Source: an uncultured Pseudomonadota bacterium (GTDB lineage: Bacteria; SAR324; NAC60-12). Taken from it: a stretch of 64,000 nucleotides of DNA. Location: contig CAYFLK010000001.1 of assembly GCA_964344035.1 (NCBI GenBank), positions 172 to 64,171 of the forward strand, written 5' to 3'. The notes beneath the pieces were generated by a model. That model was not told the DNA's origin and ran no database searches. It saw only the letters and a program-made list of their open reading frames with translations. The position numbers and the translations under genes are program-made. Each line of letters begins with the position of its first letter. The stretch's first letter is position 1. Shown here one piece after another: positions 1 to 64,000 of this stretch.

Positions 1-1295
1 TGATGTGACCAGGCAAGCAGATGTGCGAGGTGTTCCACGTGCGGACCGATGGCCTCCGCGCCGAGCAGCCTTCCGGAACCGCGTTCGGCGTAAACGTGCA
101 ACTGACCGCGGTTTTTCAGCATAATCCTGCTTCGTCCCTGGTTTGCAAACGAAACCTTTCCGGTGACAAATTCCTGTATTTGCAGCTCTTTCCATGACTG
201 TCCAAGCACGGCGATTTGAGGATCACAAAAGACGATGGTAAGCGGAGAACTTCGGCTGCCCTCTTTGACCTCCGGATATCTCCCCGCGTTATCCCCGGCA
301 ATACGTCCTTCATCAGCGGCTTCATGCAGGACCGGGAGTTGGTGGTTCACATCTCCGGCTATAAAAACCGGGCTGTTGCCGCACTGCATCGTATTCGCAT
401 TAAATACCGGAATGCCACGTACATCGCATTCCAGGGATGTGTTTTCCAGTCCAAGGTTGCCGACATTGGGTGAACGCCCCGTAGCCGCCATCACCCGTTC
501 AAAATGTTCTTCAACAATCCTTCCCCCGGAGGAAGTTTCATAGCGTACGAGAACTCGGTCTTCTATCCGCTCTACGGACAGCACTTTGACAGGAGAGGTA
601 AACGGGAATTCGTGCCGAAAAATCAGCTCGGCTGTTTCGATAATTCCGGGGTCAGTGACCGGGCCGGCACGGAGGCTGCGTCCGAAAATCCGGACACGCA
701 CCCCGAGTCGGTGCAGGGCCTGACCGATTTCTAAGCCGATTACTCCCGACCCGAACACCGCGACCGATTCAGGCAGAGATGTCCATTCAAAAACATCGTC
801 ATTGACAGCGAGGCGGTCTCCAAGTTCGTGCAGAAATTCCGGCACGACAGGAGTTGAACCGGTGGCAATCACAACTCGTGCCGCATTCACCCTGGTTTCA
901 TCTACCATCAGTACTCCGTCTTGAAGAAACCTGGCTCTGCCTTTCAGTTGGAAACGTTCTTCAATCGCGTTCACAGATTCCATCACAAACCCGACAAATC
1001 GGTCCCGCTCCCTGCGGACACGGTCCATCACCGCTTCTCCGTCGATATGCACATCACCTGAATGCACTCCGAACCGGGGGGCAATTCCGATTCCATGAGC
1101 CGCTTCCGCCGCCGCGATCAGCAGTTTGCTGGGCATGCAGCCGACTCGTGCGCAGGTGGTGCCATAGGGGCCTTTCTCAATCAACACCAACCGGTCGGTG
1201 TGTTCTTGCGCGGCACGAAATGCCGGCAGTCCGGCAGATCCGGCGCCGATCACCGCAACATCGGCATGCAGTGTTGTTGAACTGATAGTTTGCAC
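1..1295 (-). CDS. FAD-dependent pyridine nucleotide-disulfide oxidoreductase, dihydrolipoyl dehydrogenase family (3' end lies outside window)
   Basis: Own minus-strand translation from GTG at 1293-1295, preceded by AAGGA. N-terminus reads VQTISSTTLHADVAVIGAGSAGLPAF (GxGxxG FAD fold). It then has the redox-disulfide motif GTTCARVGCMPSK. The frame is open to the window edge. The plus-strand ORFs at 216-1285 are shadow frames of this gene. Confidence 0.7.
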   Translation of the reverse strand, partial: MQTISSTTLHADVAVIGAGSAGLPAFRAAQEHTDRLVLIEKGPYGTTCARVGCMPSKLLIAAAEAAHGIGIAPRFGVHSGDVHIDGEAVMDRVRRERDRFVGFVMESVNAIEERFQLKGRARFLQDGVLMVDETRVNAARVVIATGSTPVVPEFLHELGDRLAVNDDVFEWTSLPESVAVFGSGVIGLEIGQALHRLGVRVRIFGRSLRAGPVTDPGIIETAELIFRHEFPFTSPVKVLSVERIEDRVLVRYETSSGGRIVEEHFERVMAATGRSPNVGNLGLENTSLECDVRGIPVFNANTMQCGNSPVFIAGDVNHQLPVLHEAADEGRIAGDNAGRYPEVKEGSRSSPLTIVFCDPQIAVLGQSWKELQIQEFVTGKVSFANQGRSRIMLKNRGQLHVYAERGSGRLLGAEAIGPHVEHLAHLLAWSH

Positions 1296-1400
1296 GTTTT
1301 TCCTTGAGTACTAAGCTTTGTGAAATGGCATGCGACTGCCCGCTTCAACTTGTCTTCTAAGATTCGCAGGCAGGCATAGATGATTTAAGGAGGAATCGCG

Positions 1401-2873
1401 ATGCGTATAAACACGATTCCTGTTGGATTACCTGATTTTAACTCAACCGTGCAAAATCACACTTCAGTTCTAAAACAGACCCCCTTCGGCAAAAGAATAT
1501 TCCCTCCGGACTTAATTCCCGGAAGGAAGCTGAAGGCGTTATTTCTACTGGTTTTCGCATTCATGATTCCGGGCATGTGCCTGGAAAATTCTGTTCCCTT
1601 CCAAAGCCCATCCGGTTATGCCGCGTATCCTCAAAACCCGGCAGAGAACCAGGATTATACCCGACAATCGATTTGGCGGGAGAAAACGCAATTAATCCCC
1701 TCAAGCCATGCGGAAATCACTTTGAACACAATCGGCTGGAAATCGGAAGATGTACATGCCGAATTTCTAAGGGAGCGGCATCCCTATCACATCAATCCCA
1801 TCGGCAGCCAGCTGTTCCGGATTTTTGTGGAATACGATCTTGTCAGCCGCCTGCGATATAAACGTGGCGTCGGACGCCTTTTTGAACACAAAACCGTGCA
1901 TGAACTTTCAGATTATCTGCAACAAAGCCGATGGTATAGGGAAGCATTGAAACGTTACACAACGTACGAGCAATACGGGTTTTCTGAAAACAGGATGGTC
2001 CGCACGCTGCTGGCAATGCACACGAGTGCACATTTTTTCGATGTCCCTTATCCCACCCTGTTTTGTCTTTTTTTTCAGGAATCAAAACTGGATTTCAAGG
2101 CAGTCAGCCGGACCGGAGCGAGGGGGATCGGGCAATTGACCTCGATCGCCTTAAGGGAAATGATCCGCCAAAGGAAAAGAAAAAGCAACGAGCAGCTGCT
2201 GCAAAGCGCTTACAGGCATTTGAACAGCATTTATCACGACCCCCTCATTCATGAGTGGATGGGGGAAATGGGCTTGCATCCGCGCTTCCCTCAACTTGAG
2301 GAACTGCCGAAATCGCTCCTTCCTGTACCTTCCACGCGCATGATCGTGCCGAAGGTCATACGTTCGTTAAAGTCCCGCGGAGCAGCATTTGCAAAAAATA
2401 CGGGGTTGGTGCGGCTGCTGATCCGCAAGGCTCAGTGGGGGGAAACACTGCCAATCCGGTATGCGCAAACACAACAGGTATTTGTGAACGTGCTTGAAAA
2501 AACCCAGGCCCGCAATCCCGCGAGCATACATCATATTGAAACCAATGTACTCCTGTCTTCAATGCTTTTCAGCCGCTATTACCGCTACCGCTGGAGTCAT
2601 CCGAAAGGCGCATTCAGCCTGAATCCCGGGTCCCGGGCACTGCTCGCGGTGGCCGCTTACAATCATGGCCCAAGCGGCGCCCGCCGGTTATTGATTCATT
2701 TACAAAACGAGTTTCCCAAACTGGATTTCGCGGATATTTCCGCGGTGGAATTAGCACGGTTGTTCACACCTATACGTTTGGCGAAGGCGCTGCGCCGGCC
2801 ATATCGAAAAGTCAGGGAGGCCGGCAGACATGTACGCCAAGTACTGCGATGTTCCAACAGCGGGTTCACTTGA
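1401..2873 (+). CDS. lytic transglycosylase (SLT) domain protein
   Basis: 490-aa ORF with the SLT-domain catalytic motif ESKLDFKAVSRTGARGIGQLTSIAL and a downstream AYNHGPSG. N-terminal hydrophobic segment. RBS-like GGAGGA lies upstream. Confidence 0.6.
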   Translation: MRINTIPVGLPDFNSTVQNHTSVLKQTPFGKRIFPPDLIPGRKLKALFLLVFAFMIPGMCLENSVPFQSPSGYAAYPQNPAENQDYTRQSIWREKTQLIPSSHAEITLNTIGWKSEDVHAEFLRERHPYHINPIGSQLFRIFVEYDLVSRLRYKRGVGRLFEHKTVHELSDYLQQSRWYREALKRYTTYEQYGFSENRMVRTLLAMHTSAHFFDVPYPTLFCLFFQESKLDFKAVSRTGARGIGQLTSIALREMIRQRKRKSNEQLLQSAYRHLNSIYHDPLIHEWMGEMGLHPRFPQLEELPKSLLPVPSTRMIVPKVIRSLKSRGAAFAKNTGLVRLLIRKAQWGETLPIRYAQTQQVFVNVLEKTQARNPASIHHIETNVLLSSMLFSRYYRYRWSHPKGAFSLNPGSRALLAVAAYNHGPSGARRLLIHLQNEFPKLDFADISAVELARLFTPIRLAKALRRPYRKVREAGRHVRQVLRCSNSGFT

Positions 2874-2893
2874 AGTTGTAGGGATGAACAAAA

Positions 2894-4594
2894 TCATTGA
2901 CCTGTTTTTGCGGGCAGACGATAGAGCACGAATTCCCCGGCATCACGGTCCCGTTTCAACAAAGGATGTTCGCGGATCAGGCTTTGCTCGTGTTTCTTTT
3001 TGGTAATCACGGAAATTGTTCGATTCCCCTTCGTATCGAGAATGGTTGGATCTCCCGGGAATTTATAGGTATGCAGCATGGTGATCGGCCGCCTGCCGTA
3101 AAACAGTGCGGCAAATGAAACGTAGCGGTAAAACACAAGGTGCTGCTTCTCCCTGTGCACTTCTTCAACCAGCGATAGCATCGGGTCCTGCAAGTAACTT
3201 AGCCCGAGAGGAACCTGGTACCTCCACAAACCCTGGGTCCAAAAGAGCATGCCTACGGCCATCAACGCAATTCCGGATTTCATCCATTTCAGGGCACAAG
3301 CGGCGCTTCCCAAAACAAACAGCAACAGCATCATGATCCCACACCAGTATATGGCCGCGGGAATAGCCCAATTGAACCCCGGAGTCACCTTCTCAATTTC
3401 ATTCTGTGCGAGATGGGGAAAAACCATGAACCCAACCGCAAGCAACACGCCGGTGAGTGGCAGCAATATCCAGAACCAGGGTGGGAAAACTGCTCCGGTA
3501 CGCATGCGGCTTTCCAGCATCGAAGCAGCCCACAGGGAAAGGGGGATGTAGACGGAGGCCGAGTAATGCGGAAGTTTCGTGCTAACCAGCGAAAAAAGGG
3601 CCAGCACGAACAGCACCCAACTAGCCGAAAGTCTCAGCAGCGGTGAAATCGTTGAATCGAAGCTGCCCGGTTTGAAAGGTCCGAGAAGCAGAACCGCTGT
3701 CCAAGGAAGCATGCCAAACAGGGCAGTCAGCCAGTGGTAATAAAACGGTCCGGTGTGTCCTTCCAGGGGACGGTTGAAAAGCATAAGCTGAAACCGGACA
3801 AAGCCCTTGATAAACTCGCTGCCATGGACCACCCAGTTTGCAGCGTACCAGGAACAAGCGACAGAAAGCGACAAAACTCCGCAAAAGATAAAATGCGTGA
3901 TCGGCACTTTGGGTTGGGGCGATAGAATCTTGTAACCCGCAAAAGCAACCAATGGGATTACTCCGCCAAGGGGGCCCTTGGTGAGCACAGCCAGTCCCAT
4001 GAAAATGCTTGCCGCAGTAAGCATGAACCAGTGCGACGTGAAGACCGGAGTGAGGGTAGAATGAAAATTGTCGTTTCCGGTACCGAATTTGTCCTTGTAC
4101 GGAGTGCTAACTTTTTGCCGCTGAAAAATGGAGTCATATGCGAGTAGGAGGCAGGCGGACAGGGCGATGAAGAGGTTAAATGTGTGATCGATCACCGCAC
4201 TGCGGGCGAACACGCCCGGCAAGAGGGACGTCAGGAATATCAGCCCCCAGAGCATTCCAAGGCGGTGTGAAAAAGCCAGGCGGCCAGCAGTATAACAAAC
4301 AATTGTCAGCAGCAGGCCGGAGACCGCCGAAGGAAACCTGGCGGCAAATTCACTTATGCCAAATAGATGATAGGCCGCTGATTGCAGCCAGAAGAAAAGA
4401 GGGGGTTTTTCCGCGAAAGGGTGATTGTTAATGGTGATGTTGAGATAGTCCCCCCGCAACACCATTTGACGGCTGGCTTCCGCATAGATGTTCTCGTCCC
4501 AGTCGATTAGTTCCGCGCTGTCAAGTCCCGGAAACAGCAGTATCAGGGCTAGAAGGACGAGAAAAAGCAGTTGCAGTCCTTCTGCTTGCCTCAC
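2894..4594 (-). CDS. ArnT/PMT_2-like glycosyltransferase (GT83/GT39 family; polyprenyl-phosphate sugar:acceptor transferase)
   Basis: 566 aa, multi-TM. N-terminal signature DWDENIYAEASRQM...GDYL...HPFAEKPPLFFWL matches ArnT/PMT-family loop 1. Overlaps the upstream gene by 4 nt, indicating operonic coupling. Confidence 0.7.
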   Translation of the reverse strand: MRQAEGLQLLFLVLLALILLFPGLDSAELIDWDENIYAEASRQMVLRGDYLNITINNHPFAEKPPLFFWLQSAAYHLFGISEFAARFPSAVSGLLLTIVCYTAGRLAFSHRLGMLWGLIFLTSLLPGVFARSAVIDHTFNLFIALSACLLLAYDSIFQRQKVSTPYKDKFGTGNDNFHSTLTPVFTSHWFMLTAASIFMGLAVLTKGPLGGVIPLVAFAGYKILSPQPKVPITHFIFCGVLSLSVACSWYAANWVVHGSEFIKGFVRFQLMLFNRPLEGHTGPFYYHWLTALFGMLPWTAVLLLGPFKPGSFDSTISPLLRLSASWVLFVLALFSLVSTKLPHYSASVYIPLSLWAASMLESRMRTGAVFPPWFWILLPLTGVLLAVGFMVFPHLAQNEIEKVTPGFNWAIPAAIYWCGIMMLLLFVLGSAACALKWMKSGIALMAVGMLFWTQGLWRYQVPLGLSYLQDPMLSLVEEVHREKQHLVFYRYVSFAALFYGRRPITMLHTYKFPGDPTILDTKGNRTISVITKKKHEQSLIREHPLLKRDRDAGEFVLYRLPAKTGQ

Positions 4595-6093
4595 GATCCA
4601 GCGCCTTTTTCCAGTCCCGCATCGGAAATTCCTGTCGCCATGCGGATATGCCTACGCTCCCCTTTTTCATCAAACATCTGCAACTGCCCGATTAGTATAG
4701 GCACCACTCGCTCCATTAACTCCCCTTTGACGTCTGAATCTAAATTTATCTGGTGCAGGGGCAGTTTCAAACGCACCTCATAAGGCGAATGCAGGAAAAC
4801 AAGGTGGCGGGTCGTCTGTTCCGTGTTAGCGAAGGAAGGATCACGGTGCAGTGTATTCCCGTTGTTAAAAACTGCGAATCCGTCAATTCCAACCAGCATG
4901 CACCAGAAACTGAAGCTGCGGAAAAGCTCGTCCAGGGTTTGGTCCTTGAGCAGGAACATATCCATGTTTTCCGAAATGCTCAGCATCAGGTTGCGTTGAC
5001 GTTTCATCCGGGGCTGCTTGCGCAGAGAGGCAAAAGGTTTTTTGATGATGTCATATTCCAGCGTAAGCAGCACCAGGTACGCAAGTAGAACCGCGGCAAG
5101 ATACAGGTAGGTGTGTAGGGCGGAGTCCAAGTGATAGATGCTGACCGCCAGTCCTCCGAAGACCAGGCTGACCATGAACAGGAAAAGAATTGCTTGCCAT
5201 GTTGAGAGTCCGCGGTTGAGCAGCCGGTGATGAAAGTGGTCCCGGTCAGCGGAATAAAACGGAATGCCGCGAAGATAACGTCTGAACAAAGAAAAGGAGG
5301 TATCCAGGATTGGAACTGCAAGAATAAGCACCGGCACCAGATTGACTGCCCCGCTTCCGGGCGCAGCCACTGACCGGAGGGAAAGTACGGCCAGCATGTA
5401 CCCGAGAAAAAGGCTTCCGGAATCACCCATGAACAAAGCCGCCGGGGGATTGTTGAACAGCCAGAAACCAAGAGTTGCGCCAAGAAGCGCAGCACACAGA
5501 ATCAATTCAACTTCTCTTCCATGGATAAAGGAGATATATCCCAAAAAACAAAGAGCGATCAAGGATATGCCTGAGGCAAGTCCGTCGAGGCCATCCACCA
5601 GGTTGACCGCGTTCATAATGCCGATGATCCAGAATAATGTCAGTGGGAACCCCATCCAGCCCAATTGCAGATTTGCGCCGAACAACGGCAAATCAAGCGT
5701 GTGTACCCGCAACCCGAAATAGCTTACCATTGCACCGATGAGGATCTGCCCCATCAATTTGTACCGCGCGCGAATTGGCCAGAGATCGTCAGCCAGTCCT
5801 AAAAGGAATGCTCCCAATGCCCCCGTCAGCAGGACAGGATCAGCGAGAAATTCAGGGCCGATGCCCCTTTCTGATGCGGGGAGCAGAAAAATGACCACAA
5901 CAGTCAGAAAAAAAGCACCGGCGATACCCAATCCTCCGAAACGTGAAATATTGCCACGGTGCTGGTCCCGCAGGCTTTGCGCTCGTGCAGTCTGTCGATG
6001 GCCGCTCATCCTGAAAAACACTATCAGTATCAATGCCGTGCTGAGTACAAGGCCGATGGTGAAGGTAAAGATGAGCAGTTTGGTGAGAGTCAT
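4591..6093 (-). CDS. WecA/MraY-family polyprenyl-phosphate sugar-1-phosphate transferase with ~170-aa extra C-terminal domain
   Basis: 500 aa. Conserved GT4-family motifs are present: DDLWPIRARYK, NAVNLVDGLDGLA, FMGDSGSLFLG, DRDHFHHRLL. The C-terminal ~170 aa after the last TM has no recognisable motif. Confidence 0.75.
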   Translation of the reverse strand: MTLTKLLIFTFTIGLVLSTALILIVFFRMSGHRQTARAQSLRDQHRGNISRFGGLGIAGAFFLTVVVIFLLPASERGIGPEFLADPVLLTGALGAFLLGLADDLWPIRARYKLMGQILIGAMVSYFGLRVHTLDLPLFGANLQLGWMGFPLTLFWIIGIMNAVNLVDGLDGLASGISLIALCFLGYISFIHGREVELILCAALLGATLGFWLFNNPPAALFMGDSGSLFLGYMLAVLSLRSVAAPGSGAVNLVPVLILAVPILDTSFSLFRRYLRGIPFYSADRDHFHHRLLNRGLSTWQAILFLFMVSLVFGGLAVSIYHLDSALHTYLYLAAVLLAYLVLLTLEYDIIKKPFASLRKQPRMKRQRNLMLSISENMDMFLLKDQTLDELFRSFSFWCMLVGIDGFAVFNNGNTLHRDPSFANTEQTTRHLVFLHSPYEVRLKLPLHQINLDSDVKGELMERVVPILIGQLQMFDEKGERRHIRMATGISDAGLEKGAGS

Positions 6094-6168
6094 GATAATA
6101 GATGAAAAACAGAGGGTTAGCGCACAACTAAGATACGCCAGTCATACAACCCTCGCAAGTCTTATGCC

Positions 6169-8013
6169 CTATTGATATCCGGATGCCTGAAGTTGAAACA
6201 ATTCCGCGTAGTGTCCCTGTTCCTTCAGCAGCTGTTCATGCGGACCGTCTTCAAGCAGTTTTCCCATGTGCAGCACCAGGATCCGGTCGGCCATGCGTAC
6301 GGTTGAGAAACGGTGGGAAATGAGCACGGCACATTTTTCGCGTGTCAATTCCACGAAGCGGCTGAAGATCTGGTGCTCAGCACGCGCGTCAAGGGCCGCG
6401 GTGGGTTCATCGAGGATCAGCAGTTCTGCGTCCCGCATGTATGCGCGTGCGAGGGCGATCTTCTGCCACTCTCCCCCGGAAAGGTTGGTGCCATGCCGGA
6501 ACCAGCGCCCTATGCGCTGATCATAACCATCTGGAAGACGCGCGATGACAGTGTCCGCGAGACTTCGTCGTGCGGCCTCGACTATCCTGTTCCGATTATT
6601 CAATTCCTCGATGCGGCCGACAGCGATGTTTTCCGAGGCTGTCAGGTGATACTTGACAAAATCCTGGAATATTACTCCAACAGAGTGACGCAGTTCATCC
6701 AGATCATACTCCCTCAGGTCCCGTCCGTCCAAAAGTATCCTTCCGCTGCTGGGATCATGCAGCCTGGTAAAAAGCTTGACCAGTGTTGTCTTGCCGGCGC
6801 CGTTCTCCCCGACGAGAGCCAGCTTCTCCCGAGACCGCAGTTTAAAAGAAACCCGGTTCAATACCATTTGATCGCTGTTCGGGTAATGAAAACTTACGTT
6901 TTCAAAAACGAAGCCCTGCCTCACCGGGGAAGGGAACCGAATGGCTTTGGGGGGTGTTTTCACTTGCGGTTCGAGCGCGAGGAAATCGAACAGGTCACTC
7001 AGATAAAGGGCGCTTTCGGCTATGGCTGAAAAACGGTTCAGCAGGCTTTCCATCAGGGTGCGCATGCGCAAAAATGAGCCGGAGAGAAAAGTCAGGTCTC
7101 CGAGGCTGAGACGCCCCTGCACGGTTTGGTAGATGATCACCGCGTAAGCAGTGTAATAACCTATGCTGCCGATGACCGAAAGCGAGCCCCCCCAGGCCGC
7201 TCTCCGCAGCGACAATGACCGGTTTACGCTATAAAATTCACTTGCCAGTCTGCGGTAGCGGGACTGAAGAAAATTCGACAAGCCGAAAATTTTCACTTCC
7301 TTTGCGGTTTCATCGCTGGCGCCGGCAAAGCGCAGGTAATCCAGCTCGCGTCTCTCCTCTGTCCATCCGTACATCAGCGAATAACTGAGCCCGGTGAAAT
7401 GGGTTTCCCCCAGAAACGCTGGAATCAGGGCGATTGCCAGAAAGAGCAGCAGCCACGCGTTAAAGGCAATAAGGGCTACCGAAAGGGAGACCACCGTCAT
7501 CATGTCCTGAACCTGGTTCAAGGTCTGGGACATCAGCAGGATGCGGTTAGAGGCTTGACGGCGGGCGCGCTCCAGTTTGTCGTAAAACTCGGAGTCCTCG
7601 AAATGCGCAATGTCCAGCATCGCCGCATGGTCCATCAGCTTGAGTGAAATGTCGTGTGAAACCAGATCACCCAGCAAACTGTCCACCACCGCAATCCCTC
7701 GTCCGGTCATGTCAGTCAAAGCCGCAAGTGCCAGTTCTATACCGACCAAGGTCCAAATATGGTTGAAATCAGGCGATTCCTGGTTTATCAGCCAAACCAC
7801 TTCATCGATGATCAGCTTGCCGACATACAGCATCCCGAGAGGTAGCAGGGCACGGACAATCCTGAGCAGCACGTTCGTCGCGCTAAGTCCCCGGTTGCAG
7901 GACCAGATCAGCATTATGAACCGGGGGAGGTTTCTCAGCGCGGACAATCTTTCAGCAACACTCAACTCCAGTTTGCTGCCATGTGGACCCCCTCGGGATT
8001 TGGAATGTGCCAT
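6169..8013 (-). CDS. ABC transporter permease/ATP-binding protein (MsbA-like exporter)
   Basis: 614 aa with an N-terminal 6-TM domain. Walker A GENGAGKTT, signature LSGGEWQKIALARA, Walker B LLILDEPTAALD. Confidence 0.85.
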   Translation of the reverse strand: MAHSKSRGGPHGSKLELSVAERLSALRNLPRFIMLIWSCNRGLSATNVLLRIVRALLPLGMLYVGKLIIDEVVWLINQESPDFNHIWTLVGIELALAALTDMTGRGIAVVDSLLGDLVSHDISLKLMDHAAMLDIAHFEDSEFYDKLERARRQASNRILLMSQTLNQVQDMMTVVSLSVALIAFNAWLLLFLAIALIPAFLGETHFTGLSYSLMYGWTEERRELDYLRFAGASDETAKEVKIFGLSNFLQSRYRRLASEFYSVNRSLSLRRAAWGGSLSVIGSIGYYTAYAVIIYQTVQGRLSLGDLTFLSGSFLRMRTLMESLLNRFSAIAESALYLSDLFDFLALEPQVKTPPKAIRFPSPVRQGFVFENVSFHYPNSDQMVLNRVSFKLRSREKLALVGENGAGKTTLVKLFTRLHDPSSGRILLDGRDLREYDLDELRHSVGVIFQDFVKYHLTASENIAVGRIEELNNRNRIVEAARRSLADTVIARLPDGYDQRIGRWFRHGTNLSGGEWQKIALARAYMRDAELLILDEPTAALDARAEHQIFSRFVELTREKCAVLISHRFSTVRMADRILVLHMGKLLEDGPHEQLLKEQGHYAELFQLQASGYQ

Positions 8014-8116
8014 AACTAAAATTGTCGGCCGGGAAACGATGCGCGCCGCACTCTTCCAGGAAGCACCGGATTCTTATTTGGGGGGAGGACTGGATGCACA
8101 GGAATATAACGCGAAG

Positions 8117-8737
8117 TCATCCTGAATGTGAACGAATGGCAGGATCCCAATCCGGGGCAGTGTAAAGAGTGTTTATCAATTGAACGGGATATTCGATCAG
8201 GTCCCACATGTCCATGTGTTTTTGGGCCATGAATTTTTCGCTGATTGCCTGTTTCATCATGTCCTGGAAAACGTTGAAATATCCACGGGTATTGACCAAC
8301 ACAATCGGGCCGAGATAAAGTCCCAGTCTTTTCCAGGTCAAGGCTTCCATGAGTTCCTCGTACGTTCCGCATCCGCCCGGAAGTGCGACTATGCCGTCAA
8401 CTTCCTCAATCATCATGCGCTTGCGCTCATGCAGATCATTAACGATATGCAGTTCGCTCAGCCCTGGGTGTCCCCATTCAAGTTTGTGCATGAATTGCGG
8501 AAGCACCCCGATCACCCTTCCTCCTGCTTCCAGTGCACCGTCGGCAAGGGCGCCCATCGAACCGACCGAACCGCCCCCGTACACAACGCACACTTCGTGC
8601 TGTGCTAGAATTCGTCCGGTTTCCGCGGCAATGACGCGGAATTCCTGAGCGGGCAGAGTGCTTGACGCGCAATAGACGCAGACTCTTCGCAGCAGCCTGC
8701 GCTTTTGATTTAATGCCGTAAAGTTCGTTTCTTCCAT
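8117..8737 (-). CDS. LOG family protein (cytokinin riboside 5'-monophosphate phosphoribohydrolase-like)
   Basis: 206 aa with LOG signatures VYGGGSVGSMGALADGAL and ALPGGCGTYEELMEALTW. Confidence 0.85.
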   Translation of the reverse strand: MEETNFTALNQKRRLLRRVCVYCASSTLPAQEFRVIAAETGRILAQHEVCVVYGGGSVGSMGALADGALEAGGRVIGVLPQFMHKLEWGHPGLSELHIVNDLHERKRMMIEEVDGIVALPGGCGTYEELMEALTWKRLGLYLGPIVLVNTRGYFNVFQDMMKQAISEKFMAQKHMDMWDLIEYPVQLINTLYTAPDWDPAIRSHSG

Positions 8738-8768
8738 AAATGAATCTACTTCTTTTTTTCCGGATTGC

Positions 8769-9254
8769 TTAGAGCAGGCGGTACATCACATGGGCGTCCA
8801 CCAGTCCGTGGTTGGGATGATTGAACGCTTCCGGGAGCGTGCCTATAATCTGGAAACCCATGGCCTGCCACAAGCGAACAGCCCCGGAGTTGGTTGAAAC
8901 CACGAGGTTATACTGCATTGCGTGAAATCCCAGTGCTGCCGCGGTTTCCAGTGAATGTGCGCACATTTTCCTGCCGATGCCCGACCCGCGTCGGTTTGCG
9001 GAAACCATGTAGCCGACGTTGCACACGTGGCTTCCATTTCCCGGATGGTTGGGTTTAATGTAATACGTCCCAAGGACAGCACCTCCCGCTTTTGCCACAT
9101 AAGTTGCCGAGGGATGATCCATCCATGTCATGTATAATTCCACCTCTGTGGAATCAATGGGCAGGGCATAGGTTTCCCCTTTCCGGACCACTTCTTTAAT
9201 GATCGGCCATATCCGAGGCCAATCTTCTTCTTCCGCAAGCTCGATTTTCAGCAT
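8769..9254 (-). CDS. GNAT family N-acetyltransferase
   Basis: 161 aa. Acetyl-CoA binding motif RRGSGIGRKM (Q/RxxGxG/A) and typical GNAT length. Confidence 0.8.
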   Translation of the reverse strand: MLKIELAEEEDWPRIWPIIKEVVRKGETYALPIDSTEVELYMTWMDHPSATYVAKAGGAVLGTYYIKPNHPGNGSHVCNVGYMVSANRRGSGIGRKMCAHSLETAAALGFHAMQYNLVVSTNSGAVRLWQAMGFQIIGTLPEAFNHPNHGLVDAHVMYRLL

Positions 9255-9267
9255 TTCAGGTCACACG

Positions 9268-10770
9268 TTATGTTTCAATGTTCAGAGTCGGTTTGAATTC
9301 AGGTGGTTTGCGAGCCTGTGTCGCCTGCTCGAATGCGTAAGCATAACTGATAAGTTTTGGTTCTTTCCACGGTCCTGAGAAAAAAGTAATGCCTACCGGG
9401 AGACCGGATACGGAACCGGCTGGTACCGTGATTCCCGGATAGCCGGCCACCGCGGAAGGGGTTGCACTTTGCGGGGCAGGGATGCGATCTCCCTGTTCAC
9501 AATTAGTGAGCCATGCCGGTTCTCCAGAAGGGGCGATATAGGCATCCAGCCGATGACGTTTCAACATCTTGTCAATCCCTTCTGTGCGGGAGAGTCTCCG
9601 GCATTCTGACAGGGAATGCCGGTAATCCATGCTTTCGAGCCCGTTCCGCATGGCAGCCTTGAGGAACATTTCCTGGCCGAAATGCGGCATCACCTGTTTA
9701 CTGTGCTTTTCGTTGTATGCAATTAACTCATCGAGCGAATGTGTACAGGCCGATGGCGGCAAGGCCGAAAGGTAACGGTTGATAGCATCCAGGAACTCAT
9801 GGAGTAAGACTTCCTGTTCAGGTATCTTGAGCATTTCAGTGTTATCCAGAAAAACCGGATCAACGAGTTCGATGCCGAGTTCCCGGAGCAAAACAAGGCA
9901 TGAATCCATGATTCTGTTGACAGCTGAGTTGTTGCCGAACAGGTTTCGTGCAACTCCGATCCTTGCCCCTTGAAGTCCATTGACGTCAAGAAACCGGGTG
10001 AAATCAAAGTTTGGTTTAAAGGGACTGCTCCATTCTGCTCGATCTTTTGGGTCGTTCTCCGCAAGGACACTGAGCATTACCGCCGCATCGGTAACGTTCC
10101 GGGAAATCGGACCAGCGGTGTCCTGGCTTTTTGATATCGGAACGATGCCGAAACGGCTGACGAGCCCGACTGTTGGTTTCAAGCCTACCACTCCATTGGC
10201 ATGGGCCGGACAGAGTATCGATCCGTCGGTTTCAGTCCCGACCGCTGCTGCGCAAAGTTCCGCGGAAACCGCAACCGCCGAACCGGAACTCGAACCTCCG
10301 GGATTGTGGTCCAGAGCATAAGGGTTACGGGTTTGGCCGCCGCGACTGCTCCAACCGCTGGTTGATCGCGTGGAACGGAAATTAGCCCACTCGCTGAGGT
10401 TGGTTTTACCCAGGATGATCGCACCGGCGTCACGGATGCGACGCACCAGGAAAGCATCCTGTTGTGCAATCGAATGCTGCAATGCCAAAGACCCCGCGCT
10501 TGTTGCCATGCGGTCGGCTGTGCCGATGTTGTCCTTGAGCATCACCGGTATCCCGTGCAGCGGGCCCAAAACCTGTCCCTGTTTTTGTTTCAGGTCCATC
10601 TGTTGGGCTGTCTCCAGCGCTTCCGGATTGATCTCGATCACCGAATTCAGTTTAGGGCCTAGCCGGTCAATGGTTTCGATTCGATGCATGTAGTAACGAC
10701 ACAGTTCCACTGATTCCAATTCTCCGGCGGCCAATTTTGCTCGCATTTCCGGAATGGGTAATTGATTCAC
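9268..10770 (-). CDS. amidase (amidase-signature family)
   Basis: 500 aa with the AS-family signature GGSSSGSAVAVSA and a Ser-cisSer-Lys context (KDNIGT...GKTNLSEWA). Confidence 0.9.
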   Translation of the reverse strand: MNQLPIPEMRAKLAAGELESVELCRYYMHRIETIDRLGPKLNSVIEINPEALETAQQMDLKQKQGQVLGPLHGIPVMLKDNIGTADRMATSAGSLALQHSIAQQDAFLVRRIRDAGAIILGKTNLSEWANFRSTRSTSGWSSRGGQTRNPYALDHNPGGSSSGSAVAVSAELCAAAVGTETDGSILCPAHANGVVGLKPTVGLVSRFGIVPISKSQDTAGPISRNVTDAAVMLSVLAENDPKDRAEWSSPFKPNFDFTRFLDVNGLQGARIGVARNLFGNNSAVNRIMDSCLVLLRELGIELVDPVFLDNTEMLKIPEQEVLLHEFLDAINRYLSALPPSACTHSLDELIAYNEKHSKQVMPHFGQEMFLKAAMRNGLESMDYRHSLSECRRLSRTEGIDKMLKRHRLDAYIAPSGEPAWLTNCEQGDRIPAPQSATPSAVAGYPGITVPAGSVSGLPVGITFFSGPWKEPKLISYAYAFEQATQARKPPEFKPTLNIET

Positions 10771-10924
10771 GGCACTTTTTTCAAAACATCATGGATGCAA
10801 AACTGTCTTTGTTGCAGGTTGTACGCTGAGAAACATAGACACTTTGATCAGGGAGAAACTGGAATTGTCAACTACATGAATGCAGGAACGCCAGGATTGC
10901 AACAGTTAAATTCATTGAAAAATT

Positions 10925-11062
10925 TCAACGCCCCCCGGTCACGTCCAGGATGGTCCCGGTTATGTAGGATGCTTCATCAGACAGCAGCCACAAAATAGCA
11001 GCAGCTACTTCAGCCGGTTTTCCCACTCGTTTCAGAGGCACGATAAGTTTGACGCGTTCCAT
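10925..11062 (-). pseudogene. 3'-terminal remnant of a short-chain dehydrogenase/reductase (SDR) gene
   Basis: Own translation gives MERVKLIVPLKRVGKPAEVAAAILWLLSDEASYITGTILDVTGGR*. This is the conserved SDR C-terminus (FabG-like ...PLGRxGxPEEVAxAVxFLASDxASYITGxxLxVxGG). No SDR N-terminal Rossmann or YxxxK region exists upstream; an in-frame TAA lies 22 codons above the ATG. Confidence 0.6.
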
Positions 11063-11403
11063 CCTTTCAGGTTCACCTCCATCCAAAGTTATTTTGTTTC
11101 ATCATTAGCATTTCGTGCTCCGCTCTGTTACAAATACTTCAAGCCCTGGATTCAAATAAATGGACCTTTCTTGCAGTGTCTGGAAGTCTATTGCAGACCC
11201 ATCAGGTCTGAAACCGGAATGACATACAATTTATATCAGCAGTACACACCGCAAACTGGGATTGGACAAATCTTTGGGGCTTGTTTTCAAGGTTATTCAA
11301 AAATACGAACCCCTCTGACAGCGCCTGCACTTGTATTATAAGAACAAATCAACATGCTCAAATGAATGAGGAGAGAAAGTATAGTAAGCACATTGGGGTT
11401 GCA

Positions 11404-11766
11404 TTAATCCAGGGGGATGAACAGCGATCTTCGAGGCGCCCCCTTCACCGCTCTGCTTATATGCCCCTGGCCGGTTACGTCTTCTGCCAGCAGGATGTCT
11501 CCTGCATTAAAAACCCTGTGTTCACCGCTGCCGACCTCAATCTCCACTGAACCTGAGAGCATGACTACATATTGACGCCGGGGGGCGTTGTGCCATGTGT
11601 AATGATAGTCTCCTGGAGTTTCCCGGAAAATCACTCCGGAAACAGGGAGTGTTTCAGATAAGTTGCCAATGTCTCCGCAATCCTTGAGATCGATCTCTAT
11701 TTTCTCAAAGTGAGATTGTTCATCAGGCCCGGTATACAGTCGGGTGATTAACATGGGAACTTTCAC
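11404..11766 (-). CDS. cupin domain protein
   Basis: 120-aa small beta-barrel pattern (GDYHYTWHNAPRRQYVVMLSGSVEIEV...NAGDILLAED), typical of cupin_2. Confidence 0.65.
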   Translation of the reverse strand: MKVPMLITRLYTGPDEQSHFEKIEIDLKDCGDIGNLSETLPVSGVIFRETPGDYHYTWHNAPRRQYVVMLSGSVEIEVGSGEHRVFNAGDILLAEDVTGQGHISRAVKGAPRRSLFIPLD

Positions 11767-11882
11767 TGTAAAGAGTATGACGGATCATAAATCAAACTTC
11801 ATCAATTCCTGTTTTGTAACGGATGACCACGGCGACATCAAGATTTTATGGGGACTAACGCAAACGTTGCGTAGTGTTTTTT

Positions 11883-12782
11883 TTACTGCAGACAGTTTCT
11901 TAAAGACCGTGCGAGGTTTTCCATGAGGGTGAAATACAAATCCGGTCCGGGTATCAGGTCCGCTCCGAGTGGGTCCAGTTCAGCGATTCTGACACTGGTT
12001 TCGGATGCGATGACTTGAACCAGTTTTGGCGTGAATTGAGGTTCAGTGAAAATGCAACGGACCCCGGAGTCACTGATTAGTTTACGCAGGTTCTGTAATT
12101 TTTTGGCTCCGGGGCTAAATTCAGTCCCGGTGTTGAATTCACCTATTCGCATGAGTCCATAGCGCTGTTCTAAATAAGAATAAGCAGGATGAAAGACAAT
12201 GTATGGCTTTTCGATAACGGGTTTTAATTGCCGTCCTAAACTAGAGTGTAAATCCTGCAGACGCAGTTGCATGTTATTGCCATTGGAATGGTATGTTTCA
12301 GCATGGCCAGGGTCAATCCTGGATAAATGCAAGACGACCTCAGAGACAATGATTTTTGCATTCAAAGGATCCAGCCAGATATGAGGGTCAAATGAATACT
12401 GATGATCATGCTCATCATGTGGGACTGACTCTGAACTTTCCCACTCAAGCAGTTCCATTTTTTCGCTATCCAGCAACGGCACTGTGTTCGCATGAAATGC
12501 TAATGACTTCAATGGTTTTTCAAGAAATTTCTCGAGTGCTTCACCCAGCCAGAAGATGACTTCAGCATTCTGAAGGGTTTTTGCCTCGCTTGGACGCAGC
12601 ACATAAGTGTGGGGGGTGGCAATACCCTTCACCAGTAGCTGAGGTTCTCCGACTCCTTCCATTACACCCGCAACCAGCGAGTGCAAAGGCTTGATGGATA
12701 CAAGCACACTAGGGACCGAGGCGAATGCCATGTTGGCGATCAAAGATGCTGTGAGGATTAATACAGAAATATTGATTTTCAT
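11883..12782 (-). CDS. znuA: zinc ABC transporter substrate-binding protein ZnuA
   Basis: 299 aa with a signal peptide and the cluster-9 SBP fold. His/acidic-rich loop SSESVPHDEHDHQYSFDPHIWLDP. Genomic context with zur, znuC and znuB. Confidence 0.85.
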   Translation of the reverse strand: MKINISVLILTASLIANMAFASVPSVLVSIKPLHSLVAGVMEGVGEPQLLVKGIATPHTYVLRPSEAKTLQNAEVIFWLGEALEKFLEKPLKSLAFHANTVPLLDSEKMELLEWESSESVPHDEHDHQYSFDPHIWLDPLNAKIIVSEVVLHLSRIDPGHAETYHSNGNNMQLRLQDLHSSLGRQLKPVIEKPYIVFHPAYSYLEQRYGLMRIGEFNTGTEFSPGAKKLQNLRKLISDSGVRCIFTEPQFTPKLVQVIASETSVRIAELDPLGADLIPGPDLYFTLMENLARSLRNCLQ

Positions 12783-12811
12783 CGGCAGCCTTGTATTTCA
12801 ATGTGGTTAAA

Positions 12812-12826
12812 TGTAATATTATAACA
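12812..12826. promoter_or_regulatory. Zur-box-like palindrome in znuA/zur divergent promoter
   Basis: TGTAATATTATAACA is a near-perfect inverted repeat. It resembles the Zur operator consensus (TGTTATAWTATAACA). It sits between the divergent znuA and zur starts. Confidence 0.6.
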
Positions 12827-12860
12827 AAAACAAGATCATTATCAATATCGTATTGCCTTC

Positions 12861-13361
12861 ATGAGGGAAAACCGCATGTCCCAGACAACGGATTATCCGT
12901 TTCAGGAACACAACCACCAAAACTGCCAGGCAAGGGTCCTTGCTGAAGCGGAAAGAATATGCCGGTCACGCGGCGCCCGTCTTACCCGCCTGCGACGGCA
13001 TGTGCTGGAGATCGTCTCACGCAGTCATGCTCCGGTTGGAGCTTATGACATACTTGAGCAGATGAATTCAAACGGGCGACGGCAAGCGCTGATCTCTGTA
13101 TATCGTGCCCTGGATTTTCTCATGGACCAGGGGCTTGTGCACCGATTGAGCAGTTTGAACGCCTTCATTGCCTGTATGCTTTCCAGCAGGAGCCATTCCG
13201 CGCTGTTTTTGATATGCCGGAGTTGCCGTACTGTCGCCGAACTTTACAGCTCTACAGTGGAAAAGATGATCAGAAATGATGCTGGAAACGAGGGTTTTAT
13301 TGCAGAAAATCAAATGGTTGAAGTCAGAGGGGTGTGCCGGTACTGTGAAAGGGGGAAATGA
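12861..13361 (+). CDS. zur: Fur-family zinc uptake regulator Zur
   Basis: 166 aa with an N-terminal winged-helix segment ([13 protein letters not shown]...) and C-terminal CxxC pairs (CRSC...CRYC). Adjacent to znuCB; 4-nt overlap with znuC. Start may be Met6 (12876). Confidence 0.8.
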
Positions 13362-14125
13362 CTGCTTCAGAAGATACAGTGTTGATTCAGGCGCGTGATC
13401 TTTCTTTAGGCGATAAGCAGGCAATTATTGACGGAGTTTCCATTGCCGTATTTCCGGGGGAAATTGTTACCGTCGTAGGTCCCAATGGTGCAGGAAAAAC
13501 GACTTTGCTTCGCCTGCTGCTCGGGTTGATTTCACCAGACAGCGGAAAAGTCAACCGGCGCAAGGGATTGAGGATCGGGTACCTTCCACAAAAAATTACG
13601 ATAGATCCGGTATTTCCAATATCAGTTGTGAGGATGATGACGTTGACAACCGGAATCAACCGTGTCGCGGCCTCGAGTGCTTTACTAGAAACCGGTGTGG
13701 AAGCCCTGATTGATGAACCGGTGCACACACTTTCCGGTGGAGAATTTCAGCGTATGATGCTTGCCCGGGCCCTGCTTCGCAATCCTGAACTGCTTGTATT
13801 GGACGAACCCGTGCAAGGGGTAGATTATCTTGGGGAGACGGAAATGTACGGCCTTATCACCAGGCTGCGTGAAAAACGTGGGTGCGGAGTGCTGATGGTG
13901 TCGCATGATCTGCACGTGGTGATGGCTTCAACCGACCGGGTAGTTTGTCTCAACCGGCATGTCTGCTGCCAAGGCCGTCCGAGGGAAGTTTCGCGACATC
14001 CTGAATACCTCAGGCTCTTCGGGATGGAATCCGGGCCAGGACTGGCATTTTATCCCCATCATCATGATCACACCCACCATCTTTCCGGAGAAGTGGAAAA
14101 AGGGCCCAAGGCAGAAGAAACTTAA
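13358..14125 (+). CDS. znuC: zinc ABC transporter ATP-binding protein ZnuC
   Basis: Walker [10 protein letters not shown], signature [15 protein letters not shown], Walker B LLVLDEP. Has a His-rich C-terminal tail, HHHDHTHH. Confidence 0.85.
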
Positions 14126-14139
14126 AGAGGAAGAACAGA

Positions 14140-14934
14140 TTGGTATTCGATGATTTCATCTGGCGCGCCGTCATCGCAGGTGCCGGGGTGGCAATAGCCG
14201 CGGGTCCTCTGGGTTGTTTCGTGGTCTGGAAAAGGCTTGCCTACTTCGGTGACACCATGGCGCATTCCGCGCTGCTTGGCGTGGCCCTTGGCTTTATGCT
14301 TGGAATTGAGCCGATGTTCGGCGTAATCGCCATCGGCATGGCCGTCGCAGTTTCACTTTCTGTTTTCATGCGCCAACGCAAACTGGCAAACGACACAGTG
14401 CTGGGCACTCTTTCGCATACGTCACTGGCCCTCGGCATTCTAGTCATCAGCATGATGACTTGGGTGCGGGTGGACCTGATGGGATACTTGTTCGGAGACA
14501 TTCTCGCGGTCACGCGCATGGACCTGTTCAGGATCTTCTTGGGAAGTGCGCTGGTTTTGATCATCCTCATCCGCTTTTGGCGTCAATTGCTGGTGGTAAC
14601 TCTTGACGAGGAACTGGCGCGAGCTGAGGGACTGCCAGCATGGCGGTTCCAGATTTTGCTGATGCTGATTATAGCCGGAGTGATCGCACTGGCAATGAAA
14701 ATCGTCGGCATTCTTCTCGTCACATCCCTGCTGATTATCCCCGCGGCTGCTGCAAGGCGTTTCAGCCGCACCCCGGAACAGATGGCGTTCGGCGCCGTTC
14801 TCATCGGCAATCTATCCGTCGTGCTCGGCATCCTGGCGTCTTTGCATCTTGACACCCCAGCCGGACCTTCAATTGTCGTAGCAGCAATGCTGTTTTTTGT
14901 TTTTGGACAGGTCCCTCTTGGACGCCTTTCCTGA
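14140..14934 (+). CDS. znuB: zinc ABC transporter permease ZnuB
   Basis: 264 aa, about 8 TM, ABC-3 family pattern. Immediately downstream of znuC. Confidence 0.85.
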   Translation: MVFDDFIWRAVIAGAGVAIAAGPLGCFVVWKRLAYFGDTMAHSALLGVALGFMLGIEPMFGVIAIGMAVAVSLSVFMRQRKLANDTVLGTLSHTSLALGILVISMMTWVRVDLMGYLFGDILAVTRMDLFRIFLGSALVLIILIRFWRQLLVVTLDEELARAEGLPAWRFQILLMLIIAGVIALAMKIVGILLVTSLLIIPAAAARRFSRTPEQMAFGAVLIGNLSVVLGILASLHLDTPAGPSIVVAAMLFFVFGQVPLGRLS

Positions 14935-15035
14935 GGACAATGACCACTCAATTTGTTTTTCAGTTATATTTTTCGTTTGCGGGATGAAACCCACGCCTGC
15001 CCGCAGAACGGGAGTTCGTCACTGCTTTTCGTTAC

Positions 15036-17552
15036 TCAACGAGACAAACCGGCATCAGGACCATAGGGTTTGATGAACACAATCAGCCTCGGAAGAAGGG
15101 TCAATGCTGCAACCAGAGCAATCAGCATGGCAAGCCCGGTGAGGAGACCGAAATAAATGCTCGGGATGAAGTTAGAAAGCACGAGGATGGAAAAGCCGAT
15201 GATCACCGTGATGGAAGTGTAGTACATGGCATAACCGATGCTTCCGTGGGCGCGGTGCATGGTAGCGGAATAATCGCGGTCTGTTCCGAATTCATGCTGG
15301 AACCGGTAGATGTAGTGGATTGTGTTGTCCACGGCAATCCCCATGCTGATCGCTGCAATGGTGATGGTCATCAGGTCCAGGGGGATCCCTGCCCACCCCA
15401 TGAATCCCAGCACGACACCAATGGAAAGCAGGTTCGGAAAAAGCGCGATGAGCGAAATTGTTACCGAACGGAAGAGGATCAGAAACATTGCGAACAGTGC
15501 CGCAACAACCGCTCCGAGGGTCAGGATTTGTGAATTGAACAGGCTTTGCAGCATGTTGTTGTAAAGTACAAGCAGGCTGGCCAGATGAGTCCGCTTTTCA
15601 GGCAGATTCAGCTCATTTTTCAGTCCGCCGCGGATTTTCTTGAGCAGTTCATTGCGTCGCAGGTCAGGTTGGGAATCACGGACACGCACCGAGACACGGG
15701 CCTGGTTGTTTTCCACTGAAACATAGGGCGAAAGGATTATGTTGCGGAATTCTGCAGGCAGTTCGTTGTAGACGAGAGCGAGCAAGAAATTGTCCAGGGG
15801 TTTTCCTTCATTGAGCTTTCTGCCGACTTTGAGGAGGGTCGCCAGTGAGAGGACCTTCCCGGTTTCAGGAAGTCCGTCAAGGTAATCGTGCAACTGCTCC
15901 AGTTGTTTCATTTTATCGGTGGTGAACCAGTATTGCGCCTCTCCCTCTGTCTCCGCGAATTCTTCCTCAAATGAATCGAATTCGTCTTCCTCTTCTGCCG
16001 CATTTTCAGTGATTTCTACTTCAGAAAGTAGAGCGGATTCGTCCTCTCCCTCGAAATCGAGGACCACGTCGAGGGTCGTCGTTCCTCCGAGTTGCTGGTC
16101 GATGACCTTCATTCCCTGGTATATTTCTGTCGATTCCTTGAAATAATCGATGAAGCTGTTTTCCACCTTTAACTGCATTGCGCCTCCGACGCTAAGCAGC
16201 AGGACGGTGGCGCTAACCCAGAGGATGCGGTTGCCCTGGCGCTCAGTGAATCTGGCAAAGAACTGTGTCAGCGCAAACTTGGATTCAAAAGAAATGTTAG
16301 GCGTCAACCGCGCAAACTGCATCTGCAGCGCAGGAAATAGAAGGAAGGTCAACATCAGGGAAACCGCGACCCCGGCGCTCATCATCCAGCCGAAATTGAT
16401 CACCGGGAGGATACCGGAGAGAATCAGCGAACTAAACCCGGCAATAGTGGTCAGCACAGTGTAAAGACATGGTTGGGCCATAAACACCACCGTGTCGAGG
16501 ACAAGCTGCCGATGTGATTTTTCCGGTTGGGTGCGGGCCAGTTCCCGGTAACGCACAATCAGGTGGATAGTGATCGCCATGGTGATGATCAACTGCAAGG
16601 AAATGAAGTTTGAGGAAATCACCGTCACTTCCCAGCCGAACATGCCCAGCAGTCCGGTTGTCGCAATCACCGAAAAAGAGCAAGTCAGCACCGGCAGAGC
16701 CACCCAGCGTAATTGGCGGAAAATAAATGTCAGTGTGAAGATCAGAAAAACCAGGACTCCTATGCCGAAAATCTGCAGGTCGTTTTTTATGAAGCTGACC
16801 AGGTCGTCGGCTATCATTGCCAGTCCCCCGAGAAACAGCTCTGAATTCCCCCGGTATTGGTCCAGCAGTGTCCGTATCCGTGCGACGTTTTTGCTTTCCA
16901 CGACGCGCATCTTGTCCCGATGTGCCTTGTATTCAGCCTCTACCCTTTCATATTCCAGTTCCTCCCGCCCGCTCAGAATTCCGGCTTTTTCCTTGCGGCG
17001 CAGTTCATCCCTGCGTTCGCGCAGCTCCCGGTTGACATGGTCGTCATGGAGATTGACAATCAACGCGGTGGTTTTGAAATCACTACTGACCAGGTTGTCC
17101 TGGTAGACAGGACTGCGCAGGAATTCCTGTTTAGCCAGTTCGCGTTCAATTCCCGGGGATTCCAGCGTGGGTATGTTTTCAAGCAGTTCCTTCACCGGCT
17201 TCGGAGGACTTTCAAGCAGGGGCACATTGAGAATAGAGGTCACCGATTCCACGCGCTCCAGTTTTTCGAGGTCGCGGCTCAGACTGCGGATCGTCTCCAG
17301 CGTATCGTCGGACAGCAGATCGGTTTCAGGAGTGAATGTGACGACGAGGAAATCCGGGGTGTAGTAACGGTTGCTGATAAGCCGGGTGTACTCCAGGTCT
17401 TTGTCGTCTTCAAGCAGCAGCGTTTCCGATGAGGCGTCGATTTCGAGTCTGCGTGCCTCGAAACCCAGGAAGGCGACTGAAATGAGGATCAGCAGGAGGA
17501 CGGTTTTGGGATATTGGAGGATAACCCTGCCGTAAAAATGGCGGAGGTTCAT
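15036..17552 (-). CDS. MMPL/RND-superfamily transporter (HpnN-like lipid exporter family)
   Basis: 838 aa with two TM bundles, each preceded by a large periplasmic domain. The second periplasmic domain carries a strongly acidic insert, EITENAAEEEDEFDSFEEEFAETEGE. 4-nt overlap with upstream mlaC. Confidence 0.7.
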   Translation of the reverse strand: MNLRHFYGRVILQYPKTVLLLILISVAFLGFEARRLEIDASSETLLLEDDKDLEYTRLISNRYYTPDFLVVTFTPETDLLSDDTLETIRSLSRDLEKLERVESVTSILNVPLLESPPKPVKELLENIPTLESPGIERELAKQEFLRSPVYQDNLVSSDFKTTALIVNLHDDHVNRELRERRDELRRKEKAGILSGREELEYERVEAEYKAHRDKMRVVESKNVARIRTLLDQYRGNSELFLGGLAMIADDLVSFIKNDLQIFGIGVLVFLIFTLTFIFRQLRWVALPVLTCSFSVIATTGLLGMFGWEVTVISSNFISLQLIITMAITIHLIVRYRELARTQPEKSHRQLVLDTVVFMAQPCLYTVLTTIAGFSSLILSGILPVINFGWMMSAGVAVSLMLTFLLFPALQMQFARLTPNISFESKFALTQFFARFTERQGNRILWVSATVLLLSVGGAMQLKVENSFIDYFKESTEIYQGMKVIDQQLGGTTTLDVVLDFEGEDESALLSEVEITENAAEEEDEFDSFEEEFAETEGEAQYWFTTDKMKQLEQLHDYLDGLPETGKVLSLATLLKVGRKLNEGKPLDNFLLALVYNELPAEFRNIILSPYVSVENNQARVSVRVRDSQPDLRRNELLKKIRGGLKNELNLPEKRTHLASLLVLYNNMLQSLFNSQILTLGAVVAALFAMFLILFRSVTISLIALFPNLLSIGVVLGFMGWAGIPLDLMTITIAAISMGIAVDNTIHYIYRFQHEFGTDRDYSATMHRAHGSIGYAMYYTSITVIIGFSILVLSNFIPSIYFGLLTGLAMLIALVAALTLLPRLIVFIKPYGPDAGLSR

Positions 17553-18154
17553 GACTCCTGCTCCCGGGGTGTTTTCAGTTCCTCGAGCAGTACGTCAAAT
17601 TTGTGTTTCTTCAGGACTGCGGAAAACTGGGTTCGGTAAGTCTGAATGACGCTAACTCCCTCCACGTCCAGGTCATAAACAAGCCAGCCACGTTTCTTGT
17701 TTTTGTAAAATTTGAATATTATTTCGTAGCTGTCTCCCTTGCTCAGCAGGTATGTTTTCAACTGTACACGCCCTTTCTTGATTTTTTTTGCGTCATCCAG
17801 CAATACCTTTTCATCCGTATAGATGTCGAGTTTTTCGATGTAGAACTGCTGGATACGTTTGACAAACAATTCAGTGAACTCACTGCGCTGAACCGGATTC
17901 AGGGTTTTCCAGGTTTTCCCCAGGCTCAACCGCGACATCAGATTGAAATCAAAAAATGTGTTTGCTTCTTCAATGATGCGGTTGTTGCGTGTTGGTTTGT
18001 CAAGGGACTTGTCATTCAACAAGGCGACCACGACATTGACTTTTTCCTTGGTCATCCGGTTAATTTCCGCGGTTTCATTTGCATAGAGCAATGATGGGGA
18101 AAAGAACAAACACAGGGCAATGATCGAACTGTTTTTAAATTTGTGCATAATCAC
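17549..18154 (-). CDS. mlaC: phospholipid-binding periplasmic protein MlaC (Ttg2D family)
   Basis: 201 aa with a signal peptide. The C-terminal block WLVYDLDVEGVSVIQTYRTQFSAVLKKHKFDVLLEELK aligns with E. coli MlaC ...[35 protein letters not shown]. Confidence 0.8.
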   Translation of the reverse strand: MIMHKFKNSSIIALCLFFSPSLLYANETAEINRMTKEKVNVVVALLNDKSLDKPTRNNRIIEEANTFFDFNLMSRLSLGKTWKTLNPVQRSEFTELFVKRIQQFYIEKLDIYTDEKVLLDDAKKIKKGRVQLKTYLLSKGDSYEIIFKFYKNKKRGWLVYDLDVEGVSVIQTYRTQFSAVLKKHKFDVLLEELKTPREQES

Positions 18155-19218
18155 TCCGATATTTTTTTGATACGATTCTGTTCATAAAAATCCCTCAGAA
18201 AGAGGTACCAGTCGAGGGCATCCTTTTTCAGACTTTGGTACTCACCTATGTGGAGAGATGTTTCGTTTACTACTTCAACCACCTCAACCCCCAGTTCCCG
18301 GTAGAAGTCCGGGTGATAGGCCAGCCCTCGTGGGACGTTTCGGTTGAACGCCCGTTGAGGAATACTTTCCTGATGCAGCGGTTCCATCTGCTTGTCCGGA
18401 TACATGCTGAAAGTGTCGCGAAGGTTCGACGGTCCGAGAAAAGGCAGCACTATGTGAAACCCGCCACCGACTCCGTAATACCCCAAGGTCTGGCCGAAAT
18501 CTTCCTCGTGCTCTTCCAGTCCAAACCAGGATTTTGCCGGGTCGAAAAAACCGAGCAGGCCGATGCTGGAGTTGATGGTGAAACGCAGGGTTTCTTCTCC
18601 GGCATTAATGAGCTTCAACTGCAAGAGGTTGTTGACGAACCGCACGGGAAACAGCATGTTGTCAAAAAAACGGTTCACAGCCAGCCTTCCTCCTTGTGGA
18701 ACCGCCCAGCGGTAACCCCGTGCAACCGGGTCGAGTACCGAAAGGAAAAGCCAGTCGTTGAAATCCGTCATAACCCGGTTGTATCCGCTCAGAGGGTCAA
18801 GGATTTCATTGGCGGAGGGATCGCTGAATTCATCTTCGAAATCATCGCTGAAATCATCGCTGAAATCATCGCTCAACCCGTCTTGTTCCTCTTCCTGATC
18901 CGCGACACCCTGCATGTTCGTGTCTGTCTGGGCAAATAATGTGCGGGATGAGCGAAAACGGGATTGGTACACCGGCAAATTTAATTTCGCTCTGTTTTGA
19001 ATTTCCGCAAAGTTACTTTCATCCAGGGCAGTTCCTGATTTGCTCACAAAGGCAATCTGAAATTTTGAAACGTGCTCCCCGGCTTGCTGTGTGAGTTCAA
19101 CTACAGAGGGCGCGGCATGCAACCATGGTCCTTGAAAAAGGGAACATACCAGTAACATAGGAATCCAAACAAGCCTGAAGCAACCACACCCCCTGATAGA
19201 TTGTTGTTCGGGATTCAC
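18151..19218 (-). CDS. mlaA: outer-membrane lipoprotein MlaA (VacJ family)
   Basis: Core DPLSGYNRVMTDFNDWLFLSVLDPVARGYRWAVPQ...TLGYYGVGGGFHIVLPFLGPSNLRD matches the MlaA/VacJ signature (DPLEGFNR...FGSTLGHYGVGYGPYVQLPF). Acidic repeat DDFSDDFSDDFEDEF lies upstream of the core. 4-nt overlap with mlaC. Confidence 0.85.
   Translation of the reverse strand: MNPEQQSIRGCGCFRLVWIPMLLVCSLFQGPWLHAAPSVVELTQQAGEHVSKFQIAFVSKSGTALDESNFAEIQNRAKLNLPVYQSRFRSSRTLFAQTDTNMQGVADQEEEQDGLSDDFSDDFSDDFEDEFSDPSANEILDPLSGYNRVMTDFNDWLFLSVLDPVARGYRWAVPQGGRLAVNRFFDNMLFPVRFVNNLLQLKLINAGEETLRFTINSSIGLLGFFDPAKSWFGLEEHEEDFGQTLGYYGVGGGFHIVLPFLGPSNLRDTFSMYPDKQMEPLHQESIPQRAFNRNVPRGLAYHPDFYRELGVEVVEVVNETSLHIGEYQSLKKDALDWYLFLRDFYEQNRIKKISE
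18826..18873. repeat. 12-bp tandem repeat (4 units, first degenerate) inside mlaA
   Basis: gaattcatcttc / gaaatcatcgct x3 on the plus strand. It encodes the SDDF/SDDF/SDDF/EDEF acidic repeats in MlaA. Confidence 0.8.
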
Positions 19219-19419
19219 GGAGGTATGGAAAAAGTATGGGTTTGATGGAAATACCGGATCAGAAAAGCCGTTTGAAAAACTCTATTGTTGAAATGATTCA
19301 CTCAAATTGCAATCCCAACAGAAAAAAGGGGGGTATACTCATGGAGCATTACGTATGCAGAGCACGGTTTTTATCTTGGCATTCGGCAGCATGGAATTAA
19401 GATATCCGTTGCAGTTCGG

Positions 19420-19812
19420 ATGCTTCATCATTTTCACAAGCAACAGACAATGGAAATACTTGAAATACTCATGATTGGCGGTGGCACGGGGATGGTCCTG
19501 TCCATGCTCAGTATTGCCATCATCAATTCCAGCAACGCGGAGCAATATCCGCTCGGAGGGTTCATGCCGGCGCTCTGGATGGTGTTTGACCTGGGAGGGT
19601 CATCTCAGCTAGTCGAGGGCGGCTGCCTGGTTCTGGGGGGGATGCTTGGCTATTACTTTATACTTTTCCTTTGGGGGGGGCAGGCAGCGACATTCCGCGG
19701 TTTGATACCGGAAAAGCATGGTGAAGATCCAAAACAACACGAAAACACCAGTCCTTCCGACGAAACAAGCCGGGGAGTGATAACAGGCAAAAAGCTGACT
19801 GATTTTCTTTAA
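19420..19812 (+). CDS. hypothetical small membrane protein (weak call)
   Basis: 130-aa ORF in a 700-bp gap, with two hydrophobic Gly-rich segments. No recognisable motif, so it may be non-coding. Confidence 0.3.
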   Translation: MLHHFHKQQTMEILEILMIGGGTGMVLSMLSIAIINSSNAEQYPLGGFMPALWMVFDLGGSSQLVEGGCLVLGGMLGYYFILFLWGGQAATFRGLIPEKHGEDPKQHENTSPSDETSRGVITGKKLTDFL

Positions 19813-19920
19813 GCATCAGGCCTTCCGGCATCACCTGAAAGACACAACCAGCGAGGGCAAGAACTTCAATGTTCTGCCCTGTTTAACACTCAGGCATTTC
19901 CCGTCAAAATAAGCGCCTGT

Positions 19921-21123
19921 TCATTTTCGGATGATGTTGTGTTCCGGACCGCAAGGAAAGCCGGTAAGGTTTTCTGTTCCGGATTCTGTGACAAGCAGAA
20001 TATCGTGTTCACGGTAACCCCCTGAGCCTGGTTGTCCCTCCGGCAGCATGATCATAGGTTCCATCGAGACCACCATTCCCGGTTCCAGCCTGGTCTGAAT
20101 GTCCTCCCTCAACTCCAGTCCCGCTTCACGTCCATAATAGTGACTCAAACAACCAAATGAATGCCCATACCCGAAAGTGCGGTAATCAAGCAGGTCGTTC
20201 TTCTCGTAAATGGTGTTCAATTCGGTTGCGATGTCGCAGCAGCGGATTCCAGGTGCAATGATCTGCAGACCTCTTTTGTACACTTCATAATTTGCTTCCC
20301 ACAAACGCAGGTTGTCATCTGGTGCATGATCGAGAAACAAGGTCCGTTCCATAGCAGTGTAATAACCGGCAATCATCGGGAAGCAGTTCAGGCTGAGGAC
20401 CTCTCCTATTCCTACCCTACGCGTGGTTAGAGGATTGTGTGCGCCGTCGGTATTTATGCCGGATTGAAACCAAGTCCATGTATCCATTAGGTCACTGTCC
20501 GGATAGCTTCGGGATATTTCGTGGATCATGGTGTTCGTGGAGTGACGTGCAATTTCAAATACCGGAACACCCTCCGCAAGCGCATCAACGCATGCCTCTC
20601 CACCAATGTCGGCAATCCGCGCGCCCTCACGGATCAGCACGATTTCTTCAGACGATTTAATCATCCGTTGCCGCATGGATATATCGGAGATGTCATGAAA
20701 CTCAGCATGAGGCATTGCCTCCTTCAATTTCCTCTGATTGAGAACAGTAAGGTGATCGTATTCGACCCCGATTCTATGCAGATGTCCGAGTTCCTGCTTA
20801 ACGGAGGCAAAGAAATTGCCCTGCTGCCAGTCGGTGTAAATCAGGTTGTCACCGTAACCCCGCCTCCATGGCTGTCCACCGTCAATATTGGCAGTGATGG
20901 AACAGATTCTATCATGACTAATAACCAAGCCATAATTACGACCGAAAGCGGTGTAAAGAAAGTGGTTATAGTAGTTGATGTTGTGAAATGAAGTGAACAG
21001 GGCTGCCTCAATGTCGGCGGATGCCAGATTTTGCCGTAGAACGCAAAGTCTTTGTTCCATTTCCTGAGGGGAAAAGACCGCGGTAAGTTTGGGGCCGTTT
21101 CGGAGTTGAAGTAACTGCTTCAT
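19921..21123 (-). CDS. M24 family metallohydrolase (creatinase/Xaa-Pro dipeptidase/ectoine-hydrolase-like)
   Basis: 400 aa with a creatinase-type N-domain plus pita-bread catalytic domain. Metal-ligand context HNPLT...GEVLSLNCFP...GHSFG...SMEPMI. 4-nt overlap with the upstream gene. Confidence 0.7.
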   Translation of the reverse strand: MKQLLQLRNGPKLTAVFSPQEMEQRLCVLRQNLASADIEAALFTSFHNINYYNHFLYTAFGRNYGLVISHDRICSITANIDGGQPWRRGYGDNLIYTDWQQGNFFASVKQELGHLHRIGVEYDHLTVLNQRKLKEAMPHAEFHDISDISMRQRMIKSSEEIVLIREGARIADIGGEACVDALAEGVPVFEIARHSTNTMIHEISRSYPDSDLMDTWTWFQSGINTDGAHNPLTTRRVGIGEVLSLNCFPMIAGYYTAMERTLFLDHAPDDNLRLWEANYEVYKRGLQIIAPGIRCCDIATELNTIYEKNDLLDYRTFGYGHSFGCLSHYYGREAGLELREDIQTRLEPGMVVSMEPMIMLPEGQPGSGGYREHDILLVTESGTENLTGFPCGPEHNIIRK

Positions 21124-21959
21124 CCTCGTAATTCTTCATTAGGTATGATTGACATCGAAGACAGTCCGTTACAGTCATTAAGATAGGGGATCTTGCCGCG
21201 AGCTTCCAATTGAAGGGCTGGATCGAGCTTGGCAACGATAATTTCCTCATAGCGGCCTGCAACCGCGAGATCGGTTCCGATAGGAGAGACAATCCTGCTT
21301 TCCCCTAGGAACCGCGTCCCGCTGCCTTCTCCGCACAAGTTGGCATACAAAAGAAAGCCCCCGTTTTCAAATGCGCGCACGGGCATCATGTATCTTGATA
21401 CGAAGGGGAATTGTGCTTGTGCCGCGGTTGGCACAACCATGATTCCCGATCCTTCCTTCGCGCAGGCACGGACATTTTCTGGAAATTCCGCGTCATAACA
21501 AATAAGCAGAGCCAGTCTGTGTCCGCGAAGATCAAAAACAGTGTAATGGTCCCCGCATTGAAAAAGTCCTTTTTCATGGGTGCCGAAAAGCCTGAGCTTG
21601 CGGTGGTTAGCAATTATTTTTCCATCTTCGTCGATGCAGGTTGCCGAGTTGAATCGGCCATGCAGGTCCTGTTCGGAGTATCCATAAATGACCGCAGTTT
21701 TCCAATTACGCGCTAGCTGCGCGACTTTTTGTGAAAAAGGACCGTTTGCCGGTTCGGCATAGCGGATGATCTGCCCGGGATTGCAGTATCCGCAATGATA
21801 CAGTTCCGGGCAGACAAGCAAATCTACTGTGCTTTGTCCCAGTCCGGAAAGTACTTTGTCCAGACGCCTGATTCGGTCGTCCGGGGTTTCCTCCCTATAC
21901 TGATACTGGAAAATTGCCGCTTTAAGGGGGGTGGCGCTGGAATCACTGTTCATGCTCAA
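21120..21959 (-). CDS. carbon-nitrogen hydrolase family amidohydrolase
   Basis: 279 aa with the CN-hydrolase Glu-Lys-Cys arrangement (CPELY..., RKL, LALLICYDAEFPE). 4-nt overlaps on both sides. Confidence 0.7.
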   Translation of the reverse strand: MSMNSDSSATPLKAAIFQYQYREETPDDRIRRLDKVLSGLGQSTVDLLVCPELYHCGYCNPGQIIRYAEPANGPFSQKVAQLARNWKTAVIYGYSEQDLHGRFNSATCIDEDGKIIANHRKLRLFGTHEKGLFQCGDHYTVFDLRGHRLALLICYDAEFPENVRACAKEGSGIMVVPTAAQAQFPFVSRYMMPVRAFENGGFLLYANLCGEGSGTRFLGESRIVSPIGTDLAVAGRYEEIIVAKLDPALQLEARGKIPYLNDCNGLSSMSIIPNEELRG

Positions 21960-23110
21960 ACGACCAGCAGATCACGGCTGTATTCGGTTAGATATTCGAA
22001 ACCGGATTTCGTCACCGCCACGGAGTCGCCGATACGTCCACCGAGCCTGCCTTCGACTGATATGCCTCCATCGACTGCGAAGGTCATGCCTGGTTTAAGC
22101 ACAGTTTTGTCGTTCAGTTTCAGTTCTGGTGATTCAAGGTATGCCATCCCGATGGAACGCCCGGTGCGGTAACCCGCTTCAAAACCGTGCCGACGGTAAA
22201 CTACATTGGCCGCTTCCGCGACATCTTCTGCTTTCACTCCCGGTCGAATTGCTTTTACCGCGGCCTGCTGAGCCTCAATGGCGGTTTCCTGTATTTCCGC
22301 GGCTTCGTCCGAAACCTCATTGATGAAAAACATGCGGTCAAATCCGAGTTTATACATCTTGAACTGCGCCATGTTGCAGAAGCATAAATAAACCGGGTCA
22401 CCATGCCGGTACTTCTTTAGTCCGGCACGGCGGTGCACCATAGAGGTTGCCCGGCCGCTTTGCATAATCTGCAAGTTATGAATCATAGGAGAGACGAACT
22501 CTTCCCATCCTTCCGCCTTGAGAAATTCAGCCGCTTTGCGTGTTCCCGCATGGATGACCGCCAGGGCAGTTTCATATTCCGGAATGCCGGGAGCAAGCGA
22601 TTCTTCGGCGGCTTTCATCATTGCCACGGCGATTTCTCCTGTCTGTCGCATAACTGCGATTTCCTCCGGGGACTTGATCATACGCATCGCACCAAGGACT
22701 GGAGAGATGTCCGCATGTGGAACTCCAGGATAACAGTCTGCGAGGAAATGTCTGACCAGTGAGGGGATCGACATGTGTTCCACATATATAACCGAGAGAT
22801 TCTTTCCCAACACATCGGCTGTCACTTTCCGCCAGCTTTTTCCCCCGATTTCTTCCCAGCTGCGTACGTCATCCACCCAGGTCATGGCGGAAACCATTTC
22901 ATGTTCAAGCAGTGGTGTAATCACCGTAGGGGCGTCATCGGCATGGACAATAAGCAGGGTGGGTCGTCCGAATTCGATACCCAGATAGCCCCAGAAACCT
23001 GCCAGATAGGCAATCGAACTCTCATCGGTGAACACAGCTTTCACAATTTCTGCTTCACGCATCCGTCGCTGAAAATTGAGTGTGCGCTGCTTTGCTTCCT
23101 CGAGCATCAT
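21956..23110 (-). CDS. M24 family metallohydrolase (creatinase/prolidase-like), second copy
   Basis: 384-aa M24 fold (HGDPVYLCF...GRSIGMAYLE...). Paralogous to 19921-21123. Confidence 0.7.
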   Translation of the reverse strand: MMLEEAKQRTLNFQRRMREAEIVKAVFTDESSIAYLAGFWGYLGIEFGRPTLLIVHADDAPTVITPLLEHEMVSAMTWVDDVRSWEEIGGKSWRKVTADVLGKNLSVIYVEHMSIPSLVRHFLADCYPGVPHADISPVLGAMRMIKSPEEIAVMRQTGEIAVAMMKAAEESLAPGIPEYETALAVIHAGTRKAAEFLKAEGWEEFVSPMIHNLQIMQSGRATSMVHRRAGLKKYRHGDPVYLCFCNMAQFKMYKLGFDRMFFINEVSDEAAEIQETAIEAQQAAVKAIRPGVKAEDVAEAANVVYRRHGFEAGYRTGRSIGMAYLESPELKLNDKTVLKPGMTFAVDGGISVEGRLGGRIGDSVAVTKSGFEYLTEYSRDLLVV

Positions 23111-23291
23111 GCAACTCAGTTGTTATCCTTAGGGTTATGTCCCTGGTCGTTATAATATAAGATATACGAAGCTTATGTTTACGAGTGGAGGACATCTTGT
23201 ATTGATAAAGCTAGCCTGAAGAGAATTGGATAATACTGCTCATGTTCAATATCCCAGAAACAGATTTAAGGGATTCAATGAAAGTAAATTT

Positions 23292-24146
23292 TCAGGAAAG
23301 TGTAATGCCCCTCAGACGTTCGTTTCGTCTCCTCAGCATTTCGATGGTAAAGAGCAGTACGATTGAGATGAGCACCAAAAGTGTCGCTGCTGCGAGGATG
23401 GTAGGGCTTATATGTTCTCTAATGCCGGAAAACATTTGCCAGGGGATAGTACGTTGTCGGTAGGAGCCAACGAAAAGAACTACTACAACCTCATCGAAGG
23501 ATGTGATGAAAGCAAACAAAGCTCCAGAGATCACTCCCGGAGTAATGAGAGGCACTACAACTTTGAAAAATGTTACACTAGGAGATGCCCCTAAGCTTGA
23601 TGAAGCCCGAATTAGAGTATTGTCGAATCCACTCAGGGTTGCCGTAACAGTGATCACTACGAATGGAGTTCCAAGTGCAGCATGAGCGAGTATGACCGCA
23701 ATATGGGTGCCCTGCATTCCAATCCGGCTGTAAAAGAAGAACATTCCAGCCGCCGAAATTATTAATGGGACAATCATCGGGGAAATAAGAATGCTCATCA
23801 ACAAGGTCCTAAAAGGCATCCTAGCACGTGAAAGTCCAATCGCCGCAATTGTTCCTAATGTAGTGGATATCAATGTTGCGAAAATTGCGATAATGAAAGA
23901 ATTTCGTACGGCACCTTGCCAGTTTAGGTTTGTGAAAAAATCTTCATACCACTTTAGGGAATACCCGGCTGGATCAAGGGCCATCATTTCCTTGGTGAAG
24001 GTAAAAAACGGTACTGAATTAAAAGAGAGCGGGATGATAACCACCAAGGGAAAAACAAGAAAGAAAAAAATAGCCGCGCAGATGATACGGAAAGAGTAAT
24101 ACCAAATTCTTTCGCTCAGGGTATAATAGGAAGGCAGCTTGTCCAT
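23292..24146 (-). CDS. ABC transporter permease (PotC/PotI-like)
   Basis: 284 aa, 6 TM. The EAA-like loop follows the typical MetI-family pattern. Confidence 0.8.
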   Translation of the reverse strand: MDKLPSYYTLSERIWYYSFRIICAAIFFFLVFPLVVIIPLSFNSVPFFTFTKEMMALDPAGYSLKWYEDFFTNLNWQGAVRNSFIIAIFATLISTTLGTIAAIGLSRARMPFRTLLMSILISPMIVPLIISAAGMFFFYSRIGMQGTHIAVILAHAALGTPFVVITVTATLSGFDNTLIRASSSLGASPSVTFFKVVVPLITPGVISGALFAFITSFDEVVVVLFVGSYRQRTIPWQMFSGIREHISPTILAAATLLVLISIVLLFTIEMLRRRNERLRGITLS

Positions 24147-24148
24147 TG

Positions 24149-25414
24149 TCAGCCCAATCTCATTTTGTCGATCCCTATGATCCGGTCATAAAGGATGTAG
24201 AAGACCAGCACAATGCCAAGCAACATGACCCCAAGTGCGGCGCCCAAACCCCAATTCAATGAAGTGGAAATGTGATAAGCAATCCGATTACTGATAAATG
24301 TGCCCGAGTTTCCACCAACCAGTTCCGGTGTGATGTAATAACCGATCGCAAGGATGAAAACGAGAATCCCTCCTGCACCTATCCCTGGAACAGTGTTTGG
24401 GAAGTAGACCTTCCAAAAGGCTACCCAAGGATGGGCCCCCAAGGAGACAGCTGCTCTCACATAGGACTTAGGTATCGTTTTCATTACTGAAAACATAGGC
24501 AAAATCATAAATGGCAATAGAATATGCGTCATCGCAATGATAGTGCCAGTTGCGTTGTGTATCATTGACAGGCGGTTTTCATCATTCAACAACCCTATCA
24601 TTACTAAGGAGTCATTTATAACTCCTTGCTGTTGAAGCAACGCAATCCATGAACATGTACGCACAAGCAGGGAAGTCCAGAATGGCAAAAGCACAAGTAT
24701 GATCAAAAGGTTGCTCACCCTAGTCGGCACCAGAGCCAGAAGATAAGCCACAGGGAAACCAATCACAAAGGTAAGCAGTGTAATCACTGCGCTCAACAGC
24801 ATTGTCCGAAAAAAAAGTTTTATATAAATACGTTCTTTTTCAGGTAGAAAAAATATCTCACCGTTTGTTGCACGTTTACTGTCCGCTGCTGCCAAGTAAT
24901 AGCCACCGGTATAATCCGAGGAGAATTGCCGGATTAACTGCCAAGTTTGAATTTCACCCCAACGTTTGTCTGATTTAATTAATGCCTCTTTAAACGGAGG
25001 ATCCTTGATTCGTTTGATCTTTCTTCCCGCCCTGCGAAACAAACTGGAAATTCCCGGCCTTTCATAGTTTAAACGCTGTCCTACTCTGGTATGTGTCCGT
25101 TCTTTTAATGCTTTTTTCAAATCAGTGACGATCGAAGCATACACAACTTCTTCTGGCAATTCACCAGACAGATGGTCCCAAGTTTTCAAAGCCTCTGTGG
25201 TTTTTGGTAAGATATTGGATACTATAGAGTTGTCCACCGACAAAACTAGCATGTCGGCGATAGGAATCACGAAAGTGACGAAAATGAATGCCAGGAGGGG
25301 AAGAACCAGCATGAAAGCCAAAAATTTCTCTCGCCTTTGAGCGCGGCGCAAACTGATTTTCAAAGGTACACCGTCTACAGTAAACAGGTGTTGCTTTGGC
25401 TGGTTTTCGCTCAT
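24149..25414 (-). CDS. ABC transporter permease (PotB/PotH-like) with extended N-terminal region
   Basis: 421 aa. C-terminal 280 aa has the MetI-family TM pattern. N-terminal ~130 aa is an extra segment. Confidence 0.8.
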   Translation of the reverse strand: MSENQPKQHLFTVDGVPLKISLRRAQRREKFLAFMLVLPLLAFIFVTFVIPIADMLVLSVDNSIVSNILPKTTEALKTWDHLSGELPEEVVYASIVTDLKKALKERTHTRVGQRLNYERPGISSLFRRAGRKIKRIKDPPFKEALIKSDKRWGEIQTWQLIRQFSSDYTGGYYLAAADSKRATNGEIFFLPEKERIYIKLFFRTMLLSAVITLLTFVIGFPVAYLLALVPTRVSNLLIILVLLPFWTSLLVRTCSWIALLQQQGVINDSLVMIGLLNDENRLSMIHNATGTIIAMTHILLPFMILPMFSVMKTIPKSYVRAAVSLGAHPWVAFWKVYFPNTVPGIGAGGILVFILAIGYYITPELVGGNSGTFISNRIAYHISTSLNWGLGAALGVMLLGIVLVFYILYDRIIGIDKMRLG

Positions 25415-25502
25415 CCTCAGGAAAGATGATCTTGTAGTAAAAGGTAGAATAACCGGGGAACAGGATAATTCCCCGGTGATTAAGAAATTTGATACTCAGG
25501 TC

Positions 25503-26603
25503 TTACCTGGCAAGCCAGGCTTGGAATTTGGCATCCAAATCGTCTCGATTGTCCGCCCAGAACTCAAAGTTAAAGAGCAGAGTTGTTTTGGCGTTGTTTG
25601 GATCCGTTGGCATGTGTGGAGCCATGTCAATACCAAGGGTCGCGTGTTTTCCCACTAGTGGTGCAGATGAAAGCCTTGCCGGTCCATATGAAATAAATTT
25701 CGCCTGATCTGCAAGCCGTTGGGTATCAGTGGCAAAGTTCACGAATTTCATGACTTCCGCCTTGTTTTTTGTCCCTTTAGGCACAACCCATCCATCCAGG
25801 TCGAATACCTGCCAATCCCAAAGCATCGAGACAGGCTGTTTTTCTTCAGCTATCAAGCTGAAAAGACGGCCGTTGTATGTAGAGCCTACAACAACTTCTC
25901 CGTCGGCCAACAACTGTGGAGTTTGTGCTCCCTTGGTCCACCAAACCACCTGGTCTTTAATCGTATCCAGTTTAGCAAATGCCCGGTCTTGTCCTGCAGG
26001 TGTTCCAAGAACATTGTAAACTTCAGATGGATCAACTCCGTCGCAGATGAGTGCCCATTCAAGGTTATTGATGGGCCGTTTTTCAAGGGACCGTTTACCT
26101 GGAAAGCCTTTTAGGTCAAAGACATCGCAGACACTGGTCATTGGCTGGGGCACAAGGTCATGACGGTAACCGAATGTGGTGGAATATACTATTTGTGGAA
26201 TGAAACATTCCGATACAAGAAGGTCTCCGAAATCCTTAGAAGCCGGTGTGCCGTCGGGCGCTGCTGCCAGATCTTTGTCAGGATTAATAACTTCAATGAG
26301 CCCCTCATCGCAGGCGCGCATGGCGTCTGCGGCGACCATATCGACGAGATCCCAAGTGACGTTGCCTGCCTGGTTCATTGCACGAAGCTTGGCAACTCCT
26401 TCGGCGGCCGAGTCATCGTTAATTATCTTCACTCCTGGGTTATTTTTCATGTAGGGATCATGATACGCATTCTGCTGGCTGGCGGTATAAGCTCCGCCCC
26501 AGGAAACTATCACGAGTTCTACAGCCGAGACTGGCAGGGCCAATCCCAATGTCAATGCCGCCCCTGCTAGGGAAGCAAACGAGTTGCGGATGATTTGATT
26601 CAT
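25503..26603 (-). CDS. ABC transporter substrate-binding protein (PotD/PotF-like, SBP family 1)
   Basis: 366 aa with a signal peptide (MNQIIRNSFASLAGAALTLGLALPVSA) and the polyamine-type SBP fold. Confidence 0.8.
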   Translation of the reverse strand: MNQIIRNSFASLAGAALTLGLALPVSAVELVIVSWGGAYTASQQNAYHDPYMKNNPGVKIINDDSAAEGVAKLRAMNQAGNVTWDLVDMVAADAMRACDEGLIEVINPDKDLAAAPDGTPASKDFGDLLVSECFIPQIVYSTTFGYRHDLVPQPMTSVCDVFDLKGFPGKRSLEKRPINNLEWALICDGVDPSEVYNVLGTPAGQDRAFAKLDTIKDQVVWWTKGAQTPQLLADGEVVVGSTYNGRLFSLIAEEKQPVSMLWDWQVFDLDGWVVPKGTKNKAEVMKFVNFATDTQRLADQAKFISYGPARLSSAPLVGKHATLGIDMAPHMPTDPNNAKTTLLFNFEFWADNRDDLDAKFQAWLAR

Positions 26604-26662
26604 ATCTCCTCATTCATCAGGGTTACCGGTTTGGAACAACACTATGCTCCAAACCAGACAAA

Positions 26663-27760
26663 TCAAGATGCGTACATATCAAGTGCACGCGCGTCCTCCA
26701 CAAGCCAGCCGACGCGAACCGTATCTCCCGGTTTGAGTTGGGCATGGTGTGCGGAATTGGGGACCTTGACAATGAAATTGTCATGGCCGCAGATGTTTAC
26801 CCGAGAACGGATGTGGTCTCCCAGATAAATCATTTCAAGAACTTGTCCTTCGACTTGGTTGGTGCAGGAATTCCCTTCCGGGTTAATGTAAACCCTTTCT
26901 GGTCGCAGTGAAATTGTAGTGGGTTCCCCGACATGTTGCACATTCACTGCAAGGGCGCTAATTGTATCACCGCTTTCCACATCCACCGTGCAGATTTTAC
27001 CATTGATTCCAGTCACTTTTCCGATCAGGGTGTTGTTTTCTCCGATGAACTGAGCAACAAATGCGTTTTCCGGTTTTTCATACAAGTTGTCCGGTTTGTC
27101 CAGTTGCTGGATGACTCCGTCGTCGAATACAGCAATGCGGTTTGACATTGTAAGCGCCTCGCTCTGGTCATGGGTTACATAGACTATGGTCACGCCGAGG
27201 TTCTCATGAATATGCTTGATTTCATACTGCATCTGTTCGCGCAGCTGCTTATCTAGCGCTCCCAGCGGTTCATCCATCAGTACCAGTTTCGGTTCAAACA
27301 CGAGTGCCCGCGCCACCGCCACGCGCTGCTGCTGCCCCCCGGAAAGCTGCATGGGACGGCGGTTTTCAAAGCCTTCAAGCTGCACCATCTCCAGAGCTTT
27401 TCTGATGCGGTTCTTTATTTCATCGCGTGAGAGTTTACGCACTTCCAGCGGGAATGCGAGGTTTTCCCGCACGGTCATATGAGGAAACAGCGCATAGTTC
27501 TGAAAGACCATGCCGATATTCCGCTTATGCGGCGGGACATTGTTGATGGGGACTCCGTCAAGAACGATCTCTCCGTGGGTCGCGGTTTCAAACCCGGCAA
27601 GCATCATCAGGCAGGTGGTCTTTCCTGAGCCTGATGGACCGAGCATGGTGAGGAATTCCCCTTCATTGATTTCCAGGTTGAGGTTCTTGATGACGAGGGT
27701 TTCCCCGTCATAGCTTTTCTGGACTTTCTTGAAGTTGACAAACGCTTCGGGCGAATTCAT
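26663..27760 (-). CDS. ABC transporter ATP-binding protein (PotA-like, with C-terminal TOBE domain)
   Basis: Walker A GPSGSGKTT, signature LSGGQQQRVAVARAL, Walker B LVLMDEPLGALD. C-terminal ~120-aa transport-associated OB domain. Confidence 0.85.
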   Translation of the reverse strand: MNSPEAFVNFKKVQKSYDGETLVIKNLNLEINEGEFLTMLGPSGSGKTTCLMMLAGFETATHGEIVLDGVPINNVPPHKRNIGMVFQNYALFPHMTVRENLAFPLEVRKLSRDEIKNRIRKALEMVQLEGFENRRPMQLSGGQQQRVAVARALVFEPKLVLMDEPLGALDKQLREQMQYEIKHIHENLGVTIVYVTHDQSEALTMSNRIAVFDDGVIQQLDKPDNLYEKPENAFVAQFIGENNTLIGKVTGINGKICTVDVESGDTISALAVNVQHVGEPTTISLRPERVYINPEGNSCTNQVEGQVLEMIYLGDHIRSRVNICGHDNFIVKVPNSAHHAQLKPGDTVRVGWLVEDARALDMYAS

Positions 27761-28039
27761 GTGGGTGCGGGTAAGTGAACCCTGTTTATGGGGTGAGAAG
27801 TATGAACTGAGCAGAGGTGCATTTTGGTCGGTTCAGACGATTTGCGGCAAAAAGCATCTACATATAATGATTGTGCACGAAAAAGTCAAACAAAGAATGA
27901 TTTTCAGGGGTTTGCGTGTCCAAAAAGATTGATGAAACAGGTTTTTGCCGAAATTAGCGAAAGAGGATAGCATGAAACAGACAGCAATATTTTTTGATTT
28001 TGAGTAAAAAAAAGAAAAATGCATGGAGATGAAGGCAGA

Positions 28040-29422
28040 TTAATCCGCCGAAAAAACGTCAGCAGTATCATTAATGGCGTCGCCAAGGCGTTCAAATAGC
28101 AGCTCCAGTTCTTCTTCGGTGACAATCAATGGAGGGCACACGGCAATGATATCACCCGGCAGCACCCTTAGAATCAGGCCATGTTCCTGTGCCCGCTGCA
28201 CTAGATACGCTCCTACCTTCAGGGATGGTTCAAAAGCAGTTCTCCCGGTTTTGTCCCGCACCAGTTCGACCGCCCCGATTAATCCGCAGCTTCTTGTGTT
28301 GCCGATCAGCGGATGGTCAGCGAAGCGGTGCAGTCCGGAGGCAAATTTCGGCGCCAGTTCACGCACCCGGGAAACGATGTTTCTTTCCTCGTATATTTTC
28401 AGCGTTTCCAGAGCAACTGCTGCGGGTACAGGGTGGCCGGTATACGTGTATCCGTGTCCGAACATGCCGAATTTGGCACTCTGTTCCCTGACGGTCTGGT
28501 ATATCGCGTCGGAAACCAACAAGCCTGAAATCGGCAGGTAGCCCGAAGAAAGTTGTTTGGCGACAACCATCATGTCCGGGTCAATTTCGAAAGTTTCCGA
28601 GCCGAATAGGTTTCCGGTGCGTCCGAAACCGCAAATCACCTCATCCGCAATCATCAGGATCTGGTATTTCTTCAGCACCGGCTGTATGGCTTTGAAATAT
28701 GAAAAGGGAGGGATGATGACACCGCCTGCGCCTTGTATCGGTTCGGCGATGAATGCGGCGATGGTGTCAGGGTTCTCCCTGAGGATCAGCCTTTCCAGAC
28801 TGTCCGTCAGCCGTCCGACGAATTCTTCTTCGCTCTCACCGTGCATTGAATATTTGTAATAGTGTGGGCATTCCGCGTGCAATGCGACCGGTTTTGGAAG
28901 ATCGAATCCTTTGTGCGCGTAGTCCAGTCCGGTCAATGAGCCTGAGATTATCGTCACCCCGTGATAGGCGCGATCCCGGGAAATGATTTTTTTCTTTTCA
29001 GGACGTCCCAGTGCGTTTTGATAGTACCATGCGATTTTAACCGCGGTGTCGTTTGATTCCGATCCGGAATTGGCGAACAGGACCTTGCTCATCGGCTCCG
29101 GCGCCATTTCCACCAGGCGTTCCGCCAATTCAAGGGTGGTCGCAGGCGCCTTTCCGGTGAAACTGTGGTAGTAGGGCAATTCACGGAGCTGTCGTTCAAT
29201 TGAGTTGATCAACCTGTCTTCACTGAATCCAAGAGAGACACACCAAAGTCCGGACATTCCTTCCAGGTATTCCTTACCCTGTTCATCATAAACGTAAACA
29301 CCCTTTCCACGTTTGATAACCAGCGAACCGCTGGTTTCATTGGATTTCAAATTGGTGTAGGGATTCAGATAATACTTCCTGTCGCGAACAGTGGAGATCG
29401 ATTCATGCTGGGATTCATTCAT
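28040..29422 (-). CDS. class III (omega) aminotransferase, putrescine/beta-alanine-pyruvate transaminase-like
   Basis: 460 aa. PLP-lysine context DMMVVAKQLSSGYLP. The fold-type-I class III pattern GSESNDTAVK...DEVICGFGRTG is present. Confidence 0.85.
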   Translation of the reverse strand: MNESQHESISTVRDRKYYLNPYTNLKSNETSGSLVIKRGKGVYVYDEQGKEYLEGMSGLWCVSLGFSEDRLINSIERQLRELPYYHSFTGKAPATTLELAERLVEMAPEPMSKVLFANSGSESNDTAVKIAWYYQNALGRPEKKKIISRDRAYHGVTIISGSLTGLDYAHKGFDLPKPVALHAECPHYYKYSMHGESEEEFVGRLTDSLERLILRENPDTIAAFIAEPIQGAGGVIIPPFSYFKAIQPVLKKYQILMIADEVICGFGRTGNLFGSETFEIDPDMMVVAKQLSSGYLPISGLLVSDAIYQTVREQSAKFGMFGHGYTYTGHPVPAAVALETLKIYEERNIVSRVRELAPKFASGLHRFADHPLIGNTRSCGLIGAVELVRDKTGRTAFEPSLKVGAYLVQRAQEHGLILRVLPGDIIAVCPPLIVTEEELELLFERLGDAINDTADVFSAD

Positions 29423-29589
29423 GTTTATCCTGAGTTTGGGGTGGAAATCAGGTTGTCAATGCTGCCCCCGCAAACAGCTAGTCTAACGTGGCGAACAACT
29501 TATCCCTACAACGTCAGTTGGCCAGGTTCACAATGAAATCATTGAATAATTCAGTTTCTCATGTGTTTTCATCGGCTTGTCGGGTTAGC

Positions 29590-29625
29590 GCAAGCGTAAC
29601 CCGACATTTTTTTGTTTATGCTGAT
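29590..29625 (+). terminator. strong intrinsic terminator with GCAA tetraloop, orphan (no annotated upstream plus-strand gene)
   Basis: GTCGGGTTAGC-GCAA-GCgTAACCCGAC hairpin (11 bp, one bulge), followed by ATTTTTTTG. Confidence 0.6.
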
Positions 29626-29839
29626 AAAAACAGCGGCCTAACCGTATAAGTGTCGTTGTGGGGTTATAAATCTTTAATCGATTTGTACGGTATACCGGGT
29701 GCAGCCTTAACTGCAAGACGGGACATAAATTAAGCAAAAAAAACGTTGGACTGACGCATATCCGTGCTATAATTATGGCTGAATCACGTCATTTTTCAGC
29801 CTCTGAAATGATCCGGAATTTGCCAAACAGGAGTTTCCT

Positions 29840-30202
29840 ATGTGCACGTTGTTCCGAATGAAGTGGCTGGGGTGTCTGGCAATGTTGAGCCTCGTCCAGG
29901 GGTGCAGCCCGGACATGCCCGTAACAAGAACCCTGGACCCGGGAATACTCATCTATTCGCTTTCCACTACAAACGTGAAGAAGCTACAGGGAGCATTGCC
30001 GGTACGAATCAGTTCCTACAGCGCCATAAAGAATTTGAGCATCAACGACAAGTCATACTCTGTTCCTCCTGATACTAAGGAATTGACGCTGAGACTGCCC
30101 TATCAGCTCAACCCCGACCGACAGAATTTCGCGGTTCTCGTTGATACGGTGGAAGGCAGTCAATTTGAAGAATTGGTGTTGAAGCTTAGCGTCGGGGATT
30201 GA
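29840..30202 (+). CDS. hypothetical lipoprotein
   Basis: 120 aa. Signal peptide with a lipobox-like LVQGC (Cys22). No other motif. Confidence 0.45.
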   Translation: MCTLFRMKWLGCLAMLSLVQGCSPDMPVTRTLDPGILIYSLSTTNVKKLQGALPVRISSYSAIKNLSINDKSYSVPPDTKELTLRLPYQLNPDRQNFAVLVDTVEGSQFEELVLKLSVGD

Positions 30203-30208
30203 TAAAAA

Positions 30209-31276
30209 TCACTCAAAAGGGTCCCTGGTTTCGCCTGCACTGGATACCACCGGATTGGCGGTTCGAGTATTGACGTGCAGGCGGAACACATCCGGACGCG
30301 CATAATGTCCCGTGACATCGAAATCATACTTGCCTCGCGGTATATCAGCCGGGTCTATTTCAGCGTAGCGAATGCATTCCCCGTCATAAAGTGGCTCCGC
30401 CAACACCTGTCCCAGCGGACCGATGATGCAGCTGCCTCCGCGCATCAGCACCGCGTCCGGGTCGTTGCCGGACGGTGAATGATACTCATCCTGACAGTCT
30501 TTCCTTGTAAGGTACTGGCAGGCTGAAAACACAAAGCAGCGTCCCTCAAGAGCCACATGCCTCATTGTCGGCAACCAGGTGTCCCGGTCGTCAGCGGTCG
30601 GAGCGCAATACAACTGCACTCCCTGGTCATACATTGCCATGCGCAGCATCGGCATGTAGTTTTCCCAGCAAATGACCGCCCCCAGCCTGCCGAGGCTGGT
30701 ATCAGCCACGGTCAGGGTTGAGCCGTCTCCAAATCCCCAGACAATCCGTTCCAGCGCGGTGGGCATAAGTTTCCGGTGCCTGCCCAGCATCCTTCCGTCC
30801 GTGTTAAAAAAAAGCGCGGTGCAGTAAAGCGTCCCTCCGTCTCTTTCGATCACACCGACTACAAGGACCACCCCGGCGCTGCGGGCGGTTTTGCCGATCA
30901 GCTCTGTTTCAGGACCGGGGACGGAAATCGCACTTTCATAATAACGGCGGAAGTCATCGCGTCCCTCGGCGCTTCGCTGCCCCATACGGACGCCGAAATC
31001 CATGCCCTTTGGATATGCCGATATGAAAGCTTCCGGGAAGACAAGCAGTTGTGCCGACTGTTCAGCGGCTTCAGATGTCAGCCTGTCCAGTTTTTCCAGG
31101 GTTGAGGCAACATCGAAAACCACCGGGGCCGCCTGGACCACGGCCGCGCGAAATGGCTGGGCTGTCATTGGGTTCTCCTTTATACTTCGTTTGGTTTCTG
31201 TGATCCGCTTACGTAAATTTGCGGGTTGTCCTTTCACACCATGCTGAGTTGTAATTGAGTTTAAGGAGGCTTTCAA
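30209..31276 (-). CDS. nitrilase (nitrilase/cyanide hydratase branch of C-N hydrolases)
   Basis: Catalytic-Cys motif [12 protein letters not shown], with Glu (FPEAF) and Lys (RKLMPT) contexts. The likely true start is Met36 (MTAQPF, at 31171), since the first 35 aa are non-homologous. Confidence 0.85.
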
Positions 31277-31324
31277 TAGAAAATCATCATGCCTGAACCA
31301 TAAACCCCTTAATTAGGAGGATCC

Positions 31325-32206
31325 ATGGAAAAACGCATCCTGGTGCCTTTGGATAACACGGAAATCAGTGAAAAGGTGATCGAGTTGGCGGACCAATGGG
31401 GACAGCACCTGGACGGCCGCCTGTCTTTCCTCCACGTGATAAATCCGAATTACACCTGGGGGGAGGAGAAGACCCCGCTGTTTGAAGAACACTTCGAATC
31501 CGCCGTCGCGAGGGTCAATATACAGAGTGAGTACGAGGTTTTGTTCCGGGTGGGTAAACCATACCTGAAAATTCTCGAAATTGAAGAAGAACTGCATCCC
31601 CAGTTGATACTGATGGCGGCGCACGATCATTCAATGCTCGAGCGGTTGTTTCTGGGAAGCAACACAGATTATGTGCTTCACCGCAGCAATACTTCCGTCA
31701 ATGTGTACAAGCATCCCAACGGCGAAGCGGAAAACACGGTGCTGGTCCCAATCGATTACACCGAAGTGAGCAGCTCCTTAGTTCGGGAAGCAGATGAATG
31801 GGCGCAATGGCATGGAGCAAAGCTCCTGATTCTTCATGTGGATGAGGTCCCTGAATATGGCGGGGATACATACATGATGGAAACCGGTTTTTTCCGCAAA
31901 GCGGACATGACTTCGGTGGAGAGCATGGACCTCCGGGAACATGATCATGAACTCTCGCGCCTGCAAAATGTCCTGGACCGTTACGTGGCTGACCTGGAAC
32001 CGAAATCACCTTACGAAACCTTCATCCGTTTCGGCACCCCGTACGTAAAAATACTGGACATGCAGAAGGCTCATCATCCGGAAATGGTGATGATGGCCGC
32101 GCATTCTCACACCATGCTGGGGAGAATGCTGATGGGAAGCAACACGGATTACATCATGCACCACTCCCACTGCCCGATGTTTGTTTTCAAAGGGGAACAG
32201 TCGTAA
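31325..32206 (+). CDS. universal stress protein, tandem UspA domains
   Basis: 293 aa. Two repeats each end in the ATP-binding-type motif (LFLGSNTDYVLHRS.. / LMGSNTDYIMHHSHCPMFVF). RBS GGAGGA. Confidence 0.8.
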   Translation: MEKRILVPLDNTEISEKVIELADQWGQHLDGRLSFLHVINPNYTWGEEKTPLFEEHFESAVARVNIQSEYEVLFRVGKPYLKILEIEEELHPQLILMAAHDHSMLERLFLGSNTDYVLHRSNTSVNVYKHPNGEAENTVLVPIDYTEVSSSLVREADEWAQWHGAKLLILHVDEVPEYGGDTYMMETGFFRKADMTSVESMDLREHDHELSRLQNVLDRYVADLEPKSPYETFIRFGTPYVKILDMQKAHHPEMVMMAAHSHTMLGRMLMGSNTDYIMHHSHCPMFVFKGEQS

Positions 32207-32259
32207 GCAGGTTGATGCGGAAAAGGCATCTCCTGAATGCTGGAGATTCCTTCAATGGC

Positions 32260-34069
32260 TCATTCAGAATTTGCGCGCAGTTTTGCGGTTTCCACAGTGT
32301 TTACCGTTCCGTCAGAATGCATTGAAACGCGGTAGTTCTGTAATGCTGATTCTGACGACACCATTTCATTGCGGACGTCTTCCGCGATCAGTTCCGGTTC
32401 ACGATCCAGAGGGTCCCCGAACCCGCCGCCTCCGGGAAGTTCAAGACAGAGTCGCTCATTGCGGGGAATGGTCTGTTCCCCTTTGGGGTTGAGAGTTTTC
32501 CCGGAAGCAAGTAGGACTTTCCCCGCCCAGCCGTCCATGCCTCCGTCCCGTCCACGGGGAGGGTGATGAACCCGGTCAAACATCGCCAGTACATTGAACG
32601 GTATCCCGTGCAATCCGCCGATTTCCATAACCTGGCCCAACCCCCCCCCGCCAGCGCCCCGGGCCTCCTGAATCAGGCCGGAATTCCTTGCGCCAAAACA
32701 CCACCGGGGCCACATTTTCTGTGGCTTCCACGGGCATTGTGCGTACTCCGCTTGGAAAAGCGGTAGCGGAAAGCCCGTCCTTGGTGGGGCGTGCCCCTGT
32801 ACCCCCGCTGTTGAAGGTGACAACTGTGAATTCCTTCACCGTTTCTTTGAGTTTTCCCGGCTCCCCCTGGATTTGGTAGGAGCCGCCGCCACGCAACTGA
32901 GGGTTCCAGATGGTTCCGACACCCTCCGCGGGCATTCCGGATTGAATCGTGTTTTGCCGGGAAGATTTTTTTTCTCCATGTATATTTGTATTTTCATTGA
33001 GATATTTTTTCGATGCACGGTGTAAGCAGCCGAATACAAGATCAGGAAGCATGTGACCTATCACGTGTCGGATGGCTACTGGAGAAGGCCGGGGGGCGTT
33101 GAGGATGGAACCTTCAGGAATCATGGTACGGATCGGTTCAAGGGACCCGAAGTTGTTTGGCACGTCCGGCGCCACCATGCATTTTATCGCGAAGGCGGTA
33201 TAAGCCCTGGTGTAGGCGGGGGGAACGTTGATCCCTTATCCGCTGGCGGGTGACGTGCCGTGATAGTCCACATGCACGGTATGGTCTGCAATAGTCAGTG
33301 CGGCATGTAATCGTACCGGCTGATCATAACCGTCAATATCCATAGTATTTTCCCATGTCCCACTGGGAAGTGCTTGGATTCGCTGCCGGGTAGCCTCCCT
33401 TGAGGTATCGACGATGTGATCCGACAAACCGGCCAGGGAATCGAGTCCGAACTCGCTCATCATCTCTCTCAGTCTATGACAGCCCTTCTCATTGCATGCA
33501 GCCAGAGAAAACAGGTCTCCCTGAACCTGAACCGGTTCCCGCACATTTGCACGCACAATTGCAAGCAAATCCTCATTTACCTCTCCACCCCGGAACAGGG
33601 GCAGAATCGGGATGTTCAGTCCTTCCTCGAAAACCTGTCTTGCATCCGGCCCGAACCCGCGACCGCCGATGTCAACCACGTGAGAAGTGGAAGCAAAAAT
33701 GCCTACAGGAATACCCTGATGGAATGCGGGTGAAACCGCAGTGAAATCATGTAGATGGCCGGTCGCCAGCCAGGGATCGTTTGTCAGGTAACAGTCTCCT
33801 TTCGACATGCCCTCCAGAGGATGGCGTGCCAGGAAATGCTTCACCGATTCCGCCATCGAATTGACGTGTCCAGGAGTCCCGGTCACTGCCTGGGCCAACA
33901 TCCGCCCCTTCACATCAAAAACCCCGGCGGACAAATCGCCAGCTTCACGCACCGTGGTGCTGAATGAGGTGCGTATCAGCGTCTGAGCCTGTTCCTCGAC
34001 AACTGAAATCAGGCGGTTCCACATCACCTGGGTTTGAATTATATCGAGAGAATCCGGTGTTTCCATCAT
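32260..34069 (-). pseudogene. hyuB: hydantoinase B/oxoprolinase (HyuB) gene disrupted by two frameshifts
   Basis: HyuB homology is split over three frames. ORF 33236-34069 holds the N-terminal part (...TSFSTTVREAGDLSAGVFD...). ORF 32576-33178 holds the middle. ORF 32260-32823 holds the C-terminal GGGGFGDPLDREPELIAEDVRNEMVS. Frame changes coincide with G6 (33218-33223) and C9 (32641-32649) homopolymers. Confidence 0.65.
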
Positions 34070-35539
34070 GCTGCGCCAGTGAAGGTATATTTTGGTTTTG
34101 AGTCGGTTTTTTCAAGAAACAGGTTTCCCTTTGAATCTACAGATGCTTCAAACGATTTTGGTACAATGGTGGTGGTGTCTCTTTCGGAGATGACCGCCGG
34201 TCCTTTAATTTTGAATCCCGGTGAGATGCCACTGCGTCTGTATACTGGGACGAGAATGTAACTGCCTGATTCCGGATCAAAAAAGTCTCTGTAATGCTCC
34301 AGGACGTTTTTTTGCAAAGAAGGAGTACTCCGGGATGTTTCAGATGGGTACTCTGATTTTGACAACAAACCAGTACGGGATTCTGAAATGCTCAAGGACC
34401 AGCTCAGAATTTCTATGTCCACATTCGGGATGACACGTCCATACTGTGAGGTGTACTCGTTTTCAAATACATCCTGCAAATCATTCAGGTTATTTATTGC
34501 GAGTCTTGTCAGGGGCAGGTCTACCGCGATTTCATGTCCCTGTCCCGTGTAACGCATAAAAGCGCGGCGCTTTTCCACAAGCTCGCCTTGAGGTTGGCAG
34601 CTTTTGACTACTGCCAATGCAATCTCCTGCATTTCCGCAAACATGGAATTGACGGCAGCGGGATTGAATGTGGAAATGCGCTGGTAGAGACTGCGCACGA
34701 TTTCGTAAGCGGACGGAGCACACAGGAAGCCGAAGCATGCTGGTCCGGGTTCCGAGCCGGCGCTTTCCGGCCCCACCTGGATTCTGTCCAGGGAATCTAT
34801 TTGCGCGATGGATCCTCCTCCCGCCCCGATTTCAACCATTTCTATCACGGGTATGCGAACTGGTAGCCCGCTACCTTTCTTGAAACGGTAAACCCTGGCG
34901 ATTTCAAACTGTCTTCCGCCCTGCGGTTGTCCATCATCGATGAAACATATCTTTGCGGTGGTCCCACCCATGTCGAAAGAGAGTACATGATCGAGCGAAT
35001 ACTGTGCGGCCAGTACACTGGCAAACATGGCACCGCCTGTGGGTCCGGATTCCACCATCCTGATTGGGAACCGGCGAGCGGTTTCCACAGTGGCAAGACC
35101 TCCTCCGGAAAGCAAGAGGAACAGCGGGCATGCAAATCCGGATTCTCTCAGCCTGTGTTCCAGCCGTACCAGGTATCCGGAAATCAATGGCTGGATGTAA
35201 GCGTTGGCCGCCGTGGTCGAAAACCGCTCGTATTCCCGCATTTCCGGAGAAACTTCAGAAGATAGGGAAATCCGCATTTCCGGGAAGCGTTCGAGGACCA
35301 AGCTTTTGATGCGCTGTTCATGTGCAGGGTTCATATACCCGTGGAGCAGGCAGACGGCAAGGCTTTGCACCTTCTGTTGTTGGAGCAATGGAAAAAGCGC
35401 CATTAGCGCATCTTCATCCAGAGGAAGCAGGACTTCTCCGCCGGCGCGTATGCGTTCCGGAACAGGAAAGCGTGAATGCCTGGGAATAAGCGGGATCAGT
35501 GAAAGTCCCCCCGATATCTGCCCCGATTCGTATCGTCAT
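34066..35539 (-). pseudogene. hyuA: hydantoinase A/oxoprolinase (HyuA) gene with N-terminal deletion and frameshift
   Basis: The 445-aa ORF begins inside the Hydant_A_N domain (ERIRAGGEVLLPLDEDAL...AVCLLHGYMNPAHEQRI...SLSSEV...REYERFSTT). The true N-terminus MTIRIGADIGGTFTD lies upstream at 35539, in another frame. A C6 run sits at 35507-35512. About 90-100 residues between GGTFTD and PLDEDE are absent. Confidence 0.6.
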
Positions 35540-35680
35540 TCCTACCCCGGCATCAATGCAAGTATCCGCTTAGGTTCCTGCTAATATTCTTCTATGAAAT
35601 AACATTTGATTTTTCCGTTTACTAAATTACACTAAACAGGCTTTAAGTCCAGGTTTTGAAATCTTTTATAGGAGAGAAAA

Positions 35681-36652
35681 ATGAAAACACTCAAAACAAT
35701 GCTTTGTCTGATCAGCGCCGTTGGATTGGCCTCAGCAGTCTATGCGGGTGAAAAGTGGGATATGCCTACTCCCTACCCGGACGCCACCTTTCATACCGCC
35801 AATATTCACCAGTTCGCGGACGATGTGAGTGTTGCAACCGGGGGCGCCCTCGAGATCAAGGTGCACAGCGCAGGTTCCCTGTTCAAACATGGTGAAATCA
35901 AGAATTCCATCCGCAGCGGCCAAGTTCCCATTGGGGAGTTTTTCATGGGACTGCTGGCAAATGAACATCCTGTTTTCGGGCTCGACTCCATGCCTTTTCT
36001 GGCCACGGATTACAATGCGGCCAAGAAGCTCTGGGATGTGACCAAGCCCACGGTCGCGGAGCAGTTCGAAAAACAGGGATTGATGGTCCTGTTTTCGGTG
36101 CCATGGCCGCCGCAGGGATTGTATGCCAAAAAAGAAATAAACAACGCCAAGGATATGACCGGATTGAAATTCCGTGCTTATAATGCCAATACGACCCGCT
36201 TGGCAAATCTCTCAGGCGCTGTTCCCACCCAGATTGAAGTTGCGGATTTACCCCAGGCTTTTGCCACGGGCCGCGTTGAAGCAATGATCACTTCTCCTTC
36301 AACCGGAGTATCAAACAAAGCCTGGGACTTCCTCTCCCACTTTCATCACATCCAGGCATGGATTCCTAAAAATGTCGTGGTAATCAACAAGCGTGCTTTT
36401 CAACGGCTCGATGCTTCTGTTCAGCAGCAGGTTCTGTTTGCCGCAGGAAAAGCGGAAGCCCGGGGGTGGGCTAAGAGCATGGCTGAAACAGATGAGAAAA
36501 TTGCCATACTCCAAAAGAACGGTGTGCAGATTGTGTCTCCAAGTGCGAGCCTGATGAGTTCTTTGAAACAACTTGGCGGCAAAATGAGTTCGGAATGGTC
36601 GGCCAAAGCGGGAGCTGAGGGCCAGGCATTGATAAACGCTTACACCAGATAA
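35681..36652 (+). CDS. TRAP transporter substrate-binding protein (DctP family)
   Basis: 323 aa with a signal peptide. The DctP-family pattern is present. Followed by the Q and M subunits. Confidence 0.85.
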   Translation: MKTLKTMLCLISAVGLASAVYAGEKWDMPTPYPDATFHTANIHQFADDVSVATGGALEIKVHSAGSLFKHGEIKNSIRSGQVPIGEFFMGLLANEHPVFGLDSMPFLATDYNAAKKLWDVTKPTVAEQFEKQGLMVLFSVPWPPQGLYAKKEINNAKDMTGLKFRAYNANTTRLANLSGAVPTQIEVADLPQAFATGRVEAMITSPSTGVSNKAWDFLSHFHHIQAWIPKNVVVINKRAFQRLDASVQQQVLFAAGKAEARGWAKSMAETDEKIAILQKNGVQIVSPSASLMSSLKQLGGKMSSEWSAKAGAEGQALINAYTR

Positions 36653-36707
36653 GGGCTTCCAGTCCAGTTTTCAAAACCGGCTTTAATGCATCACCACATT
36701 CGGCCCC

Positions 36708-37268
36708 GTGATACGACTTTTTTTGAATTGGTTATATAAGGCTAGCGGGGTCGTCGCGGCAGGCTTTATTGCAGCCATTTGCACAACCGTTGTTTTACAG
36801 GTGGCTGCGAACATCATCAACAAGACAATGGACCTGTTTTTCGGTGCATCTCCGGGTCTGATTGTTCCTTCCTATGCAGAATTCACCGGCTTTTTTCTGG
36901 TGGCTGCCTCCTTCTTTGCCCTCGCCTATACACTGCAGGGCGGTGTACACATCCGAGTGTCACTGCTGATCAATCGGTTGGGACCTTCCGCCCGGCATTG
37001 GGTAGAAGTCTGGTGTCTGGCCGCGGGCGCCATGCTGACGGGGTATTTCTCGTTCTATGCGTTTAACCTGGTTTACGAATCCTACCAATTCGGCGACCTT
37101 GCCGTTGGGATGGTGCCGTTGCCGCTTTGGATCCCGCAGTTCTTGATGGCACTTGGCTCAACAGTGCTGTTTACAGCTTTGGTGGATGACCTGGTCCAAG
37201 TGCTGAGCGGCACCCCCCCCTCATACCAGCAGCACGAAGAAAGCAATCCTTCCCGGAATACGGAATAA
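36708..37268 (+). CDS. TRAP transporter small permease (DctQ family)
   Basis: 186 aa, 4 TM. Sits between the dctP-like and dctM-like genes. Confidence 0.75.
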   Translation: MIRLFLNWLYKASGVVAAGFIAAICTTVVLQVAANIINKTMDLFFGASPGLIVPSYAEFTGFFLVAASFFALAYTLQGGVHIRVSLLINRLGPSARHWVEVWCLAAGAMLTGYFSFYAFNLVYESYQFGDLAVGMVPLPLWIPQFLMALGSTVLFTALVDDLVQVLSGTPPSYQQHEESNPSRNTE

Positions 37269-37280
37269 TCCCAGTTCACG

Positions 37281-38588
37281 ATGGATCAAGTTTTATATTC
37301 AGGAGTGCTGATCTTTTTGTTGTTTGCCATGCTAGGCAGCGGTTTATGGGTAGCCTTGTCACTTTTCATCATCGGCTTTGTCGGCATCGTGCTGTTCAGT
37401 TCCGCGCCTGTAGGCCTGGTTATGGCTACAACCGTTTGGGGGGCCGGACACTCCTGGGCCCTGGCAGCTTTACCCATGTTCATTTGGATGGGAGAAATTC
37501 TTTTTCGCTCAAGATTGTCAGAGGATTTATTCAAGGGGGTTTCTCCCTGGATCGAATGGCTGCCGGGCAGGTTGGCCCATGTAAACATTGTCGGCTGCGC
37601 AATATTTGCTGCTGTTTCCGGATCATCCGCGGCCACTGCGGCAACAGTGGGACGGATGTCTCTCCCGGAACTTTTCGGCCGGGGGTATGGAGAGAGACTG
37701 GCTATCGGCACCCTTGCCGGTTCCAGCACATTGGGTTTTCTTATCCCCCCCTCTATCATTCTCATAGTCTATGGAGTGGCAACTGAACAGTCTATAGCCC
37801 GACTGTTCATCGGGGGAATCCTGCCGGGTTTGATGCTGGTAGTACTCTTCATGGGTTATGTGGTCATCAGGGCCTTGTTCAAACCAGGAGAAATCCCGGA
37901 ATCCAAGGATTCCATGCCGTTCCCCAGGCGCATATACCAATCCAGGCGGCTCATTCCCATTCTACTGCTGATTACCGGAGTCATCGGATCAATATATCTT
38001 GGCATCGCTTCTCCCACTGATGCCGCCGCGGTAGGTGTGTTGCTGTCGCTGCTGCTTTCATGGGCCTATGGATCGTTGAACCGTGAAACTTTCATCGACG
38101 GCCTGATGGGCGCGACAAAAACTTCATGCATGATAGCCTTTATCCTTGCCGGCGCGTCATTCCTTACTGTAGCCATGGGATTCGCGGGCATTCCCCGTGA
38201 ACTTGCCGCATGGATCGGTTCATACAATTTGTCGCCCTACATGCTCCTGGCCGCGCTCACATTGTTTTTCGTGGTGCTCGGTTGTTTTCTTGATGGCATT
38301 TCTATGGTTGTTCTCACCACTTCGGTCATCCTGCCCATGATTGAAACAGCTGGTATCGACTTGATATGGTTTGGAATTTACCTGGTCATTGTAGTCGAAA
38401 TGTCCCAGATCACCCCACCGGTCGGGTTCAACCTGTTTGTCATCCAGGGACTCACCGGACGTGACATCCTTTATGTCGCAAAAGCAGCATTTCCGTTTTT
38501 CCTCCTGCTGGTTGTGGCTGTAGCCATTCTAATTTCCTTCCCGGAAATTGCGACATACCTGCCGGGCAAAATGCTTGGCAGCGGCTAA
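37281..38588 (+). CDS. TRAP transporter large permease (DctM family)
   Basis: 435 aa, about 12 TM, typical DctM length and composition. Confidence 0.85.
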   Translation: MDQVLYSGVLIFLLFAMLGSGLWVALSLFIIGFVGIVLFSSAPVGLVMATTVWGAGHSWALAALPMFIWMGEILFRSRLSEDLFKGVSPWIEWLPGRLAHVNIVGCAIFAAVSGSSAATAATVGRMSLPELFGRGYGERLAIGTLAGSSTLGFLIPPSIILIVYGVATEQSIARLFIGGILPGLMLVVLFMGYVVIRALFKPGEIPESKDSMPFPRRIYQSRRLIPILLLITGVIGSIYLGIASPTDAAAVGVLLSLLLSWAYGSLNRETFIDGLMGATKTSCMIAFILAGASFLTVAMGFAGIPRELAAWIGSYNLSPYMLLAALTLFFVVLGCFLDGISMVVLTTSVILPMIETAGIDLIWFGIYLVIVVEMSQITPPVGFNLFVIQGLTGRDILYVAKAAFPFFLLLVVAVAILISFPEIATYLPGKMLGSG

Positions 38589-38846
38589 CCGCTCGCGCGG
38601 TAAAAGTCAGTAATCACTGCAAACTTCCCCCGCTTTACATTCCCTTTTTTCGATAGTGCGACTTAATTCCGCACTGCATGCAGGTTCTGCGTAAACCCTG
38701 GCTTCGCCACATCTGTCATGCCGGGTCCACATATTCGTTAAATCTTTTGGTATCGCTGGTGGTATCCCCATTGGTAACGAATATGTTTTGATTTCGTTTT
38801 TTCTTGACAAACACGCCAAAAAGTACATCATGAAGTTATATTATAT

Positions 38847-38859
38847 GTAATTAAATTAC
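38847..38859. promoter_or_regulatory. candidate operator palindrome upstream of iclR-family gene
   Basis: GTAATTAAATTAC near-palindrome in an AT-rich stretch 27 bp upstream of the regulator start. A TTGACA hexamer lies at 38804-38809. Confidence 0.3.
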
Positions 38860-38885
38860 GCATATAGTAATAATTAGCGACATAT

Positions 38886-39665
38886 ATGGAGACAACGAAG
38901 AGGAATTCCTATTATTTAAGCACTTTGGCGAAGGGACTACGGCTGTTGAACCTGTTCACAGAGAGGCAGTCGGAGTTAAGCCTGACGGAAATCAGCAGAC
39001 GCCTCGATATTGACAAAACGTCTGCATACAGGTTTGTGTCAACGCTTGTGCAACTCGGCTATTTGCGGCGCGACCCCCAGACCAGGCTGCTCAAACTGGG
39101 TCCGGAAGCATTGCGGGTGGGTTACGGTTTTCTGCAAAGTTTTGATCTCCTGCAAACGGTAAAACCATTTGTTGACGAGTTTTATGAGCGGAAGAACACC
39201 ACCATAGACACAGCTTTGCTCGACGGAGATTCATTTGTCATTCTCTACCGTCGGGAAGCCCGAGACACTTTGACATTCAGGTTGCCCGCAGTGGTCAGTG
39301 ATCTGTACTGCAATGCGCTCGGCAAAGCGGTCATGGCCTTTCTTTCGGCAGAGGAAGCGGGGAGGATCATAGATCACCAAAGTTTTCAGGCGAGGACCGC
39401 TAACACTCTCACGAACCCGGAAGAACTGCGCGGGGATTTGGCTGGCATCCGGGTACGCGGTTTTTCAATAAACAACGAGGAATACGTTCCAGGACTGATA
39501 TCTATCGGGGCGCCTTTTTTTGGAGGGAAAAGCGGCAAATTAAAGGGTTCTATCAGTTTCGATTTTTCCACCGCGGAACACACATTGAAGGAAGTAATAA
39601 GGGATTATGCCGGCGATCTTTTGCAACTGGCCGCAAGGATTTCGAAGGTGATGCCGGCAGCTTGA
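38886..39665 (+). CDS. IclR family transcriptional regulator
   Basis: 259 aa. N-terminal HTH (LSLTEISRRLDIDKTSAYRFVSTLVQLGYL) plus a C-terminal IclR effector domain. Confidence 0.85.
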   Translation: METTKRNSYYLSTLAKGLRLLNLFTERQSELSLTEISRRLDIDKTSAYRFVSTLVQLGYLRRDPQTRLLKLGPEALRVGYGFLQSFDLLQTVKPFVDEFYERKNTTIDTALLDGDSFVILYRREARDTLTFRLPAVVSDLYCNALGKAVMAFLSAEEAGRIIDHQSFQARTANTLTNPEELRGDLAGIRVRGFSINNEEYVPGLISIGAPFFGGKSGKLKGSISFDFSTAEHTLKEVIRDYAGDLLQLAARISKVMPAA

Positions 39666-39699
39666 TTTCGAAATGAAAAACATGAAATATGAGGTGAAA

Positions 39700-41082
39700 A
39701 TGACAAAAAGCAACGCGGATAAAATTTCCGATTCAATAATCGCTCAATACATCGATAAGTCCAAGAAATCCCTGGAACTGCACGAACAAGCAAAATCTTA
39801 TCTGCCGGGCGGAGATACACGTTCCGCCACCCACTTCAACCCCTATCCGCTCTATATGAAATACGGAGAGGGTTTCCATATTTATGACATCGACGGTAAC
39901 AAGTACCTCGATTTATTGAATAATTACTCCTCGCTGGTCCACGGGCATGCCCATCCCAAGGTAATAGAAAAAACACGCACTCAATTGGAAAGAGGAACTG
40001 TTTTCGGCGCGCCTTCAGAATTGCAGTTGCTGCATGCAAGGCATCTTTGCGAGCGGATGCCTGCGCTGGAATTGATGCGTTACTGCAACTCCGGAACCGA
40101 GGCGACGATGTTCGCCATGCGCGCCGCGAGGGCTTTCACGGGATGTGACAAGGTGATTAAGATCGATGGTGGATACCACGGCACCCACGATTTTGCTGAA
40201 GTCAGCGTTCATGCCTCAGCGGAAGTTGCATATATGTCGGAATCCCGTCTCAACAGCCGCGGAGTCCCCGGATGCGTGCTCGATGAAGTCCTGGTTGCCC
40301 CTTTCAATGAACTGGATGCAGTCGAAGAGATTTTGATGCAACATCCAAGTAAGGTGGCGGCCATCATCGCGGAGCCGATGCTGGGCGCGGGAGGCGTGGT
40401 GCCTGCGAAAGCAGGTTACCTCCAGGGATTGCGCGAACTTGCTGATAACTACGGTGTGCTTTTGATTTTTGATGAAGTCATAACTTTCCGCATCCACCAG
40501 GGAGGGATGCAGGGATTAACCGGGGTCCGCGCCGATTTAACCGCGCTGGGAAAGATCATCGGCGGTGGTTTGGCCATAGGGGCATTCGGTGGACGAAGAG
40601 AAATCATGGAACAGTTTGATCCTGACCATAAGGAAGTCATTTCCCATTCCGGGACATTCAACGGCAACCACACGACCATGGCCGCGGGTCTTGCCACCAT
40701 GGAACTCTACGATCAGCCCGAAGTTGAACGGCTCAATCAACAGGGGATGAAATTGCGTGACGGGATTACCAAGGCATTTGGAAATCAGGGTATCCGAGGA
40801 CAGGCAACCGGAGTAGGGTCGGTCGTCGGAGTCCACTGGACGGACAGGGAAATAGTTAACGCCGGAGACGTGGTTCGGGGGCAGAAAAAGGCGGGAGACC
40901 TGCCTAAACTGCTGCATCTGGAACTGATCAATCGCGGGATATTTTCCAGCAGCCGTGGACTCTATATCCTATCAACTCCAATGGACAGCAAAGAAGTGGA
41001 ATTTGCTGTGGAAACATTTGAAGAGGTGCTTGAACTGCTCAAACCTGTTGTAGCTGATAAAACACCACATTTGTTGATATGA
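39700..41082 (+). CDS. class III aminotransferase, glutamate-1-semialdehyde 2,1-aminomutase-like
   Basis: GSAM-family motifs YLPGGDTRS, GSEATMFAMRAARAFTG, DEVITFRIHQGG and PLP-Lys in LTALGKIIGGG. Start chosen at ATG 39700 because of the GAGGTGA SD; the ORF is open from 39673. Confidence 0.8.
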   Translation: MTKSNADKISDSIIAQYIDKSKKSLELHEQAKSYLPGGDTRSATHFNPYPLYMKYGEGFHIYDIDGNKYLDLLNNYSSLVHGHAHPKVIEKTRTQLERGTVFGAPSELQLLHARHLCERMPALELMRYCNSGTEATMFAMRAARAFTGCDKVIKIDGGYHGTHDFAEVSVHASAEVAYMSESRLNSRGVPGCVLDEVLVAPFNELDAVEEILMQHPSKVAAIIAEPMLGAGGVVPAKAGYLQGLRELADNYGVLLIFDEVITFRIHQGGMQGLTGVRADLTALGKIIGGGLAIGAFGGRREIMEQFDPDHKEVISHSGTFNGNHTTMAAGLATMELYDQPEVERLNQQGMKLRDGITKAFGNQGIRGQATGVGSVVGVHWTDREIVNAGDVVRGQKKAGDLPKLLHLELINRGIFSSSRGLYILSTPMDSKEVEFAVETFEEVLELLKPVVADKTPHLLI

Positions 41083-41235
41083 AACGTTTGCCAGTAAATT
41101 TTATGTCTAAAAGATAATTGGGAGAAACGTTATAAGGAAAAACCAGCTATTAGGACCCGGCATTACGGATCCACAGCCTCAACCCTTGAATCGACAAACA
41201 TCTCACATAACAAGTAAAATTTAAAAGGAGAAGCC

Positions 41236-42819
41236 ATGATTCTTGATGGAAATACATTGCAGGTAGAAGCAGTTACTCAGATGGCCCGCAATCCCGAACT
41301 GAAAGTGGAAATTTCTCCGGAGATAGAAGAGAGAGTGCGAGCTTCAAGGAAACTGCTGGATGAATTCGTCGATTCAGGCCGTGTCATCTACGGAGTCACC
41401 ACAGGCGTTGGGGGATTTGTAAACTGGCTCGTCCCTCCCGCGTTTGCGGAAAAACTGCAGAACAACATTTTACGCGCCGTGGCCACGAACGTAGGTGATT
41501 ATCTCGACGACGAGTTTGTTCGCGCAACAATGATTTCACGACTTAATTCACTTGGACGCGGGGCCTCGGCCATCCAGTTTGAAAACTACCTGAAGTACGT
41601 GGAGATGTACAACGCGGGCATCTTGCCGTGCATACCCGAAAAAGGCTCACTTGGAGCAAGCGGAGACCTCGGACCGCTTGCTTATATCGCCATGGTGGGA
41701 ACGGGTTACTGGCGGGCCAAGTATAATGGAGAGGTGCTGCCAGGGGAAGAAGTGCTCAAGCGTGCCGGGATCGAGCCGATGAAGCTGGATTACAAGGAGG
41801 GACTCGCGCTGATCAACGGGACGTCTGCGATGACGGGGATGGCCGCCTGCCTGACTACGGACGTCAAGCATTTGATCAAGTCATACATCCTCATCAGCAG
41901 TTTGAGCATAGAAGCGCTGAAAGGGAAAATCATGCCTTTTCATCCTGCTGCGCATGAGAATAAACCGCATCCGGGACAGATCAAGGTAGCTGCTGGGTTG
42001 TTTGTCTCACTTGCGGACAGCAAAATGGTTGTTCAGGATTCTGAAGTAGAGAAATGGCTGCGTGAATTGTCCAGCGATAGACCACAGGGGTTGGAACAGC
42101 AAATAGAGGATCCATATTCAATCCGGGCAACACCTCAAATTATCGGACCGGTGCTTGATACAACCTTGTTCGTGGAAGAAACGGTGCGCACTGAACTGAA
42201 CTCGACTAACGACAATCCGCTGATCGTGGTTGAACTGGGAGAAGCGTTCCACAACGCTAATTTCCATGGGCAGTATATAGCAAATGGGATGGATCAGCTT
42301 TCAATCGTGCTGACAACGATGTGCAACCTTTCAGATCGGCGCACAGACCGTTTTCTCGATCCGGACCATAGCTGCGGACTACCGCCATTTTTGTGTAAAG
42401 AAGATCCTGGATTGCGTTTGGGGTTGATGGGGGGACAGTTTGCGGCCACGTCCCTGACCGCTGAAAACCGATCGCTCTGCACCCCGGTATCTATTCAAAC
42501 CCTCACTTCAACCGGGGATTTCCAGGATCATGTGTCGATGGGACTGATCGCCGCACGCAGAACCAGAGAAATTCTTAGTAATTCATATTACATCCTAGGC
42601 TTCGAATTGCTTTGCGCGTGCCAGGCCGCGGAGCAGCGTGGGGATGTCAGCGAACTCAGTTCATCCACCGCCGAAACGTTCCGTTTGGTGCGTGAAGGGG
42701 TGCCCTATTTCGATTATGATGAACCGCTGACGGATTCTCTTGAATTCGTCGCGGAACTGATTGAATCAGGAAAACTGCTCAATGCACTTCCAGAAAATAC
42801 CAAGGCGTTTGAATGGTAG
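41236..42819 (+). CDS. MIO-dependent aromatic amino-acid ammonia-lyase/aminomutase (HAL/PAL family)
   Basis: 527 aa. The MIO-forming triad Ala-Ser-Gly in GSLGASGDLGPLAY (ASG at 41656-41664). The HAL-family pattern LINGTSAMTG...NDNPLI is present. RBS AAGGAG. Confidence 0.8.
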   Translation: MILDGNTLQVEAVTQMARNPELKVEISPEIEERVRASRKLLDEFVDSGRVIYGVTTGVGGFVNWLVPPAFAEKLQNNILRAVATNVGDYLDDEFVRATMISRLNSLGRGASAIQFENYLKYVEMYNAGILPCIPEKGSLGASGDLGPLAYIAMVGTGYWRAKYNGEVLPGEEVLKRAGIEPMKLDYKEGLALINGTSAMTGMAACLTTDVKHLIKSYILISSLSIEALKGKIMPFHPAAHENKPHPGQIKVAAGLFVSLADSKMVVQDSEVEKWLRELSSDRPQGLEQQIEDPYSIRATPQIIGPVLDTTLFVEETVRTELNSTNDNPLIVVELGEAFHNANFHGQYIANGMDQLSIVLTTMCNLSDRRTDRFLDPDHSCGLPPFLCKEDPGLRLGLMGGQFAATSLTAENRSLCTPVSIQTLTSTGDFQDHVSMGLIAARRTREILSNSYYILGFELLCACQAAEQRGDVSELSSSTAETFRLVREGVPYFDYDEPLTDSLEFVAELIESGKLLNALPENTKAFEW

Positions 42820-43406
42820 GCTGCAAAGTCAGCACAGGGTGCAGGTTCTGAAATTATGACGGCCAAATATTTTTTAAGGGTTGCGTGATTGCCGTGCAGA
42901 AATCGGATAAATGCCATCTACGTATATTTACGTATAGACGTACCCGGGCTTTCACTTTAGGTTTTGCTGTAAAAAGGAGAGGGAGGGTAATCCTTTTTCT
43001 CATAAATCCAACAGGGTGAAGTAGCAACGCTCTGCAGCGCCGAGGAAATTCTACAAGTCTTCCGGTGAATTTCCTCCAGCCTTCCAGGCAATTTGAGGAG
43101 TTGGTGCCTGGAAAGGAAAAAAGATATCTTGCTCTGGAAAGGGCAAAGTGCAAAGGGGCACACTCCGTGAGTGGGCTTATCCCTTATCGAACCGTAAGAG
43201 GTGTGGATTTGGGTTTGCGGATGTGCTCCTTCGTGTTTCCCCGCTTAGAGATTGGGGTCGCCATCCCCGGTCATATTGATGCAAACAGGAATTGCAGCTG
43301 TTGCAGGTTCCGGACTGTATCGGCAGGTAATTAAGCAAATTTCAATAAATTCAGGTTTACAAAGTCGCGCATAATCCTGTGATGTGCTCGGTGAAGTCCA
43401 AGCACG

Positions 43407-44705
43407 TTATTGCAGGTCAGGTCGCTTCTGGAGAAAACGCCGCAATCCCCGCGCATCCTCGCTCGATGCCCTGATCCGCCGCACGCCTTCCTCAAGTTCG
43501 GAGAGTTCAGACGCGACAGAAAGCCTGAGGAAGTGTTTGCCCTCAGCACCTATTTTCCCAAATGATCTGCGATCCAGTACGGCAACACCGTGTTCGTAAA
43601 GTGCGAACATCTGAAAAATCCCCGCTGGTGATGTTTCCTGTTTTTCGGTTTCGTTCATTTGCTCATAATGCCCGTTTAAATCCAGCGATTCACACACCCC
43701 GCCGATGTTGGGGAAAAGGTAAAACGCCCCTCCGGGTTTTTGGCACTGGATACCCGGGGTCTCGCAGAGCAGTTTCCAAACAGCGTCCCTGCGGCGCTGA
43801 AAGGTATTTACCATTTCTTCCACGGATGTTTTTGAACGCGGATCATCCAGCGCGGCCCGCGCAGCTTCCTGGTTGTAGGGAGGGACACAGGAGAAGTAGT
43901 TGATGTTCAGGTTCTTGAACACCTCCGCCTCTTCGACAGTAGGAAACACTGCGTATCCGATGCGTCCGCCAGTCCATGCATACGATTTGGAAAAACCGCC
44001 GGCAATAATGGTCCTTTCCTGCATACCCGGGCATGAAGCGAGCGAGTGGTGAGACCGCCCGTCAAACAGGATGTTTTCGTAAATCTCATCGGAATAGATG
44101 CGCACGTCCGGATTGCAGCGTGACTGAATCACTTCGGCAATCGATGCCAGCAGTTCTACTCCGGCAGTGCCTCCGGTGGGATTTGAGGGGAAATTAAGAT
44201 AAATCAATTTGGTGCGGGGGCTGATCAGTGCATCAAGGTGATCAGCGGAAAAAGTGAAGTTCTGTGCTTCATTCAGATGGAGGGGAACCGGGATGGCTTT
44301 CACGTATCGGATGAAGGATTCGTATATCGGAAATCCCGGGCTGGGATAGATCACCTCGTCCCCCGGATCGCAGTAGACCTGCTGGGACAAGCCAATGGGT
44401 GGTTTTCCGCCAGGAAACACGACCACATGTTCGGGAGTGAAGTGCAACCCCCTTGTTTCTACAATTTGCCGGGTGATGGCGCTCCTCAGGGATAACAACC
44501 CCTTGGGATCACAATAGTGCGTGTTGTCTAGATCGAGCTGGAGTTTGATTTCTGATTTTATGTGACTGGGTACGGGAAAATCCGGCTCCCCAAGATTGAG
44601 CTTCACCACACTTGCACCGCTGGATTCAACCCGGGAAATATGCGCCCCAATTTTAAAAGCGTTTTCTGTATCAATCAGCGTGGTACGTTTAGCAAAAAGA
44701 GACAT
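43407..44705 (-). CDS. PLP-dependent aminotransferase, class I/II
   Basis: 432 aa. PLP-Lys context GGFSKSYAWTGGRIGY, and NFPSNPTGG before it. Confidence 0.85.
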   Translation of the reverse strand: MSLFAKRTTLIDTENAFKIGAHISRVESSGASVVKLNLGEPDFPVPSHIKSEIKLQLDLDNTHYCDPKGLLSLRSAITRQIVETRGLHFTPEHVVVFPGGKPPIGLSQQVYCDPGDEVIYPSPGFPIYESFIRYVKAIPVPLHLNEAQNFTFSADHLDALISPRTKLIYLNFPSNPTGGTAGVELLASIAEVIQSRCNPDVRIYSDEIYENILFDGRSHHSLASCPGMQERTIIAGGFSKSYAWTGGRIGYAVFPTVEEAEVFKNLNINYFSCVPPYNQEAARAALDDPRSKTSVEEMVNTFQRRRDAVWKLLCETPGIQCQKPGGAFYLFPNIGGVCESLDLNGHYEQMNETEKQETSPAGIFQMFALYEHGVAVLDRRSFGKIGAEGKHFLRLSVASELSELEEGVRRIRASSEDARGLRRFLQKRPDLQ

Positions 44706-44748
44706 GGCAAATCCACGAAAGAGTTGGAATTGGGAATGAGGGGTCTTT

Positions 44749-45603
44749 TCATGCTTTGTTCCGCATTGTGGCCGTGTTCCTGAAGAAAAATATGATCAGC
44801 CCAACGAAAATAAACTGCCGGCAGAACCCGATAAAAACCTGATCTACCAGCAACAGCGGTTCAAGTTGCTGAAAATTGGCGAATGCCGGCGCAAACTCTC
44901 CGAGAACAAATGCCAGAGAACCTATTACAACAACCTGTTCTACTATGCCGCGAAGAAAAACTATACATACCGACCAAACGAGCATGGTTAAAATCATTCC
45001 ATAAAGCGCAAGCAGCAGTATTTTAGCTGATGCCGGCATTGGCGGAAGGTTTAGAAACTCCTGGGTCCGCTCCAATAATCCGGTTGATATCCAGGTTTCG
45101 TCGAGCCATGCCTGCAATCCCAGGAACAGTCCGACATATGCCGCTGAACACGCCGCCAGTTTAATAATCGACAACGGGTTAATTTGTGCAAACAGCCTGC
45201 GTTTCAATAATCCCAAACCGACCTGATTTTTGGCCGGTGGAAGAAGAACGGTTGCCAAAACCGCCATGAAAAGGGCGGCGCCTGTCTCGGCCCACCAGTT
45301 TTGCCAGTAAGCGGTATACATGGGGTTGCCCCAGACAATGTGCAGCACGATTTTTCCGGGGGATCCCATCACAAACAGGATCAGTGAAATCATCACGAAA
45401 CCGGCAAAACGTTGCCAATAAATCATTTTTGCCAGAGGACGCAAGGCAAAACCGAGCAGTACTCCCGCCAGAAACTGCATCATGAACTCCCGTTCGGATG
45501 CCATTGGCGCTTCCAGCATTTTGAGCAGTAGTATTTTAGCGATGGCATAACCTGCCCCCATTGAAGTCGGGGCCAGATATTTTCCTAACCCGGATTGCAG
45601 CAT
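44749..45603 (-). CDS. hypothetical integral membrane protein
   Basis: 284 aa, about 8 hydrophobic helices, no recognisable motif. Confidence 0.45.
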   Translation of the reverse strand: MLQSGLGKYLAPTSMGAGYAIAKILLLKMLEAPMASEREFMMQFLAGVLLGFALRPLAKMIYWQRFAGFVMISLILFVMGSPGKIVLHIVWGNPMYTAYWQNWWAETGAALFMAVLATVLLPPAKNQVGLGLLKRRLFAQINPLSIIKLAACSAAYVGLFLGLQAWLDETWISTGLLERTQEFLNLPPMPASAKILLLALYGMILTMLVWSVCIVFLRGIVEQVVVIGSLAFVLGEFAPAFANFQQLEPLLLVDQVFIGFCRQFIFVGLIIFFFRNTATMRNKA

Positions 45604-45701
45604 GCAGAAAATAGGATTGACGATTGCCTGTTTCGCAATAAAACTGAACAGTCTATTTCACTGGGAATCAGCGAAAAAAACAATCCCGCTGCTGTAGGAA
45701 G

Positions 45702-46577
45702 ATGAATTCCCCCGAATCATCCTATGAATTGACATCCGGAAACAGGACGCTTTCACTGCGGCGTCCTCGGTTAATGGGGGTTCTTAATGTGACTCCGGAT
45801 TCTTTTTCTGATGGCGGAAAGTATTTAAATCCTGATTCAGCGCTGATCCACGCCCGCGGGATGATCACCGAGGGAGCAGACTGGATTGATGTCGGCGGTG
45901 AATCTTCCGGTCCGGACAGCAAGGATGTTCCCGCGGAAGAAGAATGGAAACGTGTGGCGCCTGTAATTATAGGCATTCGCAGGGAAAGCGACATCTGGCT
46001 TTCGATTGACACTTGGAAGGCTGAGGTGGCGCGCCGTGCGCTTCAAGAGGGGGTTGACACTGTCAACGATGTGACCGCACTGCGTGGGGACCCGGATATG
46101 GCATCCGTACTGGCCGGTTACCACGCCTCAGTGGTTTTGATGTACTCCAAGGACTCTTCCGCGCGTACTACACGCAAATGCGTGAAATACGCTGACGTGA
46201 TGATCTCACACAGGAAATTCTTCTCAGAACGGTTGCATGTCGCTGAATCACGGGGCATTCACCGGGACAGAATTTTGCTCGATCCCGGGATGGGTTTTTT
46301 TGTAAGCGGTGAGTCCGCGTATAGTTTTGAAATTGTCCGCAGGCTTAACGAACTGAAAGATTTCGGATTGCCCCTTGTTCTCGGGCCGTCCCGTAAATCG
46401 TTTCTTGCCACGGTCACTTCGGGGAAAGAACTAGGTATTAAGGAAAGGGATGCTGCATGCGCGGCTGTTTCCAGTGTTGCCGTTTTGAATGGGATTCGGG
46501 TGTTGAGAATGCATGATGTCCGTCAAGGCAGGCAATTGCTTGACACATTGTCGATTTTGTCTGAAAAGGCGGTTTGA
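45702..46577 (+). CDS. folP: dihydropteroate synthase
   Basis: Pterin-binding signature LMGVLNVTPDSFSDGG...ADWIDVGGESSGP..., typical of FolP. Confidence 0.85.
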   Translation: MNSPESSYELTSGNRTLSLRRPRLMGVLNVTPDSFSDGGKYLNPDSALIHARGMITEGADWIDVGGESSGPDSKDVPAEEEWKRVAPVIIGIRRESDIWLSIDTWKAEVARRALQEGVDTVNDVTALRGDPDMASVLAGYHASVVLMYSKDSSARTTRKCVKYADVMISHRKFFSERLHVAESRGIHRDRILLDPGMGFFVSGESAYSFEIVRRLNELKDFGLPLVLGPSRKSFLATVTSGKELGIKERDAACAAVSSVAVLNGIRVLRMHDVRQGRQLLDTLSILSEKAV

Positions 46578-46600
46578 ATGACGGAGATTATGGCTGGAAG

Positions 46601-47842
46601 TCAGAATGTATGCTGGTAGGATATTTGTCCACCGTCCCAGATGACACGGAAGAATTCATCCAAATCCGTGGTGAATTCGTCAATATTCCAGGTTGTAGAA
46701 AACACCAAATCCGCTTCATCGTTCAAATGCGAAAGCACCCAGCTAACACGCAGCGCGGACTCAACGCGGCGTGTACGCAGGTCTTCAACAGAGGAGGCGA
46801 TGTAATCAGTCGCTTGTTCAGTATCACCGATGTAGAAACCATATTCCCAGCCGGTGTTCGCGGATAGCTTGTGAATGAGAATGCCGTAAAGCTGGAGAGT
46901 CCAGAGATGGTAATCATAACTTTCTTCATCGCTTTGATGCTGGCGGAAAAGGTTCCGGATTCGATCCTCCCTGACTCCGATGGTTGCGTGCAGGCTTTCA
47001 TTATAGGGCTGCAGCCAGTAAAAATCGGCGGAGTGGTATATCATCTGTTGAGCGCGGTTGTCTTCCTTCACACTGGAAAGGGGAGTTTCGCGGCTCTTGT
47101 GAAAGTTAAAGCTCTGCCAGGTGACTCCCACCAAGGCGCGGTCTCGAAAATGGTAATCCAGCACTCCCCGTGCTTCATTTCCAAGGTGGGTGAATGTCAA
47201 TCCTTCAGTGGGAAAAACCTGTTTAAGGGGATAATCTTTCTGCAAGCGGATGCGTGAGCGCCATGGCCCAAGCAGCACTGCCGCTTCGAGGATGTCTTCG
47301 ACGGGGTGCGGATCATAATAGGAGTCATCGTAGAAGTTTTTTTCATTATAAAACAGGTCCTGGCTGATTTGCTGTAATCGCAGGTAATTCCATGGACGTC
47401 GACCAAGGGTGAGAGCCCCCCCTTGATCGGCGTAACGTTTGTCATATTCAGGCATGCCCACGAAAGAGAGGCCAAGCATATTGAAAGGACGCCACTCTAC
47501 ATCGATCAGGTAACGAAACGGTTTTATGAAGAAAAATTCATCTTGCAAAAAGTGCAACCCCACCGATGCGCCGGGGGTGATTTCTTTGTGGAATTTTATC
47601 TCAAGGTAATTGTAAAGCAGGTCCAGTCCAATGCTGCCGCCGCTTGAACGCCAGCCGTTATCGCTGGCATACCATTCCTCCTCTTGCAGTTTATGAAATT
47701 GATATTCTTTCAAGTCGAGAAAGTTTTCCTGCATGTGATACGAAGGATTAATCCGGCGCACATCATCAAATGCTCGCACGTACTGCATGCAACCGGCCGC
47801 GAGTATCAGGCAAAAGGTCTTGTAAATCTGCTTCAACCGCAT
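46601..47842 (-). CDS. hypothetical secreted protein, probable outer-membrane beta-barrel
   Basis: 413 aa with a signal peptide (MRLKQIYKTFCLILAAGCMQYVRA). Aromatic-rich alternating pattern and a C-terminal ...SYQHTF ending in Phe, as in OMP beta-barrels. Confidence 0.4.
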   Translation of the reverse strand: MRLKQIYKTFCLILAAGCMQYVRAFDDVRRINPSYHMQENFLDLKEYQFHKLQEEEWYASDNGWRSSGGSIGLDLLYNYLEIKFHKEITPGASVGLHFLQDEFFFIKPFRYLIDVEWRPFNMLGLSFVGMPEYDKRYADQGGALTLGRRPWNYLRLQQISQDLFYNEKNFYDDSYYDPHPVEDILEAAVLLGPWRSRIRLQKDYPLKQVFPTEGLTFTHLGNEARGVLDYHFRDRALVGVTWQSFNFHKSRETPLSSVKEDNRAQQMIYHSADFYWLQPYNESLHATIGVREDRIRNLFRQHQSDEESYDYHLWTLQLYGILIHKLSANTGWEYGFYIGDTEQATDYIASSVEDLRTRRVESALRVSWVLSHLNDEADLVFSTTWNIDEFTTDLDEFFRVIWDGGQISYQHTF

Positions 47843-47911
47843 GCTGCTTCACCAGTTTCAAGGAAAGTCCAAACGCTAACGGGTTTGTATAGCATTGAGA
47901 ATAGGTAGTGC

Positions 47912-50179
47912 ATGGAAATTCTCAAGCTTGACAAGCTGCTGAAACTGCTGAAATCAGATTCTCACCGGTTGAGGATGTGGGCCGCGTATCAGCTGCTTGA
48001 AAATCACCAGCATCAGGCAGAAGTTTTTGTCGGACAGATGCTTGAGACCGAAGATGAAGAAATTCGTGAACCAGCTGTGTACCTTGCAGGGAAGATGGCG
48101 CTGGAAAGGTATAGTTTCACTCTACTCGGTCTCTTCCAACGCACCGACGGAGCGATGAAGCATGCATGCGCAATCGCCCTCTCCTCCCTGCAGCCCGAAC
48201 CGTTTCAAAAACTGCTGTGGCGTTGGCTGCAGGAACTTCTTTCCTCGGATGAACTGAAAATTCCGGATTTGCAATGCGCAGCATCGTGCTGGCTGGAACT
48301 GAACGCTGATCAGGGATGGGGGCAACTGGAACAGCTCCTTTCAGTGCAATACGACAACCACATCAAGTCGCTTTGTGTTTTCCAAAACCTCTGCGCGCGT
48401 GCGACTGATCCGATGCAGTTTTTGATGCTGGTCAGGCATTATGCACACTACCGCAGACATTTCACTGATCCCCAGTTCGTACAGCATTTAGTTGATGCTT
48501 TTGAAAATCCTGAACTGCTACGTTTTGTGCAGGCAAAGGAGATGGGGGGAGACAGCTACCGGTCAGTCTTCCTGGATGCCGCGCAAGTGATGGGAATGAA
48601 AGTTTCCCTGGAAACAGAACGGCGGTTACAGGCAGTTGACCGGATAAACCGGGAGGGAAGGCAGCATGCGGTACCCGAGTCACTTATCGAGGTGATGCGA
48701 TCCCTGATACCGGAAGATAAAGATTTTGAGTCGATCGAAATGTCAGTCCTGCTGGGATTTCATGAGGATATTTCAGGCGAGTGGGATTCCACAATTGTGC
48801 GAACGCAGGAACTTGAACTGCTGCTTCTGCATTCGCTTCCTCTGAACTGGTGTGTGCGCCAACTGGAATCAAGGATCCTGGTTGATCCATCAAAAGAGCG
48901 TGAACAACTTGAACGTCTTTTTTCATCCCCCCTGCTGCGTGAGGAGTTCCGTGATAAATGCATTCGGAATCTGGCCGCAGAAACCGGACAGTCCGGAATG
49001 CAACCACAGCTGCTTGAGGATAAATCCGGAGTGTCACATGATCCAAAATATGTGCTGTGGATGCTGCCTTCCGGACTGCCATCCCCGGTTGTGTGTGCCT
49101 ATCCCGCCATGTTGCCCAAGCCCTGGCAACATGAGATACCTCAGTTGATGCCGGCTCTGGTAGAGCAGTATAAAAAACAATTTCAGCAACTGGCCAAATC
49201 AGGTCTGCATGAACACCTGGACTATGCATTGGAACTTTTTGTCAGGTTCCCCGATGTGGAGATCATGGATCTGCTGCTCAGAAATTTCAATCTGCTGATC
49301 AACCAGCATTTCCCGTTTTTTTTCGATTTCATAGAAAAACTTCCGGATCCAAGGTTTGTTGATAAACTGCAGGATCATTACCGTGAAGGAGAAACCACTG
49401 TCGCGCAGCTGTTATATTTATTGTGCACCATCCATGAGTTGCCGATTCCCGAGCATGAGGAATTTCCGGAACCCGACCCGGTTCAGCGCGGCCTTCCCCA
49501 GGTTAGGATTTTTTGCAGCAAATGCCGAGCGTCATACCACTATCAGTTACAGGTGCTTTATTTTGATGAGGAAGCCATTGAACAGCGAAAGCCGTTCTCC
49601 AATAACGATCTTTGGACTCCTGAGGTAATACTGTGTAAAAATTGCGGAGTGGAGCTGGAATTGCAAACTGATTCAGGTTATCGAGCAGCTTTGTATACCG
49701 AAATGCTGACCAAGCAGCTTTTGAAATTAACGGAAGAGGAACATCAACGACTGGCAGCAGTCAAACCGCTGAAATTTCCTAAATATCTGAAGCGTAAAAT
49801 AAATCCCGCGATGTTTATCTCCCGCTATTTGCGGGAATCAAAGGTAAAACGGCTTTCCTCTGAGGAAAAGGGGCAGTTGCTGCTTGAACTGGGAAAATTC
49901 AAATTGCAGTTGAACGAGCTTGAACGTGCAGAGGAAGCACTTCAACAGAGTTTGAAATTGGCCAAAAACACTTCAGCAGCCCTTTTTTTTCTGGGAGTGA
50001 TTGCATACCGAAATAAGAACTTGTACGAGGCCAGGCTGCATTTTTCCAGGCTGGTTCAAAGTACGAATCCGCAGGAATACGATTTCGAGGATGAAAACCT
50101 GCACCAGATGGCTGTGCATTACCTGGAAATCCTGGAGCGCAAGGATTTCAAACGTTCCAGTTTCAAGTTAATTCAATGA
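47912..50179 (+). CDS. hypothetical HEAT-repeat/zinc-ribbon/TPR protein
   Basis: 755 aa. N-terminal HEAT/PBS-type repeat (RMWAAYQLLENHQ). A CxxC...CxxC pair (CSKCRASY...CKNCGVEL). C-terminal TPR-like helices. Confidence 0.4.
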   Translation: MEILKLDKLLKLLKSDSHRLRMWAAYQLLENHQHQAEVFVGQMLETEDEEIREPAVYLAGKMALERYSFTLLGLFQRTDGAMKHACAIALSSLQPEPFQKLLWRWLQELLSSDELKIPDLQCAASCWLELNADQGWGQLEQLLSVQYDNHIKSLCVFQNLCARATDPMQFLMLVRHYAHYRRHFTDPQFVQHLVDAFENPELLRFVQAKEMGGDSYRSVFLDAAQVMGMKVSLETERRLQAVDRINREGRQHAVPESLIEVMRSLIPEDKDFESIEMSVLLGFHEDISGEWDSTIVRTQELELLLLHSLPLNWCVRQLESRILVDPSKEREQLERLFSSPLLREEFRDKCIRNLAAETGQSGMQPQLLEDKSGVSHDPKYVLWMLPSGLPSPVVCAYPAMLPKPWQHEIPQLMPALVEQYKKQFQQLAKSGLHEHLDYALELFVRFPDVEIMDLLLRNFNLLINQHFPFFFDFIEKLPDPRFVDKLQDHYREGETTVAQLLYLLCTIHELPIPEHEEFPEPDPVQRGLPQVRIFCSKCRASYHYQLQVLYFDEEAIEQRKPFSNNDLWTPEVILCKNCGVELELQTDSGYRAALYTEMLTKQLLKLTEEEHQRLAAVKPLKFPKYLKRKINPAMFISRYLRESKVKRLSSEEKGQLLLELGKFKLQLNELERAEEALQQSLKLAKNTSAALFFLGVIAYRNKNLYEARLHFSRLVQSTNPQEYDFEDENLHQMAVHYLEILERKDFKRSSFKLIQ

Positions 50180-50180
50180 A

Positions 50181-52115
50181 CTACCTGAGGTCGGCCTCTG
50201 ATTCTGAACTCTGAAGTTTCCGGATAAGCCCAGCGTACACCCCTTCGATTTGCATAAGCGCCTCATGCTTCCCCCGCTCGATCACTTTCCCTTCTTCTAC
50301 AACGAGAATCAGGTCCGAGTGCCTGATGGTGCTGAGGCGGTGAGCGATTGCAATGACGGTTTTGTCCCGGAATATCCTTTCAATTGCACGCTGGATCAAT
50401 GATTCCGTGACGGAATCCACCGCGCTGGTTGCTTCGTCCAGCACAATCATTTCGCTCTTCCCTGCGATAGCTCTTGCAAACACCAGCAGCCGCCCTTCTC
50501 CGGCGGAGAGATTGCTGCCGTTTTGCGTGAGAATGTATTCAAACTTGCCTGGCAAACGTTCGATGAAACTGTCCGCGTATACGTATTTTGCCGCCTCCTT
50601 TATCTGCTCATGGGTAATGCCGGGGCGCTTGAGACTGATATTGAAACCGATTGATTCGGCGAACAGGAAAGAATCCTGCTGCATCAACGATATCATGTGG
50701 TTCAAATGGGATCGTGGGATTGTCGACAATTCTATGCCATTCAGGCGGATGGAACCTTGATAATCCGTATACATCCTGGTCAGTATGCGGACGATTGTGG
50801 ACTTTCCTGAACCGGTGGGCCCGACAATCGCGATGCGATTGCCTTTTTTCAAAGTGAAGGAAATGCCCTTCAACACCCATTCCGCTTCCTCGGAATAACG
50901 GAACCAGACATTTTCAAATACCAGTTCTTTAAACTGGCTGAAACTGTTTTCTGGTAAATAGTTTAGTTTTTTCGAGTTATTCCCGGTTTCGAAGTCCTCT
51001 GGCATCTCTCTAAAAAAACGGTATATATTTTCAAGCGAAGACAACCCGCGCTGGAATACGGAAATCTGCTGGGTAAACTCGCGGATGGGGATGAAAATAC
51101 GGTTCAGGGTGTTGATGAATCCAACCAGGATGCCGAGAGTGACCATTCCTTCGAGTATCCTTCCGGCTCCGTACCAGATCATCAAACCCAATGCTACTGA
51201 GATTACTCCTTCAATCACAGCAAACAGGGTTGCATCATAAAAATTAGAATGGTTTTGTGCGTGCAGGAACCTTCGCGTTTTATGCTTGAAACGCTTCTCC
51301 ACCTTGTTTTCTGCTGCATAGAGCTGGATCGTTTTCACCCCGTTCAGGCATTCTTGAAGATACCCCGTCGCTTCAGCCAGGGTTTCACGCGTGAGATTGT
51401 AGTGGAAGCGCAGTCTTCTGCGTAAAAAGCTGGTGATCAAGTAAACGGGGGGAATGATCAGCAGAACAACCAAAGTCAACCTCCAGCTCAGGGAAAACAG
51501 TAGGATAAGCAGCGCCGCGGTTTTCAGCAGATCGGTGATGACATTGAGTACGCCAACCGCCAAGGTGTCGTTCAATGCCTCCATGTCGGTGGTCACACGG
51601 GTCAGGACCACTCCGATCGGACGCTGGTCAAAAAAACTTCTTGGCAACCGCAGCACATGAGAAAAGAGGTCTGTGCGCAAGTTGCTGATTGTCAACTGTC
51701 CGGTTTTCTGTAGCGAGAAAGTATACAGCGAGTCAGCAAGGTATCCGGACAGCATGGTTAAGCCGAGAATTCCGGACATGAGGTACAGGCCTTCCCAGTC
51801 GCCTGGCATCACGTAATCGTCAATGATTCCGATTATCAACCAGGGGATCAGCAGAGTGGCCCCAACCGAAAAAGGAACAGTGCCTATCCCGAGGGCCAGC
51901 AGTTTCCAGTGTGGAGCCAGGTAGCGCAGGAAATACTTGAGGAGTTTCCAGTCACTGATTTTAAAAACAGGCGGGGGAAATACTGACGGTTCGGAACCCT
52001 CGACAGTCCACTGGCTGTTTCCTGGCTGCGTACCAAACTGCTCTTGTTCATTGTCATCAGGCTGTCGCAATTTAAAGGATGAAATACCTGCAGGATTGGC
52101 AGCTTGATCAGCCAT
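50181..52115 (-). CDS. ABC transporter permease/ATP-binding protein (exporter)
   Basis: Walker A GPTGSGKST, signature LSAGEGRLLVFARAI, Walker B MIVLDEATSAVD. The ORF is open to 52244, but the start is placed at Met44 (52115) to avoid a 137-nt overlap with the upstream aminotransferase. Confidence 0.8.
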   Translation of the reverse strand: MADQAANPAGISSFKLRQPDDNEQEQFGTQPGNSQWTVEGSEPSVFPPPVFKISDWKLLKYFLRYLAPHWKLLALGIGTVPFSVGATLLIPWLIIGIIDDYVMPGDWEGLYLMSGILGLTMLSGYLADSLYTFSLQKTGQLTISNLRTDLFSHVLRLPRSFFDQRPIGVVLTRVTTDMEALNDTLAVGVLNVITDLLKTAALLILLFSLSWRLTLVVLLIIPPVYLITSFLRRRLRFHYNLTRETLAEATGYLQECLNGVKTIQLYAAENKVEKRFKHKTRRFLHAQNHSNFYDATLFAVIEGVISVALGLMIWYGAGRILEGMVTLGILVGFINTLNRIFIPIREFTQQISVFQRGLSSLENIYRFFREMPEDFETGNNSKKLNYLPENSFSQFKELVFENVWFRYSEEAEWVLKGISFTLKKGNRIAIVGPTGSGKSTIVRILTRMYTDYQGSIRLNGIELSTIPRSHLNHMISLMQQDSFLFAESIGFNISLKRPGITHEQIKEAAKYVYADSFIERLPGKFEYILTQNGSNLSAGEGRLLVFARAIAGKSEMIVLDEATSAVDSVTESLIQRAIERIFRDKTVIAIAHRLSTIRHSDLILVVEEGKVIERGKHEALMQIEGVYAGLIRKLQSSESEADLR

Positions 52116-53394
52116 CAAGTTCCTTGATCCGCTTCCTGACTGATGCAAGCTGCACACAGAGGACGAAAACTCCCATAGCTTTTTCGACTTCATGCAGGGA
52201 TGGGAATGTGGGGGCAAGACGGATATTGGAATCATGCGGATCAAGACCGTAGGGAAAAGTAGCGCCGGCAGGTGTGAGTTTTACTCCGGCTGCAGCGGCA
52301 AGGCTTACAATTTGAGCGGCCGTACCGGGTAGTGCATCGAAAGAAATGAAGTACCCTCCTTTGGGGTTACTCCATGTTCCCATTCCTTTGCCGTTCAGAT
52401 TTTGCTCCAGGTGGTGTTGCACTGCCTTGAACTTAGGCGCCAGCAGCCGCGAGTGTTTGCGCATGTGAGCGCGCACGCCCGCAAGGTCTTTGAGGAAGCT
52501 GACGTGACGCTGCTGATTCAGTTTGTTTGGTCCAATCGTCATCACTCCCAGTCTTTTGCGGAAGTGTTCGAGGTTTTCGGGAGACGCGCCGATGAAGGAA
52601 ATGCCCGCTCCAGCAAAAGTGATTTTGGAAGTCGAGGCGGTGAGAACCAGAGAATTCTCGGTGCCGTGGACACGGGCACGGTCCATTACGTTGTCCAGTT
52701 CCGGAGGTTGATCATCTAGATCATGGACGGCATAGGCGTTGTCCCACATAACCCGGAAATGTTTCCCCGCGATTTTCCCCAGCGCAGCTATCCTGTCAAC
52801 TGTTTCCATGGAAAAAACATGTCCGGTTGGGTTGGAGTATTTGGGCACACACCACATTCCCTTGACTGAAGGATCTTTACTTGCCAAGGATTCGATTTGA
52901 TCCAGATCGGGACCATATTGATTCCATCCGACGTTAATCATCCGGATTCCCAGTTCTTCACAAATCGTGAAATGCCGGTCATATCCGGGAACAAGGCAGA
53001 GAAATTTGATTTCTCCTTCGTCTTTCCAGGCGGTTCCTGCTCCAAGAGGACCATGATTAAAGGCATGCAGCATGTATAGGTACATCAGCGTAAGGCTGCT
53101 GTGATCCGCGGCCATCACTTCCTCGGTCCGGAGTCCAAGCAGTTGCGCTCCGAGCTGCCTGGCCGAAGGTATCCCGTTGATTCCTCCGTAATTTCGCAAA
53201 TCTGTTCCGTCCTCCAACTGCATGTTTTCATTCAGCAGACCTTCCATCTGTTCAGAAAGATCCAGTTGATCCGGACCCGGTTTGCCTCTGGTCAAATCGA
53301 GTTTTAACCCTGATTTTTGATAGTCAAGGAAACGTGAATAGAGCGCTTGTTCTCCGGACCGGAGCTGTTCCAGGTTCATGTTATTTAGTTCCAT
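52108..53394 (-). CDS. putative PLP-dependent aminotransferase (class I/II fold, Asp_aminotransf/PF12897-like)
   Basis: 428 aa with LDLTRGKPGPDQLDL near the N-terminus and PLP-Lys in TASTSKITFAGAGI. Confidence 0.65.
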   Translation of the reverse strand: MELNNMNLEQLRSGEQALYSRFLDYQKSGLKLDLTRGKPGPDQLDLSEQMEGLLNENMQLEDGTDLRNYGGINGIPSARQLGAQLLGLRTEEVMAADHSSLTLMYLYMLHAFNHGPLGAGTAWKDEGEIKFLCLVPGYDRHFTICEELGIRMINVGWNQYGPDLDQIESLASKDPSVKGMWCVPKYSNPTGHVFSMETVDRIAALGKIAGKHFRVMWDNAYAVHDLDDQPPELDNVMDRARVHGTENSLVLTASTSKITFAGAGISFIGASPENLEHFRKRLGVMTIGPNKLNQQRHVSFLKDLAGVRAHMRKHSRLLAPKFKAVQHHLEQNLNGKGMGTWSNPKGGYFISFDALPGTAAQIVSLAAAAGVKLTPAGATFPYGLDPHDSNIRLAPTFPSLHEVEKAMGVFVLCVQLASVRKRIKELDG

Positions 53395-53487
53395 CTTGAT
53401 TCCATTGAGGTGAGGTTGAACAAATGAATTGTGGAAGTTAATAAAAATAATGTATCCGTACCCGCAAAATTAAAGGCATGCGGAATG

Positions 53488-54378
53488 TCAGTTTATCATA
53501 TCCAGTATCATATGACTCAATGGGCCGCCGTTGCCTAAAAAATCATAAAGTAGGGTGAAATGATTCCTCCCTGCCAGGGCATGATAAACCGGATTCAGGT
53601 CAAATTGCTTCAGTCGCTGTACATAGTCTTCTGATTGTCTGCGGAATTCCAGTGATTCATTTGCACCCACTACTACCAGAACCGGAATGCAGCATGAAGG
53701 CGGAATCTCCTGGGGACTGTTGCGCATGACCTGGTCCCAGCTCAGTTGCAGTTTTGGTTGAAGCCAGGAGAAGGGAAATGGGCGCAGATCAAAAAGTCCG
53801 CTGATTGGACAAGCAGCGGTGATCAGGTTATCCGGGAGTGCATAGTCCCGTTCCCATTCGGTCGTCAGCAGCATTGCCGCCAGATGACCGCCCGCTGAAT
53901 GGCCTGAAACACTGATCCTGTTGGGGTCCCCTCCATATTGCTCAATATGATTAAAAACCCAGGCTGCCGCGGAACGGCATTGTCGGACGATTTCATCCAG
54001 GCTCACATCCGGGCACAAAGTGTAATTTACATGCACAACAGTGATGCCATGGCCAACCAGCGCTTCGGAAACAAAAGCAAAATCCCGACAGGCAAATGAA
54101 TGCCAATATCCTCCATGTATAAAAATGTGTACCGGTGTGTTTTTTGCTCTTCCGGGATATATGTCCACCACTTCCGCGCGGGTTGGGCCGTAGGGAATGC
54201 CGTCGACATGTTCAAGCACGTCCTGTACACGGTTGTTCTCGTCAGCATACCTTTGCAGGATACTGTCGAAGTCTTTTACGGACAAACGGGGGTTATATTC
54301 CCGGTCAATTTGTTCCTGTGTCTGGAAATCACGGTAAAGCATGTATGATGAACTCGTAAAAAGTCCCAAAACGCACAA
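53488..54378 (-). CDS. alpha/beta hydrolase (esterase/arylformamidase-like, fold-3)
   Basis: HGGYW oxyanion motif and nucleophile elbow GHSAGG. Confidence 0.8.
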   Translation of the reverse strand: MCVLGLFTSSSYMLYRDFQTQEQIDREYNPRLSVKDFDSILQRYADENNRVQDVLEHVDGIPYGPTRAEVVDIYPGRAKNTPVHIFIHGGYWHSFACRDFAFVSEALVGHGITVVHVNYTLCPDVSLDEIVRQCRSAAAWVFNHIEQYGGDPNRISVSGHSAGGHLAAMLLTTEWERDYALPDNLITAACPISGLFDLRPFPFSWLQPKLQLSWDQVMRNSPQEIPPSCCIPVLVVVGANESLEFRRQSEDYVQRLKQFDLNPVYHALAGRNHFTLLYDFLGNGGPLSHMILDMIN

Positions 54379-54487
54379 TTTCGTTCTCGTAACTCATTGA
54401 AATCATTAGATGTAAAAACCGGATTTCGACTTTTTACGAAACCATCATGTATATTAACGACCGTAGTTCAATTTGTATCCAGGTGAT

Positions 54488-55144
54488 TTATATATCGCGT
54501 TTAATATATAGAGGGTGTACCGGTTTCATGGGATCAAATTCAGCCGAAGCAAGAATCTGCCTGCCGACACGGTTCAGCAGAATCCCATCCGCAACCTGGT
54601 TATCCTTTGCCAATAGAAGGAAAGAATCAAAGAGGGAATCTTGCTTGGCTGACGAATTGGAGATTCGATGTAAAATCACCCGGCTTTCGTTGTACTGTCT
54701 GTGCAATTCCTGGAGCAGTGAAAGCCGAATGGGTGTGAGCTGCTTGATATGTCCCCCGTGAATTTGAAATTCCGCGTGGAACAGCTCCTGTCCTGTGCAA
54801 TTGAGTAACACCGGGAACGGTTCGGTATCGCGCGATATTTGCGAGGCCAGCAGTTGCAGTGAGTTGACCGCAACTACGGTTTTACTGCATACTTGTGCCA
54901 ATGATTTAACCATGGACATGCCGATTCTTACACCGGTGTAAGATCCAGGGCCTTGATTGACTACAAACACATCGACCTCTGAGAGACTGAGTGAGGCCTT
55001 TGAAAGCAATTTATCCAGCGTCTCAAAAATGATGGTGGAATTGCGTCTGCGTTTTTTTGTCATGAAATCCGCAAGCGGCACCTCATCTGCGCAAAGCGCC
55101 ATCGCCAGATGTTCAAACGCGGTATCGACTGCCAGGCTGATCAT
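54488..55144 (-). CDS. tsaB: tRNA threonylcarbamoyladenosine biosynthesis protein TsaB
   Basis: N-terminus MISLAVDTAFEHLAMAL and GPGSYTGVRIGMSMVKSLA match the YeaZ/TsaB family. 4-nt overlap with tsaE. Confidence 0.75.
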   Translation of the reverse strand: MISLAVDTAFEHLAMALCADEVPLADFMTKKRRRNSTIIFETLDKLLSKASLSLSEVDVFVVNQGPGSYTGVRIGMSMVKSLAQVCSKTVVAVNSLQLLASQISRDTEPFPVLLNCTGQELFHAEFQIHGGHIKQLTPIRLSLLQELHRQYNESRVILHRISNSSAKQDSLFDSFLLLAKDNQVADGILLNRVGRQILASAEFDPMKPVHPLYIKRDI

Positions 55145-55662
55145 GCCGAAAGATCCATGTGCCGGTGGTTTCCAGATTCAGTATGAAACAGGTGGAAGCG
55201 TTCCATTGAATGGAAGAATGCATGGAAGGATTCATCCTTGCGTTCGATTTGCAGTTCCCGGGAACTTTCGCTTCTAATTTTCAACTGAAATTCGAGAATC
55301 GCATCATTCTGGATCCATGGTTTGAGAAACCGGGGCCATTCAACCAGTGTGAGGCCCTCATTCAGGATCAGGTCTTCGCGGTCAAAGTCATCCATTTCCG
55401 TGGTGTTTTCGATTCGGAATAAATCAACATGACTGATATCAAACTTGCCGGGATAGCGGTTGACAATGGTGTAGGTGGGAGAAATCACCACCTCCGGATT
55501 CACCCCGAGTCCGGAGCATATTGCCTTCACCAGGGTGGTTTTGCCAGACCCCATTTGCCCCCAGAGCAATACGATGCTGCCTTTGGGCAGGTTCCTGCCG
55601 ATTGCCCTTCCCCATTGTTCAGTCGTCTCCAGCGAATCCAGTATCAGAGATAGTCGATGCAT
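55141..55662 (-). CDS. tsaE: tRNA threonylcarbamoyladenosine biosynthesis ATPase TsaE
   Basis: P-loop LWGQMGSGKTTLVKAI, then SPTYTIVNRY as in YjeE/TsaE. C-terminal extension of about 20 aa. Confidence 0.8.
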   Translation of the reverse strand: MHRLSLILDSLETTEQWGRAIGRNLPKGSIVLLWGQMGSGKTTLVKAICSGLGVNPEVVISPTYTIVNRYPGKFDISHVDLFRIENTTEMDDFDREDLILNEGLTLVEWPRFLKPWIQNDAILEFQLKIRSESSRELQIERKDESFHAFFHSMERFHLFHTESGNHRHMDLSA

Positions 55663-56319
55663 GAGAGCGCCGTCAAAGGCAAAGTGCTGCTGGGCTTTCG
55701 TTCACTGGGCTATGCTGATACAGAGGAGCGCTGGAAAACAGGAGAGGCATGCGATGTTATAGATTTGACTTGGGAATTGCGCGCTGGAGAGCGGGTATTT
55801 TTCAAGTGTAATAATTCTGAACAGTCACAAGTAATATGGCGTTTAGCATTGAAAAAGCTCAAGCCGAAATCAGGAGGGGTCGAGTCCGCTGCCGGAACAG
55901 TGGTTTATACAGACGAGATGCTGTGGCAAAGGGCAAACAGCAAAGAAGACCTATGGTATAACCTCAGGTCCAAGTTGTTCCATCAGCGTCCTTGGGTGGG
56001 GAACCGGATGCTTCACCATGAGATGTTGCTTGATTTATTGGGATTAAGGGGACATCTGGCGAAAATCCCGCTGGGCGAACTGGCGCCGCGATATCAAAAC
56101 CGCGCATGGGCCGTGCTTCTGGCAGCTGCGCGTGTTAAAGTGTGGTTGGTTGATCGTTTGTTTGTGGAAGCTGATTCAACTTGCAAAGCCTTTCTGATGC
56201 AGTGGTTGCGTGATTTCCCCGGGGCAGTGGTTTTTTTCGGCGCCCCCTCTTGTTTTTCAGATAAATACGATTTGAAAATCACCCTTGATTCTTCAGGCTT
56301 CGCACGAATGGAGCAGTAA
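55657..56319 (+). CDS. ABC-ATPase-like protein with degenerate Walker A/B and signature motifs (probable pseudo-ATPase)
   Basis: GERVFFKCNNSEQSQVIWRLALKKLKPKSG aligns to the ABC N-terminal GExxxxxGxNGxGKSTLlkllxGllkPxsG. LGELAPRYQNRAWAVLLAAARVKVWLVDRLF sits in place of LSGGQ...LLLDEP. The start is uncertain because it overlaps the tsaE start. Confidence 0.45.
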   Translation: MHESAVKGKVLLGFRSLGYADTEERWKTGEACDVIDLTWELRAGERVFFKCNNSEQSQVIWRLALKKLKPKSGGVESAAGTVVYTDEMLWQRANSKEDLWYNLRSKLFHQRPWVGNRMLHHEMLLDLLGLRGHLAKIPLGELAPRYQNRAWAVLLAAARVKVWLVDRLFVEADSTCKAFLMQWLRDFPGAVVFFGAPSCFSDKYDLKITLDSSGFARMEQ

Positions 56320-56415
56320 AATTCTGGTGTCGTCAATGCAATGCCAGAGAATTCCCTGACATATTGTTTGTGATGCAGTCATCCATAATGATGCAGTGAT
56401 TTTCCAAGTAATGTA

Positions 56416-58182
56416 ATGAGTTTCAGCAAGGCTTTTATTCGGCGAGTCACTGACCAAATCGACCTGGTCAGGCTAATTTCAGAACATGGTGTGGTTTTGA
56501 AAAAAACCGGGTCATCATTCAAGGGACTATGTCCATTTCATTCAGAGAAAACTCCATCATTCAGTGTCAGCCCTTTGCGCGGTTTCTTTCACTGCTTTGG
56601 ATGTGGTGCGAGTGGAGACGCAATCAAGTTTCTGATGCTGCATGAAAATATCTCCTTCCCCGACGCCACCGAGGAACTGGCAAAACGCTGCGGTGTGCCA
56701 CTGGAATTTGAATCAGGTAAGCCGGGGAAGAAAACTCAAGCCGATGACAAGGGAATGCTCTGCCTGCATGATGCGGAGGACTATTACCATTGGAACCTGA
56801 GGAAAGGAAAAGGGGAAGAGGGGAGAGAATATTTGAATGAACGGATGGTTCCCGAATCACTGTGGCAGACTTTTCAAATTGGCTTCGCTGCGCGTGATTG
56901 GCGGGACCTGAAGGGACATCTGCAAAAAAAAGGCTATGATGCTAAGGAGATGCTCAATACAGGGTTAATCAAAGAACACGAACAAAGCGGGCGGCATTAT
57001 GATCGCTTCCGCGGGAGACTGGTTTTCCCAGTCAGGGATCTGCGCGGAAGGTGTGTGGGGTTTGGCGGAAGGGTTGTTAAGGACACGGATCAGCCTAAAT
57101 ATCTTAACAGTCCTGAAACCGCGTATTATCGAAAAAACCAGGTGTTGTACGGTCTTTATGAGGGGCTTGAGGGGATCCGCAAAACCAGGGAACTGATCTG
57201 CGTCGAAGGTTATCTTGATGTGCTGCGTATGCATGAGCACGGATTCAGCCGCGCAGTAGCGCCTTGCGGGACAGCATTGACAGTGCATCATCTGAAACTC
57301 ATTCAAAGATATGCCGATTCAGTGGTTTTGCTGTTCGATGGTGATCGGGCAGGACGTGAAGCGGCTTTAAAACACTGCAGCCTTTTTCTTCCATACCCCC
57401 TGGATGCTTCCATCGTGCTTCTACCGGAAGGTGAAGACCCGGATTCGTTCCTGCTCAACAATGGAACTGATGCATTCCAGCAGCTTCTACTTGAACGCAT
57501 ACCTGTCCTCCATTATCTTGTTGAACAAACCCTGGCAGGATTCCCCGGAAATCTGCCTGGCAGGATGAAGGCACTTGAATCGCTAATGCCGCATTTGAGC
57601 AGCATTTCTGATATCGCCTTGCGCCAGTTAACGCTTAATTCTCTGGCGGAAAGGATGCGGCTGCCTCTTGAAATGGTGCTGAAAAAATCAAATAAGATTT
57701 TGAAAAAAACCACAGAAAATGATAAAAATACAAGTATGCCACCCGTTTTTCATGAACACGGCGATGAGCGCTGGATTCTGCAGGCCCTGATTAATCACAG
57801 GGAATGGGCGCCAGTGATTCGTGAGCATTTGAATCCGGAGGAACTGCACAACAAGTTTTATCGTGACTTGTATGAAAAACTCCTCAAATTTCCTGCAGAT
57901 ACATTTCAGCCGTTCAAACCCCAATTTTTGGAGAATGAAACTCCGGAACTTTACAAGGCGGTGATAGCGCTAACCATGGAGGAAGTTCCACGGCATGAAG
58001 TACTGTTGTCACTCAAGCGAATCAAGGAGCGTCATTTGGAAGGACGATTCCTTGAGCAGCGTACTAACGGCACAGTCGAGGAACGCGCACGCGCAGGAAT
58101 ACAACATCGTCGGGAAGTTACTGCACTGCAAGATGTCTTTGAAAAACTCGCGGAACCCCAGAATTCCAGTGAAACACCATGA
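56416..58182 (+). CDS. dnaG: DNA primase
   Basis: Zinc-binding CHC2 motif [13 protein letters not shown]...[17 protein letters not shown] region EGYLDV...[10 protein letters not shown]. 588 aa. Confidence 0.95.
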
Positions 58183-59972
58183 CACCATCGGAAACTGCAA
58201 AACTATCTGAATCGTCCAAACAGGAAGCAAGGTTAATCAAGGAACTGATTGCTGAAGGACGCGAAAAAGGATTTATCACTCTTGACGACATCAACAATCA
58301 TCTCGGTGACGATACCCCTTCGGCAGAGCAATTGGAGCAAATCTTCAATATTTTCTCTGAGATGGAAATTGATGTGGTGGATTCCACCAAGAAGATCAGT
58401 CTAAATCAACGCGAATTTGATCCAGATTTTGAATTCGATCTGAGTGAGGAATTGGATCTCAATCCCGGAATTGACAATTCCACGGATGATCCGGTGCGGA
58501 TGTATCTTCGAGAGATGGGTAGCATTGAATTGCTTACCCGGGAAGGTGAAGTTGAAGTTGCGAAGAAAATCGAGGATGGTCAGCAGGAATTGATTGAAAT
58601 TTTCACTCAATCACACCTGATCCTTTACTATTTGTTTGAACTGATCAAACAGCTGAAATCACAGAAAATACGTGCGCGACATGTTATCTCAGGGCTGGAT
58701 GAAGACGATAATGTCATAGAAGATGAGGAAGAAGCTACCAAGCGTATTGTGGAAAAGCTGGAAAGGCTGGAAAAACACTATTTGAAAACTGAAAACATAA
58801 AGAAACGTACCAGAAATTCAAAAAACAAACGAAAAGACGAACAGGATTTAAAAAAACACACCGAAGCGTACCAGGATATCATCCGCGGCATCAGTTTTAA
58901 TTCCAGGCAAATTGAACTGATGTGCATTGAATTGTTCAATCACAAGCACAAAATCGATCTGTACTATCGAAAGTTGGCGAGGCACTCACGCAAATTGAAT
59001 CTGTCCCTCGCTGAAACAGACCGCTTGTTCAGCCAACTCAAAGCGTCAAAAAAGGCTGCAGAAAAAACTGCTGTCAAAGAGGAAATAGAGAATAAAACCA
59101 AGCTGCGTTTCAACATTGCAAATCGCCTGTATGAAAAAATACAGGCCTGCCGAAAGCGCATTGACGTGATGATCAAGCAAACCATGCTCAACTGGGAAGA
59201 TTTTCGCAGTGAAGTAATACGCTTAAGGATCGCCGAACAGAAGGTCAAACGTGCAAAAAGCCAGCTGGTGGAAGCGAATTTGAGACTGGTAATCAGCATT
59301 GCAAAAAAATACACTAACCGCGGGTTGCAGTTTCTTGACTTGATACAGGAGGGTAATATCGGGTTGATGAAAGCCGTGGACAAGTTTGAATACCGTCGCG
59401 GATACAAGTTTTCAACTTATGCCACCTGGTGGATCCGTCAATCCATTACCCGCGCAATTGCTGACCAGGCACGCACCATCCGGATTCCGGTTCACATGAT
59501 TGAGACGATCAACAAATTGTCGCGGATGTCTCGTTCGTTGGTTCAGGAATACGGGAGGGAACCTACTCCTAACGAATTGTCTCACCGAATCGGCATGCCT
59601 CTGCACAGGGTGCGGAAAGTTCTGAAAATTGCCAAGGAACCCATTTCATTGGACACTCCCATCGGAGATGACGATGATTCGTTGCTGAAGGATTTTATTG
59701 CCGATGAAAAAGCTTCCGACCCGGGAGAAGCGACCGTGTTTTCAAACATGGGAGAAAAGACCCGGCAGGCTTTGAACACCCTGACAAGCAGGGAGGAAAA
59801 AGTGCTTCGCATGCGCTTCGGGGTTGATGAAGTCAAGGACCACACACTGGAAGAGGTTGGACAGGATTTTGACGTGACCAGGGAACGGATCCGTCAGATC
59901 GAGGCCAAAGCCTTACGCAAACTGCGTCATCCATCCCGTTCGAAATTGCTGAAATCCTTCTACGACGGGTAA
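58179..59972 (+). CDS. rpoD: RNA polymerase sigma-70 factor RpoD
   Basis: Region 2 [40 protein letters not shown]. Region 4 [14 protein letters not shown]. 4-nt overlap with dnaG. Confidence 0.95.
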
Positions 59973-60087
59973 ACACCGTATCCCGCAAAACAGTGAAACC
60001 GCTGAACACAGTCGGGAGTGGAACCCCTATTGCAGGACCGGTTTCAGCGGTTGATCCCCTCAGTTCTCACCTTTATCAAACCAGGAC

Positions 60088-63018
60088 ATGAAACTTTTTG
60101 GTTTCGTGACACTTCAGCTTGCAGCCATTCTATTCAGCACACCCCACACTTACGCTCAGAGTGAATCAGTTGGGATCAAGTCTGTTGAACTGATACGCCG
60201 GGGGAGCCAGGTATCCGTACACTTGCTGACCGACCGCTCACCCAGTTATGAGGTATCGGCAAACCTGACCGCACAAACACTTGTTGTCAAATTTCATAAT
60301 GCTTATCTTGATTTTAGCGACAGTCGGTCTGAACGCTTGTTCAATGACGAACAGGTTGCCGGAATCCGCTTCTATGAAGTAGAGGACCAGATCTGGGCGC
60401 AGTTTAAATTGCGTCAGCAGAAATTGACGTATGAAGTCTCGCCGTTAAAAGGAAGTCCCGGATTGGCAGTGGTTTTTCGAAGCGTGGTTGCAGTCAAACC
60501 GGAACCCGAAACACAGCGCGAAGCGTTCTACAAGCTCAGCGGCATCCGATTTGAACCCGGCAATGGGAATCGCACTAGATTTCTGTTCTCTTTCAGGATA
60601 GTCACTTCCAGTTTTGAAGAAGAAACGCCTGAAATACCCAAAATTCCGAGAATATTCCTGCTGGAGGATAAAAGCAGAAACCGTTTAACAATCCGTTTCC
60701 CGGATACCCTGCCTGAGCAGGGTTTGCAAGTCGCAGAATTTGCGGAGTCAAGGATTCAATTAGCTGGTGTGCGCAGTGAAGTCAACCAGACCTTTGTTGA
60801 TCTGGATCTGACAATTCCTGAAATCAGTGTTGAACATGTATCAGATTTGGATAATGCGCAATGGGTATTGTACTTTTCCGGAGAAACTCAAGCTAAGGAG
60901 GAAAAAGAAGTTCCCGCGAAAACCCTGAGCGAAGAGGAAAAGAAAGCCGCGGAGAAGGAAACAAGGGCAGCATTGAGGAGAAAACTGCTGTTAAAAAGTC
61001 TTTTTCAGCAGGCGGAAAACACTTTCCGCCAGGGCGACTACAATGAATCGATCAGGCAGTTTCGTGCCGCCTACGCTCAGGGGAAAGCTGATGCGGGAGA
61101 GTTTGAGGAACCTTTGGACGAGGTTGCCGCGCAGGCAATGTTTCGTGCCGCGGATGTCACCTACACCATGCTGGAGCGTGGGAAAGCAAAAAATCATCAC
61201 CGCGCGATCGAAGCATATCAAACTGCGGTCCGAATTGCAAAAACGATGCAGACCCCTTCTCCTCCTGTAGAAGCTGAGTTTATTGTGAAGGGCTTGATCC
61301 CTCATGCATATTTTCGCATCGGCAGGAGTTATCAGAAGATGCAGTTTCACAACGAAGCCAGCAGAAGCTTTGTAAAATTGAAAAATGAATATCCAAATTC
61401 CAGGGAAGCAATTGAGTCAATTTTCTGGCGAGCCGTGACCCACATAGATAGCCGCAATTGGAAAGATGCAATCGATGATTTTAAAGAATATCTGAGAACT
61501 TCGCCGGCGCCAAAATTTCTTGCGGTGACACATTATAAACTGGCCCAGGCGTATTATCAGCAGGGTCGTTTTATTATTGCCAGGGAGCACTTTGACCAGG
61601 GAAGAAACTTGAACACTGAATATGTGAAGCAAGACCCTACACTGCTGTTTCACATGGGGGAAACTTATTACGAAAATGCGGATTACACTACTGCGCGGGA
61701 AGTATTCAAAATCTTGTTGAGATTGTACCCCGATGCAGATTTCTCAAAATTCGTTGCTCTTCGGCTCGGAGATTTTCTGCGTGATGAAGGCAAGGAAGAC
61801 GAAGCAATTACAGTTTACAAGAACGCAATCAACAGTTATTCACGTGAGATTGCGTTGCTCGGTAAACTGCGCATCGCAAACATCCAGGCTAAACGCCCCT
61901 TTTCCACTGAATACCTTGAAGCATTGGGGGTTTATGAGGAAATCGTCAATCTTTATCCTGATTCAACTCAGGCAGAGGAAGCTCTGCTGCGGCAAGGGTT
62001 GACCCAGACCTTATACGGTTTCTACCGTGAAGCAATCATGACGCTGGAAAAATTCATGGATTTGCATCCGGAAAGCGTATATGTGCGGAGAAATGTGATT
62101 CAGGAGAACATAGATGAAAACCTGAAAGGGATGATTGATCAATATTTCCGAAAGGAGGACGACCTGGCGTTGGTTGCGGCATACCGTGATTACAAATCCA
62201 AGTACATGCTCAACTTCCGTTTTGACACCACCCTTTTCCAGGTTGCAGTCGCCCACCGCCGGCTGGGGTTTCATGATGACGCACTCGACCTCTTTCGCTT
62301 TCTTGAGACACGGGCTTCAGGGACCATGGCGGAATTGATTCAACTTGAAAAGGCTCAGACATTATTTGAGAAAAAGGATTATCCGGAAGCACGCGATAAT
62401 TTGGCCAGGTTTCTTCAGGATCACCCGGAAAGTCTTTATGATGCGGAAGTCCACCAATTGCTGGCAATGGTGTATAGACGGGACAAGCAATTTTCCAAAG
62501 CGTTGATTGTGTATGAACAGACAATTGAAAAATACGACCAGGATCAAGACCCCCTGAAAGCGGAAATTGTACCCGAACTCTACTATGAACTGGCCCAAAT
62601 GCTGGAAGATGCCGGTTATTTCGCCGACGCAGCCAACGCATACCTGCAATCCATCACTCGTTACAGCCATCCCGTGACCAAACCGGGCACTCCAGAATAC
62701 ATCATCCACAGTCATTTTCTTGCCGGTGAGATGCTTTATAAAGTTCAAAACAATGAAGCTTCCCTCGCGCAGTTTGAAAAAGCCATTGGGGTTTATGGTT
62801 CCAGAACGGAACCGGAAATCCGTGAAAGGATTCACTGGGCGCGATACCATACCGGAAACCTCTATGCAGAGTTGGACCAAAAAGAAAAAGCCCTGAAAAT
62901 CTACAAGGACCTGAAAGACAGTAAAGAGGGTGAAGGAAGCTTGTGGAAGAAGATGTCGAAGGAAAGTCATCAGTCGTTGGGGCGTCAAATGTCATACCAG
63001 AATTATCTTCAGCAGTGA
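60088..63018 (+). CDS. hypothetical secreted TPR-repeat protein
   Basis: 976 aa. Signal peptide MKLFGFVTLQLAAILFSTPHTYAQSE. More than 10 TPR-like helical pairs in the C-terminal two-thirds. Confidence 0.5.
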   Translation: MKLFGFVTLQLAAILFSTPHTYAQSESVGIKSVELIRRGSQVSVHLLTDRSPSYEVSANLTAQTLVVKFHNAYLDFSDSRSERLFNDEQVAGIRFYEVEDQIWAQFKLRQQKLTYEVSPLKGSPGLAVVFRSVVAVKPEPETQREAFYKLSGIRFEPGNGNRTRFLFSFRIVTSSFEEETPEIPKIPRIFLLEDKSRNRLTIRFPDTLPEQGLQVAEFAESRIQLAGVRSEVNQTFVDLDLTIPEISVEHVSDLDNAQWVLYFSGETQAKEEKEVPAKTLSEEEKKAAEKETRAALRRKLLLKSLFQQAENTFRQGDYNESIRQFRAAYAQGKADAGEFEEPLDEVAAQAMFRAADVTYTMLERGKAKNHHRAIEAYQTAVRIAKTMQTPSPPVEAEFIVKGLIPHAYFRIGRSYQKMQFHNEASRSFVKLKNEYPNSREAIESIFWRAVTHIDSRNWKDAIDDFKEYLRTSPAPKFLAVTHYKLAQAYYQQGRFIIAREHFDQGRNLNTEYVKQDPTLLFHMGETYYENADYTTAREVFKILLRLYPDADFSKFVALRLGDFLRDEGKEDEAITVYKNAINSYSREIALLGKLRIANIQAKRPFSTEYLEALGVYEEIVNLYPDSTQAEEALLRQGLTQTLYGFYREAIMTLEKFMDLHPESVYVRRNVIQENIDENLKGMIDQYFRKEDDLALVAAYRDYKSKYMLNFRFDTTLFQVAVAHRRLGFHDDALDLFRFLETRASGTMAELIQLEKAQTLFEKKDYPEARDNLARFLQDHPESLYDAEVHQLLAMVYRRDKQFSKALIVYEQTIEKYDQDQDPLKAEIVPELYYELAQMLEDAGYFADAANAYLQSITRYSHPVTKPGTPEYIIHSHFLAGEMLYKVQNNEASLAQFEKAIGVYGSRTEPEIRERIHWARYHTGNLYAELDQKEKALKIYKDLKDSKEGEGSLWKKMSKESHQSLGRQMSYQNYLQQ

Positions 63019-63070
63019 ATGGTTCCGTCTTGCAATAACAAGCATTCCGGATAAAATTGTTGCTGCTGAT

Positions 63071-63145
63071 TGGGGCGTAGCCAAGTGGTAAGGCAACGGG
63101 TTTTGATCCCGTGATACGAAGGTTCGATCCCTTCCGCCCCAGCCA
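63071..63145 (+). tRNA. tRNA-Gln (anticodon UUG)
   Basis: Manually folded cloverleaf. Acceptor stem TGGGGCG/CGCCCCA. Anticodon stem ACGGG/CCCGT with loop TTTTGAT. T-arm GAAGG-TTCGATC-CCTTC. Discriminator G plus CCA. Confidence 0.8.
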
Positions 63146-63471
63146 GTCTTCCTTGATCGCTCCCCTCCCGATTCCTGAAAGCAACCGGTTCTGACGCCGT
63201 GGTTTCCTGTTTCTCCTGTAAAATCCAAGACAATGCCTGACGAAGGAGGCAACAAAGGGTTAAAGTATTCCCAATGGCGCCCGATCGGCGTCTGTGATCA
63301 GGGTCAAGGAAATCAGCGCAAGGCCAGAATTTTCACCAAAATTGATTTCACCGCGGTTACCACTCCCGGGATCAACCGCAGGAATTGGCATAACCGCACT
63401 GAAGTGGTGAAGATCGTAAATCGTTATGCGCGGCAGGTGGCAAAGTTGTCACTGCTGACAAAAACGATGAA

Positions 63472-64000
63472 GTCTCCTAAAATCGGACAAATCAACCTGG
63501 TGGGTGCGGTGCTTGGGCATGAAAAAACCCCTGGGTTGAACGTGGAATCCGCGGACGGACGGGTGCAGTTCTTTCAGGTTGAGTTTTACGATGCAGATGC
63601 TGACAAAAAAAGGAAATCCATAAAGCCGAGACTCTACTGGATAATTTCAGGGTTGGTGTTCGCAATCCTGGTTTTTTTTATATTTTGGAATTATTTTCCT
63701 TCAATTTCAGAGCAATCCAGACCTGGCAGGAACACCGCTAGATTGTGTGAAAACCGGGGAAAACCACTGCGGCACCGTGATGAAATGAGGAGATTGAGGA
63801 GGGATTTACTGGATGAACTGGATAGATACCCCGGGTGGTCTCAGCTTCAGGAAGTCCGCTGGATTTGTGCGGGTGTGGCTGGCAGTTTAGAGGAACAGGA
63901 GCAATTGCTGGTACGCTGTCTGCTCAATGCCAAACGGGAAACACAATCGCTGGCTACCCGTGCACATCCGGATTTGAGACTGATTGAAAAGTGTGCGAAT
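63472..64000 (+). CDS. hypothetical membrane-anchored protein (5' partial, runs off window)
   Basis: ATG at 63472, with an open frame of at least 176 codons to the window end. One TM (YWIISGLVFAILVFFIFW). Absent from the ORF track only because it has no stop within the window. Confidence 0.4.

Follow-up and report, generated by a model that had tools for sequence, protein, structure and literature searches.

The 64,000-nt stretch of SAR324 DNA analyzed here (the window) carries three co-directional genes on the minus strand that encode a GT-C glycosyltransferase, a WecA/MraY-family transferase (hereafter GT4) and an ABC exporter. The genes, domains and adjacent features are as follows:

1401–2873, plus strand: SLT-domain protein (PF01464), convergent to the trio and outside the module proposed for it
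2894–4594, minus strand: ArnT/PMT_2-type GT-C glycosyltransferase (566 aa, GTG start)
4591–6093, minus strand: WecA/MraY-family (GT4, polytopic) polyprenyl-phosphate sugar-1-phosphate transferase (500 aa)
5056–6093, minus strand: catalytic membrane domain of GT4 (residues 1 to ~346, ~11 TM helices)
4594–5058, minus strand: cytoplasmic C-terminal domain of GT4 (residues ~346–500)
6169–8013, minus strand: ABCB-type half-transporter, an exporter (614 aa, or 581 aa from M34)
8103–8132, minus strand: promoter-like site upstream of the ABC gene (TTCACA-18-TATATT, weak consensus match)

The open reading frames agree exactly with the coordinates and orientation assigned in an earlier, sequence-only reading of this DNA, including an overlap of 4 nt between two of the genes. 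GT4 ends in GGA TCG TGA and the GTG start of the GT-C gene lies within tcGTGAgg, so that the two genes share GTGA. The same 4-nt overlap was present in an independent gene call on L118, a contig of the same species. The ABC and GT4 genes are separated by 75 nt in which neither a promoter-like nor a terminator-like site was found, and the counts of promoter-like sites across the region did not exceed the shuffled expectation. The 4-nt overlap combined with the absence of promoter and terminator signals between the genes implies co-expression, and the trio probably is co-transcribed as a single unit. The family identities proposed earlier also were borne out: PF00953, PMT_2/PMT and ABC_tran were detected with Pfam, and the best NCBIfam models were those for WecA, ArnT and MsbA, respectively, with scores that all fall far below the equivalog cut-offs. 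No glycan genes other than these were found in the 64-kb window.

The GT-C protein matches PF13231 and PF02366 (PMT_2/PMT) with 43.8 bits against a threshold of 26.1 and 42.8 bits against 22.7, respectively, and possesses the acidic motif of the first loop. Its only relative among PDB sequences is ArnT, the lipid A 4-amino-4-deoxy-L-arabinose transferase (5EZM; E = 4e-18), with which it shares the GT-C membrane fold, as judged by sequence, and the signature elements of GT83/PMT_2 enzymes, namely the first-loop DE...YAE, EKPP and a second Asp. Thus, D33-E34, E62-K63-P-P and D136 align with the ArnT signature residues; across 23 orthologues D31-W-D33-E34 and K63-P-P are invariant and D136 is nearly so. 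In contrast, the His pair of ArnT is not retained (R267/Q269), and the score with the ArnT model PRK13279 is 91.3 bits compared to a cut-off of 567. Orthologues are distributed over SAR324, Lambdaproteobacteria, Leptospira and Bacteroidota. Neither the genes of an arn operon (ArnB/C/A/D and related genes) nor a GT2 donor synthase was found within the 64-kb window, and a single AglJ/DPM1-type GT2 gene was the only such gene located next to an orthologue (L087). Assignment of the protein as ArnT proper was rejected on both score and gene context. Characterized ArnT/PMT-family enzymes use polyprenyl-monophosphate sugars as donors, not diphosphate-linked ones, and an AglJ/DPM1-type GT2 is the usual donor synthase for ArnT-type GT-C proteins. 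By this family precedent, the GT-C protein would use a polyprenyl-monophosphate sugar provided by a separate GT2 enzyme and would modify a periplasmic acceptor, either lipid A/LPS or protein, independently of the product of the WecA-like enzyme.

The ABC protein resembles MsbA, PglK and other ABCB half-transporters along its whole length at the family level, with a fused TMD-NBD exporter organization and a score of 120 bits for ABC_tran; PF00664 was not matched at E ≤ 0.01. Its start is ambiguous: the first ATG gives 614 aa, whereas the gene caller selected M34 to give 581 aa. The protein is about equally similar to the structures of ABCB1, Atm1 and MsbA. Unlike genuine MsbA and PglK, it lies below every equivalog cut-off, with 278 bits for MsbA (TIGR02203; cut-off 602) and 141 bits, confined to the NBD region, for PglK (NF050066; cut-off 1000), and its adjacency to GT4 is not conserved. 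Identification as either protein was rejected on these scores and the absence of synteny. The window encodes another ABC exporter (50181–52244) with a higher MsbA score of 369 bits. The description of the gene product as MsbA-like stands only at the family level, and its dedication to the neighboring genes is not supported. The protein may be viewed best as a generic ABCB-type exporter.

The sequence-only reading had interpreted the trio as a dedicated glycoconjugate module that might constitute an undescribed pathway, and had named a lack of co-occurrence in relatives as grounds for refutation. Such a lack was observed: the full trio was recovered elsewhere only in L118, within the same species. 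The ABC orthologue was near none of ~15 other loci with usable flanks that encode GT4 with its C-terminal tail, nor was it present at GT-C loci. GT4 is followed by the GT-C gene in only one further lineage, represented by L090 and L091 (99% identical to each other), in which the order GT4–GT-C–SLT recurs with proteins that are 43–49% identical to those of the window. As this order is repeated in so diverged a lineage, the adjacency is either old or recurrent and could reflect a functional link between GT4 and GT-C. The SLT gene is the most conserved neighbor and serves as a synteny anchor, with an orthologue after GT4 or GT-C in L081, L082, L088, L091, L092 and L118. Elsewhere the context varies. 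Most SAR324 GT4-tail genes adjoin either an STT3/PglB-like transferase gene, in the arrangement STT3/PglB-like–GT4–EamA (L084, L104, L107, L108, L113–115 and L117), or GT1 and epimerase genes, in the arrangement GT1–epimerase–GT4 (L085, L105 and L106). An fmt–GT4–SLT context is found in L081, L082 and L092, and Wzy_C or Wzm/Wzt genes are near the GT4-tail gene in L085 and L083, respectively.

These patterns bear on whether the trio, or at least the GT4/GT-C pair, is a real if unusual pathway in which Und-PP-HexNAc is produced by the WecA-like enzyme and flipped by the ABC protein in the manner of PglK, and the GT-C protein attaches the sugar to lipid A or protein in the periplasm. Translational coupling through the 4-nt overlap, the signal-free 75-nt gap and the order conserved in L090/L091 would fit such a pathway. 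Moreover, STT3, with which GT4-tail is paired in the other clade, is itself a GT-C-superfamily enzyme, and the glycolipid flippase PglK, whose model the ABC protein matches, is one of the ABCB-type half-transporters. However, that match is far under the cut-off, and no other GT4-tail or GT-C locus has the ABC orthologue. Four SAR324-type GT-C orthologues (L086–L089) are located apart from any GT4 or ABC gene, including the one that adjoins the AglJ/DPM1-type GT2 gene, and the GT4 of L092 shares 88% identity with that of L090, but its gene is followed directly by the SLT gene without GT-C at the site. The monophosphate-linked donors of the ArnT/PMT family also argue against transfer of a diphosphate-linked sugar. 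A common pathway therefore appears improbable. The favored interpretation, which we consider likely, instead is that three envelope genes are arranged here in a manner specific to the species and probably form one transcription unit, but do not constitute a dedicated pathway. As the proposed new glycosylation pathway fails, the importance of the finding is limited, and only the ~150-residue tail domain of the enzyme that initiates the sugar chain stands out in the region as unusual.

The synthesis of precursors for O-antigen, teichoic acid, capsule and N-glycans is gated by polytopic phosphoglycosyl transferases, which usually are viewed as stand-alone membrane enzymes. The GT4 protein belongs to this superfamily, which includes MraY, WecA and WbpL, with 149.3 bits for PF00953 (Glycos_transf_4; threshold 27) over residues 87–240, ~11 TM helices and a cytoplasmic C-terminus. 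Scores with the models for WecA proper (TIGR02380; 127.1 bits, cut-off 326) and MraY proper (TIGR00445; 76.9 bits, cut-off 192) are well below those required. The cytoplasmic loops bear the motifs DDxxD, NxxNxxDGxDGL, FMGDSGS and DxDHxHHR, corresponding to the DDxxD, NxxNxxDGxDGL, (F/V)FMGDxGS and His-rich last-loop motifs that have catalytic roles in WecA and MraY. The earlier inference of a full complement of catalytic motifs is upheld, as D102-D103, N161/N164/D167/D170, F221-MGDSGS-227 (which includes D224) and D285-H286-x-H288-H289-R290 are invariant across 25 homologues. The ~11-TM domain would transfer sugar-1-phosphate from a UDP-sugar to undecaprenyl phosphate at the cytoplasmic face and thereby start a lipid-linked glycan; the moiety moved most likely is HexNAc-1-P. 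The glycan loci occupied by the GT4-tail genes of relatives are as expected of an initiating enzyme such as WecA. Whereas classical WecA, a UDP-GlcNAc:undecaprenyl-phosphate GlcNAc-1-P transferase, is about 350–370 aa in length without any such extra domain, the SAR324 enzyme adds a folded cytoplasmic domain of ~150 aa. More than 100 full-length homologues of GT4 with its tail were recovered at 41–48% identity, and those that are named are from SAR324.

The C-terminal extension had been described as cytoplasmic and ~170 residues long. Its location is corroborated by the K/R-rich catalytic loops, the two further TM helices that follow them and the 21 K+R residues of the tail itself. The length requires correction because residues ~332–350 form the last TM helix, leaving a soluble tail of about 150 aa (residues 351–500). 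The claim that the extension has no recognizable similarity was sustained insofar as this conserved domain matches no described domain: no match was obtained in Pfam or among PDB sequences, and the tail by itself retrieved no homologues in a word-indexed search. Homologues were recovered instead by full-length searches and by an exhaustive profile search. The latter, conducted with the tail against 1.84 billion representatives, gave only 41 matching clusters, in all of which the match sits C-terminally (~340–490) in a GT4 protein and never as a separate full-length gene. Residues E346, Y347, R367, W397, D452, S453, D454 and K456 are invariant in alignments A1 and A2, and the D452-S-D-x-K456 motif is maintained throughout the homologue alignments. 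The lack of a database match might suggest that the tail is an artefact, caused by read-through or a fused ORF, or a functionless disordered linker. This explanation has next to no probability, since the tail-bearing architecture recurs in >100 independent homologues of 480–510 aa from many samples, and the tail has invariant residues and a confidently predicted fold and is found only in fused form; artefact was rejected as effectively refuted by conservation. Thus, by alignment and structural modeling the tail is a real, folded and conserved domain that is almost confined to the SAR324 lineage. A literature search on C-terminal domains of polytopic phosphoglycosyl transferases and on SAR324 glycosylation found nothing relevant. 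We view the protein as the SAR324 version of a glycan-initiating enzyme that carries an accessory domain not described before and whose gene lies in an arrangement particular to the lineage.

An alternative is that the tail is not specific to the lineage, but has evolved rapidly within a widespread and unnamed family of cytoplasmic domains of ~130–190 aa that WecA-like enzymes also carry in Myxococcota, Acidobacteriota, UBP6 and others. Such tails surfaced by chance when a contig scan with the full-length GT4 alignment, dominated by matches to generic GT4 motifs, yielded almost no SAR324 loci: tails without a Pfam match but of comparable length and layout, in which a GY-E membrane exit is followed by a basic helix, a β-region and a terminal helix, were present in 12 of 80 WecA-family loci from outside SAR324. 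Divergent true members (P0135, P0137, P0139 and L001) likewise begin with GYEE, and hhalign placed the SAR324 tails (A2) and the other-phylum tails (A3) collinearly over 123 columns with a pairwise P = 0.014. However, the hhalign probability for this pair is only 3%, and the divergent members (A6) form no bridge, with 99% for A6 against A2 and P = 0.12 for A6 against A3. Furthermore, hmmsearch at E ≤ 1 retrieved none of the other-phylum tails, these lack the D-S-D-x-K motif, and the exhaustive profile search recovered only its 41 clusters. Homology with the Myxococcota and Acidobacteriota tails was supported by none of three tests, and a shared widespread domain is unlikely.

The fold of the tail was predicted by AlphaFold with pLDDT values of 82 and 84 and pTM values of 0.69–0.74. 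The models comprise basic juxtamembrane helices followed by an α-β-β-β-β-α core, a small α-β-α sandwich, and place the D-S-D-x-K motif on the surface, at the N-cap position of the final helix. The best Foldseek matches consistently are domains of Roadblock/LC7/longin type (MP1/p14/LAMTOR, Asgard Roadblock and the C-terminal domains of Rag), with probabilities of 0.9–0.97, TM ~0.5 and E-values of 0.05–0.2, which are below significance. The low TM scores of the whole tail are due to its N-terminal helices, and a trimmed core gave a cleaner Roadblock-like signal that also was sub-significant. The predicted core resembles Roadblock/LC7/MglB and longin-type domains in its succession of helix, β-hairpin, short helix, β-hairpin and long helix, but has four strands instead of five, and shows neither sequence similarity to Roadblock/LC7 proteins nor a match to PF03259. 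With these differences and the E and TM values noted, membership in Roadblock/LC7 is not established.

The tail may provide a platform under the active site for dimerization or for scaffolding/regulation, rather than a second catalytic domain. That an abundant, uncultured lineage of the ocean conserves a folded extension with an invariant motif of its own points to regulation or complex assembly when the glycan is initiated. A bolder reading, that the tail is a previously unrecognized Roadblock-like regulatory or scaffold domain which controls or organizes the first committed lipid-linked glycan step in SAR324 and has structural counterparts in the Myxococcota and Acidobacteriota tails, is doubtful. 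A domain of this type could, for example, mediate enzyme dimerization, dock the next glycosyltransferases or sense cytoplasmic signals via D-S-D-x-K and, if so, would represent a widespread, unstudied regulatory layer on polytopic phosphoglycosyl transferases. Other WecA-family proteins also are polytopic enzymes with a C-terminal add-on, in that case TM helices with CoA_binding_3 (PF13727), but this extension is a known one, brings additional TM helices and a Rossmann-like fold, and bears no relationship to the SAR324 tail. Various types of C-terminal extension thus are common in the polytopic family, yet undescribed.

The three minus-strand genes for which the sequence-only reading had proposed an undescribed glycoconjugate pathway were found as open reading frames at precisely the positions that it reported.

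Open reading frames of the gene trio
2894..4594, minus strand: GT-C, an ArnT/PMT_2-type transferase of 566 aa with a GTG start
4591..6093, minus strand: GT4, a WecA/MraY-family phosphoglycosyl transferase of 500 aa
6169..8013, minus strand: ABC, an ABCB-type exporter of 614 aa

The reported 4-nt overlap also was verified: GT4 ends with GGA TCG TGA, and the GTG start of GT-C lies inside tcGTGAgg. The gene call for another contig of the same species (L118) gives the same structure, except that ABC starts 33 codons later. The 75-nt gap between ABC and GT4 contains no promoter- or terminator-like site, the promoter-like site upstream of ABC (8132-8103) is weak, and site counts in the region do not exceed those of shuffled sequence. 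From these observations co-transcription of the three genes is a plausible inference. No other glycan genes were found in the 64-kb window. The genes upstream of ABC (8117-10770, minus strand) encode LOG/TIGR00730-family, GNAT and amidase proteins; an amidase also lies near the tailed GT4 genes of L084 and L096, which constitutes loose regional synteny.

All of the enzymes are members of known superfamilies. Pfam matches were to Glycos_transf_4 for GT4 (149 bits, residues 87-240), to PMT_2 and PMT for GT-C, and to ABC_tran for ABC. The top NCBIfam matches were WecA (127 bits versus a cut-off of 326), ArnT (91 versus 567) and MsbA (278 versus 602), respectively. Thus, the labels WecA-like, ArnT-like and MsbA-like hold as family-level kinship, but with every score under its cut-off the proteins are not equivalogs. 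Public homologues already are named 'MraY family glycosyltransferase', 'glycosyltransferase family 39 protein' and similar. In the GT-C protein, the signature D-E of ArnT's first loop is retained, together with E-K-P-P and the second Asp, whereas the His pair of ArnT is not kept. A second ABCB-type exporter in the window (50181-52244, minus strand) possesses a canonical ABC_membrane domain and scores higher than ABC against the MsbA model (369 versus 278 bits); the TTG given as its start creates a 137-nt overlap with the aminotransferase reading frame upstream, and the true start probably is later.

The novelty resides in the C-terminal tail of GT4, which belongs to a domain family not described before and confined to SAR324-type WecA homologues. 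Hydropathy scanning located ~11 transmembrane segments in residues 1-350, with the catalytic motifs in K/R-rich loops on the cytoplasmic side. As two further helices (301-319 and 332-350) follow these loops and return the chain to the cytoplasm, residues 351-500 (21 K+R) also are cytoplasmic. The location of the tail therefore is as the sequence-only reading had it, but the length is ~150 rather than ~170 residues. The catalytic motifs are complete, as claimed: D102, D103, N161, N164, D167 and D170 are invariant in an alignment of 25 sequences, as are F221-MGDSGS, D285, H286, H288, H289 and R290. Within the tail, E346, Y347, R367, W397, D452, S453, D454 and K456 are invariant, and K383, D384, S393, G457 and V463 nearly so. 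A full-length search recovered >100 proteins of ~480-510 aa (41-48% identity, 88-98% query coverage); those with named hosts all derive from SAR324 cluster bacteria or 'Deltaproteobacteria' MAGs, and their sole recorded domain is PF00953. The assertion that the tail lacks recognisable similarity was borne out, with no match in Pfam (best E 0.09) or, by sequence, in the PDB. When HMMER was run with a tail-only profile on 1.84 billion cluster representatives (E <= 1e-3), only 41 proteins matched, and the tail thus is confined to a narrow group. The matches were fragments or proteins of 478-509 aa aligned at ~340-490, so that the tail always is fused to GT4. One MAG not labelled SAR324 (L001, Dive96_bin4.205) carries a divergent copy, and hhalign gives a probability of 99% for the match between such divergent members and the main family. 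The extension is a genuine domain, conserved and narrow in its distribution.

AlphaFold2 modeling of the tail alignment gave pLDDT 82 and pTM 0.69 (84 and 0.74 for the trimmed core). The model begins with four short helices and a longer helix, followed by an antiparallel sheet of four strands whose hairpins are separated by a short helix, and ends in a long C-terminal helix; the D-S-D-x-K motif lies at the junction of the last strand and last helix. This fold tentatively belongs to a class characteristic of platforms for dimerisation and scaffolding, a resemblance that is no evidence of family membership. The preferred reading, itself rated at less than even odds, is that the tail may form a cytoplasmic platform for dimerisation, partner docking or regulation.

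At 80 genome loci surveyed in other phyla, ~12 WecA-family reading frames bear Pfam-less cytoplasmic tails of 130-190 aa (L002, L003, L006, L008, L010, L027, L029, L036, L041, L042, L046 and L056; Myxococcota, Acidobacteriota, UBP6 and Terriglobia) with a layout like that of the SAR324 tail. Profile-profile comparison with these short tails was weak (P = 0.014, probability 3%), divergent SAR324-type tails provided no bridge to them (P = 0.12), and HMMER with the SAR324 tail did not detect them; homology at the sequence level is unproven. A further ~10 reading frames at the 80 loci have tails of 260-285 aa, including proteins of ~600-630 aa (L045, L048, L062, L069, L070, L072, L074, L076 and L080), and hosts of these ~270-aa tails are Nitrospirota, Chloroflexota, Planctomycetia, Omnitrophota and Pyrinomonadaceae. 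The two that were scanned (L070, L045) contain extra transmembrane helices and CoA_binding_3 (PF13727), a module normally positioned at the N-terminus of WbaP/PglF-type proteins. With both short and long tails present, C-terminal additions are common in the WecA family.

The sequence-only reading had proposed co-occurrence of the three genes in relatives as a check; the complete trio was recovered solely in the window species.

Neighbourhoods of tailed GT4 genes (SLT, SLT-domain gene, 1401..2873, plus strand, in the window)
ABC → GT4 → GT-C → SLT(-): window species only (L118)
fmt → GT4 → GT-C → SLT(-): L090/L091 (99% identical, counted as one lineage)
fmt → GT4 → SLT(-) → QueG, without GT-C: L081, L082, L092
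STT3/PglB-like → GT4 → EamA(-): L084, L104, L107, L108, L113, L114, L115, L117
GT1 → UDP-GlcNAc 2-epimerase upstream of GT4: L085, L105, L106
Wzy_C downstream of GT4: L085
Wzm/Wzt ~3 kb from GT4: L083, L099

A whole GT-C gene separates GT4 from the convergent SLT gene in L090/L091 and is absent from L081 and L092, the latter having a mere 40-nt gap. As the GT4 proteins of L092 and L090 are 88% identical, close relatives are polymorphic for whether GT-C occupies this site. Unrelated contexts surround four GT-C orthologues (L086-L089), which share 47-54% identity with the protein of the window; of these, L088 retains GT-C → SLT(-) → QueG without GT4. No ABC orthologue was detected by tblastn at the compared loci, where the sole hits were nucleotide-binding domain matches of 27-32% to unrelated ATPases. 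With ABC absent from the other tailed GT4 loci, and GT-C mostly absent or unlinked, an undescribed pathway is unsupported; it is improbable, and keeps a small probability because the GT4/GT-C adjacency is old and the genes overlap by 4 nt. Most simply, GT4 → GT-C → SLT would be the ancestral order in one SAR324 branch, broken repeatedly, and ABC would have been placed upstream of GT4 in this species only. A large SAR324 clade has the tailed GT4 gene immediately downstream of a gene for an STT3/PglB-like oligosaccharyltransferase of ~790 aa (L084:5470-7836), with GT1 and UDP-GlcNAc 2-epimerase genes further upstream in L084; this may be an N-glycosylation-type locus.

The complete catalytic apparatus of GT4 and its recurrent presence in glycan loci, among them those where it adjoins the STT3/PglB-like oligosaccharyltransferase gene, identify it by sequence as the SAR324 form of a glycan-initiating polytopic phosphoglycosyl transferase. 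Its product would be an Und-PP-sugar, probably with HexNAc as WecA is the top model. The GT2 gene adjoining GT-C in L087 matches AglJ (229 bits) and dolichyl-phosphate hexose transferase models; enzymes of this class synthesise the polyprenyl-monophosphate sugars that ArnT/PMT-type GT-C enzymes use as donors. Given this neighbor and family precedent, GT-C most likely would transfer a single sugar from polyprenyl-P-sugar to a periplasmic acceptor. ABC is a putative generic exporter. This overall picture is considered fairly probable, an estimate that does not extend to the specific role of the tail.

Elsewhere in the window, an operon at 15036-19218 (minus strand) encodes an MMPL-family transporter (838 aa), MlaC and MlaA, a lipid-trafficking cluster. 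At 32576-35403 (minus strand), Hydantoinase_B is split between two reading frames (33236-34069 and 32576-33178) and the match of the adjoining Hydantoinase_A frame is limited to the end of the N-terminal domain; probably, the region is a pseudogene with a frameshift or was misassembled. A znuA/Fur-family/znuC/znuB zinc-uptake cluster occupies a patch of lower G+C (0.45-0.48) at 11883-14934.

Follow-up and report, generated by a model that had tools for sequence, protein, structure and literature searches.

The mlaA-mlaC-RND trio encoded in a 64,000-nucleotide stretch of DNA (hereafter the window) from an uncultured SAR324 bacterium is a translationally coupled operon, and the distribution of its relatives supports the view that selection keeps the three genes together as a unit. 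We consider it probable that their products act as a single outward lipid-shuttle module, in which an inner-membrane RND transporter would pass its cargo, most likely a phospholipid or lysophospholipid, by way of an MlaC-like carrier to an MlaA-like protein.

Operon structure

A reading of this DNA from its letters alone (the sequence-only reading) had placed three overlapping minus-strand genes at positions 15036-19218 and had called for an HMM check of their families. The open reading frames are present exactly as claimed, and Pfam agrees with all three assignments (MlaA, MlaC, and MMPL):

18151..19218, minus strand: mlaA-like gene, 355 aa (Pfam PF04333 MlaA, E=8e-63, 212 bits)
17549..18154, minus strand: mlaC-like gene, 201 aa (GTG start) or 199 aa (ATG start at 18148) (Pfam PF05494, E=1e-37, 130 bits)
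15036..17552, minus strand: RND gene, MMPL/HAE3 type, 838 aa (Pfam MMPL, E=1.1e-33, 117 bits)

The mlaC stop and the RND start overlap in ATGA, with GGAG upstream, and the mlaA stop overlaps the GTG start of mlaC in GTGA. An equally plausible mlaC start is the ATG two codons downstream of this GTG, which has a GGAG 5 nt upstream. The mlaA/mlaC spacing is a 4-nt overlap with the GTG start versus a 2-nt gap with the ATG start, and the two genes are tightly coupled whichever start is used. A Pfam scan of the 40 other window ORFs (at least 150 aa, non-nested) recovered no MlaD, MlaE, MlaF, MlaB, SHC, or Hpn domains, bearing out the earlier claim that mlaD/E/F/B are absent from the window, and the DNA just past either window edge also had none. 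This covers the hpn genes, whose presence just outside the window the sequence-only reading would have counted against its proposal.

Conservation and co-inheritance of the trio

Among the 80 closest genomic loci carrying relatives of the RND gene, all three genes abut in 37, distributed across at least six phyla (SAR324, Campylobacterota, Nitrospirota, Desulfobacterota, Planctomycetota, and Elusimicrobia). The abutting trios are arranged either as A-C-R or as C-R-A (A, MlaA-like; C, MlaC-like; R, RND). The persistence of linkage in so many phyla and in both orders points to selection on the linkage itself rather than to inherited synteny; the lack of co-conservation among relatives that might have spoken against a functional unit is not what these loci display. 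Within SAR324, the trio is found in three different flanking contexts, indicating that it moves as a unit, and across the 80 loci no gene family other than the RND, MlaC-like, and MlaA-like families recurs near the RND gene. The distance matrices of the three families are correlated (RND-MlaC, r=0.84; MlaC-MlaA, r=0.71; RND-MlaA, r=0.60), with none of 2000 permutations reaching the observed values, a behavior also expected of genes that are merely co-inherited vertically. MlaA and MlaC neighbors are both missing from about 30 of the 80 loci, and in about 12 the sole neighbor from these families is MlaC-like, from which it follows that the RND can work without adjacent partners.

Domain architectures of the three proteins

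The AF2 model of the RND (pLDDT 84.7, pTM 0.80) has 12 TM helices and two periplasmic domains. Foldseek searches with this model recovered MmpL4/5, MmpL3, HpnN, and NPC1 at TM 0.61-0.70, and NPC1L1 and NCR1 are also among the structural relatives. The predicted fold places the protein in the class of lipid-transporting RNDs (MmpL/HpnN/NPC1). Its earlier description as HpnN-like is accurate only at the level of fold and superfamily: the protein scores 67 bits on the HpnN equivalog against a cutoff of 1100 and 79 bits on TIGR03480 against 752, its best NCBIfam match being HAE3 (152 bits, under its cutoff). The following elements can be delineated in it:

16857..17039, minus strand: residues 172-232, a charged hairpin of helices that juts out of the first periplasmic domain (AF2 helices 172-189 and 195-232)
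16530..16619, minus strand: TM4, residues 312-341; His330 is invariant and Glu337 nearly so (AF2 helix limits, conserved columns)
15933..16046, minus strand: residues 503-540, an acidic insert within the second periplasmic domain, disordered in the model (pLDDT below 50)
15279..15368, minus strand: TM10, residues 729-758, which holds the motif GIAVD742 as well as His746, Tyr747, Arg750, and Glu754 (AF2 helix limits, invariant or near-invariant columns)

TM4 and TM10 are candidate halves of a proton relay.

The MlaC-like protein is a predicted periplasmic member of the lipid-carrier family. It begins with a signal peptide (...SLLYA/NET), and its mature part is basic (pI about 9.4). It scores 68 bits on the NCBIfam HpnM model (cutoff 160) and 46 bits on the MlaC equivalog (cutoff 195), and PDB searches with it return MlaC-family matches.

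The MlaA-like protein combines an N-terminal hydrophobic signal, a lineage-specific extension of ~60-80 aa, an acidic-Phe linker, and the MlaA domain. It matches MlaA in the PDB with E=7e-16 and does not reach the cutoff of the NCBIfam MlaA equivalog (70 bits, cutoff 375). Its principal features are:

residues 141-350, minus strand: MlaA domain (Pfam PF04333)
18820-18870, minus strand: acidic-Phe motif DDFSDDFSDDFEDEFSD, residues 117-133, directly N-terminal to the MlaA domain

The sequence-only reading had labeled this protein an outer-membrane lipoprotein. No canonical lipobox is found in it ('LLVC' has Val at -1), and alignments of the SAR324 orthologues reveal no Cys at all; hence, the label is unsupported.

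A motif common to the two membrane stations

Both acidic elements that had been noticed earlier, an insert in the MMPL periplasmic domain and a DDFS tandem repeat in MlaA, are present. The former is EEEDEFDSFEEEFAETEGE (residues 520-538, window 15939-15995); it forms the core of the disordered insert, which contains the acidic-Phe motif DEFDSFEEEF. This motif, with the family consensus 'DDFDxF', is conserved in the partner-linked RNDs. The latter is a true tandem repeat of a 12-nt unit in 4.5 copies (18820-18873), and an equivalent acidic-Phe motif is seen in MlaA-like partners across phyla. Across phyla, the motif is common to the disordered periplasmic loop of the RND and the linker N-terminal to the MlaA domain, and within loci the similarity between the loop and linker motifs exceeds that in all 10000 permuted pairings. 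In the MlaA-like protein, it lies in a stretch of ~105 residues between the predicted signal-peptide cleavage site and the conserved DPL motif, a stretch that in relatives spans about 40 or more residues. In the E. coli Mla system, flexible elements of both membrane stations dock in one MlaC cleft (PMC10245069), and the acidic-Phe motif may be a carrier-docking element.

Proposed mechanism and its alternatives

We infer that the RND would function as a PMF-driven inner-membrane pump of the MmpL/HpnN/NPC1 structural class, exchanging an amphipathic lipid with the soluble MlaC-family carrier in the periplasm, which would in turn exchange it with the MlaA-family protein at the outer membrane. Energy coupling would proceed via the conserved TM4 His and the TM10 Asp/His/Tyr, and the cargo would most likely be a glycerophospholipid or lysophospholipid rather than a hopanoid. 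MmpL3/4/5 and HpnN, the characterized bacterial members of this class, are described as exporters, and on that basis the direction is most likely outward, from RND to MlaC-like to MlaA-like protein; anterograde flow is a hypothesis here.

A minor possibility is that the genes are co-located without any hand-off, with the MlaA-like and MlaC-like proteins serving a retrograde MlaFED(B) complex encoded elsewhere and the RND exporting an unrelated hydrophobic substrate under shared regulation. Nearly all diderm bacteria have MlaEFD (PMC10665443), and in Campylobacter jejuni the mlaA-mlaC-RND operon coexists with mlaEFD elsewhere (PMC6549495; bioRxiv 10.64898/2026.08.28.747810). That organism has a single MlaA/MlaC pair, and its mlaA mutant produces more outer-membrane vesicles, which fits a classical retrograde Mla role (PMC6549495); the RND loci lacking MlaA/MlaC neighbors are likewise compatible with mere co-location. 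However, this reading has to contend with adjacency kept across phyla despite gene-order rearrangement, the stop/start overlaps, the absence of any further recurrent family from the neighborhoods, and an acidic-Phe motif that tracks between RND and MlaA-like protein within loci. Moreover, CjMlaC reportedly does not depend on the native E. coli Mla system for its action (bioRxiv 10.64898/2026.08.28.747810).

It is unlikely that the module runs inward, with the MlaA-like protein extracting outer-membrane lipid for delivery by the MlaC-like carrier to an RND that draws on the proton gradient to place it in the inner membrane, in the manner of NPC1/NPC2. NPC1 takes lipid from a soluble carrier (sterol from NPC2), and thus transport direction is not readable from the RND fold, which has NPC1, NPC1L1, and NCR1 among its relatives; canonical flow from MlaA to MlaC is also retrograde. 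Against this stand the exporters among the characterized bacterial members of the class and the redundancy of a second retrograde inner-membrane acceptor where mlaFED coexists, as in C. jejuni; no sequence feature tells the direction.

That the trio is a divergent HpnN-HpnM-HpnS system exporting hopanoids or another polycyclic terpenoid is very improbable: although its architecture matches that proposal (PMC12324291) and the MlaC-like protein scores better on HpnM (matched by all 25 family members tested) than on the MlaC equivalog, the HpnN, TIGR03480, and HpnM thresholds are missed, none of 25 RNDs comes near the HpnN cutoff requirement (best E 3.5e-37), shc/hpn genes are neither found in or next to the window nor recurrent in the 80 loci, and the trio is common in Campylobacterota, from which SHC is reported absent (PMC12324291).

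Comparison with known systems

The outward module that we favor has its closest counterpart in C. jejuni Cj1371-Cj1372-Cj1373, which shares with the SAR324 trio the three families, the A-C-R order, and the mlaC/RND stop/start overlap. A 2026 preprint advances the same anterograde hypothesis for that operon and reports that CjMlaC binds phospholipids and lysophospholipids (bioRxiv 10.64898/2026.08.28.747810). Among other Campylobacterota, trios of Sulfurospirillum, Aliarcobacter, Malaciobacter, Sulfurimonas, and Sulfurovum have RNDs 46-52% identical to that of SAR324. SAR324 differs from C. jejuni in its phylum and free-living marine habitat, and its MlaA-like protein lacks a lipobox, carries additional N-terminal sequence, and has its DDFS repeat expanded. 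We propose that the two trios are orthologous or closely related counterparts.

A 2025 preprint proposed an analogous hopanoid route, HpnN-HpnM-HpnS, in Burkholderia and other Pseudomonadota (PMC12324291), and we propose that the SAR324 trio is its paralogous analogue. In both, a same-fold RND is encoded together with MlaC-family and MlaA-family proteins, and an inner- to outer-membrane shuttle is the model. In contrast to the Hpn route, the trio shows no shc/hpn synteny and its clade reaches taxa reported to lack SHC; hence, its cargo is probably not a hopanoid.

With canonical E. coli Mla (MlaA-OmpC/F, MlaC, MlaFEDB), the trio shares the MlaA and MlaC Pfam families and the logic of a soluble shuttle, but the inner-membrane partner that its operon encodes is a PMF-driven RND instead of an ABC/MCE complex. 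The MlaA-like and MlaC-like proteins also fall short of the canonical NCBIfam equivalogs, and whereas solved MlaA chains, as deposited, reach the DPL motif at residue 12-14, a far longer stretch precedes it in SAR324.

The mycobacterial MmpL3 and MmpL4/5, PMF-driven exporters of lipids or siderophores, are the best structural matches of the RND (TM 0.62-0.70) and share Pfam MMPL with it, and MmpL4/5 likewise have a periplasmic helical extension. However, sequence identity is only 11-16%, the SAR324 helical hairpin is in the first periplasmic domain, and the partners belong to the Mla families instead of being MmpS/AcpM. The idea of an RND-MlaC-MlaA route is not new, having been hypothesized for HpnN/M/S in 2025 and for C. 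jejuni in 2026, and the SAR324 trio stands as a real but not unprecedented candidate for an inter-membrane lipid route.

The operon and its surroundings

The MlaA-like, MlaC-like, and RND genes of the window are co-oriented, contiguous, and translationally coupled, as in a Campylobacter jejuni-type MlaA-MlaC-RND operon.

Genes of the trio (window coordinates)
18151-19218, minus strand, mlaA-like gene, 355 aa; Pfam MlaA (PF04333), E=8e-63
17549-18154, minus strand, mlaC-like gene, 201 aa; Pfam MlaC (PF05494), E=1e-37
15036-17552, minus strand, RND gene, 838 aa; Pfam MMPL, E=1.1e-33

These are the three genes that the sequence-only reading had described, and HMM searches bear out their domains, with 117 bits for MMPL, 129.9 bits for MlaC (cutoff 26; residues 39-194), and 212 bits for MlaA (cutoff 25; residues 141-350), the last two placing the proteins within their Pfam families. 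Of the two 4-nt overlaps claimed there, that of the mlaC stop with the RND start stands (ATGA, with GGAG upstream); the other depends on where mlaC begins. A GTG start gives the overlap GTGA with the mlaA stop, but an ATG two codons farther downstream is equally plausible, has a GGAG at suitable spacing, and leaves a 2-nt gap instead. Scanning the operon for promoters and terminators gave nothing useful above shuffled expectation, and the sole match of the Rfam and tRNA scans, a tRNA-Gln at 63071-63145, is irrelevant to this locus.

Pfam scans of 40 further non-nested ORFs (150 aa or longer) show no MlaD, MlaE, MlaF, MlaB, SHC, or Hpn domains, and there are none in the DNA visible past the window edges. 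The window thus lacks mlaD/E/F/B, as had been stated, and hpn genes just outside it, which the sequence-only reading had named as evidence that would count against its proposal, do not appear in the visible flanks. The trio is flanked by zinc-uptake genes and, at its opposite end, by creatinase/amidohydrolase genes. The zinc-uptake cluster is complete (11883-14934; znuA on the minus strand, divergent from zur-znuC-znuB on the plus strand) and adjoins the 3' end of the RND gene, a proximity that is not conserved at other SAR324 trios. Divergent from mlaA is a 130-aa ORF (19420-19812, plus strand) that contains hydrophobic segments, matches neither Pfam nor NCBIfam, and is absent beside the trio in relatives. 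Farther away, a hydantoinase/oxoprolinase B subunit (region 32260-35403) is broken into at least two ORFs, one (33236-34069) covering profile positions 1-267 and the other (32576-33178) positions 290-439, and the N-terminal domain of the upstream HyuA ORF (34066-35403) is present only as a fragment; a frameshift in a pseudogene or a mistake of assembly could explain this pattern. An ABC exporter ORF with a TTG start and an upstream aspartate aminotransferase ORF (50181-52244 and 52108-53394) overlap by 137 nt; the true start of the exporter is probably downstream of the TTG, because the ABC gene of a related contig (L088) is called shorter, at 644 aa. Three ORFs match no Pfam family at E<=1e-5 (44749-45603, 284 aa; 46601-47842, 413 aa; 55657-56319, 220 aa).

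Conservation of the trio

In SAR324, an MlaA-like and an MlaC-like gene also precede the genes of RND orthologues 81% and 67% identical to the window protein, in flanks that differ wholly from case to case. These three unlike contexts indicate that the trio moves as one unit. Representatives of the RND subfamily (50% clustering) number 3,291 at E<=1e-30. We considered the 80 best loci of a profile-guided scan in which each GTDB species was represented by a single genome (46-67% identity, many phyla), calling partners with HMMs built from the SAR324 MlaA-like and MlaC-like proteins. Both partners directly abut the RND gene at 37 of the 80 loci. About 12 have an MlaC-like neighbor alone, several being cut by contig ends, and about 30 have neither partner, mainly in Cellvibrionales and other Gammaproteobacteria, Pelagibacterales, and some Desulfobacterota. 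Abutting trios occur in at least six phyla, so that the neighborhood conservation that the sequence-only reading had proposed to test in relatives is indeed found, and the linkage of the three genes is biologically real and deeply conserved. Two gene orders are seen. MlaA-MlaC-RND (A-C-R) is the order of SAR324, Campylobacterota (loci L039, L045, L046, L048, L050, L052, L053, L055, L057, L069, L077, and L078), Nitrospirota, and Elusimicrobia; MlaC-RND-MlaA (C-R-A) is that of Desulfobacterales and Planctomycetota, including Brocadiaceae and Scalindua. In the anammox planctomycetes (L037, L042, and L043, from Brocadiaceae and Scalindua), a gap of about 400 nt precedes mlaA and the RND proteins carry long acidic inserts, which is of interest given the unusual ladderane lipids of these organisms.

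When all ORFs in these neighborhoods were clustered, the only recurrent families were the RND, MlaC-like, and MlaA-like proteins; no biosynthetic, hopanoid, or fourth transport gene recurs across the 80 loci. The distance matrices of the 37 trios are congruent (r=0.84 for RND-MlaC, 0.71 for MlaC-MlaA, and 0.60 for RND-MlaA), and none of 2000 permutations gave correlations as high. This shows co-inheritance of the three proteins, although congruence alone does not imply physical contact, and no fusion of an MlaC or MlaA domain to an RND protein was seen among 390 homologues.

The best-supported reading is that the three proteins probably constitute a tripartite lipid shuttle. Driven by the proton gradient, the RND protein would load the MlaC-like carrier with an amphipathic lipid (probably phospholipid or lysophospholipid), and at the outer membrane this lipid would be exchanged between the carrier and the MlaA-like protein. 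In an alternative reading, the genes are co-regulated with no hand-off between their products, the MlaA-like and MlaC-like proteins serving an MlaFED complex encoded elsewhere. C. jejuni has both its trio and, elsewhere in the genome, mlaEFD (PMC6549495). With the RND gene the one inner-membrane partner that recurs beside the carriers, and with a sequence motif common to the RND and MlaA-like proteins (see below), we regard this alternative as unlikely.

The RND protein and the direction of transport

The AlphaFold2 model of the RND protein (mean pLDDT 84.7, pTM 0.80) has 12 TM helices and two periplasmic domains, the first with a charged helical hairpin (residues 172-232) and the second with one long disordered segment (residues 503-540), the acidic insert. 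Together with the Pfam MMPL match and charged residues in TM4 and TM10, these features mark it as an MMPL/HAE3-type RND protein, albeit one that scores 152 bits against the HAE3 subfamily model TIGR00921, under its cutoff of 352. His330 in TM4 is invariant, and TM10 carries GIAVD742, His746, and Tyr747, with D742, H746, and Y747 conserved; in sequence and model, these residues are consistent with an active proton relay. The sequence is remote from all solved RND proteins (best E about 4e-8), and Foldseek places the model among lipid-handling members of the class, namely MmpL4/5, MmpL3, HpnN, and NPC1-type proteins (TM 0.61-0.70, 11-16% identity). The presence of NPC1-type proteins in this company recalls the possibility that the same module works inward, in the manner of NPC1. 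We consider this decidedly unlikely; the outward direction is favored only because the characterized bacterial relatives are exporters.

The MlaC-like and MlaA-like proteins

The MlaC-like protein has an N-terminal hydrophobic signal peptide and matches MlaC/Ttg2D in the PDB. Against the E. coli MlaC equivalog (NF011697), it scores 45.6 bits, far under the cutoff of 195; this model is matched by 23 of 25 MlaC-like proteins of the clade, with a best E of 1.5e-19. The MlaA-like protein likewise matches PDB MlaA chains (E=7e-16) and falls short of the E. coli equivalog (NF011672; 69.6 bits, cutoff 375). Its description as an outer membrane lipoprotein is not supported: the sequence LLVC, with Val at -1, is no canonical lipobox, and the closest SAR324 orthologues have ordinary signal peptides without Cys. 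A lipobox Cys is present in most other trio lineages, and the Cys-less SAR324 proteins pose the question of their route to the outer membrane. The window protein is also extended N-terminally by about 60-80 aa (residues 1-80, 18979-19218), a stretch with its own hydrophobic segment that is missing from these orthologues (285-296 aa).

An acidic-phenylalanine motif in both membrane proteins

The highly acidic RND insert and the tandem DDFS repeat of MlaA, both pointed out in the sequence-only reading, are present, and the acidic-Phe peptides in question are DEFDSFEEEFAE and DDFSDDFEDEFSD.

Acidic features of the trio (window coordinates)
15939-15995, minus strand, RND residues 520-538, EEEDEFDSFEEEFAETEGE
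18820-18870, minus strand, MlaA-like residues 117-133, DDFSDDFSDDFEDEFSD

At the DNA level, the MlaA-like stretch consists of 4.5 tandem copies of a 12-nt unit (18820-18873). Every partner-linked RND protein has an acidic insert, with two to four Phe residues spaced 2-3 apart within an acidic run (e.g., DEFDEFDEFD, DEFDAFEEEF, and DDFENEFDE; family consensus DDFDxF). A motif of this kind also occurs, across phyla, in the MlaA-like partners, where it lies in the flexible stretch directly before the MlaA domain; in solved MlaA chains, the DPL motif starts at deposited residue 12-14, leaving no room for such a linker. The two motifs of a locus often resemble each other, as in L049 (DDDFSEFDEF in RND, DDDFSDFDDEF in MlaA-like) and L069 (DDFENEFDE and DNFENEFDSEF). 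Local alignment of RND with MlaA-like motifs within a locus gives a mean of 37.3 versus 32.7 +/- 1.1 for permuted pairings, the 37.3 being matched in 0 of 10000 permutations; the statistic carries no phylogenetic correction. Rigid regular expressions under-count the motif, and only the visual pattern and the exclusivity of DPF were used: DPF repeats occur in 12 of 30 partner-less RND proteins (gammaproteobacterial) and in none of the 37 partner-linked ones. In eight RND proteins from Cellvibrionales and other Gammaproteobacteria without adjacent MlaA/MlaC genes (L058, L061, L063, L072, L073, L075, L081, and L085), DPF(A/E) repeats replace the acidic F-x-x-F in the insert (about residues 500-580), and judging from their sequence these may dock a different partner. 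In one homologue of 888 aa (P0142), the insert has grown to about 100 residues of (D-D/G-x-F)n and resembles the tandem repeat of the window mlaA-like gene; the two arrays suggest that the motif evolves by tandem duplication.

In E. coli, the flexible C-terminal tail of MlaA binds a cleft of MlaC (KD 57 uM when grafted on GFP), and the beta6-beta7 loop of MlaD is predicted to occupy the same cleft (PMC10245069). By analogy, the acidic-Phe motif could be a carrier-docking element of both membrane stations. Simple electrostatics was rejected as an account of it: the MlaC-like proteins are mostly basic (pI about 9.4 in the window, median 9.2 in partner-linked family members), yet about a fifth (some 10 of 50) are acidic, so that charge alone is insufficient.

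It has long been asked how phospholipids are delivered to the outer membrane, and there has been dispute over which way the Mla system moves lipid. It is a bolder and, in our view, doubtful proposition that the trio is a widespread, PMF-powered system for anterograde (lyso)phospholipid export in at least six phyla, in which one acidic-Phe motif recruits the carrier to both stations. The motif, (D/E)(D/E)F-x-x-F, displayed on the disordered RND loop and on the linker before the MlaA domain, would then play the role that falls in E. coli to the MlaA tail and the MlaD loop, and would expand and contract by tandem duplication, as in the 12-nt repeat and the (DDxF)n array of P0142. More generally, a three-gene module joining Mla shuttle proteins with an exporter powered by protons would be an obvious contender for outward transport, complementing AsmA-like bridge proteins. 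The motif common to the RND loop and the MlaA-like linker offers a testable handle, as do the cultured trio carriers Malaciobacter canalis, Sulfurospirillum arcachonense, and Aliarcobacter cryaerophilus.

Relationship to known systems

The trio shares its MlaA and MlaC Pfam families with the canonical Mla system but misses the equivalog thresholds, and its operon-encoded inner-membrane partner belongs to a different class, RND. A second point of comparison is HpnN-HpnM-HpnS, an RND, MlaC-like, and MlaA-like set proposed in a 2025 preprint as a hopanoid route in Pseudomonadota (PMC12324291). The label HpnN-like given to the transporter in the sequence-only reading is borne out only by the Foldseek match to HpnN: the model has no special affinity to HpnN, and the protein scores 67 bits against NF052374 (cutoff 1100) and 79 bits against TIGR03480 (cutoff 752), which excludes it from the equivalog. 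Among 25 clade RND proteins, the best E against HpnN is 3.5e-37, far weaker than an at-cutoff score. Similarly, the window MlaC-like protein reaches 67.9 bits against HpnM (TIGR03481), well below the cutoff of 160, and the model is matched by all 25 clade MlaC-like proteins with a best E of 8.9e-23, again far weaker than at cutoff. These scores are slightly better than those against the E. coli MlaC equivalog, which hints that RND-associated carriers may be related to each other. No shc or hpn gene lies in or beside the window or recurs in the 80 loci, the trio is carried by Campylobacterota, from which SHC is reported absent (PMC12324291), and we found no literature naming both SAR324 and hopanoids. 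By sequence criteria, the clade falls outside HpnN and HpnM and is distinct from the hopanoid system, and a divergent hopanoid exporter is highly improbable despite the shared three-part composition.

Among the closest known systems is that of C. jejuni, in which mlaA (Cj1371), mlaC (Cj1372), and RND (Cj1373) form one operon with overlapping stop and start codons. CjMlaC is reported to bind phospholipids and lysophospholipids and to function without depending on the Mla system of E. coli, and anterograde RND-to-MlaC-to-MlaA transport was proposed in August 2026 (bioRxiv 10.64898/2026.08.28.747810). No C. jejuni MlaC structure was found in the PDB. The SAR324 RND protein is likely to be orthologous to Cj1373, since Sulfurospirillum, Arcobacteraceae, and Sulfurimonadaceae have A-C-R trios with RND proteins 46-52% identical to it (47-52% in the Campylobacter sister families Sulfurospirillaceae and Arcobacteraceae). 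Campylobacter itself is absent from the best 80 genomic loci, and the best 120 matches of a Sulfurospirillum-like RND query comprise only Sulfurospirillum and Arcobacter relatives, with no Campylobacter. The MMPL-to-MlaC-to-MlaA route of the sequence-only reading is essentially the hypothesis of the C. jejuni preprint; both architecture and hypothesis are already in the preprint literature, and the kind of system is known, if functionally unproven. What the present analysis adds is the wide phyletic range of the module, its two gene orders, its exclusion from the hopanoid system, and the acidic-Phe motif with the Cys-less SAR324 MlaA-like protein. The module is thus no Campylobacter oddity, being found in SAR324, Campylobacterota, Nitrospirota, Desulfobacterota, Planctomycetota (including anammox bacteria), and Elusimicrobia.
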